This document shows positions 1 to 44,849 of a stretch of DNA of 44,849 bases, one piece after another. How positions within the stretch are numbered: the stretch's first letter is position 1; each line of letters opens with the position of its first letter. Both the position numbers and the translations under genes were made by a program. The notes under the pieces are model-generated. The model did not search any database and had not been told where the DNA came from. It saw nothing but the letters and a program-made list of their open reading frames with translations. The DNA lies in the NCBI GenBank assembly GCA_028712355.1, contig JAQTQH010000005.1, forward strand, positions 1-44,849, given 5' to 3'. This DNA comes from Dehalococcoidales bacterium (lineage in GTDB: Bacteria; Chloroflexota; Dehalococcoidia; Dehalococcoidales; RBG-16-60-22).

Positions 1-363
1 CATGAGATTGACCACCATCATGGGACCGATGGTGAGGTAGCCCCTCCCCGGAACCCCCGGCGGGTAGTTGAGCGGGCGGATGATGGGCATCTGCCCATCG
101 AGGTGGGTAATAATCTCCCTCTGCGCCCAGATGTGGTTGCCCGAGGTGATGACATCAACACCGGCATCCAGAAGTTCGCGGGCGGTCTCGACGGTCAGCC
201 CAAAGCCGCCGGCGGCGTTTTCGCCATTGGCGATAACAAAATCCAGTTCATATTGCTCGCACAGATCCGGCAGGAAATGGCGGATTGCCTTCCGTCCCGG
301 GCTGCCGACGACATCGCCGATGGCAAGGATGGATACTATCTCGTCTGAGGCGTGCTGCGCCAT
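1..363 (-). CDS. ymdB: YmdB-like metallophosphoesterase (2',3'-cyclic-nucleotide phosphodiesterase family); N-terminal part only, the gene runs off the window start
   Basis: Not in the ORF track because it is truncated. Translation from the ATG at 363..361 gives MAQHASDEIVSILAIGDVVGSPGRKAI..FVIANGENAAGGFGLT..ITSGNHIW, which carries metallophosphoesterase GD/GNH motifs. It starts 1 nt after the rny stop, matching the conserved rny-ymdB synteny. Confidence 0.75.
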   Translation of the reverse strand, partial: MAQHASDEIVSILAIGDVVGSPGRKAIRHFLPDLCEQYELDFVIANGENAAGGFGLTVETARELLDAGVDVITSGNHIWAQREIITHLDGQMPIIRPLNYPPGVPGRGYLTIGPMMVVNLM

Positions 364-364
364 T

Positions 365-1903
365 CTACTTGGCATAGTCTACTGCCCTGGTCTCGCGGAT
401 GACAGTTACTCTTATCTGTCCCGGGTATTCCAGCGATTCTTCGACCTTCTTTACGATGTCGCGGGCAAGCCGCATGGCGCCCAGGTCATCGATGTCCTCC
501 GGTTTAACCAGGATGCGCACCTCGCGGCCTGCCTGGATAGCGTAGGATTTATCCACTCCCTTGAAGCTGTTAGCAATGTCTTCGAGGGCTTTTAAGCGCT
601 TGATGTAGTTCTCCAGCGACTCGCGGCGAGCGCCGGGGCGGGCGCTGCTTATGGCGTCTGCTGCCGAGATTATGAAGCCCCAGACGCTGGTGTTGCTGGT
701 CTCCAGGTGGTGCTCGGCAACGCCTTTAAGCACTTCCGCTGACTTGTCCCACTGCTTCACGATGTCCGCACCAATGGCGGCGTGATTGCCCTCTATTTCA
801 CGGTCAACGGCTTTCCCGATGTCGTGGAGGAGACCGGCGCGTTTAGCCAGAGTTACATTGGCGCCGAGCTCGGCGGCAATCATGCCGGCGGTATAAGCCG
901 TCTCAATGCTGTGCGTGAGGACGTTCTGTCCATAGCTGGTGCGGAACTTAAGCCGCCCCAGCAGTTTGATGAGCTCGGGGTGCAGACCGTGGACGCCTAC
1001 CTGTATCGCAGCCTGCTCACCGGCGTTCACGATAGCGGCATCGACTTCTTCCTTCGCTTTGCCGACTACTTCTTCAATGCGGGCGGGATGGATGCGCCCA
1101 TCCAGAATAAGACGGGTCAGGACGAGGCGTGCCACCTCACGGCGCACCGGGTCGAAGCTGGACAGCGTGACCGCTTCCGGCGTATCATCGATAATCAAAT
1201 CGACGCCGGTAGCCTGTTCCAGGGCGCGGATGTTGCGTCCTTCCCGCCCGATGAGACGCCCCTTCATTTCATCACTGGGTAGCGGTACCGTCGACACGGT
1301 GGACTCGGCAACAATCTCCGAGGCGCTGCGCTGAATCGCCTGCGCCAAAATTTCCTGGGATTTCTCGTCCGCCTCTTCCTTCAGTTTGCTTTCCCACTGC
1401 CGCAGGCGGCGGGCGCCTTCCTGGCGGATTTCCACCTCCATGGTGTCCAGCAGCATTTTCTTGGCTTCGTCGTTGGTCATGCCGGAGATGACTTCGAGTT
1501 GTTTGAGCTGTTTGCCTTTGAGCTCCTCGAGGCTGTTGCGGGTGGTATCGATATCTTTTTCTCGGTTGATGAGGTTGCGTTCCCGCTGGTCGACACCTTC
1601 CAGCTTGCGTTCCAGCGTCTCCATCTTCTGGGTGAGCCGCGTCTCCTGGCGGTGCAGCTCGTTGCGGCGCTCACGGTACTCATTTTCTACCGCAGTTTTC
1701 GTTTTTTGTGATTCACCCTGAGCTTCCTGGATTACTTTCTCAGCCCGTCCCTTGGCTTCTACGATGATGCGGGCGGCTTTTCTTTCCGCGATGCGCAGTT
1801 TGCGGTTGAAGACCATCTGTCGCGAGAGGAAGGCAGCCATGCCGCCGAAGATAGCGCCAATCAGGAAGGCGAAGAATATCGCCAACACAATTTCAATTCC
1901 CAA
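365..1903 (-). CDS. rny: Ribonuclease Y
   Basis: 512 aa with an N-terminal TM helix and a long charged coiled coil. The KH domain is visible ([22 protein letters not shown]) and so is the HD domain (LLHDIGKA). Confidence 0.95.
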
Positions 1904-1985
1904 TTTTAACTCCTTTCGTTAACCGTTTAATATTTCATCTGCAGCAGATTATTAAACTTCAAAATCACGGAGTGGCTTTGCAAAG

Positions 1986-2615
1986 CTATCCGGAACCGCT
2001 CCCGCGTTCCTGCCACATCCGTTGCACCACATGTGTAATCACTTCGTAACCGAAGCCGCGCCGCCGCAGAAAGTCGCCAAGGCGTCGCCGAAAAATCTGG
2101 TAATCATCAAGAGGCAAAACCCGCGCTTTGTTTTGCGCGGCACGGTAAGCATTTTCCTCGTCATCAAGAGCAGCAACCGTCTGCGCGATAACGGCGTCGT
2201 CAATTCCTTTTTTCTTCAGTTCCTGTATAGTCAGCCATTTGCTGCGCGGGCGGAAATTAGTGCGATCTTCCTGCCAGAAGCGGGCGAATTCAGTATCGTT
2301 CAGGAGCCCGCTTTGCTTCAAGCTTTCCAGTACCGATGTAATATTTCCCGGGTCAAAGCCCCGCCGCCGTAATTGCGTACCAAGTTCAGATTCGCTGCGG
2401 GGACGGTAGCTTAAATAGCGTTGTGCCGCGTTCAGGCAGCGCTGTCGGTCATCGTCTTTTTTCAAAGATTCCAGTACAAAGTTATCGACTTCCTGACCCA
2501 CCCGCAGCCCGGCGCGGAAGGCTACCTCGGCTTCCAGTTGAAATGCTGGTTTGTCGTCCAGGTACAGTCTTATTTTTTTTCTCCTGCCCACCGGCAGGCG
2601 TGTAATCTTACTCAT
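1986..2615 (-). CDS. recX: Recombination regulator RecX
   Basis: 209 aa, directly downstream of recA on the same strand. It has a helical-repeat composition and the RRGF motif typical of RecX. Confidence 0.8.
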   Translation of the reverse strand: MSKITRLPVGRRKKIRLYLDDKPAFQLEAEVAFRAGLRVGQEVDNFVLESLKKDDDRQRCLNAAQRYLSYRPRSESELGTQLRRRGFDPGNITSVLESLKQSGLLNDTEFARFWQEDRTNFRPRSKWLTIQELKKKGIDDAVIAQTVAALDDEENAYRAAQNKARVLPLDDYQIFRRRLGDFLRRRGFGYEVITHVVQRMWQERGSGSG

Positions 2616-2645
2616 TCTGTTTTATTTTGCCTGTTCTAAAACACA

Positions 2646-2673
2646 AAAGGCTGAAGCTTTTGCCTCAGCCTTT
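2646..2673 (-). terminator. Intrinsic terminator/attenuator hairpin between recA and recX
   Basis: On the minus strand: AAAGGCUGAGGC-AAAA-GCUUCAGCCUUU, a 12-bp stem with one G-U pair, followed by UGUGUUUUA. Confidence 0.5.
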
Positions 2674-2715
2674 CTTTACTCACTATTGACGGGATATAAC
2701 TGGTATCAGATGGAA

Positions 2716-3771
2716 CTAATTATTATTATCGCTGCCGGAGCCATTGTCGCCGGCAGTGTCACTATCGGATACTGCATGATGAGTAGAGAAGGCTGAATTA
2801 CGGATATTCTGTTCGATTTCCTTGGCAAGTTCGTGGTTCTGCGCCAGGTATTGACGCGCATTTTCCCGGCCCTGCCCCAGGCGGATATCGCCGTACGAGA
2901 GGAAAGCACCAGCCTTCTTGATTAAATCCATTTCCAGTCCCAGGTCGATAAGGTTGCCTTCCTTGCTGATGCCGTGATCGAACATGATGTCGAACTCGGC
3001 GCTGCGGAAGGGCGGAGCCACCTTATTCTTGACAACCTTCGCTTTAACATGATTGCCGACTGCCTCGTTGCCCTGTTTAATGGTCTCGACTCTACGGAGC
3101 TCAATCCGGACGGAAGCATAGAATTTGAGTGCCCGCCCGCCCGGCGTGACTTCCGGATTGCCAAAGACGATTCCCACCTTTTCTCGGAGCTGGTTGATGA
3201 AGAGAACGGCAGTTCCCGACCGACCAATGGCGGCGGCCAGTTTTCGTAAGGCCTGGGACATCAGCCGTGCCTGAAGACCGACATGGGCATCACCCATTTC
3301 TCCTTCGATTTCAGCACGGGGAACCAGGGCGGCTACGCTGTCCACCACAATCACGTCAATCGCACCACTACGCACCAGGGCTTCGGTAATTTCCAGGGCT
3401 TGTTCGCCGGTATCAGGCTGCGAAATCAGCAGGTCATCGATATTCACGCCGCAAACGCCCGCATAGGCGGGATCCATGGCATGTTCGGCATCGATGTAAG
3501 CAGCCGTACCGCCTTGTTTCTGCGCCTCAGCAATGATGTGCTGGGCTAAGGTTGTCTTGCCTGACGACTCGGGCCCGAAAATTTCGGTAATGCGCCCGCG
3601 GGGGATTCCTCCGATACCCAGGGCAAGGTCCAGAGCCAGCGAGCCACTGGGGACTGCCTCTACCTTGGGCATCGCCCCAGGCTCGCCCATCTTCATGATG
3701 GACCCTTTGCCGAACCTTTTTTCAATTTGCCCGATGGCTAATTCTAAGGCTTTCGCTCTCTCTGTCGTCAT
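2716..3771 (-). CDS. recA: Recombinase RecA
   Basis: 351 aa. Walker A is [11 protein letters not shown], and the signature [34 protein letters not shown] is unmistakably RecA. Confidence 0.97.
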
Positions 3772-3809
3772 ATCCTACTTAACCGCATAATAGCATAACA
3801 AACATAGTA

Positions 3810-3821
3810 AAACAAGTGTTC
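3810..3821 (-). promoter_or_regulatory. Candidate LexA (Cheo-type) SOS box upstream of recA
   Basis: The minus strand reads GAACACTTGTTT, which is GAAC-N4-GTTC with one mismatch. It lies 39 nt upstream of the recA start codon. Confidence 0.3.
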
Positions 3822-3908
3822 GTAGAGGGGTAGCAGGCTGGGTTAAATCCTCCTTTTTGCATATGTGAGTTGTGAGGTAGTATACTACCGAACAGTTAAG
3901 AGTTCAAC

Positions 3909-5456
3909 ATGCCAAAAGCGGATTTAGTCCTCAAAAACGCCAATATCATTACGATGGACAGACGGCAGCCGTCCGCTGGCTCCCTGGCAATCAAAGGCGG
4001 CCGAATTCTGCTGGCAGTGGAGAAAGATGTTCCTGATTGTGTAATCGGGATGGGGACAAAGATAATCGACTGCGGCGGCAGGACGGTATTGCCTGGCTTC
4101 ATCGACGCGCATTGTCACCTGTTTTCTTTTATCCGTAAGATGCTTAGCCTCGACCTGAGTCCGTCCGTGGTGCGTTCTATTGAAGATATTAAGACGATTA
4201 TCCGACGTAAAGCGCAAGAAACCCCGCCCGGTGCATGGATTGCCGGCACCGATTACAATGATTTTTACCTTGCCGAAAAGCGGCATCCCAATCGTCAAGA
4301 CCTCGATGAAGCAGCGCCGGATAATCCGGTTGTGCTGAGTCACCGCGGCTTGCACTGCTGCGTCCTCAACAGCATGGCGCTGGCACTGGCGAACATCAAT
4401 CGCGAGACGTCTGATCCGCCCGATGCCACTATTGAGCGCGACCTTACCACCGGAGAGCCGACCGGCGTGCTGTTCGAGATGCTCGGCTATGTCCGCGGCA
4501 AAATCATTCCCCAGTTCACTGATGAGGAGCTTAATCAGGGGATGATTCTGGTCAACCAGCAATACCTAAAATATGGCATTACCTCTATCCATGATGCCAC
4601 CGTGAGGAACGACTACGAGCGCTGGCAGGTCATCCGTCGGTTCAAGGATTCCGGAAGGCTCAAAAGCCGCGTTTATATGATGGCAGGCTTGCCTCATTAC
4701 ACGCGATTTGCAGAGCAAGGCATGAAAACAGGCGACGGGGATGCTGATTTAAGACTGGGCGCCGTCAAAGTAATGACATCGACAGCTACGGGGTGGTTAT
4801 TGCCCGAACAAAGAGAGCTAAACCGCATTGCCTTTGAAATCAGCCGGGCGGGCTTTCAACTTGCTTTTCACGCCGTTGAAGAAGAAGCGGTTATCTCTGC
4901 CGTTTCCGCTCTGGAATATGTTGCTGAAAAACCGACTCAGAAGAACCGGCGACACCGCATCGAACATTGTTCAGAATGCATCACCTCGCTTATCGAGAGA
5001 ATGCATAAACTGGGTACGGTTGTTGTTACCCAGCCGCCGTTTGTCTATTACAGCGGCGAACGGTATCTTGCTACTTTGACTCCTTATCAGCTATCTATGC
5101 TGTACCGCTTTAAATCTATCTTCGGTGGCGGTGTGCCGGTCGCCGCCAGTTCCGACTCCCCGGTAGTCGGCGGGAATCCATTGGTAGGCGTCTATGCCGC
5201 CGTGACGCGCAAAGCGGAAAACGGACAATCGGTCTTGCTTGAGGAAAGTATATCAGTAAAACAGGCGCTGGAAATGTACACCATCAACGCGGCTTATGCT
5301 TCCTTTGAAGAAGATGTCAAAGGCTCAATTATTGCCGGGAAATTAGCAGATATGGTTGTCTTGAGCTCCGACCCAACCCAGGTACCGCCTGACGCGCTAA
5401 AAGATATTAAGGTGGAGATGACCATAATCGGGGGCATGGTGGTGTGGGATAGTTGA
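3909..5456 (+). CDS. Amidohydrolase-family metallohydrolase (YtcJ-like, amidohydrolase 3)
   Basis: 515 aa. N-terminal pattern ADLVLKNANIITMD..LPGFIDAHCHL contains the HxH metal motif, and the C-terminal pattern GKLADMVVL is typical of the family. Confidence 0.8.
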   Translation: MPKADLVLKNANIITMDRRQPSAGSLAIKGGRILLAVEKDVPDCVIGMGTKIIDCGGRTVLPGFIDAHCHLFSFIRKMLSLDLSPSVVRSIEDIKTIIRRKAQETPPGAWIAGTDYNDFYLAEKRHPNRQDLDEAAPDNPVVLSHRGLHCCVLNSMALALANINRETSDPPDATIERDLTTGEPTGVLFEMLGYVRGKIIPQFTDEELNQGMILVNQQYLKYGITSIHDATVRNDYERWQVIRRFKDSGRLKSRVYMMAGLPHYTRFAEQGMKTGDGDADLRLGAVKVMTSTATGWLLPEQRELNRIAFEISRAGFQLAFHAVEEEAVISAVSALEYVAEKPTQKNRRHRIEHCSECITSLIERMHKLGTVVVTQPPFVYYSGERYLATLTPYQLSMLYRFKSIFGGGVPVAASSDSPVVGGNPLVGVYAAVTRKAENGQSVLLEESISVKQALEMYTINAAYASFEEDVKGSIIAGKLADMVVLSSDPTQVPPDALKDIKVEMTIIGGMVVWDS

Positions 5457-5462
5457 CATAAA

Positions 5463-5834
5463 TTATTCGACGCCGGTGCTGAAGACGGAAGCTACCGCGT
5501 AATCCCGGGAGTGGGAAAGGCTCACGGCGATATCGCTTAAGCCGAGTTGATTGGCGGCTTTAAGCGCGCCGCCGGACAACCTGACAAAGGGCTTTCCTGT
5601 GTTGTGAGAGAGGATTTCAATATCGCGCCAGCAAACGCCGCGCACGCCGGTGCCCAGCAGCTTCATGACGGCTTCCTTGCCGGCAAAGCGCACCGCCAGC
5701 ACATTCGGCTTGTTCCGGCACAATCGCAATTCCGGCTCGGTGTAAATGCGGCTCAGGAAGCGCTCGCCCCAGCGCAGCAGTGCTTCTTTGATGCGTGGTA
5801 TTTCGATAATATCAATGCCGGTATAATGTTTCAT
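5463..5834 (-). CDS. acpS: Holo-[acyl-carrier-protein] synthase
   Basis: 123 aa. GIDIIEIPRI..FAGKEAVMK..LSHSRDYAVA is the typical AcpS 4'-phosphopantetheinyl transferase pattern. Confidence 0.85.
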   Translation of the reverse strand: MKHYTGIDIIEIPRIKEALLRWGERFLSRIYTEPELRLCRNKPNVLAVRFAGKEAVMKLLGTGVRGVCWRDIEILSHNTGKPFVRLSGGALKAANQLGLSDIAVSLSHSRDYAVASVFSTGVE

Positions 5835-6658
5835 CTGGAAACTGTTTTGGCCGGTTGGGGCTTCATCAGACCCAGTTCCTTGAGCAGGCCATCACAAATT
5901 CGCTCAATCGTGCGGAGCGGCGGGCGGCGGTGGAACGAGGTGTAAATAGGTGTGATGGAAATATTGCCATGTGTTACCGCCCACACGTCGGTGTCTTCCG
6001 CAACGGCATTGTTGGTCATCTGGCGCACCAGGCAATAGTACTTTCCCCTGCCGTCATTTCCTTCTTCAACGGTATTGATGTGGCTGCGGTGAGCAAGGCG
6101 GGTTATCAGCGCGCCGCGCATTTCCGTCTGAGGACGGTCCGGAATATTAACATTGAGAAAGAGGTTGGGTTCTGCCGGCGCTTCCACAATACCTTTCGCG
6201 ATCAGTGCCGCGATTCTAGCCGCGGACACCGGTCCTTGCCCGTTGCGGAATTCCATCGAGACCGCCAGGGCGGGAAAACCGCGCAGATAACCCTGCAAAG
6301 CAGCGCCGACGGTTCCGGAGATATGGGTATCTTCTCCCAAATTTAAGTCCTGATTGATACCGGAAACCACCAGATCGATTTTACCATGCGCCAGCTTGCC
6401 CAGTGCGAGGATAACTGCATCGGAAGGAGTGCCGTCAACGGAATAGGCGATAACGCCCGGCACCTCTGGAACAACCTCGTTGACCCGCAGTGTCTGGCGC
6501 AACGTAACCGCCGTGCCGATGGCGCTCCGTTCCCCATCCGGTGCGGAGACTACCACATCGGCAATTTGTTTGAGCTCTTTGACCAGCGCCCACAGCCAGG
6601 GCGATTTGATGCCGTCATCATTGGAGACCAGTATTTGCATACGGTCTGAGTTTAACAC
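5831..6658 (-). CDS. surE: 5'/3'-nucleotidase SurE
   Basis: 275 aa. It has the N-terminal ILVSNDDGI motif and the GINxG motif (SGINQDLNLG). Confidence 0.9.
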   Translation of the reverse strand: MLNSDRMQILVSNDDGIKSPWLWALVKELKQIADVVVSAPDGERSAIGTAVTLRQTLRVNEVVPEVPGVIAYSVDGTPSDAVILALGKLAHGKIDLVVSGINQDLNLGEDTHISGTVGAALQGYLRGFPALAVSMEFRNGQGPVSAARIAALIAKGIVEAPAEPNLFLNVNIPDRPQTEMRGALITRLAHRSHINTVEEGNDGRGKYYCLVRQMTNNAVAEDTDVWAVTHGNISITPIYTSFHRRPPLRTIERICDGLLKELGLMKPQPAKTVSR

Positions 6659-6746
6659 AGGCGGCGGATTAGCGGCAAACAGTTTCTGGGTTTTAGATAC
6701 AAAGATTTGCCGCCATAAGCAGCTTTATGCTAGAATTTTTAGTAGA

Positions 6747-7289
6747 ATGAATACTTTTATTGATGAAGTCAAAGCTACTCCCGGCGGCGAGAACGTCCTC
6801 GCCTGTATACAGTGCGGTATGTGCAGCGGCAGCTGTCCAATGGCTAACCAGATGGAATATGCGCCGCGCCAGCTTATCGCCATGATACGGGCAGACCTCA
6901 AGGATGAAGTCCTTTCCTCAAACTCAATGTGGTATTGTCTTTCCTGCTACCTCTGTACGGCGCGTTGCCCCAAAGGGGTTAAACCCACAGACCTGGCGCA
7001 TGCTCTGGAAAGTCTGGCGACCCAGCAGGGCTACCGTACGAGGGGTAACAACAATCCGGAGATGTACCGTGCCTTTGTTGGCTCCATCAAGAGCAACGGG
7101 CGGGTGCACGAGTTTGGAATGATGATGAAGTATTACCTGTCTACCAACCCGTTTGCCGCTCTAAAGGTCGCTGCCGTGGGTTTACAGATGTTTATACACA
7201 GCCGGTTGCCGCTGAAAGCCACGAAAGTCAAAAACCGGGGCGATATACCCGCCATCATTAAAAAATTCAAGGAAGTGAGGAGTAAATGA
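6747..7289 (+). CDS. hdrC: Heterodisulfide reductase subunit C
   Basis: Two ferredoxin-like Cys clusters are present (CIQCGMCSGSCP, CLSCYLCTARCP). I chose the ATG at 6747 because the longer tracked ORF starting at 6480 overlaps surE. The stop overlaps the hdrB start as ATGA. Confidence 0.8.
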   Translation: MNTFIDEVKATPGGENVLACIQCGMCSGSCPMANQMEYAPRQLIAMIRADLKDEVLSSNSMWYCLSCYLCTARCPKGVKPTDLAHALESLATQQGYRTRGNNNPEMYRAFVGSIKSNGRVHEFGMMMKYYLSTNPFAALKVAAVGLQMFIHSRLPLKATKVKNRGDIPAIIKKFKEVRSK

Positions 7290-8173
7290 AATACTATACT
7301 TACTTCCCCGGTTGTTCCTCGGAAAGCACCGCCCTCGGCATGAGCATTTCCCTTGAGGCGATTGCCGGGCCGCTGGACATGAAGCTGGCGGAGATGGAAG
7401 ACTGGACCTGCTGCGGTTCGACACCGTACGGCTCGCTGGACGAAATGGAATCACTGGTGATTGCCGCGCGCAACCTGGCGCTCGCCGAAAAGATTGGGCT
7501 GGATATGGTTACGCCGTGCAGTTCCTGCTATGTCACCCTGAACAAAGCCAATCATCATCTGAAAGAGCATCCGCAACTGATGGCGCAGGTCAATGAAGCG
7601 CTGGCGGTCGCTAAAATGCAGTACAAGGGCAGCGTTAAAGTCCGCCACATCGTTGATGTCCTTTATACTGATATTAAACCTGAATCTATTGCGGCCAAAG
7701 TAAAACAAAAACTTGCCGGTTTGAAAGTAGCCGCTTACTCCGGTTGCCAGCTCGTGCGGCCCGACTACGGCTTTGACCATGTGGAATTTCCTGACAAGCT
7801 GGATGAACTGGTCAGGTGTCTCGGCGCAGAGGCGGTTAACTTCCCGCTGAAATCACGGTGCTGCGGCAGTTCTTTGAGTATATCCGAGACGGACAAAGTG
7901 CTGGGCTTGATGGAGAAACTCTTCGCCAACGCCGCTGAGAACGGTGCTCAGTGCTTCACAACCCCGTGCCCCCTTTGCCAGACTAATTTGGATGCTTACC
8001 AGAGCCTGGTCAATGCGAAATTTGGTACTCATTATAACCTGCCTGTTTTCTTCATCTCGCAATTAATCGGGGTCGCCCTTGGGATGGATGAAAAATCGCT
8101 GGGGCTGGACAAAAATATCGTTTCTCCGCGGCCGGTTTTGCGGCAGTTAAGCGAGGTTAAAAGTGGAACCTAG
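7286..8173 (+). CDS. hdrB: Heterodisulfide reductase subunit B
   Basis: 295 aa with two CCG-type Cys-rich domains (CCGS..PCSSC and CCGSS..PCPLC). Confidence 0.85.
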   Translation: MKYYTYFPGCSSESTALGMSISLEAIAGPLDMKLAEMEDWTCCGSTPYGSLDEMESLVIAARNLALAEKIGLDMVTPCSSCYVTLNKANHHLKEHPQLMAQVNEALAVAKMQYKGSVKVRHIVDVLYTDIKPESIAAKVKQKLAGLKVAAYSGCQLVRPDYGFDHVEFPDKLDELVRCLGAEAVNFPLKSRCCGSSLSISETDKVLGLMEKLFANAAENGAQCFTTPCPLCQTNLDAYQSLVNAKFGTHYNLPVFFISQLIGVALGMDEKSLGLDKNIVSPRPVLRQLSEVKSGT

Positions 8174-10160
8174 GATTGGCGTTTACGTTTGTCACTGCGG
8201 TAGTAATATTGCCGGTACGGTAGAATGTGCTGAAGTAAGTAAATACGCCCAGAGTTTGCCCGGTGTCAAAGTGGCACGCGATTATAAGTTCATGTGCTCC
8301 GACCCCGGACAGGAGATGATTAAGAAAGATATCCGCGAGATGGGATTAAACCGGGTCGTGGTCGCGTCCTGCTCACCGACGATGCATGAGCCGACCTTCC
8401 GCCGCGCCTGCCAGGACGCCGGACTGAATCCCTATTTCTTTGAGATGGCAAACATCCGCGAACACTGTTCCTGGGTTACCGAAGACCATAAAGATGCCAC
8501 TGAAAAAGCCAAAGCGCTGGTAAGCGCGGCGGCTTATCGCGTTTATTATCACCAGCCGCTGGAAAAACGCGAGGTGGAAATCAATCCCAACACCTTGATT
8601 GTGGGCGGCGGCATCGCGGGCATCCAGGCAGCGCTCAAAATTGCTGATTCCGGCCATAAAGTTTTCCTGGTCGAACGGGAGCCCAGCATCGGCGGACACA
8701 TGGCGCAGCTTGATAAGACTTTTCCCACACTTGATTGCTCCGCCTGTATTCTGACCCCCAAGATGACGCTAGTTGGCTCGCATCCTAATATTACCCTGCT
8801 CACCTACAGCGAAGTCGAGCAGGTCGGCGGCTACGTGGGCAACTTCCATGTGAAAGTCCGCAAGAAAGCGCGGTATATCGACTGGAACAAGTGCACTGGC
8901 TGCGGGCGCTGCACGGAAATATGCCCCACCAAGGTGCCCAACCTTTTCGAGGAAAAACTAGGCGAGCGACGTGCCGTTTACAAACACTTTGCCCAGGCGG
9001 TGCCCAACCGTGTTGTCATTGACGCGGAAACTTGCCGTCACATCCAGGGTCTCAAGCAGGGTAAAGACCTCTGCCGCCTCTGCCAGAAGGGTATCGAGAA
9101 GAAGGGCATCGTCGGCTGCGAGACTGGTGCTATCGATTTCAATCAGAAGGATGAGATTGTGGAGCTTGAGGTCGGCGCCATTATTGTCGCCACCGGCTTC
9201 AATTTGTTCGATGCGTCGAGGATTTACCAGTACGGCTATGGTAGATATGATAATGTACTGACTTCTCTCGAGTTTGAGCGCATGATTAACTCCGCCGGTC
9301 CCACGGGCGGGCATGTCAAACTCAAGAACGGGAATGAGCCGGAAGCTATCGCCCTCATCCATTGCGTGGGCAGCCGCGATGAAAAATACCATGCCTACTG
9401 CTCCCGTGTCTGCTGCATGTACTCCATGAAATTCGCCCACCTTCTAAAAGAGCACACCCATGCTGCGGTATATGAGTTCTATATCGATATACGCAGCTTT
9501 GGCAAGGGCTACGAAGAGTTCTATAATCGCATGCTCAACGAAGGCACTGTCTTCATCCGCGGCAAACCGGCGGAAATCACCGACGTTGCCGAAAAGCCGG
9601 AGGAAAAAGGTAAGCTGGTTGTCCAGTTTGAAGATACCCTGGCAGGTAAGCAGCGCCGCATCCCGGTAGATATGGTGATTCTGGGTTGCGGGCTGGAGCC
9701 TCAGGTAGACACCAACGATGTCGGCCGTATGTTCAATATCAGCCGCTCCGCCGATGGCTTTTTTCTGGAAAAGCATCCCAAGCTTGACCCAGTAGCTACT
9801 ATGACGGATGGCATCTTCATCGCTGGCTGCTGCCAGAGCCCCAAGGACATCCCGGATACAGTTGCCCAGGCTTCTGCCGCCGCCGCCGAAGCCCTGTCGC
9901 TTATCGACCGGGGTAAAGTAGAGGTAGAAGCGGCTACCGCAGTTATTGATGCAAAACTCTGTTCAGGATGCCGACTGTGCGAATCGGTCTGTCCTTATAC
10001 CGCCATCACTTTCGATACGGCGAAAAAGGTTTGTCAGGTTAATGCCGCGCTTTGCAAAGGCTGCGGCGCCTGCGTGGGCGGCTGTACCGCCGATGCCATC
10101 AGCCTCAACCACTACACCAACGAGCAGATTCTCGCCCAGATGGAAGGCGCTCTGGCGTAG
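8163..10160 (+). CDS. hdrA: Heterodisulfide reductase subunit A (FAD/FeS flavoprotein)
   Basis: 665 aa. It has the N-terminal IGVYVCHCGSNIAG motif, FAD fold GGGIAGIQAA, several CxxCxxCxxxCP clusters and a C-terminal 2x[4Fe-4S] domain. It uses a GTG start with GAGG 7 nt upstream. Confidence 0.9.
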   Translation: MEPRIGVYVCHCGSNIAGTVECAEVSKYAQSLPGVKVARDYKFMCSDPGQEMIKKDIREMGLNRVVVASCSPTMHEPTFRRACQDAGLNPYFFEMANIREHCSWVTEDHKDATEKAKALVSAAAYRVYYHQPLEKREVEINPNTLIVGGGIAGIQAALKIADSGHKVFLVEREPSIGGHMAQLDKTFPTLDCSACILTPKMTLVGSHPNITLLTYSEVEQVGGYVGNFHVKVRKKARYIDWNKCTGCGRCTEICPTKVPNLFEEKLGERRAVYKHFAQAVPNRVVIDAETCRHIQGLKQGKDLCRLCQKGIEKKGIVGCETGAIDFNQKDEIVELEVGAIIVATGFNLFDASRIYQYGYGRYDNVLTSLEFERMINSAGPTGGHVKLKNGNEPEAIALIHCVGSRDEKYHAYCSRVCCMYSMKFAHLLKEHTHAAVYEFYIDIRSFGKGYEEFYNRMLNEGTVFIRGKPAEITDVAEKPEEKGKLVVQFEDTLAGKQRRIPVDMVILGCGLEPQVDTNDVGRMFNISRSADGFFLEKHPKLDPVATMTDGIFIAGCCQSPKDIPDTVAQASAAAAEALSLIDRGKVEVEAATAVIDAKLCSGCRLCESVCPYTAITFDTAKKVCQVNAALCKGCGACVGGCTADAISLNHYTNEQILAQMEGALA

Positions 10161-10187
10161 CGGCTTCATTTTAAAACTAAAGCATCA

Positions 10188-10209
10188 GGAGGGGACGCCA
10201 GTCCCCTCC
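10188..10209 (+). terminator. Hairpin after hdrA
   Basis: GGAGGGGAC-GCCA-GTCCCCTCC is a 9-bp GC-rich stem. The downstream T-tract is weak. Confidence 0.4.
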
Positions 10210-10227
10210 CTTAGTATCCCCCACGTA

Positions 10228-10256
10228 TTGACTAATTTCTGAAGCAAAGATAAGAT
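10228..10256 (+). promoter_or_regulatory. Sigma70-like promoter for the Sec-glutaredoxin / reductase pair
   Basis: TTGACT - 17 nt - TAAGAT, about 30 nt upstream of the ATG at 10287. Confidence 0.4.
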
Positions 10257-10286
10257 TAGCACGAGTATATTTCACGGAGGTGTGCT

Positions 10287-10541
10287 ATGTCGGATAAGAA
10301 AGTAACCATTTACTCGACCCCGACCTGACCCTACTGCACCAAAGCGAAAGAGTATCTTTCGCAGAAGGGTATTGCCTATGAGGAATTCAATGTCGCCTCC
10401 GACCGGGCGAAAGCCAAGGAAATGATAGAAAAGACCAAGCAGATGATGGTACCTGTCATTTTTGTAGACGAGAAATTTATGGTCGGTTTCAATCCGATGA
10501 AAATCGACGAGTTGCTGGAAATAAAACCGAAGGCACAGTAA
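10287..10541 (+). CDS. Glutaredoxin-like selenoprotein (84 aa) with an in-frame TGA (10326..10328) read as selenocysteine in a UPYC redox motif
   Basis: Absent from the ORF track because of the internal TGA. GGAGG lies 6 nt upstream of the ATG. Translation: MSDKKVTIYSTPT-U-PYCTKAKEYLSQKGIAYEEFNVASDRAKAKEMIEKTKQMMVPVIFVDEKFMVGFNPMKIDELLEIKPKAQ. This is a full-length Grx/NrdH-like fold with U exactly at the first Cys of CPYC. The TAA stop overlaps the next gene's ATG (TAATG). Confidence 0.75.
10344..10362 (+). promoter_or_regulatory. Candidate bacterial SECIS hairpin
   Basis: GCGAAAGA-GUA-UCUUUCGC is an 8-bp stem starting 15 nt after the UGA, with G and U in the apical loop. A possible lower stem pairs ACC (10338-40) with GGU (10368-70). 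Confidence 0.55.
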
Positions 10542-11455
10542 TGTACGAATTGATGATAATCGGCGGGGGGCCCGCCGGGTTGTGCGCGGCGGTCTATGCC
10601 GCGCGTAAAAAGATAAATACCCTGCTCATCAGCACCGATATCGGCGGTCAGGTGAACTGGACGACCAAGATTGAAAACTATATGGGTTATCAGCTCATAG
10701 AGGGTCAGGAGTTGATTGATAAATTCCAGAAGCAGGTGATCCAGTTCCCCATCGATCAGAAAATCGGGGAAAAGGTGAATCGATTGGAATGGTCGGATGC
10801 TGGTTTTACCGCCCTCGGCGAGAGCGGGGCAAGATACCAGTCTAAGGTGGTAGTGCTGGCGACCGGTAAAAAGCCCCGTCGGTTGAATATTCCCGGTGAA
10901 ACGGAATTTACCGGCCGGGGCGTGACCTACTGTTCGATCTGTGACGGGCCGCTTTTCGCGGGACAGCGGGTGGTGGTAGTGGGAGGCGGTAATTCCGCAG
11001 CGGAAGCAGTGCTTGACATGGAGAAGATTGCCGGCCATATTGATCTCGTTTCACTCACGCCGCTCACCGCGGATCCGATACTCGTAGAACGAATGTCTGC
11101 CATGAAGAATCTGACCATCCATATTGAATATCGGTCGGAGAAGATTGAAGGCAAAGATTTCGCCGAGGCACTCGTTATTAAAAAATTGAAAGATAATACT
11201 GAAAAAAGGCTTGAGGCTGCTGGTGTCTTTATCGAAATAGGGGTTGAACCTAACTCTGATATGGTACGCGCCTTACTCAATCTCAACCGTTTCAACGAGG
11301 TGCCCGTCAGCTGTTTCTGTGAGACGACGGTGCCCGGGCTCTACGCCGCCGGAGATGTGACGGATGTGCCGGATAAACAGATTATCATCGCCGCCGGCGA
11401 AGGTGCTAAAGCTGCTTTGCAGGCGCACCGCTATCTCCAGAGGATGGACAAGTAA
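10541..11455 (+). CDS. Thioredoxin-reductase-like FAD/NAD(P)H disulfide oxidoreductase
   Basis: 304 aa. FAD motif is IIGGGPAGLCAAVYAA, the redox-active motif is CSICDG (the TrxR CxxC position), and the NAD(P)H motif is VVGGGNSAAEA. The C-terminal pattern is AAGDVTD. Confidence 0.85.
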   Translation: MYELMIIGGGPAGLCAAVYAARKKINTLLISTDIGGQVNWTTKIENYMGYQLIEGQELIDKFQKQVIQFPIDQKIGEKVNRLEWSDAGFTALGESGARYQSKVVVLATGKKPRRLNIPGETEFTGRGVTYCSICDGPLFAGQRVVVVGGGNSAAEAVLDMEKIAGHIDLVSLTPLTADPILVERMSAMKNLTIHIEYRSEKIEGKDFAEALVIKKLKDNTEKRLEAAGVFIEIGVEPNSDMVRALLNLNRFNEVPVSCFCETTVPGLYAAGDVTDVPDKQIIIAAGEGAKAALQAHRYLQRMDK

Positions 11456-11480
11456 TAATTTATTTACATGAGGAGAGAGC

Positions 11481-11999
11481 ATGGAAGATATTCATAAACT
11501 GATTGTGCAGATTATCGAAGAGCATAAAGCCGTTTTTGCCAAGATGAAGAACATGGAAGCAGTTGCCAATGATTATCAGGCAATCACCGGATTAGAAGCA
11601 TCCAAAGAATCATTCATGCCCGGCCGTCCCGACCAGAGGCAAGGACTGGAAGCGCTGCAGACAATGCTGGAAACTGTCAATACCGGACTGGGGGAGCATT
11701 TTAAGCGTGAGGAAACCGCCTTGCTGGCAGCTTTCGAAAAGTACGGCGACCGTGAACTGGCGACTTCATTGCACTCCCTGCTCCTTGAACATGAAGATTT
11801 AAAGGGTCGATTGGCTCTTTCCAAAAATCAGGTTGGTGAGCTTCTCGGCAGCGACCTGTCGCAGCATATCTGGGAATCTAAAGCGCACGATATGCGTGCT
11901 CACCTGAGCCATACGAGGAAATTGCTGGAAATACATGCTGCGATTGAACAGGAGCTTCTCAAAAAACTGGAGGCTATCATCAAAGCGAAAGAGAATTAG
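11481..11999 (+). CDS. Hemerythrin-like (HHE cation-binding) domain protein
   Basis: 172 aa, all-helical. Repeated H/E metal-ligand-like spacing is visible (EEH.., HFKREE, HSLLLEHED, HAAIEQE). The assignment rests on motif pattern only. Confidence 0.4.
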   Translation: MEDIHKLIVQIIEEHKAVFAKMKNMEAVANDYQAITGLEASKESFMPGRPDQRQGLEALQTMLETVNTGLGEHFKREETALLAAFEKYGDRELATSLHSLLLEHEDLKGRLALSKNQVGELLGSDLSQHIWESKAHDMRAHLSHTRKLLEIHAAIEQELLKKLEAIIKAKEN

Positions 12000-12015
12000 T
12001 ACCGGGGTATTCAAT

Positions 12016-12315
12016 ATGGCAAAACAGGTGAATCTCATCGTAAATGGTGATGCTGTCGAAATGAATCCCTTCGTGAGAACTTTCGTAGAGCAAGTGGTAA
12101 ATGGCGCGGTAGGGGCGTTACGGGGCACCGGACAGATTGACAATCTGGATCTGTCAATGACAAATGGACAGCAGGTCAATCTTACCTTGAATAATGCTCA
12201 GGTGCCACTGAGCCCCTTTGCCGGTAAAATAATTTATAGCACCATCGTGGGAATGGTAAGTTCGCTGAAAGATACCTGCGGTATCGAGAGTCTGAAAATA
12301 TTGATAAAGTGTTGA
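12016..12315 (+). CDS. Hypothetical protein (99 aa)
   Basis: ORF with the ATG at 12016, the first Met after the upstream gene's stop. I recognise no family. Confidence 0.4.
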   Translation: MAKQVNLIVNGDAVEMNPFVRTFVEQVVNGAVGALRGTGQIDNLDLSMTNGQQVNLTLNNAQVPLSPFAGKIIYSTIVGMVSSLKDTCGIESLKILIKC

Positions 12316-12319
12316 GAAA

Positions 12320-13045
12320 CTAGACCGCCGTCGGGCAGAGCTTGACCTTGCCCCAGACCCCGATTTTTTCATCTTTGATGATAACAACTCCGCTCAGCCC
12401 CGGGATTTTCCCGGCAAATTCGAGTGCCGGGTCAATGTCTTCCGTAGTTTGCACACGGTTGGCAATCGCAGTTGCCGAGGCATCCGCCAGTATCGTTGAT
12501 TTGGCAATCGTGACTACAGCATCCGCCTTGCCGAAATTTATCGAATGTCCCACCGTTCCCGAAGAAGTACAGACGCCAAGCGGAGTATCCGCGGCGCTGA
12601 TTTCTACCCCGATTTTACCGGTGAGCGGAGATTTGCCGGCATAAATCCCCACCACCCTGGTTTTGAGGCTCTTTAGAAAAATTTCGCCGCCGTTTTCCAC
12701 GATAATCTCCGGGGTAAATTCCAGCAGGTCGCGCCCGATAAATTCGGCGATGGCTCCGGAAACTGCGGTCATCGGCCCCACACCCACCTGTGATGCCGCT
12801 TCCATCATCCGGCGGGCAATTTGGGGCGTGTCATCGGTTATGGGAATCGGTTCCAGGGTGGTCAGGAAGAGGGGATTCCTGGCGATGTACGTTTCCAGAA
12901 ACCCCCGGTATTTTTCGACCAGCTTATATGCCTTGCGCTCCAGATTACTGGCGGCGCGGATATACAGGTCGGTTTCCCTGACCGCAACCGTGAATGTGAC
13001 CAGGTCTTTGCCGGATATCCAGTTACGGTAGATTTTGGGCGGCAT
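12320..13045 (-). CDS. UPF0280 / COG2122 ApbE-like protein (MA1715-type, sulfide assimilation associated)
   Basis: Sequence ..FTVAVRETDLYI..GVGPMTAVSGAIAEF..IVENGGEIF..SSGTVGHSINFGKADAVV. I chose the start at 13045 (MPPKIYRNW), 4 nt after the upstream stop. The tracked start at 13165 would overlap the upstream gene by 116 nt. Confidence 0.65.
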   Translation of the reverse strand: MPPKIYRNWISGKDLVTFTVAVRETDLYIRAASNLERKAYKLVEKYRGFLETYIARNPLFLTTLEPIPITDDTPQIARRMMEAASQVGVGPMTAVSGAIAEFIGRDLLEFTPEIIVENGGEIFLKSLKTRVVGIYAGKSPLTGKIGVEISAADTPLGVCTSSGTVGHSINFGKADAVVTIAKSTILADASATAIANRVQTTEDIDPALEFAGKIPGLSGVVIIKDEKIGVWGKVKLCPTAV

Positions 13046-13049
13046 GGTA

Positions 13050-13466
13050 CTAAAAGTGTACTTCCATCGCATGGGGCGGGCAGGCTTTAATACACAGCCC
13101 GCAGGCGACACACTTCTCATTATCGAAGATGACTTTCCGGCTGCCCGGTTCGATACAGAAGGCATTCGCCGGGCAGATGGTGACGCAGGCGCCGCACTGG
13201 GTGCAGCGATCTTCGTTGCGGATGATGTCCTGGCTCAATGATTGTATTTTGACGCCCGTCTTGACCAGGAAATTGATGCCCTTATCGTAGTCTTCCTGAG
13301 TGCCGGTAAGTTCGATGACCATCAAACCTTCCTGCTCCGGACCGATAGATGCTTTGAGGATATTAAACTCCAGGGCGTAGTCACGCGCCAGGTGCCAGAT
13401 GATGGGGCGGTCGATAGTCCGCCGGGGGAAATGTAGAACGATTCTCTTTGAAACAGCAGCCATCAT
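13050..13466 (-). CDS. NIL-domain / 2x[4Fe-4S] ferredoxin protein (MA1822-type)
   Basis: 138 aa. An N-terminal NIL-like domain is followed by CTQCGACVTICP and CVACGLCIKACP. Confidence 0.8.
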   Translation of the reverse strand: MMAAVSKRIVLHFPRRTIDRPIIWHLARDYALEFNILKASIGPEQEGLMVIELTGTQEDYDKGINFLVKTGVKIQSLSQDIIRNEDRCTQCGACVTICPANAFCIEPGSRKVIFDNEKCVACGLCIKACPPHAMEVHF

Positions 13467-13476
13467 CTCAACCTCC

Positions 13477-14685
13477 TCAATACTCCACCGGGCGTTCGTT
13501 GAGCGGTTTGAAGGTCACCTCGGAATCTACTCCCGGCAGCGGTGCCACCGATTCGGTCAGCAGGAAATCGCCTTTTTGGATCCATCCTTTAAGTATACCG
13601 GAGATTTCCACCGCCCGCGAGTAACTGGAAAGGGAGGCCGTGGGGACATTTTTTCCCTGTACTTTGATTGTGCCGCTTTTCAATTCGGCATAGCTGACTT
13701 CTCCCAGGATATCCGGTTTCATCTTGGGGTAGGCATCTGAATAATCGACCACCGCCGCGAATATCTCGCCATCGGTCGCAGCAGCGTGGCGTAAAACTTC
13801 CTCATCGAGAACGGGGATAGGTACGCCGATTCCCACACCGAGGCTGCAGCCATAGCCGAGCATGCTTGTGCCGACCAGCCAGTGCGGACTCATCTGTTTG
13901 AGGTCGCCGATGACTGCTAAGGTACCGGCGCCTCGCTTGGGTACACCGTTATCGCCGCGTAGTACATCCGGGTTATGCTGGGTGCCGTGCCAGGCAACAT
14001 AGCCGATGCCGCCGCCGAGGAAAATGCGGGTACCAATGCCGATAGTCCGGTAATAGGGGTCTTTTAAAAGCGGCGAAAGCTGTCCTGCCGAACTATAGGT
14101 AGCATTGCCCAGTCTCGGTTTGAGCATTCCCATGTAGGTATAAATCAGCTTATCCGAGAGGTTCACCGCGACATTATAGTTCTGATAGGCATTTCTGATG
14201 TTGAGCAGGGTTGCCTGGTTGAGGTCTTTAATATTAACCCAGGTATCCAGCTTCTTGCGCGGGTAACAATCGGTGCCGTAAGCCGTCGCCGAAAGCCTGA
14301 CGTCTTTGCCCGCTACCAGTTCTTCGATGACGTGACCGCCGCCGTAGTTGAACTCGCCGGGGCGAATACGGTTGCGGGGATCATCATCGGGCAGGGCGTT
14401 CGACCCGATAAAAAGATCGGCCGCTGCAAAACCGGGGTAAGCGAGCACGTCATTCAGGTAAGCCTTACCGCCACCCAGTTTAAGGCGCGGTTTGGTATGA
14501 CCGATATTCAGATAGGCACCGGAGGAACACATTACGCCGAAGGTGCCGGTAGTTACCACATCAACTTCTTGCGCAGCGCGGGTAATGCCTTTCGTCCGCG
14601 CGATATCTATTATTTCTTCCGCCGTCACGACGACGGCTTTACCTTCTTTTATCCTTTTATTAATTTCTGCAATTGTTTTAGCCAT
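13477..14685 (-). CDS. COG1900 / DUF39 homocysteine biosynthesis protein (MA1821-type, without CBS domains)
   Basis: 402 aa. The N-terminus KTIAEINKRIKEGKAVVVTAEE..VDVVTTGTFG is characteristic of DUF39. It sits immediately upstream of the NIL-ferredoxin gene. Confidence 0.75.
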   Translation of the reverse strand: MAKTIAEINKRIKEGKAVVVTAEEIIDIARTKGITRAAQEVDVVTTGTFGVMCSSGAYLNIGHTKPRLKLGGGKAYLNDVLAYPGFAAADLFIGSNALPDDDPRNRIRPGEFNYGGGHVIEELVAGKDVRLSATAYGTDCYPRKKLDTWVNIKDLNQATLLNIRNAYQNYNVAVNLSDKLIYTYMGMLKPRLGNATYSSAGQLSPLLKDPYYRTIGIGTRIFLGGGIGYVAWHGTQHNPDVLRGDNGVPKRGAGTLAVIGDLKQMSPHWLVGTSMLGYGCSLGVGIGVPIPVLDEEVLRHAAATDGEIFAAVVDYSDAYPKMKPDILGEVSYAELKSGTIKVQGKNVPTASLSSYSRAVEISGILKGWIQKGDFLLTESVAPLPGVDSEVTFKPLNERPVEY

Positions 14686-14883
14686 CGTAACACCTCAAAA
14701 ATCATATTCTCTCACGCCGGCCTTGTCAATTGCAGGCACATCAGATCAACATATTTAGGCTTAGTAATGTTGACTAATATAATCATAATTCTCCAGTATA
14801 ACAATAATTGGTTTTAACTTTCAAGCTAACCTTTTAGTTCGCATAGAGAAAATCATACTGCTATATTATAATAAGATATTCGT

Positions 14884-17244
14884 ATGGATAAGAAAAGTCT
14901 GGAAGTCTTGGAGTTTCCCAAGGTAAAAGAAATCCTGGCGGAATTCACCTCTTTTTCTGCCAGCCGGGAGCTTGCCCTCGAGCTTCAACCGTTGACCAGT
15001 TACGAGACGGTGGTGCGGCTTCTGAGGCAATCTGCAGAGGCGCGGCTGCTGCTGGAGCTTGAGCCGGGATTCACCATCGGTGGTGTCTTCGATATTCGCC
15101 CGCTGGCAGCGATGGCGGCGCGGGAAAAGATACTTGAGACGCTTGACCTGCTTCAGGTACAGCAAGTACTGATTGCGAGCCGGCACCTGCGCGGTAATCT
15201 CGCCAGAGTTGCTTCGGATTTTCCCATGCTGTGGGAGATTGCGCAGGGCATTACAGAACTCGGGCAGATTGAGCGCAACATCAGTCACTGCATCGGGCTT
15301 ACCGGTGAGGTGCTCGATACCGCTTCGCCGCAACTGGCAACCGTACGCCGCAAACTCAATGACATGAAACAGCAGCTCATGGAACGTCTGGAGGCGTTCA
15401 TGGGTTCAGCAAAAGGGCAGAAGGTAGTCCAGGAAGCCATCATTACCGAAAGGGAAGGACGATATGTTATCCCGGTCAAAGTGGAAGCCCGCCGTGAGGT
15501 TAAGGGTATCGTCCACGACGTCTCCAATACCGGTGCTACCGTCTTTGTGGAGCCGTGGGCGACTGTCGAACTGGGCAATACACTGCGTGAGCTTTCCCGT
15601 GAAGAGCAGCGGGAAATAGAGCGCATCCTGGGCAGTCTTTCCGGCGAAATCGGCGAGCATGAGGGAGAAATCGTACAGAGCATCACACGTATTGCGGAAC
15701 TGGACCTGGCGCTGGCGAAAGCACGCTACGCCCGGCGCTTCCGCGCCAGTGAACCTAAAGTTACCGAATTTGATGGTAATACCTCCGGCGGGATTATACG
15801 GCTGGCGGAGGCAAGGCATCCGCTCCTTGCCGATAAAGCGGTGCCGCTTTCAGTGGAAATCGGGAGGGAATTTTCGGCGCTGATTATCACCGGACCTAAT
15901 ACCGGCGGCAAGACGGTGGCTTTAAAAACGGTGGGGTTGCTCAGTTTGATGGTGCAGTCCGGCTTGCCTATTCCAGCGCTGCCGGAAAGCCAAATGCCCG
16001 TTTTCGATGGCATTTTCGCAGACATCGGTGACGAGCAAAGTATTGAGCAGACTCTATCCACGTTCAGCTGGCACATGAACAACATTGCCCGCATTATTAA
16101 TCATGCCTCGCGGAAAAGCCTGGTGCTTCTCGACGAATTAGGTACGAGCACCGACCCCGCTGAGGGCTCCGCACTGGCACGCTCACTGCTGATGTATTTC
16201 CTCGCGCGCGGGGCATTGATAGTCGCCACTACCCACTTCAGCGACCTCAAGGCTTTTGCCCATACGACCAGAGGGATGCAAAATGCCTCACTGGACTTTG
16301 ACCCGGTTACGCTGGCGCCGACTTACCATTTGGTGCTCGGCATCCCCGGCGGCAGCAATGCCCTGGCAACGGCGGCGCGGCTGGGTCTGCCTGCCGAGAT
16401 TATTGATAATGCCCGCAGCATGCTGGCGAAAGGTACCCAGGAATTTGAAACCCTGCTTGCCGACCTGATAACGGAGAAGCATAAGATGGAGGATTTGAGT
16501 GCAACTCTGGCGCAGGAAAAGGCCGAAATAGAAAAGCGCCTTAGCGAACTGGAAAATGAATTCAAGCGGGTCAAATCGGAGGAAAGGCGCATCGTTCTGG
16601 AGACCCGCGACCGCGTCGTAAGTGAAGCCGCCGAACTGCATAAAGCGCTGCACGACGCGGAAGCCGATTTGCGTAAAGAAAAGTCACGTGAGAGGGTTGC
16701 TGAAACGCGCAAGGTGCTGGCGGCAATCCAGAAGCAATTGCAGGGAACAACCTGGAAACCAGCTCCCGGCGAAGAGATGGCGGAAGAAGCTGCCGCCCGA
16801 ATCGATGTCGGTAATACGGTCTGGGTTAAAGAAGCTGGTATTCATGGCACCGTCCTCGCGGTCAATGAAGATAAGCGGCAGGTGGAAGTGCAAATCGGGG
16901 CGGCGAAAATACGACTCGGACTGGACGGCGTGGAAAAAACGGCACCGCCAGAGGCCAAGATGTCTCCGCATTATACCGTTATCCAGCGACCGTCCGGCAG
17001 GATAGTCGCCCGTGAACTCGACCTGCGCGGCAAGCGGGCGGAAGCGATTGAGATGGAACTGGATACCTATTTGAACGATGCCGCCGTCGCCGGTTTGGGT
17101 GAGGTGCGCATCGTGCATGGCTACGGCACCGGCGCCGCCCGTAAGACTGTCCGCGAGCGGCTGGCGGGGCATCAACTGGTCAAGTCATTCCGCCCCGGGG
17201 AACGTGGCGAGGGCGGTGACGGCGTTACGGTGGTCAGATTATAG
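14884..17244 (+). CDS. mutS2: Endonuclease MutS2 (MutS ATPase core plus C-terminal Smr domain)
   Basis: 786 aa. Walker A is GPNTGGKT and the DELGTSTDP motif is present. A long coiled coil follows, then the C-terminal Smr domain (LDLRGKRAEEA..VRIVHGYGTG). Confidence 0.93.
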   Translation: MDKKSLEVLEFPKVKEILAEFTSFSASRELALELQPLTSYETVVRLLRQSAEARLLLELEPGFTIGGVFDIRPLAAMAAREKILETLDLLQVQQVLIASRHLRGNLARVASDFPMLWEIAQGITELGQIERNISHCIGLTGEVLDTASPQLATVRRKLNDMKQQLMERLEAFMGSAKGQKVVQEAIITEREGRYVIPVKVEARREVKGIVHDVSNTGATVFVEPWATVELGNTLRELSREEQREIERILGSLSGEIGEHEGEIVQSITRIAELDLALAKARYARRFRASEPKVTEFDGNTSGGIIRLAEARHPLLADKAVPLSVEIGREFSALIITGPNTGGKTVALKTVGLLSLMVQSGLPIPALPESQMPVFDGIFADIGDEQSIEQTLSTFSWHMNNIARIINHASRKSLVLLDELGTSTDPAEGSALARSLLMYFLARGALIVATTHFSDLKAFAHTTRGMQNASLDFDPVTLAPTYHLVLGIPGGSNALATAARLGLPAEIIDNARSMLAKGTQEFETLLADLITEKHKMEDLSATLAQEKAEIEKRLSELENEFKRVKSEERRIVLETRDRVVSEAAELHKALHDAEADLRKEKSRERVAETRKVLAAIQKQLQGTTWKPAPGEEMAEEAAARIDVGNTVWVKEAGIHGTVLAVNEDKRQVEVQIGAAKIRLGLDGVEKTAPPEAKMSPHYTVIQRPSGRIVARELDLRGKRAEAIEMELDTYLNDAAVAGLGEVRIVHGYGTGAARKTVRERLAGHQLVKSFRPGERGEGGDGVTVVRL

Positions 17245-17263
17245 GTGAAAGGTAGGTTCAGCC

Positions 17264-18007
17264 ATGCTTGTAGCGAGAGATTTTGCCTTGACCCGCCATA
17301 AGATGCTGGCATACCTCGCGGCGTTGGCCGCGGATGACTCTTTTACAGCAACGCGCTACGTTCCCGCCGGAGCATTACTGCCGGGAATCAGAAAAATACT
17401 TGAGGACGCACCGGAACTCCTGTTGCCGGAAATATCAGAGCGAGTAATTGGTTCATTTAACGGCGCAGCGCTTTTCTGGGGTAACAGCAGGACATGCCTC
17501 GTCCTGCCGCCCTTTCCGATTGATAAAGCCGAATCTTCAAAAGGCTGCAATATTGCATCGCTGAACGTTCAACTAACCAGAGATTACAATATCGGTATAG
17601 TGCTTATCCGGCTGGGGGCTTACGCCATCGGACTCTGCCGCGGCGAAAACATTGTGAAAAGCAAAGTGGGGACGGGGCTGGTGCACGCCCGGCACCGTCA
17701 GGGCGGCTCTTCTTCTCACCGGTTTGAGCGCCACCGCAAGAAACAAATCGAATATTTCCTGACGAGGGTCTGCGAACACGTCAGGGAGATACTGGAATCG
17801 GAGGCAAAGACTATCGATTATTTTGTCTTCGGTGGTTCTAGCACGGCAATCCAGTTTTTGCAGGAACAATGTTCGTTTCTGGGGCAGTTTGAGAAACGCA
17901 GTCTGCTGCCTTTATTGACATTGCCGGAGCCACGGCAGGCGGTACTCGCCGAAGCCGTTGCGCGAGTCTGGTCGAGCCGGGTCATTGAATGGCGAACGGA
18001 AAACTAG
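17264..18007 (+). CDS. Vms1/VLRF1-like (eRF1-fold) putative peptidyl-tRNA hydrolase
   Basis: 247 aa, starting 20 nt after the mutS2 stop. The central segment IGIVLIRLGAYAIGLCRG..VHARHRQGGSSSHRFERHRKKQIEYF resembles the Vms1/ANKZF1 VLRF1 core (HRYTxRxKQGGSQS..RY). I recognised it from memory of that motif only. Confidence 0.45.
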   Translation: MLVARDFALTRHKMLAYLAALAADDSFTATRYVPAGALLPGIRKILEDAPELLLPEISERVIGSFNGAALFWGNSRTCLVLPPFPIDKAESSKGCNIASLNVQLTRDYNIGIVLIRLGAYAIGLCRGENIVKSKVGTGLVHARHRQGGSSSHRFERHRKKQIEYFLTRVCEHVREILESEAKTIDYFVFGGSSTAIQFLQEQCSFLGQFEKRSLLPLLTLPEPRQAVLAEAVARVWSSRVIEWRTEN

Positions 18008-18086
18008 CCGCGCCGCTTTACCCCGATTGTACAAAGAGACTTACCTTGCTATAATCCTAAAAGACCGAAAAGATAAAAGAACCGTA

Positions 18087-18518
18087 ATGAATTGTCCGAA
18101 CTGTAAGCATGACATGATTGTGGTGGAGTACCACCAGATAGAGTTAGACTACTGCCCTAACTGCCGCGGCGTCTGGTTTGATTCCGGGGAACTGGAGCTT
18201 TTCCTTACGGCGGGGAAGCTGGGCAATGCACGGGAAACGGTGGCGGGGATTCTTATCATGCCGGAGCGGGAAACGCCGCATGCTGTCAGGAAGTGCCCTG
18301 TCTGCCACCAAGGCATGAAAAGAGTGGGCATCGGACATCCCCAGGTACATCTTGATGTCTGCCGCGGGGGTGACGGACTCTGGTTTGATGGTGGCGAGAT
18401 ACATCAACTGGTCAAACAACTGACCGGGCAGCCTTCGGTTACGGCAGACGTCCAGCAAGGAATCGTTAGTTTTGTAAACGAAGTATTTCAAGCTGAGCCC
18501 CGCAGCAATGAGCATTAA
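18087..18518 (+). CDS. Zinc-ribbon (zf-TFIIB-like) domain protein, two repeats
   Basis: Two copies of CPxC..(L/V)D.C..C.G+WFD.GE (CPNCKH..DYCPNCRGVWFDSGELE; CPVCHQ..DVCRGGDGLWFDGGEI). The start is taken at the ATG at 18087. Confidence 0.6.
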   Translation: MNCPNCKHDMIVVEYHQIELDYCPNCRGVWFDSGELELFLTAGKLGNARETVAGILIMPERETPHAVRKCPVCHQGMKRVGIGHPQVHLDVCRGGDGLWFDGGEIHQLVKQLTGQPSVTADVQQGIVSFVNEVFQAEPRSNEH

Positions 18519-18618
18519 TTACGATGACCATGATTATTGGAATTATGGCCATTTTAATAGTGCTGGCTATTCTTATGGCTCTCCGATAGCTTTATAATTA
18601 TTTATTTAGGAGGTGTTT

Positions 18619-19182
18619 ATGATAATCCTGTATATTATCCTCGGTATTCTGGCGATACTTGTGATTTTCTTCATTGGGGCGTATAACGGGCTTGTCGGGC
18701 TGCGCAACCAGACCAAGAACGCTTGGGCGCAGATTGACGTCCAGCTTAAGAGAAGGTATGACCTCATTCCCAATTTGGTGGAGACTGTCAAGGGCTACCA
18801 GATTCATGAACGGGAGACGCTGGAAGCGGTGACCAGGGCGCGCAATGTGGCGCAGCAGGCATCTTCTGCAAGCGTCGCAGAACGCTCCAAAGTTGAGGCA
18901 GAACTGAGTTCGGCACTGGCCAGACTGCTCGTCGTGGTGGAAGCCTATCCCGACCTTAAAGCTAACCAGAATTTCTTGGCACTCCAGGAAGAACTCACTT
19001 CCACCGAAAACAAAATAAGCTTTGCCCGCCAGTATTATAATGACTCGGTACTCAAGTACAATAACCAGACCCAGATGTTCCCGTCCAATATCGTTGCCGG
19101 CATGACGGGCTTCAAGTCGGGCGATTTTTTTGAAGTTACCGTTACAGAAGAAAGGGCAGCGCCAAAAGTAAAATTTAATTAG
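18619..19182 (+). CDS. lemA: LemA family membrane protein
   Basis: It has an N-terminal TM helix, then YNGLVGLRNQ..AWAQIDVQLKRRYDLIPNLV..YPDLKAN..YYN, the LemA signature. The ATG at 18619 lies 5 nt after AGGAGG; the tracked GTG at 18613 overlaps the SD. Confidence 0.85.
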   Translation: MIILYIILGILAILVIFFIGAYNGLVGLRNQTKNAWAQIDVQLKRRYDLIPNLVETVKGYQIHERETLEAVTRARNVAQQASSASVAERSKVEAELSSALARLLVVVEAYPDLKANQNFLALQEELTSTENKISFARQYYNDSVLKYNNQTQMFPSNIVAGMTGFKSGDFFEVTVTEERAAPKVKFN

Positions 19183-19201
19183 TTAACGGAAAGTTAGAAT
19201 C

Positions 19202-20416
19202 ATGTGGGAGCAAATCAGGGCGAACCGGATGCGGTCGGCAGTGCTCGTTGCCTTCATGGGCGGGCTGCTGTTGGCGGTAGGTTATTTCCTCGGTCTTGCT
19301 TTTCTGGATGATGCTTATGCCGGGCTAATCATTGCAGCGCTGGTCTGGTTGGTAATGAATCTAGTCGCCTATTTCCAGGGCGATAGTATTCTGCTTTCCG
19401 TTTCCGGCGCCCGGAAAATCAGCCAGGACGACCTGCCGCGCCTTTATAACATAGTCGAAGAAATGAAGATAGCCTCAGGGCTGGCGAAAATGCCGGATAT
19501 TTATATTATCGACGACCCGGCACCTAATGCCTTTGCAGTGGGACGTTCGCCAGAGAAAGCATCCGTGGCGGTAACGACCGGTTTGCTCCAGCGCCTCAAC
19601 CGCGATGAACTACAGGGCGTTATCGGGCATGAGGTCGCTCATATTGTTAACCGAGATGTTCTGTTGATGTCACTGGCGGGTGTGCTGCTCGGAACGATAG
19701 TCCTGCTCGCATGGTACGCCAGTCGGATGATGCTCTACGGTGGTATGTCCGGCGGAAGGAAAAGTTCCCGTTCCGGAGGCGGTGGTGGGGGACAGGCACA
19801 AATAATCATTTTAGTAGTGGGGCTGGTCCTGATGATACTGGCGCCGATTGCCGCCCAGTTGCTGTATTTCGCCATCTCGCGCAAACGTGAATATCTTGCC
19901 GATGCTTCTTCAGCCCTGTACACACGCTACCCGGAAGGACTGGCATCGGCGCTGGAGAAGATTTCCGCCACGCCTCAACAGTTGAGGACTGCTAATAAGG
20001 CAACTGCTCCGATGTTTACCGTGAACCCATTCCGTCGCGAAGGCAGGGCTGCTGCCGACCTGAGCAGCACTCACCCGCCTATTTCAGACCGGGTACGAAT
20101 TCTCCGCTCTATGGCGGGAGTCTCCGCCGCCGATTACGAGCGTGCCTATGCGAAGATTAAGGGGAGGGGAGGGGTTGTTCCTGCCTCGGCGCTGAAAAGT
20201 ACACCGGAATCCGCCGCGATACGTCCGCCTTCAGGGGAACCCGGCGAAGATACGGCGGCGCGGGTCCAGCGCACGCGGGAAGCCTCCGACGCAGTATGGC
20301 GCACGGGTAGCTATAAAACCATCGATTGTGATTGTGGTACGAAACTCAAAGTGCCGCCCAGCTTAAAGGGCGCCCGCGTTCAATGCCCGCACTGCGGACG
20401 GATTCACACCGTTTAG
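19202..20416 (+). CDS. M48-family (HtpX-like) zinc metalloprotease with C-terminal zinc ribbon
   Basis: 404 aa with TM helices. The HEXXH motif is HEVAHIVNRD. A Gly-rich loop is present, and the C-terminus carries CDCG..x14..CPHCG. Confidence 0.85.
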   Translation: MWEQIRANRMRSAVLVAFMGGLLLAVGYFLGLAFLDDAYAGLIIAALVWLVMNLVAYFQGDSILLSVSGARKISQDDLPRLYNIVEEMKIASGLAKMPDIYIIDDPAPNAFAVGRSPEKASVAVTTGLLQRLNRDELQGVIGHEVAHIVNRDVLLMSLAGVLLGTIVLLAWYASRMMLYGGMSGGRKSSRSGGGGGGQAQIIILVVGLVLMILAPIAAQLLYFAISRKREYLADASSALYTRYPEGLASALEKISATPQQLRTANKATAPMFTVNPFRREGRAAADLSSTHPPISDRVRILRSMAGVSAADYERAYAKIKGRGGVVPASALKSTPESAAIRPPSGEPGEDTAARVQRTREASDAVWRTGSYKTIDCDCGTKLKVPPSLKGARVQCPHCGRIHTV

Positions 20417-21138
20417 GTCAGCGCCAGATTAATATAACTCGCCACGGTAATAGCCGCCGTGTCTACCCGCAGTACCGCCTCGCCCAGTGAGACCGGAATG
20501 AAGCCGGTAGCCTGCGCCCGTGCGACTTCCTCAGGAGTGAAGTCTCCCTCCGGACCGATAAGCACCATGATATTATGCGGTTTCTTTTCGGCGAGTAATT
20601 CCCTCAGGTATTGTTTTTTGCCTCCTAGCGTGGGAATCAGCTTGAGGTCATAATTTTGTGAGTGTTCTAAAATATTACTAATATCCGTCACTGGCGCTAT
20701 CCCGGGTATCGTGTTTCGCTGGCTCTGCTGCGTGGCACTCAAAGCGATTTTTTGCCAGTGCTGTTGCCGTGCTGTTTTTTTACGGTTATCCAGCTTGACA
20801 ATCACTCGTTCGGTTTCCATCGGGATAATCATGTCTACACCCAGCTGCGTCAACTTATCCACGATATCATCCATGCGGGTCTGCTTGGGAATGGCACAGG
20901 CTATCGTAAGATGCACGGATTTTAACGCTGTTGATTTCCGTGCTTTGATGTCGAGGGATACCTGCTGCTTATCTATCTTCTCAATCGTGCAGAGATATTC
21001 ATTGCCGGCGATATCAAAAGCAGCTACCTCATCGCCGACTTTCAAACGCAGTACTTCTCGGGCGTGGTGAAGCTGCTCCCCGTCATCGAGAATAATGTAG
21101 TTACCCGCTGGTTTATGGGTTACGTAAAAACGGTGCAT
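20413..21138 (-). CDS. rsmE: 16S rRNA (uracil1498-N3)-methyltransferase RsmE
   Basis: 241 aa. It begins MHRFYV, has a PUA-like N-terminal domain, and carries the C-terminal SPOUT motif LIGPEGDFTPEE..LG..VLR. Confidence 0.85.
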   Translation of the reverse strand: MHRFYVTHKPAGNYIILDDGEQLHHAREVLRLKVGDEVAAFDIAGNEYLCTIEKIDKQQVSLDIKARKSTALKSVHLTIACAIPKQTRMDDIVDKLTQLGVDMIIPMETERVIVKLDNRKKTARQQHWQKIALSATQQSQRNTIPGIAPVTDISNILEHSQNYDLKLIPTLGGKKQYLRELLAEKKPHNIMVLIGPEGDFTPEEVARAQATGFIPVSLGEAVLRVDTAAITVASYINLALT

Positions 21139-21225
21139 CTAAATATGACTGATTCTAACGGCAATAGCGGCAAAGTGTCAAACACAAACCGGATTGTGCC
21201 TTGTAATTGAGTTGCGGCAGAAAAG

Positions 21226-21250
21226 AAGGAGGGGGCTTTCGCCCCCCCTT
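21226..21250 (-). terminator. Intrinsic terminator after tubulin-like gene A
   Basis: The minus strand has a GGGGGGGC-GAAA-GCCCCC(U)CC stem followed by UUCUUUUCU. Confidence 0.5.
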
Positions 21251-21276
21251 GAAGATTATTCGCTTTTACCTTGTTA

Positions 21277-22455
21277 TTACGAGAGCAGGGAAGGAATATC
21301 TTTAGAGGCGTCTTCAATGACCTTGAGCTTGGTGGCGGTATCTTCCTGGCGCTTCCTCAACTCCGGGATAAGACTGGTAGATTTGGTGAAGTAGTTCCTG
21401 ACCTTTTCGACATCACTTAACTCGGACATGATTACGGTCACATCAACCGAACCCTTTTCGCGGGGGTAATCGCCGTTGCGGATGACGGCTTCCGGCGTCA
21501 CATCACGCATATAATCGCCGAGTTCCTTGACCATATCCATGTTCAACTCTTTGGCCGGACCGGAGACAAGGTACATCGCCCGGCGGGAATCCGCTGGATT
21601 GCACTTTAGGGAAAGTTCGCTCAGGGCTTCGTCCATTGCCTGGATACCCCTCTGGATTTCTGTGCCTTTCTTGCGGAAATCGCCTCCGGAAGTGGCAGGC
21701 AAACGGAAAAGCGGCACTTCAGAGCGTCCGTGACCTATTGCCGTCCAGCCGACGAGCGTCTGGATGATATCACCCGCATCCAGCAGCTTGGCGCCGATGT
21801 GTTTGGCTTTCTTTTCCTCACCGGCGCAGAGCAGGTTATAGAACGGTTCCACAATCAGGGAGTTTATTTTTGACAGGTTGAATTTGAGTGAAGAATCTTT
21901 ACGGACATAGCGCTGGTTGTCAAACAGGAAGACAGCATCGGCTACGGAATAGCAGGATTTAAGGCAGGTAGCCACGTTGTAGGCGGTCCGCTCTTCGGTG
22001 GTTTCTTCATGTTCAAAAGGCAGGACGATAAGATCATAGACCGGTTTGTCAATATAGCGTTGCTTCAATGCCTGGGTGATAACAGCAATTGCTCCGGAGC
22101 CCGTGCCGCCCGCCGCACTTGCCGCCAGCAGGAAGGCATCCGCCTCGAACAGTTTCTTGGCGGTTCGGATGGCATCTACCACTTTATCGCTGTCTTCTTT
22201 GGCGACCTCAGCGCCTACTTCGTTGATTTTACCCACGCCATGACCGCCAGTCTTTCTGCCGCCGATGAGGATTCGGTTACGGTAACTCTTGGGGATGACG
22301 GAGAGCCCGCTTAAATCAGCGGCATCGGTATTAACAGCAAAAGCTCCCATTATGATTTCCATGCCACGTCGGCTGTGGGCTCGATCGTTTAAACGGGCGA
22401 ATTCATCGACAATTCTGCCGCCGCATTGCCCCAGACCAACAACAACTAATTTCAT
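21277..22455 (-). CDS. Tubulin/FtsZ-superfamily GTPase, CetZ/tubulin-like (paralogue A)
   Basis: 392 aa. The T1 loop GLGQCGGRI is the tubulin/CetZ GQxGG type, not the FtsZ GGGGxN type. The T4 signature is AAGGTGSG and the T7-like segment is LLDAGDIIQTL. The C-terminal tail ends KDIPSLLS. Confidence 0.85.
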   Translation of the reverse strand: MKLVVVGLGQCGGRIVDEFARLNDRAHSRRGMEIIMGAFAVNTDAADLSGLSVIPKSYRNRILIGGRKTGGHGVGKINEVGAEVAKEDSDKVVDAIRTAKKLFEADAFLLAASAAGGTGSGAIAVITQALKQRYIDKPVYDLIVLPFEHEETTEERTAYNVATCLKSCYSVADAVFLFDNQRYVRKDSSLKFNLSKINSLIVEPFYNLLCAGEEKKAKHIGAKLLDAGDIIQTLVGWTAIGHGRSEVPLFRLPATSGGDFRKKGTEIQRGIQAMDEALSELSLKCNPADSRRAMYLVSGPAKELNMDMVKELGDYMRDVTPEAVIRNGDYPREKGSVDVTVIMSELSDVEKVRNYFTKSTSLIPELRKRQEDTATKLKVIEDASKDIPSLLS

Positions 22456-22498
22456 GCACCACCTCTAATCATAAATTTCATACTCTAATTTTGCCTTT

Positions 22499-22528
22499 AT
22501 TCTAAGCATACCTATTGAATATTGTCAA
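22499..22528 (-). promoter_or_regulatory. Sigma70-like promoter of tubulin-like gene A
   Basis: Minus strand TTGACA - 18 nt - TAGAAT, about 45 nt upstream of the ATG. Confidence 0.5.
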
Positions 22529-22607
22529 TTTAATCTTCAAAATCAAGCTTTAATCTCGGGGTTGATAGCTTGGTATAAAATATTTTCAATATAGGAATTT
22601 AGTCTTA

Positions 22608-22636
22608 TTGCAAAAGTACAGTGCGTGTAATAGAAT
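22608..22636 (+). promoter_or_regulatory. Sigma70-like promoter of the 719-aa repeat protein gene
   Basis: TTGCAA - 17 nt - TAGAAT, about 45 nt upstream of the GTG at 22682. Confidence 0.45.
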
Positions 22637-22681
22637 TATGGCGCAACCTTAAGAAGGCTCGTAAGGAAAAAGGTAAAGGCA

Positions 22682-24841
22682 GTGTCTCCCGAAACATTAG
22701 AAAATTTGGAAGGCAATATCGGGGAATTTGAAAAGGCCGTCGCGCGGGCGGAAAAGTTGAACCGCGCCGCCAAAGAGGCGTCTGAAGCATCGGCGCGGGC
22801 GGCTCAGGATGCGGCACTCCGTGCGGAGAAGATAAGCCGGGAAGCCAAGGAGGCTGCGGAAGACGCAGCCAGGTCTGCCAGTGAAGCAGCTACCCGTGCG
22901 GAAGGAGTGGCGAAAGAAGCCCGCAAAGCAGCGGAAGCATCCATGAAGGCAGCCCAGGAAGTGGTGCAGCAGGCAGAGAAAATAAGTCGGGAATCCAGGG
23001 AAGCTGCCGAAGCCACGATAAAAAACGCCCGGGAAGCCATTGCTAAAGCAGAAGAAACCGCCCGCGTTCCCAAAGATACTGCGGAAACAGTAGCCCGGGC
23101 TTTTGATGAAGCTATCAAACGCGCTGAAAAAATGAGCCACGAGGCGATGGCGGCTGCGGAATCGTCGCTTACCGCTTCTCAAGAAGGATTAAGCCACGTT
23201 CAGGAAATGAGCCGGGAAGCTAGGGAAAGAGCGGAAGCTGCCAGAATGGCATCCCAAGAAATGTTAGAGAGAGCGGAGAACGCCAACCGGGAAGCGAGAG
23301 AGGCCACAGACATGGCGACTAAAATGACGCGGGAGACGCTGACTCGCGCCGAGCGGATGAGTAAGTCCGTTCGTGACGCCGCGGATGCGAACAGCCGTAC
23401 GGCGAGAGAGGTGGCGGCGCGCGCGGAAAAAATCAGCAACGAAGCTCGTGAGACTGCGGAAGGTTCGGCACGGGTTGCTCAGGAAACCGCTTCTCGCGCG
23501 GAGAACACCAGCAAAGTCGCTAAAGATATTGCGGATACCTCACTGAGAACGGCTCAGGAAGTACGAACACAGATTGAGGCCCTGGAACGGGCAGCGAAAG
23601 AACAGACGGAAGCATCCGCCCGGACTGTGCAACAGGCAATGCGAAAAGCCGATGAAATCAACCAGGAACTAAAAGTAAGCGCCGAAGCTTCCAACAGAGC
23701 GTATCAGGAAGCAACTGAAAAGGCAACCCGGTCGGCTCAGGAAGCGACCGAGACAATGATGAAGACCTCACAGGAGGCAGTCTCGCGTGCCGAGAAAATA
23801 GTCCAGGAATTTAATGAAACGGTAGCCACGATTCGTAAATCCTTTGAGGACGCTATCCGTCAGGCTCAACAGGCGAGCCAGGAAGCTAAGCAGACTTCAG
23901 AAATGTCTGCCAGAGCTTCTCAGGAAGCCATCGCGCGTATCGAGATAATCAATAAAGAGGCAAAGGAAGCCGCGGAAGCTTCTATCAAGGCATCTAATGA
24001 TGCGGCAGAACTGGCTATGAGAGCTTCTCAGGAAGCCATCGCGAAGGCGCAAATAACGGGCCGGGAATCACGAGCGGCGGCTGAGGCTGCCGCAAAAACG
24101 GCGGAAGAGGCAGCCCAGGCATCTCAGAAGGATTCACAGGCGGCAATCGCCCGTGTCGGAGAGATGATTGCCATGATGCAAAAAACCGCTCAGGATGCGG
24201 CGCAGGCGGTTAATGAAGCAACCGCTGCTGCCGTAAGGGCCTCCGAAGACTCGGTTAAGCAAATGGGAGACTTAAGCCGTCAATCTCGTGCCGCGGCAGA
24301 AAATTCGGCACAGGCGTCGCAACAGGCTGCGGATACCATGGCAAAATCGACCCGCGAATCTACGGAAGCCACAATTAAGGCGGTAACGGAAGCTACCGAA
24401 GCAGCCGCCAGAATTACCCGGGAGGCTGCCCGGCAATCGATCAATGCTTTTGAAAATGCCATTCGTACTATAGAAACGGCGGGCAACGCGGCGCATAACG
24501 CCGCAGAGACTTCATTACAATCCTTTATTAATATGCCAAATGACGCTCCGTCATTAATGGAGGCTTCGGTAGTTCAGAGTACTCCGCTCCTGGCTGCTCC
24601 CGATGATGAGGGGACGGAGATTCTGGAAGAAGAAATGACTCCGGAAGTAGACCGTGAAGAAAATGATGACGTCCCGGAAAAAGAGATTACTAAGACCGTG
24701 AAGGCAGAAAACAGCGGAAACAAGAAGGGGGGAGCAGCATCACGCAAAAAGATTGAAGCCCGGCTGGCGTTCCTTTCCAAGATGTATGAAGCAAAACAGG
24801 CAAATCAGGAGGAAGAAGATACCGAAGCAGAGGACGCCTGA
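22682..24841 (+). CDS. Large Ala/Glu/Arg-rich helical repeat protein (719 aa) with a 25-residue repeat array and an acidic C-terminal tail
   Basis: A long open frame with a GTG start after a purine-rich AAGGAAAAAGG. It has 13 consecutive in-phase 25-aa repeats (consensus about RAEKiSrEArEAAEaSxxxAqEaxx), then units of 22, 25, 25, 36, 36 and 36 aa, and a 104-aa non-repetitive tail. No signal peptide or TM segment is apparent. Confidence 0.7.
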   Translation: MSPETLENLEGNIGEFEKAVARAEKLNRAAKEASEASARAAQDAALRAEKISREAKEAAEDAARSASEAATRAEGVAKEARKAAEASMKAAQEVVQQAEKISRESREAAEATIKNAREAIAKAEETARVPKDTAETVARAFDEAIKRAEKMSHEAMAAAESSLTASQEGLSHVQEMSREARERAEAARMASQEMLERAENANREAREATDMATKMTRETLTRAERMSKSVRDAADANSRTAREVAARAEKISNEARETAEGSARVAQETASRAENTSKVAKDIADTSLRTAQEVRTQIEALERAAKEQTEASARTVQQAMRKADEINQELKVSAEASNRAYQEATEKATRSAQEATETMMKTSQEAVSRAEKIVQEFNETVATIRKSFEDAIRQAQQASQEAKQTSEMSARASQEAIARIEIINKEAKEAAEASIKASNDAAELAMRASQEAIAKAQITGRESRAAAEAAAKTAEEAAQASQKDSQAAIARVGEMIAMMQKTAQDAAQAVNEATAAAVRASEDSVKQMGDLSRQSRAAAENSAQASQQAADTMAKSTRESTEATIKAVTEATEAAARITREAARQSINAFENAIRTIETAGNAAHNAAETSLQSFINMPNDAPSLMEASVVQSTPLLAAPDDEGTEILEEEMTPEVDREENDDVPEKEITKTVKAENSGNKKGGAASRKKIEARLAFLSKMYEAKQANQEEEDTEAEDA

Positions 24842-24889
24842 GAAAACCGGGTTAATTCACCAATCGTAGAAAATGAGGGAAAACCACCT

Positions 24890-24918
24890 TGACATTTAAG
24901 TAGGTACACCATATACTT
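24890..24918 (+). promoter_or_regulatory. Near-consensus sigma70 promoter of the 171-aa gene
   Basis: TTGACA - 17 nt - TATACT, about 48 nt upstream of the GTG at 24967. Confidence 0.55.
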
Positions 24919-24966
24919 GCGCTTGAATAACACTAAAAATATTAAATAGTTTACAGGAGGTAAGGA

Positions 24967-25482
24967 GTGCCGAGTACATCAAAAGAACATGCCAAGAAAA
25001 GCGCCCCGGCGGAAGGGAAAGCAGCGCAGGCGATTGAAGAGCTCAAGGGACTGGCTGCTGGAGTTGAAGAACCCGCTTCCAATCCATTAGATGAAGTCCT
25101 GGGACAGGCGGAGCGGGCATATGCCGCTTACATGGAAGCGGAACGACAGGTCGCCCGGGCTTACCGCGAAAATGAACTGCGAGTTACCGGTGCTTATGGT
25201 AAAACCGAGCAGCAACTTCAGAAAGATTACGAGAAGGCGATAACCCAAGCATTGCAAGCGCGGAACGAAGCAATCGAGCAGGCAATGCGCAATCGAGAGG
25301 ACACCATCCAGCATGCGGAATCCGATTTCAGGATTGCCCGAGAAGAGGCGGAAAAGGCTTATGAGACGGCAACGTCAGAAGCCATAATGTCGCGCCAGGA
25401 AGGCATTGAGAAAGCCCAGAAATCCCGCGATGATACTATTGCGCAGGCATGGGCGATTTATTCCAAGATGATGTCGCGGTAA
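24967..25482 (+). CDS. Small helical protein (171 aa), hypothetical
   Basis: GTG start directly after AGGAGGTAAGGA. The sequence is predicted helical and E/A/R/Q-rich, with an internal duplication (EKAITQALQARNEAIEQA.. / EKAYETATSEAIMSRQEGIEKA..). Confidence 0.6.
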   Translation: MPSTSKEHAKKSAPAEGKAAQAIEELKGLAAGVEEPASNPLDEVLGQAERAYAAYMEAERQVARAYRENELRVTGAYGKTEQQLQKDYEKAITQALQARNEAIEQAMRNREDTIQHAESDFRIAREEAEKAYETATSEAIMSRQEGIEKAQKSRDDTIAQAWAIYSKMMSR

Positions 25483-25519
25483 TTAAATACTTGCCTTAGC
25501 GCTCCAGAGATAGAACTGT

Positions 25520-25578
25520 AACAAACGTCCCCGCTTTGTTCTGGGATCTGCCGGGATAGCAAAGCGAGGACGTTTGTT
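25520..25578. terminator. Long-stem hairpin between convergent genes (bidirectional terminator candidate)
   Basis: AACAAACGTCCCCGCTTTG (25520-25538) pairs with CAAAGCGAGGACGTTTGTT (25560-25578) with one mismatch. T-rich sequence follows on the plus strand. Confidence 0.5.
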
Positions 25579-25583
25579 TATTC

Positions 25584-26759
25584 TTATAGCAGAGATGGGA
25601 TATCGTGAATGGTAACGTCGATGTCTTTCTGGCGGCTGGCGATGCCTTCCTGCCGTTTCTTGAGCGCCGAGATAAGTGAAATTGCTTTGGTAAAGTAGTT
25701 CCGGATTTTTTCGACATCAATTAGCTCGGAGAGAATCACGGTAACATCAAAAGACCCTCGCTCACGGGGGTAATCACCGCTCCGGATAACTGCTTCCGGC
25801 GCCATGCTCTTGAGGTAGGTGCCCAGTTCTTTGACAAGATCCATATTTATTTCTTTGCCGGGGGCTGAAATCAGGTACATGGCGCGTTTGCAATCCGTGG
25901 GATTGCACTTCAGGGAAAGATTGCTGATTGCCTGGTCCAGCGCGCGCGTACCTTTTTGAGTGTCGGTAGCTTTGTCCCGGAAATCGCGCTTTTCTCCGAA
26001 GAAGCTCTTGAAAAAGGAACTCTCCGACCGCCCGAAGCCAAGGGTCGTCCAGCCAACCAGCGTCTGGATGATATCACCGGCGTCCAGCATCTTGGCGCCG
26101 ATATGCTTGGGGTCCTTCTCTTCACCGGCGCAGAGGAGGTTGAAGAACGGCTCGACGATGATGTGGTTAATCTTTGAGAGATTGCCCAGTATCGGAGCGT
26201 CCTTCATGGCGAAGCGCTGATTATCTACCAGAAAGATAGCATCAGCCACCAGGTAGCTTGACTTGAGACAGGTAGCCACATTGTAGATGGTGCGGTCTTC
26301 TGTGATTTCCTCGTGCTCAAAAGGCAGGACAATCAGATTGTAGACCGGTTTATCAATATAGCGCTCTTTTATCTGCTGGGTCATTACCGGTATAGAACCG
26401 GAACCGGTGCCACCGCCCGCGGATGCGCAGAGCAGAAAAGCGTCGGTTTCCGCGAAGCGCTTGGCCATACGGATGGTTTCGATGACCTTATCTGCATCCT
26501 CGCGGGCGACCTCGGTGCCGAGTTCATTTATTTTGCCCACGCCATGTCCACCGGTTTTACGGCTGCCGATTAGAATGCGGTGCTCGTAATCAGGGCGTAT
26601 CGCCGTCAGTCCACTTAAATCCGCGACATCAGTATTGACCGCGTAAGACCCGGTGATAATATCCAGGTTGCGGAAAGTATGCGCCCGCGCATTCAAACGG
26701 GCGAATTCATCAGCGATTCTACCGCCGCACTGTCCCAGACCAACAACAATCAGTTTCAT
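25584..26759 (-). CDS. Tubulin/FtsZ-superfamily GTPase, CetZ/tubulin-like (paralogue B)
   Basis: 391 aa, colinear with paralogue A and roughly two-thirds identical by eye. It has GLGQCGGRI, GGGTGSG and MLDAGDIIQTL motifs. The C-terminus is HDIPSLL. Confidence 0.85.
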   Translation of the reverse strand: MKLIVVGLGQCGGRIADEFARLNARAHTFRNLDIITGSYAVNTDVADLSGLTAIRPDYEHRILIGSRKTGGHGVGKINELGTEVAREDADKVIETIRMAKRFAETDAFLLCASAGGGTGSGSIPVMTQQIKERYIDKPVYNLIVLPFEHEEITEDRTIYNVATCLKSSYLVADAIFLVDNQRFAMKDAPILGNLSKINHIIVEPFFNLLCAGEEKDPKHIGAKMLDAGDIIQTLVGWTTLGFGRSESSFFKSFFGEKRDFRDKATDTQKGTRALDQAISNLSLKCNPTDCKRAMYLISAPGKEINMDLVKELGTYLKSMAPEAVIRSGDYPRERGSFDVTVILSELIDVEKIRNYFTKAISLISALKKRQEGIASRQKDIDVTIHDIPSLL

Positions 26760-26788
26760 CCTTCACCTTATGATAGCAGAGTTGTGTT

Positions 26789-26818
26789 ATTTTACGCATC
26801 TAAAGGAGAGTATGTCAA
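26789..26818 (-). promoter_or_regulatory. Sigma70-like promoter of tubulin-like gene B
   Basis: Minus strand TTGACA - 18 nt - TAAAAT, about 30 nt upstream of the ATG. The architecture matches the promoter of gene A. Confidence 0.5.
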
Positions 26819-26855
26819 TCATCCCGTCAGATTAGGCACGGTAAAGGCGGATAAA

Positions 26856-26879
26856 GGGAGGCGTGAAATCTTGCCTCCC
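26856..26879 (-). terminator. Terminator hairpin after gap
   Basis: GGGAGGC / GCCTCCC is a 7-bp stem with a 10-nt loop. On the minus strand it is followed by UUUAUCC. Confidence 0.45.
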
Positions 26880-26930
26880 CATACCTTTGTTCTTACTTTT
26901 GCAATCCAAAAGTAATAGGAGCCGGGTTGA

Positions 26931-30296
<3,366 letters not shown>

Positions 30297-30427
30297 TTAT
30301 ACCTCTGAAAGCACACCCAAGAATAGACTATCGGTAACGAGCGGTTAAGTCAAGAGTAGCAGCTTTTATTTATGGTAACCTGCCCTTTGTATATAACTAT
30401 AAAGAAGGGAAAAGGGGATGGGTCACA

Positions 30428-31005
30428 TCAATTAAATTTGTTCATGGCGGCGGTCAGTCCTTCGGTAATGAGACAGGCCACAGCGTCAGCAATACGGGAA
30501 ATCACTTCTTCGGCTACCGGTTTTTCTTCTCTGGTGAAGTCGCCGAGGACATGGTCGATTACTCCGGCTTCTTTATTACCGTCTTCATCTTCATCAGGCG
30601 GTCTGCCGATGCCTACCCTGATACGGTAGAAATCACGGCTGCCCAGCTCGCGGATGATGGACTCCACTCCTTTGTGCCCGCCGGAACTGCTGCCCAGCCG
30701 GATGCGGATTTTGCCCAGCGGCAGGTCAAGATCATCGTGGATAATGACAAGGTCACTGGGGGTAATCTTATATCTGTACGCCAGCGACGCCACGGATCGC
30801 CCGCTGATATTCATACCAGTCTGCGGGCGGGCAAGTACTACTTCTTCCCCGGCGATTGTACCGACACCGATGCGGGCGTTGTTCTTTTTCTGGTCGAGGC
30901 TGATATGGTGGATTCTCGCCAGTTGGCTGACACACATGAAGCCGATGTTATGGCGGTTGTTCTGGTAAAAGCGGCCGGGGTTGCCCAGACCTACGATAAG
31001 TTTCA

Positions 31006-31006
<1 letters not shown>
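30428..31006 (-). CDS. pth: Peptidyl-tRNA hydrolase
   Basis: 192 aa. MKLIVGLGNPG..NRHNIGF..HDDLDLPLGKIR..GGHKG is the Pth signature. The start overlaps the ligA stop (TAATG). Confidence 0.93.
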
Positions 31007-33498
<2,492 letters not shown>

Positions 33499-33623
33499 TT
33501 AATCAAGTATATCACAGTGTCTAGCTATGAAAAAGGACTTTCAGCCTGATTTTCTTTTTTCAAATTCTTACCGTGAGCCGAAAATTTGATATAATATATT
33601 GAGTATTCAGGGAGGTGTGTCAA

Positions 33624-34829
33624 GTGAAATCAGCCCTTAATAAAATAAAGGTCATTGAATATGGCAGTTATATTACGGCGCCGTATTGTAGTAAGTTGCT
33701 TGCCGATATGGGCGCCGAAGTCATCAAAATAGAGGAGCCCGTTCAGGGGGATATCTCGCGGAAGGTTGGGCCATTTTTGAAAGATACTCCCGGGCCTGAT
33801 CGCAGCGGCTTTTTTCTCTATTTGAATAACAACAAACGGGGCATAACACTCAATATCCAAAAACCGACCGGCGCCGATATCTTCCGTAAGTTGCTCTGTA
33901 ATGCGGATGTTCTTATTGAAGACACCATGCCGGGTACTTTAGAAACATTGAATCTTGGCGCTAAAGACCTGAAACAGATGAATGAGAAACTGGTGATAAC
34001 CTCAATCACCGGCTTCGGGCAAACAGGTCCATATAAAAAATACAAAGCCACGGATTTGATTGCCTGGTCGATGGGTGGCGCCGGCTATGTTACACCGCGC
34101 TGGTGCGGCTCTAAAGAACAGGAGCCGTTGCGGGCTTCTCAAACCGGCAGCTTTATGACTGGTATCAGCGCCGCCTGCGCCACCATGAGCGCCCTGATTG
34201 CGCAGAGACGCGATGGACTGGGGCAGCAGGTGGATATTTCCTTATTTGAATCCATCGTTTTGTTAATTGCGGAAGTCTTTCCTTCCTGGACGTACGTACA
34301 CCGCAGTAACACACGAGCTTCAAGGCCGGAGCAGGCCCCACAGCATTTCCTGCGCTGTAAAAACGGCTGGGTTTTTCTCCATGCCGATGAAGCGCATCAC
34401 TGGGAACGGTTCGTGCATATCATGGGCGACCCTGACTGGGCCAAGTCAGAACTCTTTGCCGATTGGAACAACCGGGCGCAATACTGGGACAGCCTGCAGC
34501 CGCTGATTGAAAGCTACACTACACAGCATACCAAGGCGGAACTCTTCGCGTTAGGAAAAGCCAACCGTATTCCCTTCGCTCCCTCCAACAATGCCGAAGA
34601 GGTGGTGAAAAACCCTCAGTTCCGCGAGCGTAACTTTTTTGTTGAGGTCGAGCACCCAGTAGCAGGCAAACTCGAATTCCCCGGTTTTCCTTATCAGTTC
34701 TCGGAGACTCCCGGTGCCATCCGCCGGCCGGCGCCGTTACTGGGGCAGCACAACGTCGAAGTATATTGCGACGAACTGGGTTATACACGGGAAGAGCTGG
34801 TTAAGCTCAATGAAGCCGGGATCATTTAA
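33624..34829 (+). CDS. Type III (CaiB/BaiF family) CoA-transferase, subunit 1
   Basis: IKVIEYGSYITAPYCSKLLADMGAEVIKIE.. is the family III N-terminal signature. GTG at 33624 sits 8 nt after GGAGG; the tracked GTG at 33615 overlaps the SD. Confidence 0.85.
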   Translation: MKSALNKIKVIEYGSYITAPYCSKLLADMGAEVIKIEEPVQGDISRKVGPFLKDTPGPDRSGFFLYLNNNKRGITLNIQKPTGADIFRKLLCNADVLIEDTMPGTLETLNLGAKDLKQMNEKLVITSITGFGQTGPYKKYKATDLIAWSMGGAGYVTPRWCGSKEQEPLRASQTGSFMTGISAACATMSALIAQRRDGLGQQVDISLFESIVLLIAEVFPSWTYVHRSNTRASRPEQAPQHFLRCKNGWVFLHADEAHHWERFVHIMGDPDWAKSELFADWNNRAQYWDSLQPLIESYTTQHTKAELFALGKANRIPFAPSNNAEEVVKNPQFRERNFFVEVEHPVAGKLEFPGFPYQFSETPGAIRRPAPLLGQHNVEVYCDELGYTREELVKLNEAGII

Positions 34830-34840
34830 CGGAGTTAACG

Positions 34841-36025
34841 ATGAAAAATACGAGAAAGATGCCTCTGGAAGGAATCAGGATAGTTGAATTTACCACCGCA
34901 TGGGTCGGTCCGGAATGCGGCTACATGCTGGGACAGATGGGCGCTGAAATCATCAAGGTTGAAAACCCGAAGCTGCCGGATTACTGGCGCCGTTGCCCTG
35001 CGTTTGCTGATGATATTCGCGGCGTCAACCGAAGCGGGATTTTTGCCGGTATCAACCGCGGCAAGAAGAGCTGCATCCTGGATTTGAAAAATCTTTCGGA
35101 TCTCGCCACCGTCAAGCGGCTCATCAAGATAAGTGATATCGTCGTAACCAACTTCGCCCCCCGTGTGATGGGCAGCCTGGGATTGGGCTACGACGAACTA
35201 AAGAAAATCAAACCTGATATTATCATGGTGGCGGCTTCCGGTTATGGCGCTACCGGACCGGATAAAGAATGTGTGGCGTTTGGGCATGTGCTGGAGGCTT
35301 ATTCCGGCATGACTTCTGTACTGGGCAACCGAGGCGGCCCGCCGATGCAGTGCGGTACTACCGTTTCCGACCATACTGGCGCGATTGTTGGATGTTTCGC
35401 AACTCTGGTGGCGTTATATTACCGGATGCTCACCGGCGAAGGCCAGTATATTGACCTGTCCGAAGTGGAAGGTGTGGTGGGGTTGCTGCCGGAAGTCGTT
35501 ATGGACTATGTGATGAATGGCAGAATTCGGACTCCCCAGGGCAACCGCAACGAGGTCATGGCACCCCACGGTTGTTTCCAATGCAAAGGCGATGATAAAT
35601 GGGTGGCCATCGCGGTAAAAACCAACGAGGAATGGCGTAGCCTTTGTCTTGCCATGGAAAAACCGGAACTGGCTGAAGACGAACGTTTCAGCGACGGTTT
35701 CCTGCGCTTGGCTCACCAGGATGAAATAGAGGCTATCGTAAATGATTGGACGAAAGACCTGACCCATCTTGAAGTCATGGAGCGGCTGCAAAAAGTGAAG
35801 GTCGCCGCTGGCCCGGTTTACAGCGGCGAGGAAATTTATAACGACGCGCATCTGCGCGCCCGCCGATTTTTCGTGGCGCATGAGCATCCTGAAACAGGAA
35901 AACGGGAATTGCCTGGAGTAATCGCTCGTTTGAGTGAAACCCCGTATCAAATCAAAGATAAAGCCCCGCTTTACGGCGAACATACCGAATGGGTCATCAA
36001 CGAGCTGCTAGCTGAAGAAAGATAG
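34841..36025 (+). CDS. Type III (CaiB/BaiF family) CoA-transferase, subunit 2
   Basis: 394 aa with IRIVEFTTAWVGPECGYMLGQMGAEIIKVE... It starts 12 nt after the previous stop. Confidence 0.85.
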   Translation: MKNTRKMPLEGIRIVEFTTAWVGPECGYMLGQMGAEIIKVENPKLPDYWRRCPAFADDIRGVNRSGIFAGINRGKKSCILDLKNLSDLATVKRLIKISDIVVTNFAPRVMGSLGLGYDELKKIKPDIIMVAASGYGATGPDKECVAFGHVLEAYSGMTSVLGNRGGPPMQCGTTVSDHTGAIVGCFATLVALYYRMLTGEGQYIDLSEVEGVVGLLPEVVMDYVMNGRIRTPQGNRNEVMAPHGCFQCKGDDKWVAIAVKTNEEWRSLCLAMEKPELAEDERFSDGFLRLAHQDEIEAIVNDWTKDLTHLEVMERLQKVKVAAGPVYSGEEIYNDAHLRARRFFVAHEHPETGKRELPGVIARLSETPYQIKDKAPLYGEHTEWVINELLAEER

Positions 36026-36037
36026 AGACTTGTTCTT

Positions 36038-36067
36038 TTGACATTCACGCATGTAGAAGTGTAATAT
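36038..36067 (+). promoter_or_regulatory. Sigma70-like promoter ahead of the acyl-CoA dehydrogenase pair
   Basis: TTGACA - 18 nt - TAATAT. Confidence 0.4.
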
Positions 36068-36151
36068 TATAGACGTTGCTTCAGAAATCAAAAGGCAAAT
36101 TATCTAGCGAATAGTCAATCCTGCAGTTCAATAAAACAAAAGGAGAAAGGT

Positions 36152-37375
36152 ATGGAATTTGGGTTTTCCCCGGAACAGGAAAAATTCAAGAACGAAGTCC
36201 GCGAATTTTTTATGAATGAGTTACCCGCGGACAACCGGATGGATCACCGGCATGACATGTTCCTCAATGAAAAGCAGCTTGCTTTCGGCTGGCGGCTCCA
36301 GCAGAAAGCCGGCGCTAAAGGCTACCTGGCACCCGGATGGTCCAAAGAAGAAGGCGGCCTCGGGCTGGGTGATATCGAGCACGGTATCTCCGGCGAAGAA
36401 TCCGGCTACTGGAACTGCACTTGGCCGACCCAGCAGGGCTTACGCGTTTGCGGTCCCCCGCTGCATGTCTTCGGTACTCCGGAGCAGAAGAAGAAATTCC
36501 TGCCGTCAATCGCGCAGGGCAAAATGGTCTGGTACCAGACCTTCACCGAGCCGAACGCCGGCTCCGATGAAGCCAATATGCAGCTCCGTGCTATTCAGGA
36601 CGGCGATTATTTCGTACTGAACGGGCAAAAGACCTTCATCACTGCCCAAAGCCCTGCAGACTATCTGTATACCCTTGCCCGTACCAAAGATGTACTACCC
36701 AAGCACCGCGGACTGAGCCTGTTCCTTATTGACGCTCATACCAAAGGCATCAGCTACCGCCCGCTGCCGACTATCGGCGTGTTTACGATAGAAATATTCT
36801 TTGATGATGTCCGTATTCACAAAGACAGCTTGCTCGGCGAGTTGAACCGCGGCTTTTATCATGCGATGGAAACCTTTGCTTTCGAGCGCACCGGCACAAT
36901 CGATGCCGGCAGAGCCCGCCGCCACTTTGAAGAGCTTGTCCAGTACTGCAAGGACACCAAGCGCAATGGCAAGCCTCTTATCCAGGATCCTGAAGTGCGC
37001 AAGATGCTCGCGGAAATGGCAATGGAAGAACGCATAGAATGGCTGTGCAGCTGGCACGGACAGTGGTACCTCACCCAGAAAGAAAAACTGGGCGCGCAGC
37101 CTTATAACCTGTATGCTATTTTCAAGAAAACCTTCCTCACCAAGCATGCCGAAGAAGAATCCCGGATGCTCGGGATGTATGGTCAGCTCAAGAAGGTCTC
37201 GAAGTACGCCCCGTTCGACGGCAGGGTCGAAGCCGCCTGGCAAGACGCTCGCAGCTTCCATCCGGAAGGCACGATGGAAATTCTCAAGAACGTCGTTGCC
37301 GATAGAGGTCTGGGACTGCCCCGGTATTCCCGCCCGGAGGGACCTGGCAAACCCGTCACGGTCAAACAGGGTTAA
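36152..37375 (+). CDS. Acyl-CoA dehydrogenase family protein
   Basis: 407 aa. It has the ACAD N-terminal helical domain, the middle beta domain (TEPNAGSD..LNGQKTFIT) and a C-terminal EGT motif (HPEGTMEIL). Confidence 0.85.
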   Translation: MEFGFSPEQEKFKNEVREFFMNELPADNRMDHRHDMFLNEKQLAFGWRLQQKAGAKGYLAPGWSKEEGGLGLGDIEHGISGEESGYWNCTWPTQQGLRVCGPPLHVFGTPEQKKKFLPSIAQGKMVWYQTFTEPNAGSDEANMQLRAIQDGDYFVLNGQKTFITAQSPADYLYTLARTKDVLPKHRGLSLFLIDAHTKGISYRPLPTIGVFTIEIFFDDVRIHKDSLLGELNRGFYHAMETFAFERTGTIDAGRARRHFEELVQYCKDTKRNGKPLIQDPEVRKMLAEMAMEERIEWLCSWHGQWYLTQKEKLGAQPYNLYAIFKKTFLTKHAEEESRMLGMYGQLKKVSKYAPFDGRVEAAWQDARSFHPEGTMEILKNVVADRGLGLPRYSRPEGPGKPVTVKQG

Positions 37376-37406
37376 GCAGACAGCATCTTACATAAAGGAG
37401 TAAGTT

Positions 37407-38681
37407 ATGGATTTTTCATATAGCGAAGAACAAATTATGCTTCAGAAAATGGCACGGGAGTTCCTCGAAAAGGAATGCACCGAAAAGTTTGTCCGTGAGA
37501 TGCAGGCGGGCGATGTCGGGTATTCCAAAGAACAGTGGAAGAAGATTGCCGACCTGGGTTGGCTCGGTTTTCTTTACCCGGAAAACTGTGGTGGCATAAA
37601 CGGCAGCATTTTAGACCTGGCGGTCATCTATGAAGAGATGGGGAGGACTATGTTCCCCAGTCCTCACTTGGCGACCGTCATTCTCTGCGGTATGTCCATC
37701 CTTTACGGTGGTACTGAAGAACAGAAGAAAGAATACCTTTCTAAGATTGCCTGCGGCGATCTGATTATGGCGCTGGCACTGAACGAGCCGGAGTCCAGCT
37801 GGGACGGCAAAGCATGGAAAGCGGAAGGCGTGACCATGAAAGCCGCTGCCCAGGGAGATAACTACGTTCTCAGCGGCACCAAGTTGTTCGTCGAATTCGG
37901 CAAGGTTGCCGACTATCTGCTGGTGGCGACGCAGACCAAGGCGACCGGCAAGGCAGAGGACGGCATCACACTGTTTCTCGTCGATGCCAAGAGTCAAGGC
38001 ATCACCTCCAACCTGCTGGTGACCACTGGCGGCGATAAACAATGCGAAGTTATCTTCGACAAAGTGAAGGTACCCAAGGCTAATATCGTCGGTAAGCTCA
38101 ATGGCGGCTGGGCGCCGCTGGCGAAGGCGATGAAGCTGGGTTCCGTTCTGCTCTGCGCCCAGATGGTTGGTGCCGACCGCAAAATGCTGGAGCTGGCAGT
38201 AGACTATGCCAAGACCAGAACTCAGTTCGAGGTGCCGATTGGCGTCTGGCAGTATGTCCAAGAGCACTGCGTTATGATTGTCACCGAACTTGATTCGTCA
38301 TGGTGGCTGACTTACGATGCCGCCTGGAAACTCAGTAAGGGCGAGTCCGCGGATATGGAAGTGGCGCTGGCAAAAGGCTGGTGCAGCGATTCTCACGAGC
38401 GGGCTTGCTGGCGCGCCCACCAGGTCTACGGCGGCGTCGGTTATACGATTCTGGACGGCGTGATGCCGCTTTATTCCAAGCGTGGCAAATATCTCCAGCA
38501 ATACCTCGGCAATGCCGAGTACCATATGGAGCAGATTGCCAGCGAACTGGATAAGTGGCCCGTGCCGCCTCAGCCGAGAGGCAAAGCCTTGCACCTGTGG
38601 GAAGGCGTCGAAGAGCAGCGCATACCCGACTGGTTCGACCGGTTCTGCAAGGGCGAAGGTATGGCAGCTAACAAGATATAG
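37407..38681 (+). CDS. Acyl-CoA dehydrogenase family protein (divergent second subunit?)
   Basis: 424 aa. The ACAD-like layout is present (LNEPESSWD..LSGTKLFV..; HQVYGGVGY), but the C-terminal catalytic-base region is divergent (LGNAEYHMEQI). Confidence 0.75.
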   Translation: MDFSYSEEQIMLQKMAREFLEKECTEKFVREMQAGDVGYSKEQWKKIADLGWLGFLYPENCGGINGSILDLAVIYEEMGRTMFPSPHLATVILCGMSILYGGTEEQKKEYLSKIACGDLIMALALNEPESSWDGKAWKAEGVTMKAAAQGDNYVLSGTKLFVEFGKVADYLLVATQTKATGKAEDGITLFLVDAKSQGITSNLLVTTGGDKQCEVIFDKVKVPKANIVGKLNGGWAPLAKAMKLGSVLLCAQMVGADRKMLELAVDYAKTRTQFEVPIGVWQYVQEHCVMIVTELDSSWWLTYDAAWKLSKGESADMEVALAKGWCSDSHERACWRAHQVYGGVGYTILDGVMPLYSKRGKYLQQYLGNAEYHMEQIASELDKWPVPPQPRGKALHLWEGVEEQRIPDWFDRFCKGEGMAANKI

Positions 38682-38707
38682 CGGCTATCAGAACAGAAAA
38701 GTAAATG

Positions 38708-38733
38708 AGAAGGGGGCATCAATGCCCCCTTCT
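38708..38733 (+). terminator. Intrinsic terminator after the ACAD genes (usable from both directions)
   Basis: AGAAGGGGGCA-TCAA-TGCCCCCTTCT followed by TTGTTTGTG. Confidence 0.6.
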
Positions 38734-38759
38734 TTGTTTGTGTATCCTGAGTTATGGCG

Positions 38760-39014
38760 CTACTTCTTTCTGCTTAGTTCGAAGACTACCGGGTTCCCCG
38801 AGTCGGGGCAGGCGACCGTAGTTTTCCCCGGCTCTTTTTCCCAGGGGAATGATCCGCCGAACTCAAGTACCGTGGCAAAGGGAAAAAGGGTGTAGAATGC
38901 CCAGGGACAAACGCCCGCTGGCGTCTTTTCTCCGCCCATGGTAAACTTATCACCGACCTTGTGTCCGGCGGCGCAGGTCCCTTTTTGCGAAACAACTTTT
39001 ACCGTCAACTCCAT
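38760..39014 (-). CDS. Small Cys-containing protein, TIGR04076-like
   Basis: 84 aa. C..GHKVGD..P.G.CPWA...L.P....L..GG.FPWE......VACPD is the pattern I associate with the TIGR04076 family. Confidence 0.5.
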   Translation of the reverse strand: MELTVKVVSQKGTCAAGHKVGDKFTMGGEKTPAGVCPWAFYTLFPFATVLEFGGSFPWEKEPGKTTVACPDSGNPVVFELSRKK

Positions 39015-39646
39015 CAGAATTGACCTCCTGTAATATTATTTACACTCAGGTGTGATAAATCGTTCAGCAAGTTCAATATGGCTCCCTGGGGATAGGTCTC
39101 CACGATGCTCAACGATGCCAGATCGACGCGCAACTGGATCCAGTGTTCGATAGAGATTTCGAGCAGGTTGCAGATGAGGAGACGCAGCACGCCGTTATGC
39201 GCCACGATGAGAATCGTCTCTTCGGAAGTATGCTTGCCCAGTTGCTTGATAAACCGGAGCACTCTCTGGTTCAAATCGTCAAAGCTTTCGCCGCCGGGAA
39301 ATTCAGGATGCGCTTTCCAGTCGGTAAGCGCCTTGGCCAGTCCAGGATGAAGATGGCTTATCTCTGCGAAGGTCAATCCTTCCGCATAGCCGAAGTTTAT
39401 TTCCCGCAAATCATCACAGGAAATAATATCCCGCTTATGCCGGGAAGCGATTATCTGGGCTGTAACCATGCAGCGTTGCAATTTGCTGGCATAAATCGTG
39501 CTGATGTTTTCACCGGCAAGGCGGTTGCGCAATCGTTCTGCCTGCTTTATCCCCGTATCACTCAACTCGATATCGGTACTGCCCCAGAACCGTTTGGGTT
39601 GATTCAAGCGGGTATCACCATGCCGCACTAAAAGCAATCGGGACAA
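39014..39646 (-). CDS. cobC: Histidine-phosphatase family protein, likely alpha-ribazole phosphatase
   Basis: 210 aa with an N-terminal LLLVRHGDT catalytic RHG motif. It lies directly downstream of cobS. Confidence 0.7.
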   Translation of the reverse strand: MSRLLLVRHGDTRLNQPKRFWGSTDIELSDTGIKQAERLRNRLAGENISTIYASKLQRCMVTAQIIASRHKRDIISCDDLREINFGYAEGLTFAEISHLHPGLAKALTDWKAHPEFPGGESFDDLNQRVLRFIKQLGKHTSEETILIVAHNGVLRLLICNLLEISIEHWIQLRVDLASLSIVETYPQGAILNLLNDLSHLSVNNITGGQF

Positions 39647-39658
39647 AATTGTTACTCC

Positions 39659-40414
39659 TTAAACCAGCCCCAGATTCGCCAGCAGGGCAATCAGAAGCAA
39701 GACGCCGGCTTCCGAGACTTCGTTGATGGCACCGTAGGTATCTCCGGTAAGGCCACCAAACTTACTTTTAAAATATACTGCCATCAGGGTTGTATTCAGT
39801 CCGATGCAGATAATGATAATCAGTCCGGCGAACTGGAACAATGGTATCATTACTATCGCCAGTGTCACTGTAATGAGCGTGGCGATGGTGAAGGCAAGCC
39901 AGCGGGTACTCTGCTTGAATGATATGCCCAGGCCGGAAGGGCGGGCGTAGGGATGGGCAAAGATGGCATAGACCATCGCCCATCGGCTCACTACCGGCAT
40001 AAAGAGCAGGGAGACCATCATCAAATTTGGGGGTACGCTGGACAGCGCCACATACTTGACCAGCAGCAACGCCGCGATACCGATGGCGCCGAAGCTGCCC
40101 ACGTGGCTGTCCCGCATCACCTGCCAGCGCTCTTCGGCAGACTTATGCCCGCCAATGCCATCGCAGGTATCGGAAAGACCGTCCAGATGGAGACCGCCGG
40201 TGAGAATAATCATTACAACGATGAGCATGGCGCTCACCAGCGGTGCCGGCAGTACCATTCTGAATACCCAGTTGAGACCTGCCAGGATAAGTCCAATGAT
40301 GAGTCCCACCAGGGGAAAGTAAACTGCGGAACGCCCCAGCTCTTCGGCGGATGTTTCGCGCCGGTGCGGCAGGGGTATCGTGGTAAGAAATCGCAGCGCC
40401 GTAAACAGTTTCAA
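39659..40414 (-). CDS. cobS: Adenosylcobinamide-GDP ribazoletransferase (cobalamin synthase)
   Basis: 251 aa and polytopic. The N-terminus is ALRFLTTIPLP, and the motifs HLDGLSDTCDG and GGLTGDTYGA are present. Confidence 0.9.
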   Translation of the reverse strand: MKLFTALRFLTTIPLPHRRETSAEELGRSAVYFPLVGLIIGLILAGLNWVFRMVLPAPLVSAMLIVVMIILTGGLHLDGLSDTCDGIGGHKSAEERWQVMRDSHVGSFGAIGIAALLLVKYVALSSVPPNLMMVSLLFMPVVSRWAMVYAIFAHPYARPSGLGISFKQSTRWLAFTIATLITVTLAIVMIPLFQFAGLIIIICIGLNTTLMAVYFKSKFGGLTGDTYGAINEVSEAGVLLLIALLANLGLV

Positions 40415-40453
40415 CGTATCCAGAATAAGCTAAAGCAGGTGAACTTTCAAGTA

Positions 40454-41602
40454 TTATTCCTCTTCGCTGGCGCGCTTTTTCAGCCATAGTTGCGGCGATG
40501 ATGAGATAACCTGCCTCAGCGCTCCGAGTTGTTCGCGGATGTTTGGTGCGATAGACTCATCCGATATAAGCTGCTTTACCTGTGCCGGGTCGAAGCTCAA
40601 TACCTTTTCCCACAGTCCCGACTGCTCCAGCAGCGTACGGATTGCATTTTCCTCAAACCCAGTCCGGTCCACCATTTTATAAGTAATTGCATGCTCTTTA
40701 CTATAGACCCGATTGAGATTTTGCGTTTGGCAGAAACTGATAATCTGCTGCTTGACCTCGTCAAGCTTCGACTGAAGTTCCTTAATCTGTTTTTGCAGGG
40801 AGGCATATTCTTCAACGGTTTCCGCAGTTACAGAAGCTGGCTCCGGTAACGGCAGTGTTAATTCCGCTTGTGGAACAGGATATTGATGGCGATAATACGG
40901 ACAGTATTCGGGAAAATCACACGGGCAAAACTGATTTTCGGTTGCCGGGAAATTGCTGCGGGCGATATTTTCAGCGACCTCCGATACTAACTGCCGGGCT
41001 TGCGCCAGCTGCGCCGGCTGACGTGGAGCACAGGTGCAGGCGGTATTGGAACGCAGATGGTACAGAGTAAGCTGCGCCACAGGAAGTTTCCAGAGTTGTT
41101 CGGCGGCGATTTGATAAAGCGTCAATTGTAAATCATTCTCGAGATGCTCGGCGGTGAAAAGTTCGCGGGTGGTCTTATAGTCGATGATGGCGAGTCCGCC
41201 GCCGGGCAGCTTGTCCACTCGGTCGATGTAGCCTCTCAGTTTGACTCCATCGATATCAATGTTAAACAATTTTTCGGTGGCAATCGGCGGGCGGAAATAT
41301 TCCTGGTGAATTTCCCAGAATTTAGCTAGAATGTCTCTGCCATAAGCCCTGTAACGCGTTTCCTCTTCGGCAGACTCGTATCCTTCGGAAAGCCAGTTCT
41401 CGTCGTAGAACTGCAGTAGCTCATCGAGGGCAGGCGGGGGAGGCACGTTCACCCTGAAAAAATACTGGGCGCAGAGGTGCATCATGGTGCCGAAGCTGAA
41501 ATATCCCTTGTCTTTGCCCTTAAGTTTGTCGATGTATTGCAGCTTATAGCACAGCGGACATGACTGGTAGAGGGAAATCTGGCTGAAACTGAGTGGCTTG
41601 AT
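40454..41602 (-). CDS. PD-(D/E)XK (Cas4/AddB-like) nuclease-family protein, probable non-ATG (ATC) start
   Basis: The tracked ORF starts at 41485 (MMHLC..). The frame is open upstream to a TGA at 41620..41618 and encodes IKPLSFSQISLYQSCPLCYKLQYIDKL.., a typical N-terminal Cys motif of this family. AAGGAGG lies 6 nt upstream of the ATC at 41602. The core IIDYKT and a C-terminal Cys cluster CPCDFPEYC are present. Confidence 0.65.
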   Translation of the reverse strand: MKPLSFSQISLYQSCPLCYKLQYIDKLKGKDKGYFSFGTMMHLCAQYFFRVNVPPPPALDELLQFYDENWLSEGYESAEEETRYRAYGRDILAKFWEIHQEYFRPPIATEKLFNIDIDGVKLRGYIDRVDKLPGGGLAIIDYKTTRELFTAEHLENDLQLTLYQIAAEQLWKLPVAQLTLYHLRSNTACTCAPRQPAQLAQARQLVSEVAENIARSNFPATENQFCPCDFPEYCPYYRHQYPVPQAELTLPLPEPASVTAETVEEYASLQKQIKELQSKLDEVKQQIISFCQTQNLNRVYSKEHAITYKMVDRTGFEENAIRTLLEQSGLWEKVLSFDPAQVKQLISDESIAPNIREQLGALRQVISSSPQLWLKKRASEEE

Positions 41603-41691
41603 GGCGCGCCTCCTTATTCAGGGAGTATAAGAAATTATAAAGCATTCGCGGGATTTGTCAAAGTCGGCTTTGCCTGCGTTATAATATAATT

Positions 41692-42384
41692 ATGAATATA
41701 TCCCTGGTCGTTGCTTTTAGCGGTGGGTTGCTGTCTTTCCTTTCGCCGTGCGTGCTGCCTCTGGTGCCGGTATATCTTGCCAGTTTGGCTGGCGCCGAGG
41801 CAATTAGCGCTAATACGACAAAAAGCCGACTTACTTTGTTCTTCCATTCGATCAGCTTCATAGCGGGTTTTACGCTGATATTCACGATGCTGGGAGCAAT
41901 TGCCGGTATTACGGGATATGCCGTCAGCGTCAATCCGGTGCTGCTGAGCCGGATTGCCGGTTCGCTGTTAATCGCCTTCGGGTTGTTCATGCTGGCGGCG
42001 CTCAAGATACCGCGACTTAATTTTGAAAAGCGCCTGGCGTCTTCTCCTAACAAACGGACGGGCTACCTGCGCTCCTTTCTCATCGGGGCGGTTTTCTCCC
42101 TGGGTTGGACTGCCTGTGTGGGGCCGATACTGGGGGGAATCCTCACCCTTGCCTCGGTCAGAGCGACTGCCTGGCAGGGCGCTTACCTGCTGGCGATATA
42201 TTCCCTGGGGCTGGGGCTACCATTTCTGATCATCGGTATTGCCTTTGATTCCGTTGCGCCGCTATTGAAAAAACTGCAGCGATACTCGCCGGCCATCCAG
42301 GTGGGAGCAAGCCTGCTGCTGATTATCGTGGGAATAATAGTGCTGACCGGCAGAATCAGCTGGTTTTCTGCGCTGACATCATAA
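41692..42384 (+). CDS. ccdA: CcdA/DsbD-family thiol-disulfide electron transporter
   Basis: 230 aa and polytopic, with the FLSPCVLPLVPVYL motif and a second Cys in GWTACVGPILG. Confidence 0.85.
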   Translation: MNISLVVAFSGGLLSFLSPCVLPLVPVYLASLAGAEAISANTTKSRLTLFFHSISFIAGFTLIFTMLGAIAGITGYAVSVNPVLLSRIAGSLLIAFGLFMLAALKIPRLNFEKRLASSPNKRTGYLRSFLIGAVFSLGWTACVGPILGGILTLASVRATAWQGAYLLAIYSLGLGLPFLIIGIAFDSVAPLLKKLQRYSPAIQVGASLLLIIVGIIVLTGRISWFSALTS

Positions 42385-42411
42385 AATGACGAGGGCTTTG
42401 TGAGGAGGAAG

Positions 42412-42915
42412 ATGATAAAACGGTTAGTCTTATGGATATTGATAATTGCTGCTCTGGTAGGTATTACCGGTTGCTCTTCAAATAATAGTGCGGACAGCAA
42501 TACCGCCGCGGACTTTACTGTGCGCGGCCTAGATGGCAAGGCGGTAACTTTCAGTCAGATGCGCGGGCATCCGATTTTGCTAAATTTCTGGGCGACATGG
42601 TGCCCTCCCTGCCGCGCCGAGATGCCTTTTCTCGATGAAATCTACCGGGATAAACAATGGTCTGACCGCGGACTGGTCATCATGGCAATCAGCAGCGGGG
42701 AACCGGAGGAGACCATCGCTCAATACGTAAAGGAAAACGGGCTTTTTTTGCCGGTTTATCAGGATATAACGCACAAAGTAAGTAATGATTACCGCATCCA
42801 GTATCTGCCCACCACGTTTTTCATTGATAAAAATGGTATAATCAAGAGTATCAAGATTGGTGCCTTTGCCAGCAAGCAGGAAATCGAAAGCGGCTTGGCG
42901 CGGATTACTCAGTAG
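42412..42915 (+). CDS. TlpA/ResA-like thioredoxin-fold lipoprotein
   Basis: It has a lipobox (LVGITGCSS) and the active site WATWCPPC. It is paired with ccdA upstream. An alternative GTG start exists at 42400. Confidence 0.85.
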   Translation: MIKRLVLWILIIAALVGITGCSSNNSADSNTAADFTVRGLDGKAVTFSQMRGHPILLNFWATWCPPCRAEMPFLDEIYRDKQWSDRGLVIMAISSGEPEETIAQYVKENGLFLPVYQDITHKVSNDYRIQYLPTTFFIDKNGIIKSIKIGAFASKQEIESGLARITQ

Positions 42916-42928
42916 AGAAGGGGAGTTC

Positions 42929-43249
42929 ATGGGAGATATTCTCAATGAAGCTTACGGGATAGTCCAGTGCAAGGAGTGTCCCTGGTATAAAAGCTGCGCT
43001 ACCCCGATGAAATTCACCGCGGAGGATATCCGCCGCCAGATGGAGTCTGGCGTACCGAGTGCCAGTATCCCGCCACAGCAGGTTGACTTGGGGATGCAGA
43101 ATCTGCTTGCCAGCATGGCGACGGCGGCGCAGAACTCGCTGCTGGAAGCTTGTCCCATCTTCATTGAGCGCCTGCGCAGTAATCCCCGATTAGCCCAGCG
43201 ACTTAAAGAAATTATGCAGCACTGGAGCGAGGAGCCCTCGCAGAGCTAG
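42929..43249 (+). CDS. Hypothetical small Cys-containing protein (106 aa)
   Basis: ATG at 42929 follows GAAGGGGAG. CKECPWYKSC and a later ACP are present. I recognise no family. Confidence 0.4.
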   Translation: MGDILNEAYGIVQCKECPWYKSCATPMKFTAEDIRRQMESGVPSASIPPQQVDLGMQNLLASMATAAQNSLLEACPIFIERLRSNPRLAQRLKEIMQHWSEEPSQS

Positions 43250-43920
43250 CCGGGTTTATTTGCCAGCTCGACCAGACGTCGGAAGCTAGCGGCAGGGTCG
43301 GGTTGCAGAAAAATCGCGCTGCCCACGTAGATCACATCCACACCGCTCCGCGCAATATCCGCGATATTTCCTTCTTTGATGCCTCCATCGATGCCCGTCT
43401 CACAGCCCGGCTGAGCCTCCCGGAATTTTCGGATTTTGTCCAGTACCTCAGGGATAAATTTAGCGCCGTAAAAGCCGGGATTGACCGAAAGGAATAGCAC
43501 GCTGTCCACTTCGGGGACCAGCGGCATCACAGCAGAGATTGGTGTTTCCGGATTCAGGGCGATACCCGCCTGCAGACCTATTTCACGGATTTCCCTGACG
43601 AGTTTTTGCGGCGACGGTGTTGCTTCGTAATGAAAGACAATCTTTCTTGCGCCCGCTTTACGGAAGCCTTCAAAACAGTCTTCCGGCTGCGCGACCATAA
43701 GGTGAACTTCCCAGTCCAATCCGGGAGAGAGGCGCTGTATATCCTGCCAGACGATGCTTCGCGAGGGGACGAATTTACCATCCATAATATCGAACTGGGC
43801 ATAATGGGTAAAACTTTCCGTCTGGCGCACCAGAGCTTCCAGAGTTTGAGGATTATCGGTAAGGATAGCCGGCACCACCTGTTTATTTTGACGCATCATG
43901 CCTCCATGTAGACTATTCAA
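43246..43920 (-). CDS. Ribulose-phosphate 3-epimerase family protein (divergent)
   Basis: VPAIL.., FDIMDGKFVP, VHLMV, SVNPGF.G, IDGGI and GSAIF align to Rpe motifs. However, the first HxDxMD histidine is Q, and GFGGQ is GFYGA. The start codon is uncertain; Met residues cluster at the N-terminus. Confidence 0.65.
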   Translation of the reverse strand: MNSLHGGMMRQNKQVVPAILTDNPQTLEALVRQTESFTHYAQFDIMDGKFVPSRSIVWQDIQRLSPGLDWEVHLMVAQPEDCFEGFRKAGARKIVFHYEATPSPQKLVREIREIGLQAGIALNPETPISAVMPLVPEVDSVLFLSVNPGFYGAKFIPEVLDKIRKFREAQPGCETGIDGGIKEGNIADIARSGVDVIYVGSAIFLQPDPAASFRRLVELANKPG

Positions 43921-44150
43921 AAAAATATGCTTTAGAATAACTTACCCTTGCTATTCTAGGTATGAATTACTCGTGGTGTCAAGAAATACCAGTACTTTCT
44001 AACCCCTGACCAAGGTCATTTCTTTATAATAAGTTAATCATATCTTTATGAAATATTTATGCTCTTTATTACTGCTTTAACGATTCAGTGTCAGAATGAC
44101 AATAGGATGTACTCAATCAAACGAACGGCGCGGAGGCTCCGGCATTGAAA

Positions 44151-44423
44151 ATGGCTTTTGGTTTTCTTACCGGCGTTCTGGTCTGCTGCCTGCTATTATT
44201 CAGCCTGCAGGTGGTAGCACCTTTGTTCGCTCAGGAAGAGGATTCCGAATCGGATAACTTCAGCCTCGTAAAGTTACTCCCTAATTTCGAAAAAATCTAC
44301 AAAGACGCGCTGGCGATGCCTTTTCAGGAAGCCGAGAAAAAAATCTACGACGATGATGTTGCCCGATTTTACCATCTGCTCATGGGCAAGACCGCGTTGG
44401 ACAAAGGCAGCGACGACCAATAA
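44151..44423 (+). CDS. Small secreted hypothetical protein
   Basis: It carries a signal-peptide-like N-terminus (MAFGFLTGVLVCCLLLFSLQVVAPLFAQ), then an acidic mature part. A hairpin follows the stop. Confidence 0.4.
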   Translation: MAFGFLTGVLVCCLLLFSLQVVAPLFAQEEDSESDNFSLVKLLPNFEKIYKDALAMPFQEAEKKIYDDDVARFYHLLMGKTALDKGSDDQ

Positions 44424-44673
44424 AAAGTGGGAGTTACTTTCGCAACTCCCACTAACAAGGTTTATTTCCCGGGACTTAACTCACTCTCGGTGTTCATCAC
44501 CAAATCAGGTCTTGAATCAGTCAGACCTCTTTTCAGTACTGAGTCAGGTCCGGGTTCCGCCTGCCTTGCCCACACGGCAAGGCATCAACTGTCCACCTGC
44601 CGGACTCCGAAAAATACCAGAAGCCACATTCTGCACCTCCTCAACCAGTATTCTGTTGGTACCGAGGGCTTCT
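44421..44673 (-). ncRNA. Candidate ~250-nt structured small RNA of unknown class
   Basis: The 355-nt ORF-free gap contains several strong hairpins. On the minus strand there is TTGACA (44708..44703) - 17 nt - TGgTAATTA (44688..44680). At the other end a 10-bp hairpin (44426-44453) is followed by UUUUUA on the minus strand. Confidence 0.3.
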
Positions 44674-44778
44674 GCTTACTAATTACCACTTCTAAAATGA
44701 TTTGTCAATACCCCGGAAACCTGGCAAAGTACAATCGTTCCCCCGATTTAGGCACTCTATTAAGTAAGGAGGAAAGGC

Positions 44779-44849
44779 ATGATTATTTTTAAGGATAGAC
44801 TACCTGATATTATTGTAGGTTTTGCCAATGGAATGATACTGTCAACAGT
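44779..44849 (+). CDS. Hypothetical protein, N-terminal fragment (runs off the window)
   Basis: ATG lies 6 nt after AAGGAGG. The fragment reads MIIFKDRLPDIIVGFANGMILST... Confidence 0.4.
   Translation, partial: MIIFKDRLPDIIVGFANGMILST

What the first reader, a model, noticed from the sequence alone, without database searches (positions are those of the whole stretch)
10287..10541. Hidden selenoprotein: glutaredoxin-like gene with a UPYC active site, missed by ORF calling
The 255-nt frame starts at the ATG at 10287 (GGAGG 6 nt upstream). It reads through a single TGA at 10326-10328 and gives a complete 84-aa Grx/NrdH-like protein. The TGA falls exactly at the first Cys of the CPYC redox motif (..VTIYSTPT-U-PYCTKAKEYL..). 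A stem-loop GCGAAAGA-GUA-UCUUUCGC begins 15 nt downstream of the UGA and has GU in the apical loop, the geometry expected for a bacterial SECIS. The stop overlaps the start of a thioredoxin-reductase-like gene (TAATG). This implies a dedicated reductase/Sec-Grx couple, similar in design to the clostridial and Thermotoga TrxR-like/Grx-like pairs. Sec-containing Grx-like proteins are a known but rarely annotated selenoprotein family. The gene also shows that the organism decodes UGA as Sec.
Basis: partly seen in the sequence, partly recalled or inferred. Interest (0 to 1): 0.72.

Follow-up and report, generated by a model that had tools for sequence, protein, structure and literature searches.

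The report
Selenocysteine glutaredoxin-like gene with its reductase
A small redox protein gene that gene finders miss because its catalytic residue is selenocysteine, encoded by a TGA "stop" codon; it looks real, but it belongs to a selenoprotein family that is already known.

Summary
Window 10287-10541 is an 84-codon glutaredoxin-like gene (YruB/Cp9 type). Its only in-frame TGA (10326-10328) aligns with the first Cys of CPYC in all full-length homologues. Fourteen distinct genes gathered by protein homology carry TGA at this codon. In those genes the six codons forming the downstream hairpin barely vary at synonymous sites (heterozygosity 0.06 against 0.50 elsewhere). Cys-form relatives lack the hairpin (mean -1.75 against -8.7 kcal/mol). 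The hairpin meets all four published bacterial SECIS criteria: GUA loop, 8-bp stem, 23 nt from the UGA, -10.1 kcal/mol. Both sides of the TGA are under purifying selection. TGA ends 8 of 40 window genes, so the genetic code is standard. An AhpF-C-terminal/TrxR-like reductase follows directly in both TGA and Cys forms. At least 120 metagenome contigs carry the same TGA-plus-hairpin signature. The gap is that no sel genes or tRNA-Sec lie in the window and the source genome could not be retrieved. A related Dehalococcoidales MAG does encode selD and selA. Grx (UxxC) is an experimentally verified selenoprotein family, and Dehalococcoidia are known to be selenoprotein-rich. This is a new member of a known kind.

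The parts
10228..10256 (+). Promoter-like site TTGACT-17 nt-TAAGAT, 31 nt upstream of the ATG. It suggests a transcription unit separate from the upstream hdrCBA-like genes.
   Evidence: Consensus scan, 9 of 12 matches. This is a consensus match only, not shown to function.
10276..10280 (+). Shine-Dalgarno GGAGG, 6 nt before the start codon.
   Evidence: Read directly from the sequence. An SD plus ATG at about 13 codons upstream of the TGA also occurs in the other TGA-form loci.
10287..10541 (+). Sec-containing glutaredoxin-like gene (YruB/Cp9 type): 84 codons, active site U-P-Y-C.
   Evidence: With U replaced by C: PF00462 75.6 bits (cutoff 22.9) and TIGR02196 98.4 bits (cutoff 88.55). Closest solved structure is 7c10, E = 3e-16, full length, with CPHC aligned to UPYC. 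Against the closest TGA-form relative, pN is about 0.10 and pS 0.69-0.91 on both sides of the TGA.
10326..10328 (+). In-frame TGA, read as the selenocysteine codon (residue 14), at the position of the N-terminal nucleophilic Cys of CxxC.
   Evidence: Aligned to Cys in 66 Cys-form genes and to TGA in 13 other homology-selected genes.
10344..10362 (+). SECIS upper stem-loop: 8-bp stem and GUA apical loop. It lies in the codons for A-K-E-Y-L-S-Q (helix alpha-1).
   Evidence: Energy is -10.1 kcal/mol, and the loop lies 23 nt after the UGA. All four bSECIS criteria of PMC13188914 are met. Synonymous sites are nearly frozen in the 14 TGA forms: GAG 14/14, CTT 14/14, TCG 13/14.
10328..10370 (+). Predicted extended lower stem (ACCCU.ACUGC / GCAG.AAGGGU) enclosing the upper hairpin.
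   Evidence: MFE fold of 10320-10385. The lower stem is not consistently predicted in the other TGA forms, so it is weakly supported.
10541..11455 (+). Partner flavoprotein disulfide reductase: 304 aa, one CxxC (CSIC, residues 131-134), GGGNSA dinucleotide motif. Its start overlaps the grx stop (TAATG).
   Evidence: PF07992 129 bits. TIGR03140 AhpF and TIGR01292 TrxR both score below their cutoffs. The best solved match is the AhpF C-terminal fragment 1fl2, 230 bits. It lies directly downstream of both TGA-form and Cys-form grx genes in relatives.
11481..11999 (+). 172-aa ORF 26 nt downstream of the reductase, weakly hemerythrin-like. It may be a third member of the operon.
   Evidence: PF01814 E = 2.3e-4, below cutoff. 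Homologues lie 4-5 kb from the grx gene in L005, L009, L012 and L021. Membership is inferred from spacing only.

Best explanation
This is a real selenoprotein gene. The mRNA encodes an 84-residue Trx-fold, glutaredoxin-like redoxin of the YruB/Cp9 type, and the N-terminal nucleophile of its CxxC motif is selenocysteine (U-P-Y-C).

Proposed mechanism: the UGA at 10326-10328 is recoded by SelB carrying Sec-tRNA(Sec). SelB is recruited by a SECIS hairpin 15-34 nt downstream (8-bp stem, GUA loop) that lies inside the codons for helix alpha-1 (AKEYLSQ).

The gene is translationally coupled (TAATG) to a low-molecular-weight flavoprotein disulfide reductase that resembles the C-terminal half of AhpF. 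The inferred electron path is NAD(P)H, then FAD and the CSIC disulfide of the reductase, then the selenenylsulfide of the redoxin, then a protein disulfide or sulfenate substrate such as a peroxiredoxin or a methionine sulfoxide reductase. It would be a glutathione-independent, 'split AhpF'-like system.

Shown here: the frame, U/C correspondence, conservation of the TGA, RNA-level constraint on the hairpin, purifying selection on both sides of the TGA, the conserved gene pair, and standard use of TGA as a stop elsewhere.

Inferred: actual Sec insertion in this organism, the electron donor, and the physiological substrate.
For: 1. Family: PF00462 and TIGR02196 both pass their cutoffs with U replaced by C.
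2. U/C correspondence: every full-length homologue has C-P-[YWH]-C at this position.
3. Conservation of the TGA: four truncated database gene calls all have an upstream in-frame TGA, SD and ATG. In a set gathered by a C-terminal peptide pattern, and so blind to the hairpin, 14 distinct genes have TGA and 66 have TGY.
4. RNA constraint: codons +6 to +11 are GCG AAA GAG TAT CTT TCG with synonymous heterozygosity 0.06, against 0.50 at 18 other conserved codons (p = 2e-4). Cys forms encoding the same KEYLS peptide use other codons, and in L005 the loop G is lost (GAA). Inner hairpin energy averages -8.7 (TGA forms) against -1.75 kcal/mol (Cys forms), p = 1e-8.
5. The hairpin meets every bSECIS criterion in PMC13188914 Fig. 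2.
6. Window against L001: pN about 0.10 and pS 0.69-0.91 both upstream and downstream of the TGA. pS is only 0.23 in the hairpin codons.
7. TGA terminates 8 of 40 window genes.
8. At least 120 metagenome contigs carry the signature, and 103 have a complete Grx frame.
9. Sec use in the lineage: L016 (a Dehalococcoidales MAG) has selD, with its own TGA, and selA, both above cutoff. L038 has a second candidate selenoprotein (HesB/IscA-like) next to its TGA-form grx. BSepDB lists Dehalococcoidia MAGs with 46-49 selenoproteins.
10. The reductase is directly downstream in both TGA and Cys forms.
Against: - No selA, selB or selD gene and no tRNA-Sec lie in the 44.8-kb window. The source genome could not be found in the contig index. 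Sec machinery is therefore shown only for a relative whose Grx is 56% identical.
- No other TGA-interrupted gene was seen in the window. The window's HdrA, a family that is often a selenoprotein, is a Cys form.
- The fold of the window sequence alone is only marginally unusual (z = -1.89).
- No Rfam family matches.
- The statistical tests treat related sequences as independent.
- The reductase scores below the AhpF and TrxR equivalog cutoffs. It lacks an obvious HRRxxxR NADPH motif, by my own reading of the sequence, so the electron donor is uncertain.
- No peroxiredoxin is adjacent.
Confidence: 0.88

Rival explanations
1. Decayed or silenced copy. The organism, or its recent ancestor, lost the Sec machinery. 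The TGA now acts as a stop, and the locus is a pseudogene yielding only a 13-residue peptide.
For: No Sec machinery or second selenoprotein gene is seen in the window. Sec and Cys forms switch frequently among close relatives, so the trait is labile.
Against: The frame is intact, with SD, ATG and no other stop or frameshift. The 8-bp hairpin is perfect. Against the closest relative, synonymous sites are near saturation while pN is about 0.10 on both sides of the TGA. A pseudogene would not keep that pattern. The coupled downstream reductase is intact.
Confidence: 0.06
2. UGA is read through without selenocysteine, for example by near-cognate Cys or Trp insertion or by a reassigned code.
For: The position is Cys in most homologues. 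Cys insertion would give a functional protein.
Against: TGA is an ordinary stop for 8 of 40 genes in the window. The strictly conserved stem-loop with G-U in the apical loop, at canonical spacing, is the SelB recruitment signal and has no role in simple readthrough. Relatives in the order have selD and selA.
Confidence: 0.03
3. Sequencing or assembly error: the true codon is TGC or TGT.
For: A single base separates TGA from TGC or TGT.
Against: The same TGA occurs in 13 other homology-selected genes and in at least 120 independent metagenome contigs. It always co-occurs with the hairpin, which Cys forms lack.
Confidence: 0.02

Closest known systems
Selenoprotein glutaredoxin (Grx, PF00462, UxxC). 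Listed as experimentally verified in PMC13188914 Table 1 (ref. 85: Kim et al. 2011, Clostridium sp. OhILAs / Alkaliphilus oremlandii). Also reported in Geobacter sulfurreducens, Moorella thermoacetica and Sargasso Sea sequences (PMC1794560, PMC1088965).
   Same: Same Pfam domain. Sec at the same position, the first residue of UxxC at the N-terminus of helix alpha-1. A bSECIS immediately downstream within the coding region.
   Different: This clade is Dehalococcoidia/Chloroflexota, of the short YruB/Cp9 type, and is paired with an AhpF-C-like reductase. The characterised clostridial enzyme is described as GSH-linked and as reducing selenoprotein MsrA (review text). I did not compare sequences with those proteins directly, apart from PDB Grx hits 4tr0 and 4tr1 at about 49 and 45 bits.
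Clostridium pasteurianum Cp34 / Cp9 / Cp20 system: NADH-dependent TrxR-like reductase, Grx-like redoxin, peroxiredoxin (as described in PMC3720550).
   Same: A small Grx-like redoxin with a C-P-[YW]-C-type motif and the N-terminal [IV]-x-[ILV]-[YF]-[ST] motif (VTIYS here). It is encoded next to a dedicated low-Mr TrxR/AhpF-like reductase. It is inferred to work without glutathione.
   Different: Here the nucleophile is Sec. The gene order is redoxin then reductase, whereas Cp9 lies between reductase and Prx. No peroxiredoxin is adjacent; a weakly hemerythrin-like ORF follows instead. Donor specificity is untested.
AhpF: N-terminal redox-active Trx-fold domain fused to a TrxR-like C-terminal half. 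[quoted passage not shown]
   Same: The reductase's best solved match is the AhpF C-terminal fragment (1fl2, 230 bits), ahead of true TrxRs. A separate small CxxC/UxxC redoxin would play the role of the AhpF N-terminal domain.
   Different: There are two separate polypeptides. The reductase scores 300.5 bits against a cutoff of 502.9 for TIGR03140, so it is not an AhpF equivalog. The redoxin scores only 27.9 bits on TIGR02187.
UXX-star glutaredoxin-like (seleno)protein family (NF041212 and NF041114 / NF041211 / NF047338).
   Same: The window protein passes the NF041212 subfamily cutoff (70.6 against 66). NCBI names a Cys-form homologue (P0005) this way.
   Different: The feature the family is named for, a C-terminal U-x-x-stop, is absent. 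The gene ends ...KPKAQ-TAA. The match covers profile positions 1-65 of 70 only. The specific UXX-star families 1-3 all score below their cutoffs.
NrdH-redoxin
   Same: Small Trx-fold CxxC redoxin reduced by a TrxR-type enzyme.
   Different: TIGR02194 scores 49.4 bits against a cutoff of 85.75. The motif is CPYC-type rather than C-[VMI]-Q-C (PMC3720550). There are no nrdI/E/F neighbours.

Membership tests
Bacterial selenoprotein gene (Sec-UGA + bSECIS) | In-frame UGA aligned with Cys (or Sec) in homologues | tested here: met
   66 Cys-form and 13 other TGA-form homologues align at this codon.
Bacterial selenoprotein gene (Sec-UGA + bSECIS) | Coding conservation on both sides of the UGA | tested here: met
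   Window against L001: pN about 0.10 and pS 0.69-0.91 both upstream and downstream. The IYSTPT block is conserved, with synonymous variation, across the 14 TGA forms.
Bacterial selenoprotein gene (Sec-UGA + bSECIS) | bSECIS model: 3-9 nt apical loop, 4-16 bp upper stem, G in the first two loop positions, 16-37 nt from UGA to loop, MFE <= -7.5 kcal/mol (PMC13188914 Fig. 2) | tested here: met
   GUA loop, 8 bp stem, 23 nt spacing, -10.1 kcal/mol. With the closing A-U pair the loop reads A-G-U-A-U, which fits the stated N1-G-[G|U]-N-N2 pattern. The element is frozen at synonymous sites.
Bacterial selenoprotein gene (Sec-UGA + bSECIS) | selA, selB, selD and tRNA-Sec present in the same genome | not testable with these tools
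   None are in the window. The source genome is not retrievable. A related Dehalococcoidales MAG (L016) has selD and selA. selB and selC were not seen in any fetched DNA.
Bacterial selenoprotein gene (Sec-UGA + bSECIS) | Selenium actually incorporated into the protein | not testable with these tools
   This needs 75Se labelling or mass spectrometry.
Glutaredoxin domain (PF00462) / YruB-family Grx-like (TIGR02196) | Profile score above the curated cutoff | tested here: met
   PF00462 scores 75.6 against 22.9. TIGR02196 scores 98.4 against 88.55, covering model positions 1-74 of 74.
Cp9-type redoxin / Cp34 reductase couple | C-P-[YW]-C-type active site and N-terminal [IV]-x-[ILV]-[YF]-[ST] motif (PMC3720550) | tested here: met
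   U-P-Y-C and V-T-I-Y-S.
Cp9-type redoxin / Cp34 reductase couple | Adjacent dedicated TrxR-like reductase | tested here: met
   TAATG overlap in the window. The reductase is directly downstream in 8 TGA-form loci (including the L003/L004 duplicate and a partial hit in L014) and 7 Cys-form genome loci, and in 16 of 91 metagenomic loci.
Cp9-type redoxin / Cp34 reductase couple | Adjacent peroxiredoxin substrate gene (cp20) | tested here: not met
   The next gene is a weakly hemerythrin-like ORF. The only AhpC/TSA-family gene in the window is 31 kb away, next to a DsbD-type membrane protein.
Cp9-type redoxin / Cp34 reductase couple | NADH-dependent electron transfer from reductase to redoxin to Prx | not testable with these tools
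   This is a biochemical assay.
UXX-star Grx-like (seleno)protein (NF041212) | Profile score above cutoff | tested here: met
   70.6 bits against 66, profile positions 1-65 of 70.
UXX-star Grx-like (seleno)protein (NF041212) | C-terminal U-x-x-stop | tested here: not met
   The gene ends ...IKPKAQ followed by TAA.
NrdH-redoxin | Profile score above cutoff and nrdHIEF context | tested here: not met
   TIGR02194 scores 49.4 against 85.75. No RNR genes are nearby.
Thioredoxin reductase (TIGR01292) / AhpF (TIGR03140), for the partner gene | Equivalog score above cutoff | tested here: not met
   289.2 against 343.45 for TrxR and 300.5 against 502.9 for AhpF. It is a relative of both and an equivalog of neither.

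The most novel reading that the evidence does not exclude
One ancient SECIS core (GAAR-GAG-UWU-CUUUC), embedded in the helix alpha-1 codons K-E-[YF]-L-S, is shared by several Grx-like architectures: about 78 aa, about 86 aa, Grx-PDZ fusions and Grx-zinc-ribbon fusions. In Dehalococcoidia it defines a dedicated, glutathione-independent 'split AhpF' system. Its AhpF-C-like reductase is adapted to reduce a selenenylsulfide, and lineages toggle repeatedly between Sec and Cys forms.
Probability: 0.3. Interest if true: 0.45.

Novelty: new member of a known kind. Interest (0 to 1): 0.3.

Why it matters
In practice, this is an annotation gap. Among the 106 proteins returned by the search of the 5.8-billion-protein collection, no TGA form of this gene appears at full length. 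They appear only as 46-60-residue fragments lacking the active site, or not at all. Yet at least 120 metagenome contigs carry the gene. The frozen 15-nt SECIS core gives a simple, specific search key for recovering these genes.

Biologically, it adds a Sec-dependent redoxin and reductase pair to the thiol redox system of Dehalococcoidia. The closely interleaved Sec and Cys forms, with a natural loop G-to-A variant in a Cys form, offer a clean comparative system for studying Sec/Cys exchange and SECIS decay.

It does not change what is known about selenoprotein families or about Sec decoding.

Tried and rejected
- Rfam at gathering thresholds over the whole window, and at E <= 10 over 10250-10450, gave only noise hits to a BMV pseudoknot, a miRNA and a snoRNA. 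The reviews state that bacterial SECIS elements share no sequence family, so this is uninformative rather than negative.
- ARAGORN found no tRNA in the window, none in the TGA-form loci apart from one tRNA-Lys in L045, and no tRNA-Sec among 134 tRNAs in 1.78 Mb of fetched DNA.
- Exact-protein look-ups of the window's reductase and enolase found no source contig.
- A scan of the window for other ORFs interrupted by a single TGA gave only off-frame noise.
- tblastn with E. coli SelB as I recalled it hit only the N-terminal GTPase region, all in Cys-form loci that are mostly CPR/Patescibacteria MAGs. I read these as generic translational GTPases such as EF-Tu, without verifying them. No SelB was identified.
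- The recalled SelD query was used only as a lead. The L016 hit was then verified with NCBIfam.
- The two halves of the L038 HesB-like ORF gave no Pfam hit on their own. The joined protein hits IscA_HesB_Se but below its cutoff (48.7 against 85), so it remains a candidate.
- Kim et al. 2011 (PMC3062254) is not held. It is cited only through the review.
- The extended lower stem predicted for the window is not reproduced in most other TGA forms, so I do not rely on it.
- The metagenome hits were selected by the hairpin pattern itself. I use them for prevalence and frame integrity only, not as evidence that the hairpin is conserved.

Full report
**1. The observation**

- GGAGG lies at 10276-10280, and the ATG at 10287.
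- There is a single in-frame TGA at 10326-10328.
- The translation is MSDKKVTIYSTPT-*-PYCTKAKEYLSQKG...IKPKAQ.
- The TAA at 10539-10541 overlaps the ATG (10541) of a 304-aa flavoprotein disulfide reductase gene.
- The hairpin is GCGAAAGA-GUA-UCUUUCGC at 10344-10362. It begins 15 nt after the UGA.

A mechanical ORF list shows nothing at this position. Taken alone, the fold of 10320-10385 is only modestly unusual (-16.8 kcal/mol, z = -1.89, 9 of 200 shuffles as good). The case therefore has to rest on comparison with other sequences.

**2. What the protein is**

With Cys in place of the TGA, the 84-residue product matches Pfam Glutaredoxin (75.6 bits, cutoff 22.9). It also matches the NCBIfam YruB-family glutaredoxin-like model TIGR02196 end to end (98.4 bits, cutoff 88.55). 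NrdH, Grx3 and mycoredoxin models score below their cutoffs.

The closest solved structure is the glutaredoxin 7c10 (E = 3e-16, residues 4-79). Its CPHC aligns with the window's U-PYC.

A search of 5.8 billion proteins returned 106 homologues, and those that carry a source name are mostly Dehalococcoidia. Nearly all full-length ones have C-P-[YWF]-C at the aligned position. Two, P0035 and P0106, have Tyr in place of the second Cys.

**3. Is the TGA conserved?**

Four short database proteins (46-60 aa) begin just after the motif. The DNA upstream of each shows an in-frame TGA at the same codon (UPYC, UPWC, UPHC), preceded by a conserved N-terminus, an ATG and a Shine-Dalgarno sequence.

A scan of species-representative genomes was seeded on a C-terminal peptide ([ST][KGR]QM[GMT]VPVI), so it was blind to the hairpin. 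It returned 80 loci. Together with the earlier loci and the window, that gives 14 distinct genes with TGA and 66 with TGY at this codon. The TGA forms whose record titles give a taxon come from Dehalococcoidales or other Chloroflexota MAGs.

**4. Is the hairpin a SECIS or a by-product of the peptide?**

The hairpin encodes A-K-E-Y-L-S, a conserved stretch of helix alpha-1. The control that matters is therefore codon usage.
- In the 14 TGA forms the six codons are GCG (11 of 11 Ala), AAA (12) or AAG (2), GAG (14/14), TAT (12) or TTT (2), CTT (14/14) and TCG (13/14).
- Other equally conserved residues vary freely. Tyr -5 is TAC 8 / TAT 6. Thr -3 uses three codons, Val +22 uses four, and Glu +31 is GAG 8 / GAA 6.
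- Mean synonymous heterozygosity is 0.06 in the hairpin codons and 0.50 at 18 other conserved codons (one-sided Mann-Whitney p = 2e-4).
- Cys forms that encode the same KEYLS peptide use other codons. In L005, GAA replaces GAG, which removes the apical-loop G.
- Inner hairpin energy averages -8.7 kcal/mol in TGA forms and -1.75 in Cys forms (p = 1e-8). These tests ignore phylogenetic relatedness, but the effect is large.

The published consensus model for bacterial SECIS elements has four criteria (PMC13188914, Fig. 2 legend):
- an apical loop of 3-9 nt
- an upper stem of 4-16 bp
- a G in the first two loop positions, usually followed by G or U
- 16-37 nt between the UGA and the loop, and an MFE of -7.5 kcal/mol or lower

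The window element has a GUA loop, an 8-bp stem, 23 nt of spacing and -10.1 kcal/mol, so it meets all four. Rfam gave no SECIS match. This is uninformative, because no Rfam family fits this element.

**5. Is the gene alive?**

The window gene and its closest relative (L001) are 83% identical in protein and 78% in DNA. Between them, synonymous sites are near saturation (pS 0.91 upstream of the TGA, 0.69 downstream), while pN is about 0.10 on both sides. The 13 codons before the TGA are therefore under the same protein-level selection as the 70 after it. That only makes sense if ribosomes read through. In the hairpin codons pS falls to 0.23.

TGA terminates 8 of the 40 genes I delimited in the window, so the genetic code is standard.

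**6. Sec machinery**

This is the weak point.
- The window has no tRNA, no sel gene and no other TGA-interrupted gene.
- Its proteins are not in the contig index, so the rest of the genome could not be reached.

Evidence at the level of the lineage is good.
- L016, a Dehalococcoidales MAG with a Cys-form member of this Grx family, carries selD (TIGR00476, 383 bits against 125). That selD has its own in-frame TGA at the catalytic position (...GAG-U-ASK...).
- Next to it, L016 carries a divergently oriented selA (TIGR00474, 546 bits against 268).
- L038 has a HesB/IscA-like ORF with ...GFG-U-GGP... immediately after its TGA-form grx. Its best NCBIfam match is IscA_HesB_Se, but below cutoff.
- BSepDB lists Dehalococcoidia MAGs with 46-49 selenoproteins (PMC13326102).

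**7. The partner and the likely mechanism**

The overlapping downstream gene is a Pyr_redox_2 flavoprotein with one CxxC (CSIC, residues 131-134). It scores below the equivalog cutoffs for both TrxR and AhpF. Its best solved match is the C-terminal TrxR-like fragment of AhpF (1fl2, 230 bits), ahead of the true TrxRs.

A 60-76% identical reductase starts 215-260 nt after the active-site codon in eight TGA-form loci. These include a duplicate contig pair (L003/L004) and a partial 88-aa hit in L014. The same holds in seven Dehalococcoidia-type Cys-form loci. It is also directly downstream in 16 of 91 metagenomic TGA-form loci, nearly all of the ~78-aa class. The pair is therefore a conserved unit whether the redoxin has Sec or Cys.

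This matches the logic of the Clostridium pasteurianum Cp34/Cp9/Cp20 system. There, a Grx-like redoxin carries electrons from an NADH-dependent TrxR-like enzyme to a peroxiredoxin. Cp9-type proteins share the C-P-[YW]-C and [IV]-x-[ILV]-[YF]-[ST] motifs seen here (PMC3720550).

I infer this electron path: NAD(P)H, then FAD and CSIC, then the U-P-Y-C selenenylsulfide, then a protein substrate. The donor and the substrate are not established, and no peroxiredoxin is adjacent. The next ORF (11481-11999) is only weakly hemerythrin-like.

A promoter-like TTGACT-17-TAAGAT at 10228-10256 lies between the upstream hdrCBA-like genes and the grx gene. That suggests a separate transcription unit.

**8. 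Prevalence**

Of these, 103 have a complete Grx-like frame with a start about 13 codons upstream.

They include forms of about 78 aa, 86 aa, 112 aa (weak zinc-ribbon matches in the tail, below Pfam cutoffs) and 170 aa (Grx-PDZ fusion). These hits were selected by the hairpin itself. They show prevalence and frame integrity, not independent conservation of the hairpin.

Sec and Cys forms interleave by similarity; for example, L012 (TGA) is 82% identical to L005 (Cys). Exchange between the two is therefore recurrent.

**9. Comparison with what is known, and verdict**

Glutaredoxin with UxxC has been a recognised bacterial selenoprotein family since 2005-2006 (PMC1088965, PMC1794560). It is listed as experimentally verified in a 2026 review (PMC13188914, Table 1).

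The window protein also passes the NCBIfam 'Uxx-star' subfamily cutoff (70.6 against 66). However, it lacks the C-terminal U-x-x-stop that names that family.

The finding is a correct and well-supported identification of a selenoprotein gene that gene callers miss. It is a new member of a known kind, in a lineage already known to be rich in selenoproteins. Confidence that it is a functional Sec gene is 0.88. Interest is 0.3.

Noticed in passing
window 21277-22455 (-) and 25584-26759 (-), flanking 22682-24841 (+) and 24967-25482 (+): Two paralogous tubulin/FtsZ-superfamily genes with a CetZ C-terminal domain (PF00091 + PF21011) bracket a 719-aa ORF and a 171-aa ORF that have no Pfam match. As far as I know CetZ is an archaeal cell-shape tubulin, so a pair of them in what looks like a Chloroflexota genome is unusual.
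   Followed up: no
window 14884-17244 (+) and 17264-18007 (+): MutS2/Smr is followed 20 nt later by an Actinobacteria/Chloroflexi VLRF1-type release-factor-like gene (PF18859). This could be a ribosome-rescue gene pair.
   Followed up: no
window 6480-10160 (+): An hdrC-like, hdrB-like (CCG domains) and hdrA2-like cluster lies immediately upstream. The HdrA here has no in-frame TGA, so it is a Cys form, although HdrA (CxxU) is a listed selenoprotein family.
   Followed up: partly
window 10189-10212 (+): A GC-rich inverted repeat (GGAGGGGAC-GCCA-GTCCCCTCC) lies between the hdrA stop and the promoter-like site. It has no T-tract, and the scan did not call it a terminator on the + strand.
   Followed up: no
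L038 10294-10584 (+), TGA at 10390-10392: A candidate HesB/IscA-like selenoprotein (...YVNGFG-U-GGPRLG...) lies immediately downstream of that locus's TGA-form grx, in place of the reductase. Its best NCBIfam hit is IscA_HesB_Se at 48.7 bits, below the cutoff of 85.
   Followed up: partly
L016 3368-4417 (-) and 4528-5907 (+): In a Dehalococcoidales MAG, selD (itself with a Sec codon...GAG-U-ASK...) and selA form a divergent pair. They sit next to a CopA-type P-type ATPase and about 3 kb from a Cys-form Grx of this family.
   Followed up: yes
L098, L100, L107, L117, L130, L138, L148, L151 (about 170-aa class); L097, L165 (about 112-aa class): Metagenomic TGA-form Grx domains that carry the same SECIS core are fused to a C-terminal PDZ domain (L098). 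L097 has a Cys-rich tail whose zinc-ribbon matches fall below the Pfam cutoffs. A separate ~85-aa group has U-P-[GD]-C motifs.
   Followed up: partly
L005 10040-10100 (+): A Cys-form gene 82% identical to a TGA form keeps most of the hairpin stem (GAAGGA/UCUUUC), but the loop G is changed to A (GAG to GAA). It looks like a recent Sec-to-Cys conversion with a decaying SECIS.
   Followed up: partly
L111, end of the Grx ORF: The ORF ends ...NDIS-TGA-ATT-TCC-TGA, which is a possible U-I-S-stop ('UXX-star') C-terminus in addition to the N-terminal UxxC.
   Followed up: no
window 13050-14685 (-): A homocysteine-biosynthesis sulfur-incorporation gene (PF01837 HcyBio, 494 bits) lies next to a NIL-domain ferredoxin, 1.5 kb downstream of the grx-reductase unit on the opposite strand.
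   Followed up: no

What the first reader, a model, noticed from the sequence alone, without database searches (positions are those of the whole stretch)
21277..26818. Four-gene module: two CetZ/tubulin-type GTPase paralogues bracketing two helical-repeat proteins in a bacterium
Two colinear paralogues (392 and 391 aa, roughly two-thirds identical by eye) carry the tubulin/CetZ-type T1 loop GLGQCGG, not the FtsZ GGGGxN. They also carry a tubulin-type GGTGSG T4 signature and a T7-like xDxxD segment (LLDAGDIIQTL), so they look polymerisation- and GTPase-competent. CetZ-type proteins are known as archaeal cell-shape cytoskeleton, yet every housekeeping gene in this window is bacterial (rny, recX, NAD-ligA, pth, mutS2, rsmE). 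Between the paralogues sit a 719-aa 25-residue-repeat protein, divergent from paralogue A, and a 171-aa helical protein, convergent with paralogue B. I hypothesise a tubulin-family filament system with its own scaffold or regulator proteins. It may take over division or shape functions if canonical ftsZ and murein genes are missing elsewhere in the genome.
Basis: partly seen in the sequence, partly recalled or inferred. Interest (0 to 1): 0.85.

Follow-up and report, generated by a model that had tools for sequence, protein, structure and literature searches.

The report
Bacterial CetZ-like tubulin pair with coiled-coil partners
A wall-less group of bacteria (Dehalococcoidales) carries a conserved four-gene cassette encoding two relatives of the archaeal cell-shape tubulin CetZ plus two unusual rod-like helical proteins; it is most likely a shape-controlling cytoskeleton that works beside, not instead of, the normal division protein FtsZ.

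Summary
The window encodes two colinear paralogues of 392 and 391 aa, 69% identical without gaps. Both carry Pfam Tubulin plus CetZ_C domains. Their best sequence and fold matches are the Haloferax CetZ1 and CetZ2 crystal structures, and both fall far below the FtsZ cutoff.

Between them lie a 719-aa protein made of about 24 copies of a 25-residue repeat and a 171-aa protein predicted as one 130-residue helix with 11-residue periodicity.

The contig is bacterial, from Dehalococcoidales (Chloroflexota). The same four genes, in the same order and orientation, occur in 57 of 80 species-level genomes sampled. Nine more loci are cut by contig ends. Basal lineages have a single copy and no helical-protein genes.

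The literature already records CetZ-like sequences in Dehalococcoidia (Santana-Molina 2023). It also shows that Dehalococcoidales lack murein genes but keep ftsA and ftsZ. So "takes over division" is unlikely.

In D. mccartyi, a tubulin-like protein and a neighbouring hypothetical protein are abundant in disc-shaped cells and low or undetected in barrel-shaped cells.

Best reading: a CetZ-type, GTP-driven submembrane cytoskeleton with dedicated coiled-coil partners that shapes wall-less, S-layered cells. The family in Dehalococcoidia is already recorded. The conserved paralogue pair plus coiled-coil module appears undescribed in the literature I could search.

The parts
21277..22455 (-). tubA: CetZ-like tubulin-superfamily GTPase, 392 aa. 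T1 is GLGQCGG, T4 is AGGTGSG, the T7 acidic residues are D226/D229, and the C-terminal tail is KDIPSLLS.
   Evidence: ORF. Pfam Tubulin 4.7e-33 and CetZ_C 2.5e-17. PDB 4b46 (CetZ1) E 1.2e-44 over the full length. AF2 pLDDT 92.3, and the Foldseek top hits are CetZ1/CetZ2/CetZ.
21229..21248 (-). Intrinsic-terminator-like hairpin (GGGGGGGCGAAAGCCCCCTC followed by a T-rich run) immediately after the tubA stop codon.
22499..22528 (-). Sigma-70-like promoter site upstream of tubA (TTGACA-18-TAGAAT, 11 of 12 matches).
   Evidence: sequence
22608..22636 (+). Weaker promoter-like site upstream of the repeat-protein gene (TTGCAA-17-TAGAAT, 9 of 12 matches) in the 226-bp divergent intergenic region.
22682..24841 (+). 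rep719: 719-aa acidic (pI 5.0) Ala/Glu-rich protein. Its layout is a conserved N-terminal motif (aa 1-25), about 24 x 25-aa repeats (aa 26-620), an acidic linker (aa 621-683), a basic patch plus conserved helix KKIEARLAFLSKMYEAK (aa 684-705), and an acidic tail.
22757..24541 (+). The 25-residue (75-nt) repeat array within rep719. Charge and hydrophobic periodicity is 3.58 residues (25/7).
   Evidence: Autocorrelation, register table, Fourier analysis, DNA repeat family D1. A best lag of 25 is kept in 60 of 61 orthologues.
24731..24796 (+). Conserved C-terminal docking-type helix of rep719. The consensus across orthologues is K(I/M)EARLE(S/F)L(A/S)(K/R)MYE(A/T)KK.
24889..24917 (+). Sigma-70-like promoter site upstream of hel171 (TTGACA-17-TATACT, 11 of 12 matches).
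24967..25482 (+). hel171: 171-aa protein with a disordered N-terminus (about 39 aa) followed by one continuous helix (aa 40-170). It has 11-residue periodicity (3.66 residues per turn). The conserved core is PLDEV..QAERAYAAYM.AERQVA.AY and the conserved C-terminus is RD.TI.QAW.IYSK.
25520..25578 (.). 19-bp inverted repeat (95% complementary) between the convergent hel171 and tubB genes; a candidate bidirectional terminator.
   Evidence: I3; RNA fold -35.7 kcal/mol, z -3.9
25584..26759 (-). tubB: CetZ-like paralogue, 391 aa. T1 is GLGQCGG, T4 is GGGTGSG, the T7 acidic residues are D226/D229, the M-loop carries SFFKSFF, and the tail is HDIPSLL.
26789..26818 (-). Sigma-70-like promoter site upstream of tubB (TTGACA-18-TAAAAT, 11 of 12 matches) in the gap-tubB intergenic region.

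Best explanation
The module encodes a CetZ-family cytoskeleton of a wall-less Dehalococcoidales bacterium.

Shown: two paralogous tubulin-superfamily GTPases with the CetZ fold. Both have intact GTP-binding loops and an intact T7 catalytic aspartate, so both should bind GTP and polymerise head-to-tail as CetZ1 does. Both end in an invariant KDIPSLL peptide. They differ from each other mainly in the M-loop and in the outward-facing C-terminal helix H11.

Shown: two conserved, cytoplasmic, all-helical proteins with non-heptad periodicities are encoded between them and co-occur with the duplication. One has 25/7 periodicity, the other 11/3.

Inferred: A and B form GTP-dependent filaments, mixed or parallel, under the cytoplasmic membrane. 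The hydrophobic M-loop tip and the C-terminal peptide mediate membrane or partner contact, as the equivalent elements do in CetZ1. The long rod protein (repeat region about 90 nm if it is one helix) and the roughly 20-nm hendecad helix would bind through their conserved terminal motifs to the paralogue-specific H11 surfaces or to the tail. They would bundle, space or anchor the filaments.

Inferred function: control of cell shape and envelope (S-layer/membrane) organisation in cells without peptidoglycan. The system works alongside the retained FtsA/FtsZ divisome rather than replacing it.
For: Family identity:
- Pfam Tubulin plus CetZ_C, both above threshold.
- 32.5% identity to HvCetZ1, E 4e-44 over about 370 aa, against only short local hits to FtsZ.
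- AF2 pLDDT 92.3, with CetZ1/CetZ2/CetZ as the top three Foldseek hits.
- D229 aligns with CetZ1 E218, the T7 residue whose mutation blocks CetZ1 function.

Selection:
- Orthologues are 72-79% identical across species-level genomes, as conserved as the adjacent GAPDH and enolase at 70-77%.
- 186 of 392 positions are at least 90% conserved in both paralogues.

Linkage:
- 57 of 80 loci have tubB-hel171-rep719-tubA in identical order and orientation. Nine more are cut by contig ends and 3 lack only hel171. Single-copy loci have no helical-protein genes.
- The A/B duplication lies inside Dehalococcoidales (B clade bootstrap 100).

Partner features:
- The 25-residue and 11-residue periodicities are kept in 60/61 and 56/57 orthologues, although sequence identity is only 34-50%.
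- The terminal motifs are conserved.
- hel171 is predicted as one 130-residue helix.

Paralogue-specific surfaces: A/B differences concentrate in the M-loop (75% of positions) and H11 (63%), while the tail is identical.

Biology:
- Dehalococcoidales lack dcw/murein genes, have an S-layer-like wall, and keep ftsA-ftsZ (PMC10608941).
[quoted passage not shown] The nearby hypothetical btf_0548 was highly abundant there and not quantifiable in the co-cultures, whose cells are barrel-shaped (PMC8163811).
Against: - No experiment on this protein family exists. Polymerisation, membrane binding and any contact with the two helical proteins are inferred.
- The D. mccartyi correlation also includes FtsZ itself, and I could not verify that btf_0551 or btf_0548 are orthologues of these genes.
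- Each of the four genes has its own promoter-like site. They are a gene cluster, not a demonstrated operon.
- Some lineages manage with a single copy and no helical partners (L023, L060, L070-73, L079, L080), so the partners are not essential to the GTPase.
- The 25-residue repeat spans about 3.7 nm as a helix. That does not match the roughly 4.2-nm CetZ subunit repeat, so a simple one-repeat-per-subunit ruler model does not fit.
- The T4 signature in the A orthologues begins with Ala at the position of the FtsZ84 glycine (AGGTGSG). This may lower GTPase activity.
Confidence: 0.55

Rival explanations
1. Division accessory. The CetZ-like pair is a second, FtsZ-like ring system that helps constrict wall-less cells. 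This would resemble the FtsZ1/FtsZ2 split in archaea. The KDIPSLL tail would tether it to FtsA or SepF, mimicking the FtsZ C-terminal peptide (D-I-P-x-F-L; motif from my own knowledge of E. coli and B. subtilis FtsZ).
For: The C-terminal K-D-I-P-S-L-L is nearly invariant in both paralogues, and a related (D/E/G)(I/L)P.L(L) motif runs through the whole Dehalococcoidia clade. FtsA is retained in Dehalococcoidales. In D. mccartyi the tubulin-like protein and FtsZ change abundance together.
Against: The fold and sequence are CetZ-type, and CetZ1 has no division role described. The genes are not near ftsA/ftsZ: no FtsZ hit was found within +/-10 kb in any of the 88 loci. A canonical FtsZ is already present. 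Archaeal CetZ1 also has a short hydrophobic C-terminal motif (LESLF), so the tail is not specific to FtsZ.
Confidence: 0.2
2. DNA-segregation or mobile-element system of the TubZ/PhuZ type. The tubulin-like filaments would push or pull a plasmid, prophage or chromosome, with the helical proteins acting as adaptors.
For: Santana-Molina et al. place TubZ near CetZ-like sequences. One more distant Dehalococcoidia CetZ-like subgroup sits beside a phage terminase gene, and another sits in a transposase-rich region. TubY is a coiled-coil partner of TubZ.
Against: This module lies in a stable housekeeping context (eno-hgd-gap ... rsmE/dnaX) in dozens of species. No TubR-like DNA-binding gene is present, and the intergenic regions contain no iteron or centromere repeats. 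Pfam Tubulin_2 scores below threshold, 17 bits against 27. Composition does not differ from the flanks.
Confidence: 0.04
3. Metabolic scaffold. The filaments would organise glycolytic or other enzymes, given the conserved position directly downstream of enolase and GAPDH.
For: The eno-(hgd)-gap-cetZ order is conserved even in single-copy lineages. Brown & Duggin note biosynthetic genes near archaeal cetZ and speculate on enzyme scaffolding.
Against: tubB has its own strong promoter-like site. Synteny with housekeeping genes is common without any functional link. Nothing in the helical proteins suggests enzyme binding.
Confidence: 0.05
4. Artefact: an archaeal or chimeric contig, or decaying gene copies.
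For: None found.
Against: The same arrangement occurs in at least 57 independently assembled genomes, including contigs of 2.0 and 2.3 Mb. All four reading frames are intact and under strong conservation. GC content is uniform.
Confidence: 0.01

Closest known systems
Archaeal CetZ1/CetZ2 (Haloferax volcanii; PDB 4B46, 4B45) and Methanosaeta CetZ (3ZID)
   Same: Same domain pair (Tubulin plus CetZ_C). These are the best sequence match (E 1e-44, about 32% identity) and the best fold match (TM about 0.8-0.9). Shared features include a tubulin-like T1 (GxGQxGG), the T4 GGTGSG signature and an acidic T7 residue. A long M-loop with a hydrophobic tip, a C-terminal helix and a short hydrophobic tail motif are also shared. 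The host cells are wall-less, S-layered and can be discoid. Several paralogues occur per genome.
   Different: The host is a bacterium. The sequences form their own clade (NJ bootstrap 96) rather than nesting in CetZ1 or CetZ2. The tail motif is DIPSLL, not LESLF. No dedicated coiled-coil partners are described in the CetZ neighbourhood survey read here. The neighbourhood here is glycolytic and housekeeping rather than F420, purine or pilus genes.
CetZ-like sequences of Chloroflexota-Dehalococcoidia noted by Santana-Molina et al. 2023 (PMC9871819)
   Same: Almost certainly the same protein family. It is reported as bacterial CetZ-like with a CetZ_C HMM match.
   Different: That paper mentions them in one sentence as 'sparse paraphyletic groups'. 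It gives no description of the paralogue pair, the coiled-coil genes or their breadth. Here at least 526 species-level genomes hold a relative, and the sequences sampled form one clade.
BtubA/BtubB/BtubC of Prosthecobacter
   Same: A bacterial pair of tubulin-superfamily paralogues, encoded together with a non-GTPase helical-repeat accessory protein, in a lineage that also keeps FtsZ.
   Different: Btub proteins are true tubulins (Tubulin_C domain; obligate heterodimer; mini-microtubules) and BtubC is a TPR protein. Here the fold is CetZ-type. The A/B interfaces are barely diverged, with only 6 fixed differences, and the partners are long coiled-coil-type helices.
FtsZ with its coiled-coil or spectrin-like regulators (EzrA, ZapA/ZapB, SepF) and its C-terminal peptide
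   Same: A tubulin-superfamily filament plus helical modulators. The extreme C-terminal short motif (DIPSLL here, DIPxFL in FtsZ) is likely a docking peptide.
   Different: These proteins are not FtsZ: TIGR00065 scores 64 bits against a 295 cutoff, there is no FtsZ_C domain, and the genes are not in a dcw or ftsA context. The helical proteins show no detectable homology to EzrA, Zap or SepF.
Bacterial coiled-coil-rich cytoskeletal proteins with non-heptad repeats (Scy, FilP, crescentin)
   Same: Long, acidic, Ala/Glu-rich helices with unusual periodicity and a presumed structural role. There is a faint NCBIfam hit of hel171 to Scy.
   Different: The Scy hit is 14 bits against a cutoff of 1040, so there is no homology. 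The periodicities here are 25/7 and 11/3 (Scy has a 51-residue repeat, from my own knowledge). The link to a tubulin-family GTPase is new.
TubZ-TubR-tubC(-TubY) and phage PhuZ
   Same: Bacterial tubulin-superfamily filaments outside division. TubY is a coiled-coil partner.
   Different: There is no DNA-binding adaptor, no centromere repeats and no mobile-element context. The sequence and fold are closer to CetZ.

Membership tests
Tubulin/FtsZ superfamily | GTPase domain (PF00091) with the T1 glycine loop and the T4 signature (G/A)GGTG(S/T)G | tested here: met
   PF00091 scores 115.5 and 110.2 bits against a 33 cutoff. GLGQCGG and AGGTGSG/GGGTGSG are read directly from the sequences.
Tubulin/FtsZ superfamily | T7 loop acidic residue that completes the neighbouring subunit's active site | tested here: met
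   D226/D229 in both paralogues align to D215/E218 of HvCetZ1 (alignment). They are at least 90% conserved in the A and B orthologues.
Tubulin/FtsZ superfamily | Two-domain fold (Rossmann-like N-domain, H7, C-domain) | tested here: met
   AF2 pLDDT 92.3, pTM 0.90. There are 1143 PDB matches at E<=1e-3, all of the top 50 being CetZ or FtsZ.
Tubulin/FtsZ superfamily | GTP-dependent polymerisation | not testable with these tools
   Needs purified protein.
CetZ family | CetZ-type C-terminal domain (PF21011) | tested here: met
   63.3 and 59.9 bits against a 21.6 cutoff. The domain is also precomputed on all 120 listed relatives.
CetZ family | Closest solved relatives are CetZ rather than FtsZ or tubulin | tested here: met
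   By sequence: 4b46 1.2e-44, 4b45 5.5e-28, 3zid 2.8e-13, and the best FtsZ 3.9e-10. By fold: ranks 1-4 are CetZ.
CetZ family | Phylogenetic placement inside the canonical (euryarchaeal) CetZ clade | tested here: inconclusive
   In the NJ tree with 100 bootstraps, the Dehalococcoidia sequences form their own clade (96). CetZ-like plus CetZ separates from FtsZ (100). The archaeal side is unsupported as a clade (19), so sister or nested placement is unresolved. Santana-Molina et al. call them 'CetZ-like', outside canonical CetZ.
CetZ family | Archaea-specific distribution, as stated by Brown & Duggin 2023 | tested here: not met
   All 80 best loci are Dehalococcoidales/Dehalococcoidia genomes, and the window carries bacterial housekeeping genes.
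CetZ family | Role in cell-shape control | not testable with these tools
   There is only a correlative proteomic hint in D. mccartyi.
FtsZ | Equivalog-level match to TIGR00065 and an FtsZ_C domain | tested here: not met
   63.7 and 56.5 bits against a 295.2 cutoff, N-domain only. There is no FtsZ_C hit.
FtsZ | Location in a dcw or ftsA context | tested here: not met
   Neighbours are gap, eno and rsmE or dnaX. There is no FtsZ hit in 1.27 Mb of related loci.
TubZ / FtsZl (Tubulin_2, PF13809) | Family HMM match, with a TubR/centromere or membrane-remodelling partner genes | tested here: not met
   PF13809 scores 17 bits against 27. There are no intergenic iterons.
Eukaryote-type tubulin / BtubAB | Tubulin_C domain (PF03953) and tubulin-level similarity | tested here: not met
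   There is no PF03953 hit. BtubB and tubulin chains match only at E about 1e-6 over about 100 residues.
Scy/FilP-type coiled-coil cytoskeletal proteins (for rep719 and hel171) | Family HMM match | tested here: not met
   NF041483 Scy scores 14.3 bits against 1040 for hel171 and gives nothing for rep719. No Pfam family is above threshold. PDB gives only compositional hits.

The most novel reading that the evidence does not exclude
The two CetZ-like paralogues co-assemble into a submembrane lattice whose geometry is set by the two non-heptad rod proteins. The 25-mer-repeat rod would act as a variable-length spacer or cross-linker (517-911 aa among species) and the hendecad helix as a short connector. 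This would be the first tubulin-family, shape-determining cytoskeleton in Bacteria. It would explain how peptidoglycan-free Dehalococcoidales hold a discoid shape, and it would represent an ancient archaea-bacteria exchange or a common inheritance of the CetZ system.
Probability: 0.3. Interest if true: 0.8.

Novelty: new variant of a known kind. Interest (0 to 1): 0.66.

Why it matters
The review read here (Brown & Duggin 2023) describes CetZ as archaea-specific. Here a CetZ-type protein is close to a core gene of a large, environmentally important bacterial order, with relatives in at least 526 species-level genomes, and it is as conserved as glycolytic enzymes.

These bacteria have lost peptidoglycan and, in Dehalococcoides, carry an archaeal-style S-layer-like wall. 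How they keep their shape is unknown.

The conserved cassette gives concrete candidates for that machinery. It also supplies candidate CetZ-family partner proteins; the CetZ neighbourhood survey read here reports none of this type.

This makes two questions testable. How does a tubulin-family filament shape a wall-less cell? What do the M-loop, H11 helix and C-terminal peptide of CetZ bind?

It also bears on tubulin-superfamily evolution, namely transfer versus inheritance of CetZ between domains. D. mccartyi and Dehalogenimonas are cultivable bioremediation organisms in which expression can be followed.

Tried and rejected
1. Exact look-up of tubA in the assembly index found nothing on record.
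2. Homologue searches of the 5.8-billion-protein set for hel171 and rep719 were uninformative. hel171 gave only 6 hits. rep719 gave only 2 compositional hits, both to histidine kinases, because low-complexity words swamped the candidate list. Orthologues had to be taken from the genome loci by tblastn instead.
3. PDB sequence searches with rep719 and hel171 gave only designed helical bundles, alpha-actinin spectrin repeats and similar hits at E >= 8e-4. I treat these as compositional.
4. Ruler hypothesis, one 25-residue repeat per filament subunit: rejected on arithmetic. 25 x 0.15 nm is about 3.75 nm, against the 4.2-nm CetZ1 longitudinal repeat quoted.
5. Obligate alternating A/B heterodimer like alpha/beta-tubulin: not supported. 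Both paralogues keep the T7 acidic residue and only 6 positions are fixed differences. Mixed or parallel filaments remain possible.
6. TubZRC-like segregation: no iterons and no DNA-binding gene.
7. I looked for ftsZ in the window and in 88 related loci with a B. subtilis FtsZ query and found none. Co-occurrence with FtsZ therefore rests on the literature, not on my own test.
8. Rfam and tRNA scans of the window were empty.
9. The supplement of PMC8163811, needed to identify btf_0548, is not held.
10. Only neighbour-joining was available for the tree. No maximum-likelihood software was to hand.

Full report
**1. Observation.**

- tubA, 21277-22455 on the minus strand, 392 aa.
- A 719-aa protein, 22682-24841 on the plus strand.
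- A 171-aa protein, 24967-25482 on the plus strand.
- tubB, 25584-26759 on the minus strand, 391 aa.

The two GTPases align end to end without a gap at 69% identity. Both pass the Pfam gathering thresholds for the Tubulin/FtsZ GTPase domain (115 and 110 bits against 33). Both also pass for the CetZ-specific C-terminal domain PF21011 (63 and 60 bits against 21.6).

The NCBIfam FtsZ equivalog model scores only 64 and 56 bits against a cutoff of 295, and only over the N-domain. In the alignment to Haloferax CetZ1, D229 of both paralogues falls on E218, the T7 catalytic residue.

The 25-residue repeat of the 719-aa protein is real. Autocorrelation peaks at lags 25, 50, 75 and 100, with sub-peaks at 11, 14 and 36. 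A 75-nt DNA repeat family confirms it.

**2. Whose genome.**

The rest of the window is an ordinary bacterial chromosome segment. It encodes RNase Y, RecX, RecA, SurE, Hdr-like proteins, MutS2, an Actinobacteria/Chloroflexi-type VLRF1 release factor, LemA, an M48 protease and RsmE. It also encodes GAPDH, an HGD-D protein, enolase, Pth, NAD-dependent LigA, CoA-transferases, acyl-CoA dehydrogenases and CobS. Composition is uniform.

A scan of one genome per species found relatives of tubA in at least 526 stretches. The best 80 are mostly labelled Dehalococcoidales, Dehalococcoidia or Chloroflexota MAGs. A few carry other labels (Deltaproteobacteria, Acidobacteriaceae, 'uncultured bacterium'), which I take to be mislabelled bins because they share the same synteny. 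The set includes contigs of 2.0 and 2.3 Mb. The closest relative is 94% identical and has identical neighbours. The contig is therefore neither archaeal nor chimeric.

**3. What the GTPases are.**

Sequence search of the PDB puts H. volcanii CetZ1 (4B46, E 1.2e-44, full length) first. CetZ2 (4B45, 5.5e-28) and Methanosaeta CetZ (3ZID) follow, ahead of any FtsZ or tubulin. BLASTP gives 32.5% identity to CetZ1 over about 370 residues.

An AlphaFold2 model of tubA is confident (pLDDT 92.3, pTM 0.90). The only disordered stretch is 253-257, in the M-loop. A long C-terminal helix spans 350-384 and an eight-residue tail follows. Foldseek ranks CetZ1, CetZ2 and CetZ first, then FtsZ structures.

I built a neighbour-joining tree from several sources:
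- The window proteins.
- Orthologues from the loci.
- 73 full-length representatives from an exhaustive HMMER scan.
- The two Haloferax CetZ sequences.
- Three FtsZ outgroups.

The tree separates everything CetZ-like from FtsZ (bootstrap 100). It unites all Dehalococcoidia sequences in one clade (bootstrap 96). The named members of that clade are Dehalococcoidia. The other side holds Halobacteria CetZ and Nitrososphaerales proteins. Whether the bacterial clade is sister to archaeal CetZ or nested within it is unresolved, because the archaeal side has bootstrap 19. I therefore call the proteins CetZ-like: they meet the domain, sequence and fold criteria, but canonical-clade membership is not shown.

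**4. Conservation of the module.**

The arrangement among the 80 loci is as follows:
- 57 carry tubB, hel171, rep719 and tubA in the same order and orientation as the window, usually preceded by eno-(hgd)-gap.
- 9 more show rep719-tubA and then run off the contig.
- 3 have tubB-rep-tubA without the small gene.
- 2 have a different tandem pair without helical genes.
- About 9 have a single copy in the arrangement gap-cetZ-dnaX-ybaB-recR, with no helical-protein gene.

In the tree the single-copy forms branch near the base. The A and B orthologue groups are distinct (B bootstrap 100, A 66). The duplication and the arrival of the two helical genes therefore go together inside Dehalococcoidales.

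The GTPases are 72-79% identical between species, the same range as the neighbouring GAPDH and enolase. hel171 is about 50% identical and rep719 34-46%. More distant Dehalococcoidia CetZ-like subfamilies sit in unrelated contexts: a nuo operon, a terminase gene and a transposase-rich island.

**5. The two helical proteins.**

rep719 is acidic (pI 5.0; 24% Ala, 15% Glu) and has no Cys or Trp. It has no signal peptide or hydrophobic segment that I could see. Its layout:
- A conserved N-terminal motif, consensus N-I-x-D-F-E-K-A-V-A-R-A-E.
- About 24 repeats of 25 residues.
- A variable acidic linker.
- A basic patch.
- A strongly conserved helix, K(I/M)EARLE(S/F)L(A/S)(K/R)MYE(A/T)KK.
- A charged tail.

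Charge and hydrophobicity in the repeat array oscillate with a period of 3.58 residues (25/7), with Ala in most core positions. Orthologues vary from 517 to 911 aa, but 60 of 61 keep the 25-residue lag.

hel171 has an 11-residue periodicity (3.66 residues per turn), kept in 56 of 57 orthologues. It has an almost invariant core, PLDEV..QAERAYAAYM.AERQVA.AY, and a conserved C-terminus. AlphaFold2 predicts a disordered first 39 residues and then a single uninterrupted helix from 40 to 170 at pLDDT above 90.

Neither protein matches any Pfam, NCBIfam or PDB family beyond compositional noise. As single helices the rep719 repeat region would be about 90 nm long and hel171 about 20 nm. This is arithmetic at 0.15 nm per residue, and therefore inference.

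**6. Features that suggest how the parts connect.**

Both paralogues end in K-D-I-P-S-L-L, which is nearly invariant in 130-odd orthologues. A related (D/E/G)(I/L)P.L(L) ending runs through the whole Dehalococcoidia clade. It resembles two known elements:
- The FtsZ C-terminal docking peptide (DIPxFL; my own knowledge).
- The LESLF ending of CetZ1, whose mutation abolishes rod formation.

The M-loop carries a hydrophobic cluster, PLFRLP in A and SFFKSFF in B. This parallels the amphipathic LLSRL tip of the CetZ1 M-loop, which is also essential.

Differences between A and B are not spread evenly:
- 75% of M-loop positions differ.
- 63% of positions in the C-terminal helix H11 differ, although H11 is well conserved within each orthologue group.
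- About 20% of positions differ in the N-domain and the T7 region.
- The tail is identical.

Only six positions are strictly fixed differences. The polymerisation surfaces therefore look interchangeable, and the outward-facing H11 looks paralogue-specific. That is the pattern expected if A and B can share filaments but recruit different partners.

**7. Expression signals.**

Near-consensus sigma-70-type sites (11 of 12 matches) lie upstream of tubB, tubA and hel171, and a weaker one lies upstream of rep719. A GC-rich hairpin with a T-run follows tubA. A 19-bp inverted repeat lies between the convergent hel171 and tubB genes (-35.7 kcal/mol, z -3.9). These are pattern matches only. They suggest separately transcribed genes in a cluster rather than one operon.

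**8. Comparison with what is known.**
- Brown & Duggin (2023) describe CetZ as archaea-specific.
- Santana-Molina et al. [quoted passage not shown] The family's presence in these bacteria is therefore already on record.
- A Chloroflexota genome survey reports that Dehalococcoidales and SAR202 lack the dcw/murein genes but keep mraZ-mraW-ftsA-ftsZ. It also reports that D. mccartyi has an S-layer-like wall.
[quoted passage not shown] A nearby hypothetical protein (btf_0548) was highly abundant there and not quantifiable in the co-cultures, whose cells are barrel-shaped.

I found no paper describing the paralogue pair, the two helical proteins or their linkage.

**9. Interpretation.**

The most likely reading is a CetZ-type cytoskeleton that helps shape or organise the envelope of peptidoglycan-free cells. 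It has two isoforms and two dedicated rod-like partners, and it acts next to a retained FtsA/FtsZ divisome. I put this at about 0.55. Protein identity is near certain; function and contacts are inferred.

The rivals:
- The main rival is a division-associated role through the FtsZ-like tail (about 0.2).
- Segregation of DNA or mobile elements is unlikely, given the stable housekeeping context and the absence of an adaptor gene or centromere repeats.
- Metabolic scaffolding is also unlikely. It rests only on the conserved position next to enolase and GAPDH, and tubB has its own promoter-like site.
- An assembly artefact is excluded.

The link to missing murein is.

**10. Verdict.**

The finding is real and well observed. 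The protein family is already recorded in this bacterial class, so it is not categorically new. The conserved A/B pair with two non-heptad helical partners appears undescribed in the literature I could search, as does its near-universal presence in a large bacterial order. Together they give an experimentally tractable handle on CetZ partners and on shape control in wall-less bacteria. Novelty: new variant of a known kind. Interest: 0.66.

Noticed in passing
window 17264-18007 (+), just after mutS2 at 14884-17244: The ORF matches the 'Actinobacteria/Chloroflexi VLRF1 release factor' family (PF18859, 3e-28). It sits directly downstream of MutS2/Smr, a pairing suggestive of a ribosome-rescue module. 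It also supports the Chloroflexota origin of the window.
   Followed up: no
window 13477-14685 (-) with small ORFs at 13050-13466 and 12320-13165: A HcyBio (PF01837, 2.6e-148) homocysteine-biosynthesis sulfur-incorporation enzyme, the type best known from methanogens. This is another archaeal-flavoured trait in this bacterium.
   Followed up: no
window 7286-10160 (+): A heterodisulfide-reductase-like pair: a CCG-domain protein and a 665-aa FAD/4Fe-4S HdrA-like protein. A 380-bp intergenic gap and a thioredoxin-reductase-like gene follow.
   Followed up: no
window 31006-33483 (-): The NAD-dependent DNA ligase is 825 aa, long for LigA. The HhH domain matches in two stretches, so there may be an insertion between the HhH and BRCT regions.
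   Followed up: no
L074 8764-11176 and L077 3076-5485: A different arrangement in two genomes labelled Deltaproteobacteria (probably mislabelled bins): gap, then a 43%-identical CetZ-like gene, then a 72%-identical one, then dnaX. There are no helical-protein genes. This is an independent second paralogue from another subfamily (clade with P0136/P0140).
   Followed up: partly
L083 842-3623, L084 2264-4996; L085/L086 7001-9305: More distant Dehalococcoidia CetZ-like subfamilies lie next to a phage-type large terminase gene (54%-identity group). Others lie inside a resolvase/TnpB/IS-rich island with a conserved 327-aa unknown gene downstream (36%-identity group). Some CetZ-like genes in this class may travel on mobile elements.
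   Followed up: partly
L023 8728-11179 (also L034): An A-type gene sits directly after gap, with tubB, hel171 and rep719 missing, although its closest relatives (L033, L063, L064) carry rep719 next to tubA (L033 and L064 the full module). This looks like a secondary deletion, perhaps by recombination between the paralogues.
   Followed up: no
tubA residue 115 (window about 22111-22113) and its A-type orthologues: The first glycine of the tubulin signature GGGTGSG is Ala in at least 90% of A orthologues and in most B orthologues. The window's tubB has Gly. This is the position of the E. coli ftsZ84 (G105S) and CetZ1 G108S mutations, so it may tune GTPase or polymer stability.
   Followed up: partly
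L069, L075, L076 (about 6.5-11.2 kb in each): One sublineage has tubB-rep-tubA with a shorter repeat protein (517-653 aa) and no hel171 gene. Only about 95 bp separate tubB from the repeat gene. The small helix protein is therefore dispensable or replaced there.
   Followed up: partly

What the first reader, a model, noticed from the sequence alone, without database searches (positions are those of the whole stretch)
22745..24526. Phase-perfect 25-residue repeat array (13 consecutive copies, then 36-residue units) in a 719-aa Ala/Glu/Arg-rich protein
From residue 22 I counted 13 back-to-back units of exactly 25 aa: RAEKLNRAAKEASEASARAAQDAAL / RAEKISREAKEAAEDAARSASEAAT / RAEGVAKEARKAAEASMKAAQEVVQ and so on. 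One 22-aa unit follows, then two 25-aa and three 36-aa units; 36 = 25 + 11 suggests an underlying hendecad/heptad mix. The DNA copies are degenerate, so the array is old and held by selection on the protein, not a recent slippage product. The 104-aa tail (24527-24838) is non-repetitive. It contains an amphipathic stretch (RKKIEARLAFLSKMYEAK) and ends in an acidic run (EEEDTEAEDA). I do not recognise the family. Its position, divergent from a tubulin-like gene, suggests a filament-associated ruler, bundler or membrane tether, analogous in role to EzrA or ZapA-type proteins.
Basis: seen in the sequence. Interest (0 to 1): 0.7.

Follow-up and report, generated by a model that had tools for sequence, protein, structure and literature searches.

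The report
Helical rod protein between paired tubulins
A real, conserved 719-residue protein built from 25-residue helical repeats sits between two archaeal-type (CetZ-like) tubulin genes in Dehalococcoidales bacteria, and is most likely an uncharacterised partner of a tubulin cytoskeleton.

Summary
Residues 22-346 of the ORF at 22682-24841 (+) are 13 in-phase 25-residue units. Their self-similarity far exceeds shuffles, and the DNA copies are degenerate. Units spaced by 22, 25 and 36 residues follow, then a variable acidic linker, a conserved amphipathic helix and an acidic tail.

The gene lies in a four-gene module: CetZ-like tubulin A, the repeat protein, a 171-aa hendecad helix protein, and CetZ-like tubulin B. 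Of 80 Dehalococcoidales species loci, 59 carry a complete repeat-protein homologue beside the tubulins and 5 more are cut by a contig end. Lag 25 is the strongest period in every homologue, and the hydrophobic period is 3.585 +/- 0.008.

The gene is under purifying selection (dN/dS about 0.1). The window protein matches no curated family. Some orthologues weakly match Pfam Phasin_2 in the rod only.

Best reading: an alanine-cored, weakly supercoiled coiled-coil rod that scaffolds or cross-links the tubulin filaments. The conserved N-terminal third and C-terminal helix would be the docking sites, and the tubulins' FtsZ-like KDIPSLL tails the likely handles. The link to tubulin is shown. Binding, oligomeric state and cellular role are inferred. 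A ruler with one unit per subunit is geometrically unlikely.

The parts
21277..22455 (-). Tubulin A (392 aa), CetZ-like. Transcribed divergently from the repeat gene. C-terminal tail ...SKDIPSLLS.
   Evidence: Pfam Tubulin 4.7e-33 and CetZ_C 2.5e-17. The best solved relatives are 4b46, 4b45 and 3zid. It forms a monophyletic orthologue clade, and it is the copy next to dnaX in most loci.
22456..22681 (.). AT-rich divergent intergenic region with promoter-like boxes for both genes.
   Evidence: TTGACA-18-TAGAAT at 22528..22499 (-) and TTGCAA-17-TAGAAT at 22608..22636 (+). These are consensus matches only. No iteron-like repeats are present.
22682..24841 (+). Repeat-rod protein gene (719 aa plus stop).
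   Evidence: ORF. dN/dS is 0.10 against the L003 orthologue. Homologues of 520-911 aa occur in 59 of 80 species loci. The identical protein is also on a Logan contig from run SRR22315508.
22682..22744 (+). N-terminal head, residues 1-21, holding the start of the conserved motif NIxxFEKAVARAExLSRAA.
   Evidence: E17, V20, A21, A23, E24 and L26 are invariant in 24 aligned orthologues. N-termini are listed.
22745..23719 (+). 13 in-phase 25-residue units (residues 22-346). Hydrophobic period 3.57.
22895..22969 (+). Unit 3 (residues 72-96): an exact one-unit insertion specific to this lineage.
   Evidence: 92% of the other 23 aligned orthologues are gapped over exactly these 25 columns.
23069..23071 (+). 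Codon of Pro130, an invariant helix break in unit 5. F141, G169 and L170 are invariant or nearly invariant nearby.
   Evidence: Alignment A2 invariant columns. The AlphaFold2 model breaks the helix at residues 126-130.
23720..24526 (+). Second half of the rod (residues 347-615), with units spaced 22, 25 and 36 residues. Hydrophobic period 3.60.
24527..24742 (+). Variable acidic, proline-containing linker (residues 616-687), predicted disordered.
   Evidence: Identity to orthologues is 0.18. pLDDT is below 50 and no helix is predicted at 617-684. Net charge of residues 616-680 is -14.
24743..24796 (+). Conserved C-terminal amphipathic helix RKKIEARLAFLSKMYEAK (residues 688-705). Family motif K[IM]EARLExLAxMYExKK.
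   Evidence: R694, L695, L698, M701, Y702 and E703 are invariant. The motif is found in all 60 family sequences scanned (C-termini listed). It is also present in the divergent members P0126, P0127 and P0139. AlphaFold2 predicts a helix at 685-715.
24797..24838 (+). Acidic C-terminal tail (residues 706-719).
   Evidence: Net charge of residues 703-719 is -7. The family mean charge of the last 20 residues is -2.8.
24967..25482 (+). Companion 171-aa helical protein with an 11-residue (hendecad) period and AY every 11 residues.
   Evidence: Homologues in 55 of the 80 species loci. Lags 11, 22, 33 and 44, hydrophobic period 3.66. Conserved motifs. AlphaFold2 pLDDT 80 with helices 40-75 and 81-170. 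No profile relation to the rod protein.
25520..25578 (.). 19-nt inverted repeat between the convergent ends of the 171-aa gene and tubulin B. Likely a bidirectional terminator.
   Evidence: The arms are 95% complementary with 21 nt between them. The function is inferred.
25584..26759 (-). Tubulin B (391 aa), CetZ-like paralogue, 69% identical to tubulin A. Tail ...HDIPSLL.
   Evidence: Pfam Tubulin 2e-31 and CetZ_C 2.8e-16. 69% identity to tubulin A. It forms a separate monophyletic clade. A promoter-like box lies at 26818..26789.

Best explanation
The 719-aa product is a cytoplasmic, almost entirely alpha-helical rod. It is a dedicated partner of a pair of CetZ-like tubulins in Dehalococcoidales.

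Structure (inferred). Each 25-residue unit (consensus RAEEISREAREAAEASAKAAQEAIS, 11+11+3) completes seven helical turns. This puts an alanine-rich stripe with occasional I/L/V on one face and a ladder of i/i+4 Glu-Arg/Lys pairs on the other. The period stays at about 3.585 residues per turn, so the stripe is nearly straight. The rod therefore probably forms a weakly supercoiled, alanine-cored coiled coil, most likely a dimer, as in the hendecad rods of FilP and Scy. Fully extended, about 595 residues would span roughly 90 nm.

Docking (inferred). Specificity would lie in three best-conserved parts: the N-terminal third, up to and around the invariant Pro130 hinge; the C-terminal helix R-L-x-x-L-x-x-M-Y-E on a disordered acidic linker; and the co-encoded 171-aa hendecad protein. 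I propose that these dock onto filaments of tubulin A and B. Both tubulins end in an FtsZ-like C-terminal peptide, KDIPSLL. The rod would scaffold, bundle or space those filaments under the membrane of these bacteria, which are reported to lack a cell wall.

Shown here: the repeat anatomy, purifying selection, family-wide conservation, and the linkage to tubulin genes.

Inferred only: coiled-coil oligomeric state, physical binding, and a role in cell shape or division.
For: Anatomy:
- 13 in-phase units, with lag-25 similarity far above shuffles.
- Unit consensus and spacings of 25, 22, 11, 36 and 47 residues.
- Hydrophobic period 3.57 and 3.60 in the window protein, and 3.585 +/- 0.008 in 60 homologues. 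The power at 25/7 is 64.8, against a maximum of 10.4 in shuffles.
- AlphaFold2 (single sequence, low confidence) gives helix over residues 3-616 with a break at 126-130, disorder at 617-684, and a helix at 685-715.

A real gene under selection:
- dN/dS 0.10.
- Units are positionally orthologous: same-position identity 0.45-0.71 against 0.31-0.39 for other positions.

Linkage to tubulin:
- The same four-gene module occurs in L001 and L002.
- 59 of 80 GTDB species loci have a complete homologue, and 5 more are truncated by contig ends.
- The usual gene order is GAPDH, tubulin B, 171-aa gene, rod gene, tubulin A, dnaX. Lineages with a single tubulin have GAPDH, tubulin, dnaX.
- Tubulin A and B form separate clades. 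Loci without the rod that have full flanks fall outside the A clade, except L024.
- The distant member P0139 lies beside a single CetZ-like tubulin whose tail is SIPSLLD.

Docking candidates:
- Invariant N-terminal and C-terminal motifs.
- KDIPSLL tails on both paralogues in nearly all loci.

Coiled-coil reading:
- Alanine-rich cores are typical of dimeric hendecad rods such as FilP and Scy (PMC9858780).
- The same 25-residue unit fills the segment between the PAS and HisKA domains of the histidine kinases P0001 and P0003. From general knowledge, that position is a parallel dimeric helix.

Tubulin identity:
- Pfam Tubulin plus CetZ_C.
- The best solved relatives are 4b46, 4b45 and 3zid, which I recall as the CetZ structures.
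- CetZ-like sequences in Dehalococcoidia are noted in PMC9871819.
Against: - No binding, localisation or expression data exist for this protein.
- The structure model is low confidence (pLDDT 60, pTM 0.30), and no multimer prediction was possible.
- Large hydrophobic residues occupy only about 3 of 25 positions, so the seam is weak for a classical coiled coil.
- 9 of 24 orthologues match Pfam Phasin_2 at E <= 0.01, and 4 of the 10 scanned individually score above its gathering score. Reversed sequences largely lose the match. The rod therefore also resembles surface-active amphipathic proteins.
- The divergent member P0126 has no tubulin within its 4.2-kb contig.
- L024 carries tubulin A without the rod gene.
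- The 25-residue unit (3.75 nm) does not match a 4.0-4.4 nm tubulin subunit repeat.
Confidence: 0.5

Rival explanations
1. Self-assembling cytoskeletal element. The rod polymerises on its own, like an intermediate filament, into filaments or a lamina, as crescentin, FilP and Scy do. The 171-aa hendecad protein would be a co-polymer or cap. The tubulins would position or remodel this polymer rather than being decorated by it.
For: - The layout is a short head, a long non-heptad alanine-cored rod, and a tail.
- The apolar face is wide, about 160 degrees, with the bulky residues (positions 5, 17 and 24) at its edges. That could support more than one helix-helix interface. This is my reading of the unit profile.
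- The 171-aa protein gives a weak, sub-threshold match to the Scy model (E = 0.0055, 14 bits against a cut-off of 1040).
- FilP and Scy precedent.
Against: - No DivIVA-like or intermediate-filament-type head domain is detected.
- Rod length varies from 520 to 911 aa, and whole units come and go. This is easier to tolerate in a spacer than in a lattice-forming subunit.
- Conservation is concentrated at the two ends, as expected for docking sites.
Confidence: 0.2
2. Surface-coating protein of the phasin, apolipoprotein or LEA type. Its long amphipathic helices would lie flat on a membrane or on a hydrophobic inclusion. The neighbouring tubulins would be functionally unrelated, or involved only in membrane remodelling.
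For: - Phasin_2 hits in 9 of 24 orthologues at E <= 0.01 (best E = 2e-11, 44 bits against a cut-off of 24.9). Reversed controls mostly lose them.
- Profile hits to apolipophorin-III, apolipoprotein A-IV and BAR domains in the PDB at E = 0.01-0.9.
- 11-residue sub-periodicity and a nearly straight stripe (3.585), as in helices that bind lipid surfaces. The comparison itself is from general knowledge.
Against: - The window protein has no Phasin_2 hit at E <= 0.1, and 15 of 24 orthologues have none at E <= 0.01.
- The matched stretch moves along the rod between orthologues. In two of the four proteins above threshold, no single stretch passes on its own.
- NCBIfam returns no match for any of the 24 members apart from an unrelated MG_279/MG_280 model in 2.
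- The apolar face is mostly Ala, Ser and Thr, with mean 18-mer hydrophobicity 0.01.
- Of the 20 other large ORFs scanned (1-21138 and 26931-28971), none is a PHA synthase or granule gene; ORFs beyond 28971 were not scanned.
- Synteny with tubulins is conserved in at least 59 species.
Confidence: 0.15
3. Single stable alpha-helix (ER/K-type) spacer or ruler. It would be monomeric and hold its two ends a fixed distance apart between the tubulin filament and another structure.
For: - A continuous i/i+4 ladder of E3-R7-E11 and R10-E14-K18-E22-R1' runs through the unit consensus, and alanine content is 24%.
- Length changes occur in whole units.
Against: - Charged residues make up only about 33% of the protein. 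From general knowledge, ER/K helices are well over half charged.
- A strong, conserved amphipathic stripe is present. From general knowledge, single alpha-helix domains lack one.
- Length varies nearly two-fold between species, which fits poorly with a fixed ruler.
Confidence: 0.1
4. Part of a TubZ-type DNA-segregation system, in which the rod acts as an adaptor or modulator like TubY.
For: - Tubulin-family genes lie beside small non-enzymatic helical proteins.
- In the distant locus L085, the module neighbours prophage-tail genes and an SMC_N-type ATPase gene.
Against: - The module has no DNA-binding (helix-turn-helix) gene, and the four intergenic regions have no iteron or centromere-like repeats.
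- The setting is core chromosome: GAPDH and dnaX flank the module in most loci, and RecA, RNase Y and MutS2 are in the window.
- The tubulins match CetZ_C and give only a sub-threshold match to Tubulin_2 (17 bits against a gathering score of 27).
Confidence: 0.03

Closest known systems
FilP and Scy of Streptomyces (long non-heptad coiled-coil cytoskeletal proteins)
   Same: Very long rods built from hendecad-containing repeats with alanine-rich cores. The layout is a short head, a rod and a tail. They belong to a cytoskeletal context (PMC9858780; unit profile).
   Different: - The repeat here is 25 residues (11+11+3) with period 3.57-3.60, not pure hendecads (3.67).
- No DivIVA-like N-terminal domain is detected.
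- The partner is a tubulin pair, not the DivIVA polarisome.
- The phylum is different (Chloroflexota).
- No sequence homology.
EzrA, ZapA/ZapB and SepF (accessory proteins of FtsZ filaments)
   Same: Non-enzymatic helical proteins that act on a tubulin-family filament. Several of them recognise the conserved C-terminal peptide of FtsZ (general knowledge). The tubulins here end in a similar peptide, KDIPSLL.
   Different: - No Pfam match to any of these families.
- No transmembrane anchor, unlike EzrA.
- The rod is far longer and strictly periodic.
- The gene is genetically embedded between the tubulin genes.
- The filament is CetZ-like, not FtsZ.
CetZ of Euryarchaeota (for the flanking tubulins)
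   Same: Pfam Tubulin plus CetZ_C on both paralogues. The best solved relative is 4b46 at E = 1.2e-44 over the full length. A CetZ-like group in Dehalococcoidia was noted in PMC9871819.
   Different: - The host is bacterial.
- The genes are paired paralogues with two dedicated helical partner genes.
- The papers searched report no such partner genes for these CetZ-like proteins.
Tropomyosin and nebulin (periodic side-binders or rulers of actin)
   Same: A long helical protein whose sequence period could present regularly spaced surface charges to a polymer.
   Different: Their periods match the actin subunit spacing. Here 25 residues (3.75 nm) or 36 residues (5.4 nm) do not match a 4.0-4.4 nm tubulin repeat (inference). 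There is no homology.
Phasins (Pfam Phasin_2) and exchangeable apolipoproteins
   Same: Alanine- and glutamate-rich amphipathic helices. A subset of orthologues passes the Phasin_2 threshold. There are weak profile hits to apolipophorin-III.
   Different: - The window protein does not match.
- It is 4-7 times longer than a typical phasin (typical size from general knowledge).
- It has conserved terminal motifs outside the phasin model.
- It is linked to tubulin genes.
- Apart from an unrelated MG_279/MG_280 model in 2 members, NCBIfam returns no match for the 24 members.

Membership tests
Pfam Phasin_2 (PF09361) | Whole-protein score at or above the gathering score of 24.9 bits | tested here: not met
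   The window protein has no hit at E <= 0.1. Among orthologues, 9 of 24 hit at E <= 0.01. Of the 10 scanned individually, 4 score above the gathering score (29.9-44.4 bits). The match falls at different rod positions in different orthologues. Reversed sequences give one weak hit of 17.9 bits.
Phasin (NCBIfam library) | A match to any NCBIfam phasin model | tested here: not met
   The only NCBIfam family matched by any of the 24 members at E <= 0.01 is MG_279/MG_280 (2 members); no phasin model appears.
Phasin (functional context) | Neighbouring PHA synthase or granule genes | tested here: not met
   The 20 other large ORFs scanned, in 1-21138 and 26931-28971, are housekeeping or redox genes. 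ORFs beyond 28971 were not scanned, and the whole genome was not examined.
Canonical heptad coiled coil | Hydrophobic period of 3.5 residues | tested here: not met
   The period is 3.57 in residues 22-346 and 3.60 in residues 347-615. The family value is 3.585 +/- 0.008.
Hendecad-type coiled-coil rod (FilP/Scy class) | 11-residue periodicity with small (Ala) core residues | tested here: inconclusive
   An 11-residue sub-period is present: unit = 11+11+3, and spacings of 11, 22, 36 and 47 occur. The core is alanine-rich. However, the period is 3.57-3.60, not 3.67. The oligomeric state was not determined.
FilP/Scy/DivIVA-like proteins | DivIVA-like N-terminal domain | tested here: not met
   No DivIVA Pfam hit in the window protein or in 24 orthologues.
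EzrA | N-terminal transmembrane anchor and a match to the EzrA family | tested here: not met
   The N-terminus is acidic and hydrophilic (MSPETLENLEGNIGEFEK). There is no EzrA Pfam hit.
ZapA | A match to the ZapA domain | tested here: not met
   No hit.
LEA group 3 (Pfam LEA_4) | 11-mer LEA_4 repeats detected by the family model | tested here: not met
   No LEA_4 hit in the window protein or in 24 orthologues.
Single alpha-helix (ER/K) domain | Very high charge content and no hydrophobic stripe | tested here: not met
   Charged residues D, E, K and R total about 33%. There is a strong amphipathic stripe with power 64.8, against a shuffle maximum of 10.4. An i/i+4 salt-bridge ladder is present.
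CetZ (flanking tubulins) | Tubulin/FtsZ GTPase domain plus the CetZ C-terminal domain | tested here: met
   Both domains score above their gathering scores in both paralogues. The GGTGSG signature is invariant. The best solved relative, 4b46, aligns over residues 1-385.
CetZ (flanking tubulins) | Archaeal (euryarchaeal) host | tested here: not met
   The loci come from Dehalococcoidales or Chloroflexota MAGs. The window carries bacterial genes such as RNase Y, RecA/RecX and acVLRF1.
FtsZ (flanking tubulins) | NCBIfam ftsZ equivalog score of at least 295 bits | tested here: not met
   63.7 and 56.5 bits.
TubZRC partition system | An adjacent DNA-binding TubR and centromere iterons | tested here: not met
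   The module has no helix-turn-helix gene. The intergenic regions have no direct-repeat arrays.

The most novel reading that the evidence does not exclude
One subclade of Dehalococcoidales, which is reported to lack a cell wall, may run a CetZ-type tubulin cytoskeleton that came with its own two-protein 'MAP' system. This would be a rod of 25-residue repeats whose length is tuned by gaining or losing whole units, plus a hendecad co-factor. Tubulin B and these two genes were gained together as a block beside the ancestral tubulin. The rod would bind the lattice of tubulin A/B heteropolymers periodically and set filament spacing or disc-shaped cell geometry. That would be a bacterial analogue of microtubule-associated or tropomyosin-like lattice readers, with no sequence relative outside this lineage.
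Probability: 0.2. Interest if true: 0.8.

Novelty: new variant of a known kind. Interest (0 to 1): 0.58.

Why it matters
Dehalococcoidia include the organohalide-respiring bacteria used in bioremediation. They are reported to lack peptidoglycan and to be disc-shaped (general knowledge; the disc shape is also noted in PMC8163811). How they keep their shape and divide is poorly understood.

CetZ is the archaeal cell-shape tubulin. A CetZ-like group in Dehalococcoidia has so far been mentioned only in passing (PMC9871819).

This finding gives that group a concrete, conserved genetic module: two paralogous tubulins with FtsZ-like tail peptides, and two dedicated helical proteins with defined candidate docking motifs. 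That makes the question testable by co-polymerisation assays, complex prediction and cryo-tomography.

It also adds a clean natural example of a 25/7 (3.57) coiled-coil periodicity that is kept constant across a family while the number of units drifts.

Tried and rejected
1. Word-indexed homology search with the protein, and later with a 24-sequence profile. It returned only histidine kinases and a few other proteins with look-alike rods.

2. Exhaustive search of 1.84 billion representatives. It gave 37 hits, mostly fragments, and none below 1e-30. Full-length relatives clearly exist on contigs. The family had to be recovered through synteny with the tubulin instead.

The single-sequence model has pLDDT 60. 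Foldseek against the PDB gave nothing at E <= 0.001; the top matches were long helical hairpins such as chemoreceptors and Smc arms. I treat this as uninformative.

4. A profile search of PDB sequences gave designed helical bundles, chemoreceptors and apolipophorin-III. This is compositional or periodic similarity, not homology.

5. Profile-profile comparison of the rod with the 171-aa protein gave probability 1%, so they are unrelated.

6. Membrane-targeting test of the C-terminal helix with a HeliQuest-style discriminant gave a family mean D of 0.88, in the 'possible' zone. Hydrophobicity and moment are much lower than for the MinD and FtsA controls. The result is inconclusive and leans against.

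7. Centromere or iteron search in the four intergenic regions found none.

8. Rfam found no RNA family in the window.

9. I tried to tie the module to cultured Dehalococcoides mccartyi. PMC8163811 reports a tubulin GTPase (btf_0551) and a nearby hypothetical protein (btf_0548) that are abundant in pure culture. Whether btf_0548 is a homologue remains unknown.

10. One-unit-per-subunit ruler: rejected on geometry (3.75 nm against 4.0-4.4 nm).

11. L024 as a tubulin B/A recombinant: rejected. Its tubulin is A-like along its whole length.

Full report
1. THE OBSERVATION

The ORF at 22682-24841 (+) starts with GTG and encodes 719 aa. A purine-rich stretch lies just upstream of the start. The protein is 24% Ala and 15% Glu, with about 8% each of Ser and Arg.

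Printed in rows of 25 from residue 22, it shows 13 in-phase units (residues 22-346). The mean BLOSUM62 score at lag 25 is 1.75. In 1000 shuffles, the best score over lags 5-59 averaged 0.229 (sd 0.053, maximum 0.496).

At the DNA level there is no tandem repeat. In-register unit identity is 49%, and 32% at third codon positions. The tail is non-repetitive.

2. A REAL GENE AND A CONSERVED FAMILY

The two large protein databases returned almost nothing useful. The hits were histidine kinases with look-alike rods and short fragments.

The family was found through its neighbours. A homologue of the adjacent tubulin led to a 2.3-Mb Dehalococcoidia contig (L001) with the same four genes. That contig encodes a 670-aa protein with the same N-terminus (MSP..GNIG.LEKAVARAE) and C-terminal motif (EARLESLARMYE).

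A scan of GTDB species genomes with a tubulin alignment returned 80 loci. All but a few are labelled Dehalococcoidales, Dehalococcoidaceae, Dehalococcoidia or Chloroflexota.
- 59 loci carry a complete homologue of 520-911 aa between two tubulin genes.
- 55 loci also carry the 171-aa gene.
- In 5 more loci the rod gene is cut by the contig end but is visible as antisense ORFs with lag-25 periodicity.

Lag 25 is the top self-similarity lag in all 61 homologues recovered; these include L001 and L002, which were fetched separately from the 80-locus scan.

Against the closest orthologue (L003), dN/dS values are:
- rod: 0.10
- 171-aa protein: 0.05
- tubulins: 0.02-0.03

In the same comparison, protein identity is 65% for the rod and 94% for the tubulins.

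3. ANATOMY OF THE ROD

Pooling 1390 units from 60 proteins gives the consensus R-A-E-E-I-S-R-E-A-R-E / A-A-E-A-S-A-K-A-A-Q-E / A-I-S. This is two 11-residue half-units (xAE......A.E) plus three residues. Start-to-start spacings are 25 (903), 22 (162), 11 (116), 36 (50) and 47 (36).

The hydrophobicity spectrum peaks at 3.57 residues (25/7) in residues 22-346 and at 3.60 (36/10) in residues 347-615. Across 60 homologues the peak is 3.585 +/- 0.008. The power at 25/7 is 64.8, against a maximum of 10.4 in shuffles.

On a 25/7 helical wheel, positions 2, 5, 9, 12, 13, 16, 17, 20, 23 and 24 form an apolar face about 160 degrees wide. Most are Ala, Ser or Thr; positions 5, 17 and 24 are I/L/V. The opposite face carries i/i+4 pairs: E3-R7-E11 and R10-E14-K18-E22-R1'. 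This is my reading.

The undistorted alpha-helix has 3.63 residues per turn (PMC9858780). The stripe therefore winds only about a third as much as in a heptad coiled coil.

Units are positionally orthologous. Same-position identity between orthologues is 0.45-0.71, against 0.31-0.39 for other positions. Unit 3 (residues 72-96) is an exact one-unit insertion that is gapped in 92% of the other 23 aligned orthologues.

Conservation is highest at the two ends:
- Residues 1-171 (the head and the first six 25-residue blocks) average 0.55-0.71 identity per block. Pro130 and Phe141 are invariant, and Gly169 and Leu170 nearly so.
- The C-terminal helix averages 0.58, with R694, L695, L698, M701, Y702 and E703 invariant.
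- The linker (616-684) averages 0.18.

It predicts helix over residues 3-616 with breaks at 126-130, 288-293 and 460, disorder at 617-684, and a helix at 685-715. Only the break at 126-130 coincides with an invariant residue. Foldseek against the PDB found nothing significant.

4. THE NEIGHBOURS

Both flanking genes (21277-22455 - and 25584-26759 -) match Pfam Tubulin and CetZ_C above threshold. They fall far below the NCBIfam ftsZ cut-off. Their best solved relative is 4b46, at E = 1.2e-44 over the full length, followed by 4b45 and 3zid. I recall these as the CetZ structures.

The two paralogues are 69% identical. They keep the GGTGSG signature and an invariant D226-x-x-D229 in the region that, by pattern, corresponds to the FtsZ T7 loop (the mapping is my inference). 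They form separate orthologous clades. Nearly all end in KDIPSLL. From general knowledge, this resembles the FtsZ C-terminal peptide (DIPxFL) that recruits FtsA, ZipA, SepF and EzrA.

The 171-aa protein (24967-25482 +):
- is a hendecad helix with lags 11, 22, 33 and 44 and period 3.66
- has conserved motifs
- gives a confident long-helix model, pLDDT 80
- is unrelated to the rod by profile comparison

Each of the four genes has a promoter-like box. A 19-nt inverted repeat separates the convergent 171-aa and tubulin B genes.

5. EVOLUTION OF THE MODULE

The usual order is GAPDH, tubulin B, 171-aa gene (reverse strand), rod gene (reverse strand), tubulin A, dnaX. Lineages with a single tubulin have GAPDH, tubulin, dnaX, and their tubulin falls outside the A clade. 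Tubulin B, the rod gene and the 171-aa gene therefore appear to have been added as a block beside the ancestral tubulin.

Other arrangements:
- Four loci (L062, L068, L071, L080) have the rod gene but not the 171-aa gene.
- Two (L067, L073) have a tandem, more divergent second tubulin and no rod gene.
- L024 has a full-length A-type tubulin directly after GAPDH, with no rod gene. This is either a secondary loss or an assembly problem.

A distant family member, P0139 (487 aa), lies convergent to a single CetZ-like tubulin ending in SIPSLLD on a 120-kb metagenome contig. It has lag 25, period 3.59 and the C-terminal motif NRLEYLAKMY. Another distant member, P0126, has no tubulin within its 4.2-kb contig.

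6. WHAT IT IS NOT

The window protein has no Pfam or NCBIfam match.

Among 24 orthologues, 9 match Phasin_2 at E <= 0.01. Of the 10 scanned individually, 4 score above the gathering score. The match lies in the rod, at varying positions, and is sometimes only the sum of sub-threshold stretches. Reversed sequences mostly lose it. NCBIfam returns no match for the 24 members except an unrelated MG_279/MG_280 model in 2 of them. I read this as convergent sequence pattern between alanine- and glutamate-rich amphipathic helices. I still keep a surface-coating role as a rival.

There is no match to EzrA, ZapA, DivIVA or LEA_4. There is no transmembrane segment and no signal peptide; the N-terminus is acidic.

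The C-terminal helix is less hydrophobic and less amphipathic than the MinD and FtsA membrane-targeting sequences.

The intergenic regions have no iterons and the module has no DNA-binding gene, which argues against a TubZRC-like partition system.

7. MECHANISM

Shown: a conserved, selected, helical, strictly periodic rod protein that is genetically locked to paired CetZ-like tubulins.

Inferred: it forms an alanine-cored, weakly supercoiled coiled coil. Two lines point that way.
- FilP and Scy are dimers with alanine-rich hendecad cores.
- The same 25-residue unit fills the segment between the PAS and HisKA domains of the histidine kinases P0001 and P0003. That segment is normally a parallel dimeric helix (general knowledge).

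Also inferred: the conserved N-terminal third, the tethered C-terminal helix and the 171-aa protein are the interaction surfaces for tubulin A/B filaments or for their KDIPSLL tails. The variable-length rod would act as a spacer, cross-linker or scaffold.

A ruler with one unit per subunit is unlikely, because 25 residues span 3.75 nm against 4.0-4.4 nm per tubulin subunit.

8. NOVELTY

The papers available mention CetZ-like sequences in Dehalococcoidia only in passing (PMC9871819). One proteomics study reports that a tubulin GTPase and a nearby hypothetical protein are abundant in D. mccartyi pure cultures (PMC8163811). I found no description of the rod family, of the 171-aa family or of the four-gene module.

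The general kind, a tubulin-family filament with helical accessory proteins, is known. This family, its 25/7 periodicity and its bacterial CetZ setting are new.

Noticed in passing
window 21277-22455 (-) and 25584-26759 (-): There are two paralogous CetZ-like tubulins (69% identical), not one. Both end in a conserved KDIPSLL peptide resembling the FtsZ C-terminal adaptor-binding peptide. They form separate orthologue clades across about 55 species.
   Followed up: yes
window 24967-25482 (+): A 171-aa helical protein with strict 11-residue periodicity (AY every 11 residues, period 3.66). It co-occurs with the rod gene in 55 of 80 loci and matches no known family.
   Followed up: partly
P0001, P0002, P0003; L084 4756-7374: Response-regulator/PAS histidine kinases from JGI metagenomes carry about 13-15 copies of essentially the same 25-residue unit (e.g. 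KAEEEVRLAREDAEAIKTSSQEAIT) between the PAS and HisKA domains. The unit is therefore a reusable long helical spacer outside the tubulin module.
   Followed up: partly
L024 8728-11179: One species has an A-type tubulin (94% identical to its relatives' tubulin A along its whole length) directly after GAPDH, with no tubulin B, rod gene or 171-aa gene. This is either a clean loss of the three-gene block or a MAG assembly artefact.
   Followed up: partly
L067 and L073, 8764-11176: Two lineages have two tubulin genes in tandem. The upstream copy is much more divergent (about 43% identity, tail GDELPTLD). There is no rod gene. This may be an independent heterodimer-like arrangement.
   Followed up: no
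L085 1-10642: The distant rod-like gene and its single CetZ-like tubulin lie next to prophage-tail, HicB and NYN genes and an SMC_N/AAA_23 ATPase gene. This hints that some versions of the pair may sit on or beside mobile DNA.
   Followed up: no
window 25520-25578: A 19-nt inverted repeat (95% complementary, 21-nt spacer) lies between the convergent 3' ends of the 171-aa gene and tubulin B. It is probably a bidirectional terminator.
   Followed up: no
window 14884-20416 (+): A run of same-strand genes: MutS2 with an Smr domain; an Actinobacteria/Chloroflexi Vms1-like release factor (acVLRF1); a zinc-ribbon protein; LemA; and an M48 peptidase with a C-terminal zinc-ribbon-like CxxC motif. From general knowledge of MutS2 and Vms1, the MutS2-acVLRF1 adjacency suggests a module for rescuing stalled ribosomes.
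   Followed up: no
window 22682-24841; Full-length members of the rod family are encoded on many public contigs and are called as genes. Yet neither large protein search tool retrieved them; only fragments and look-alikes came back. Families this repetitive may be systematically under-represented in clustered databases.
   Followed up: partly
P0160, P0161: Other uncharacterised proteins combine an N-terminal Ala/Glu rod with 36- or 47-residue spacing (period about 3.6) with an unrelated conserved C-terminal domain (...LENLRV[IM]WSGGS...). This suggests a wider class of near-straight alanine-cored rods.
   Followed up: no
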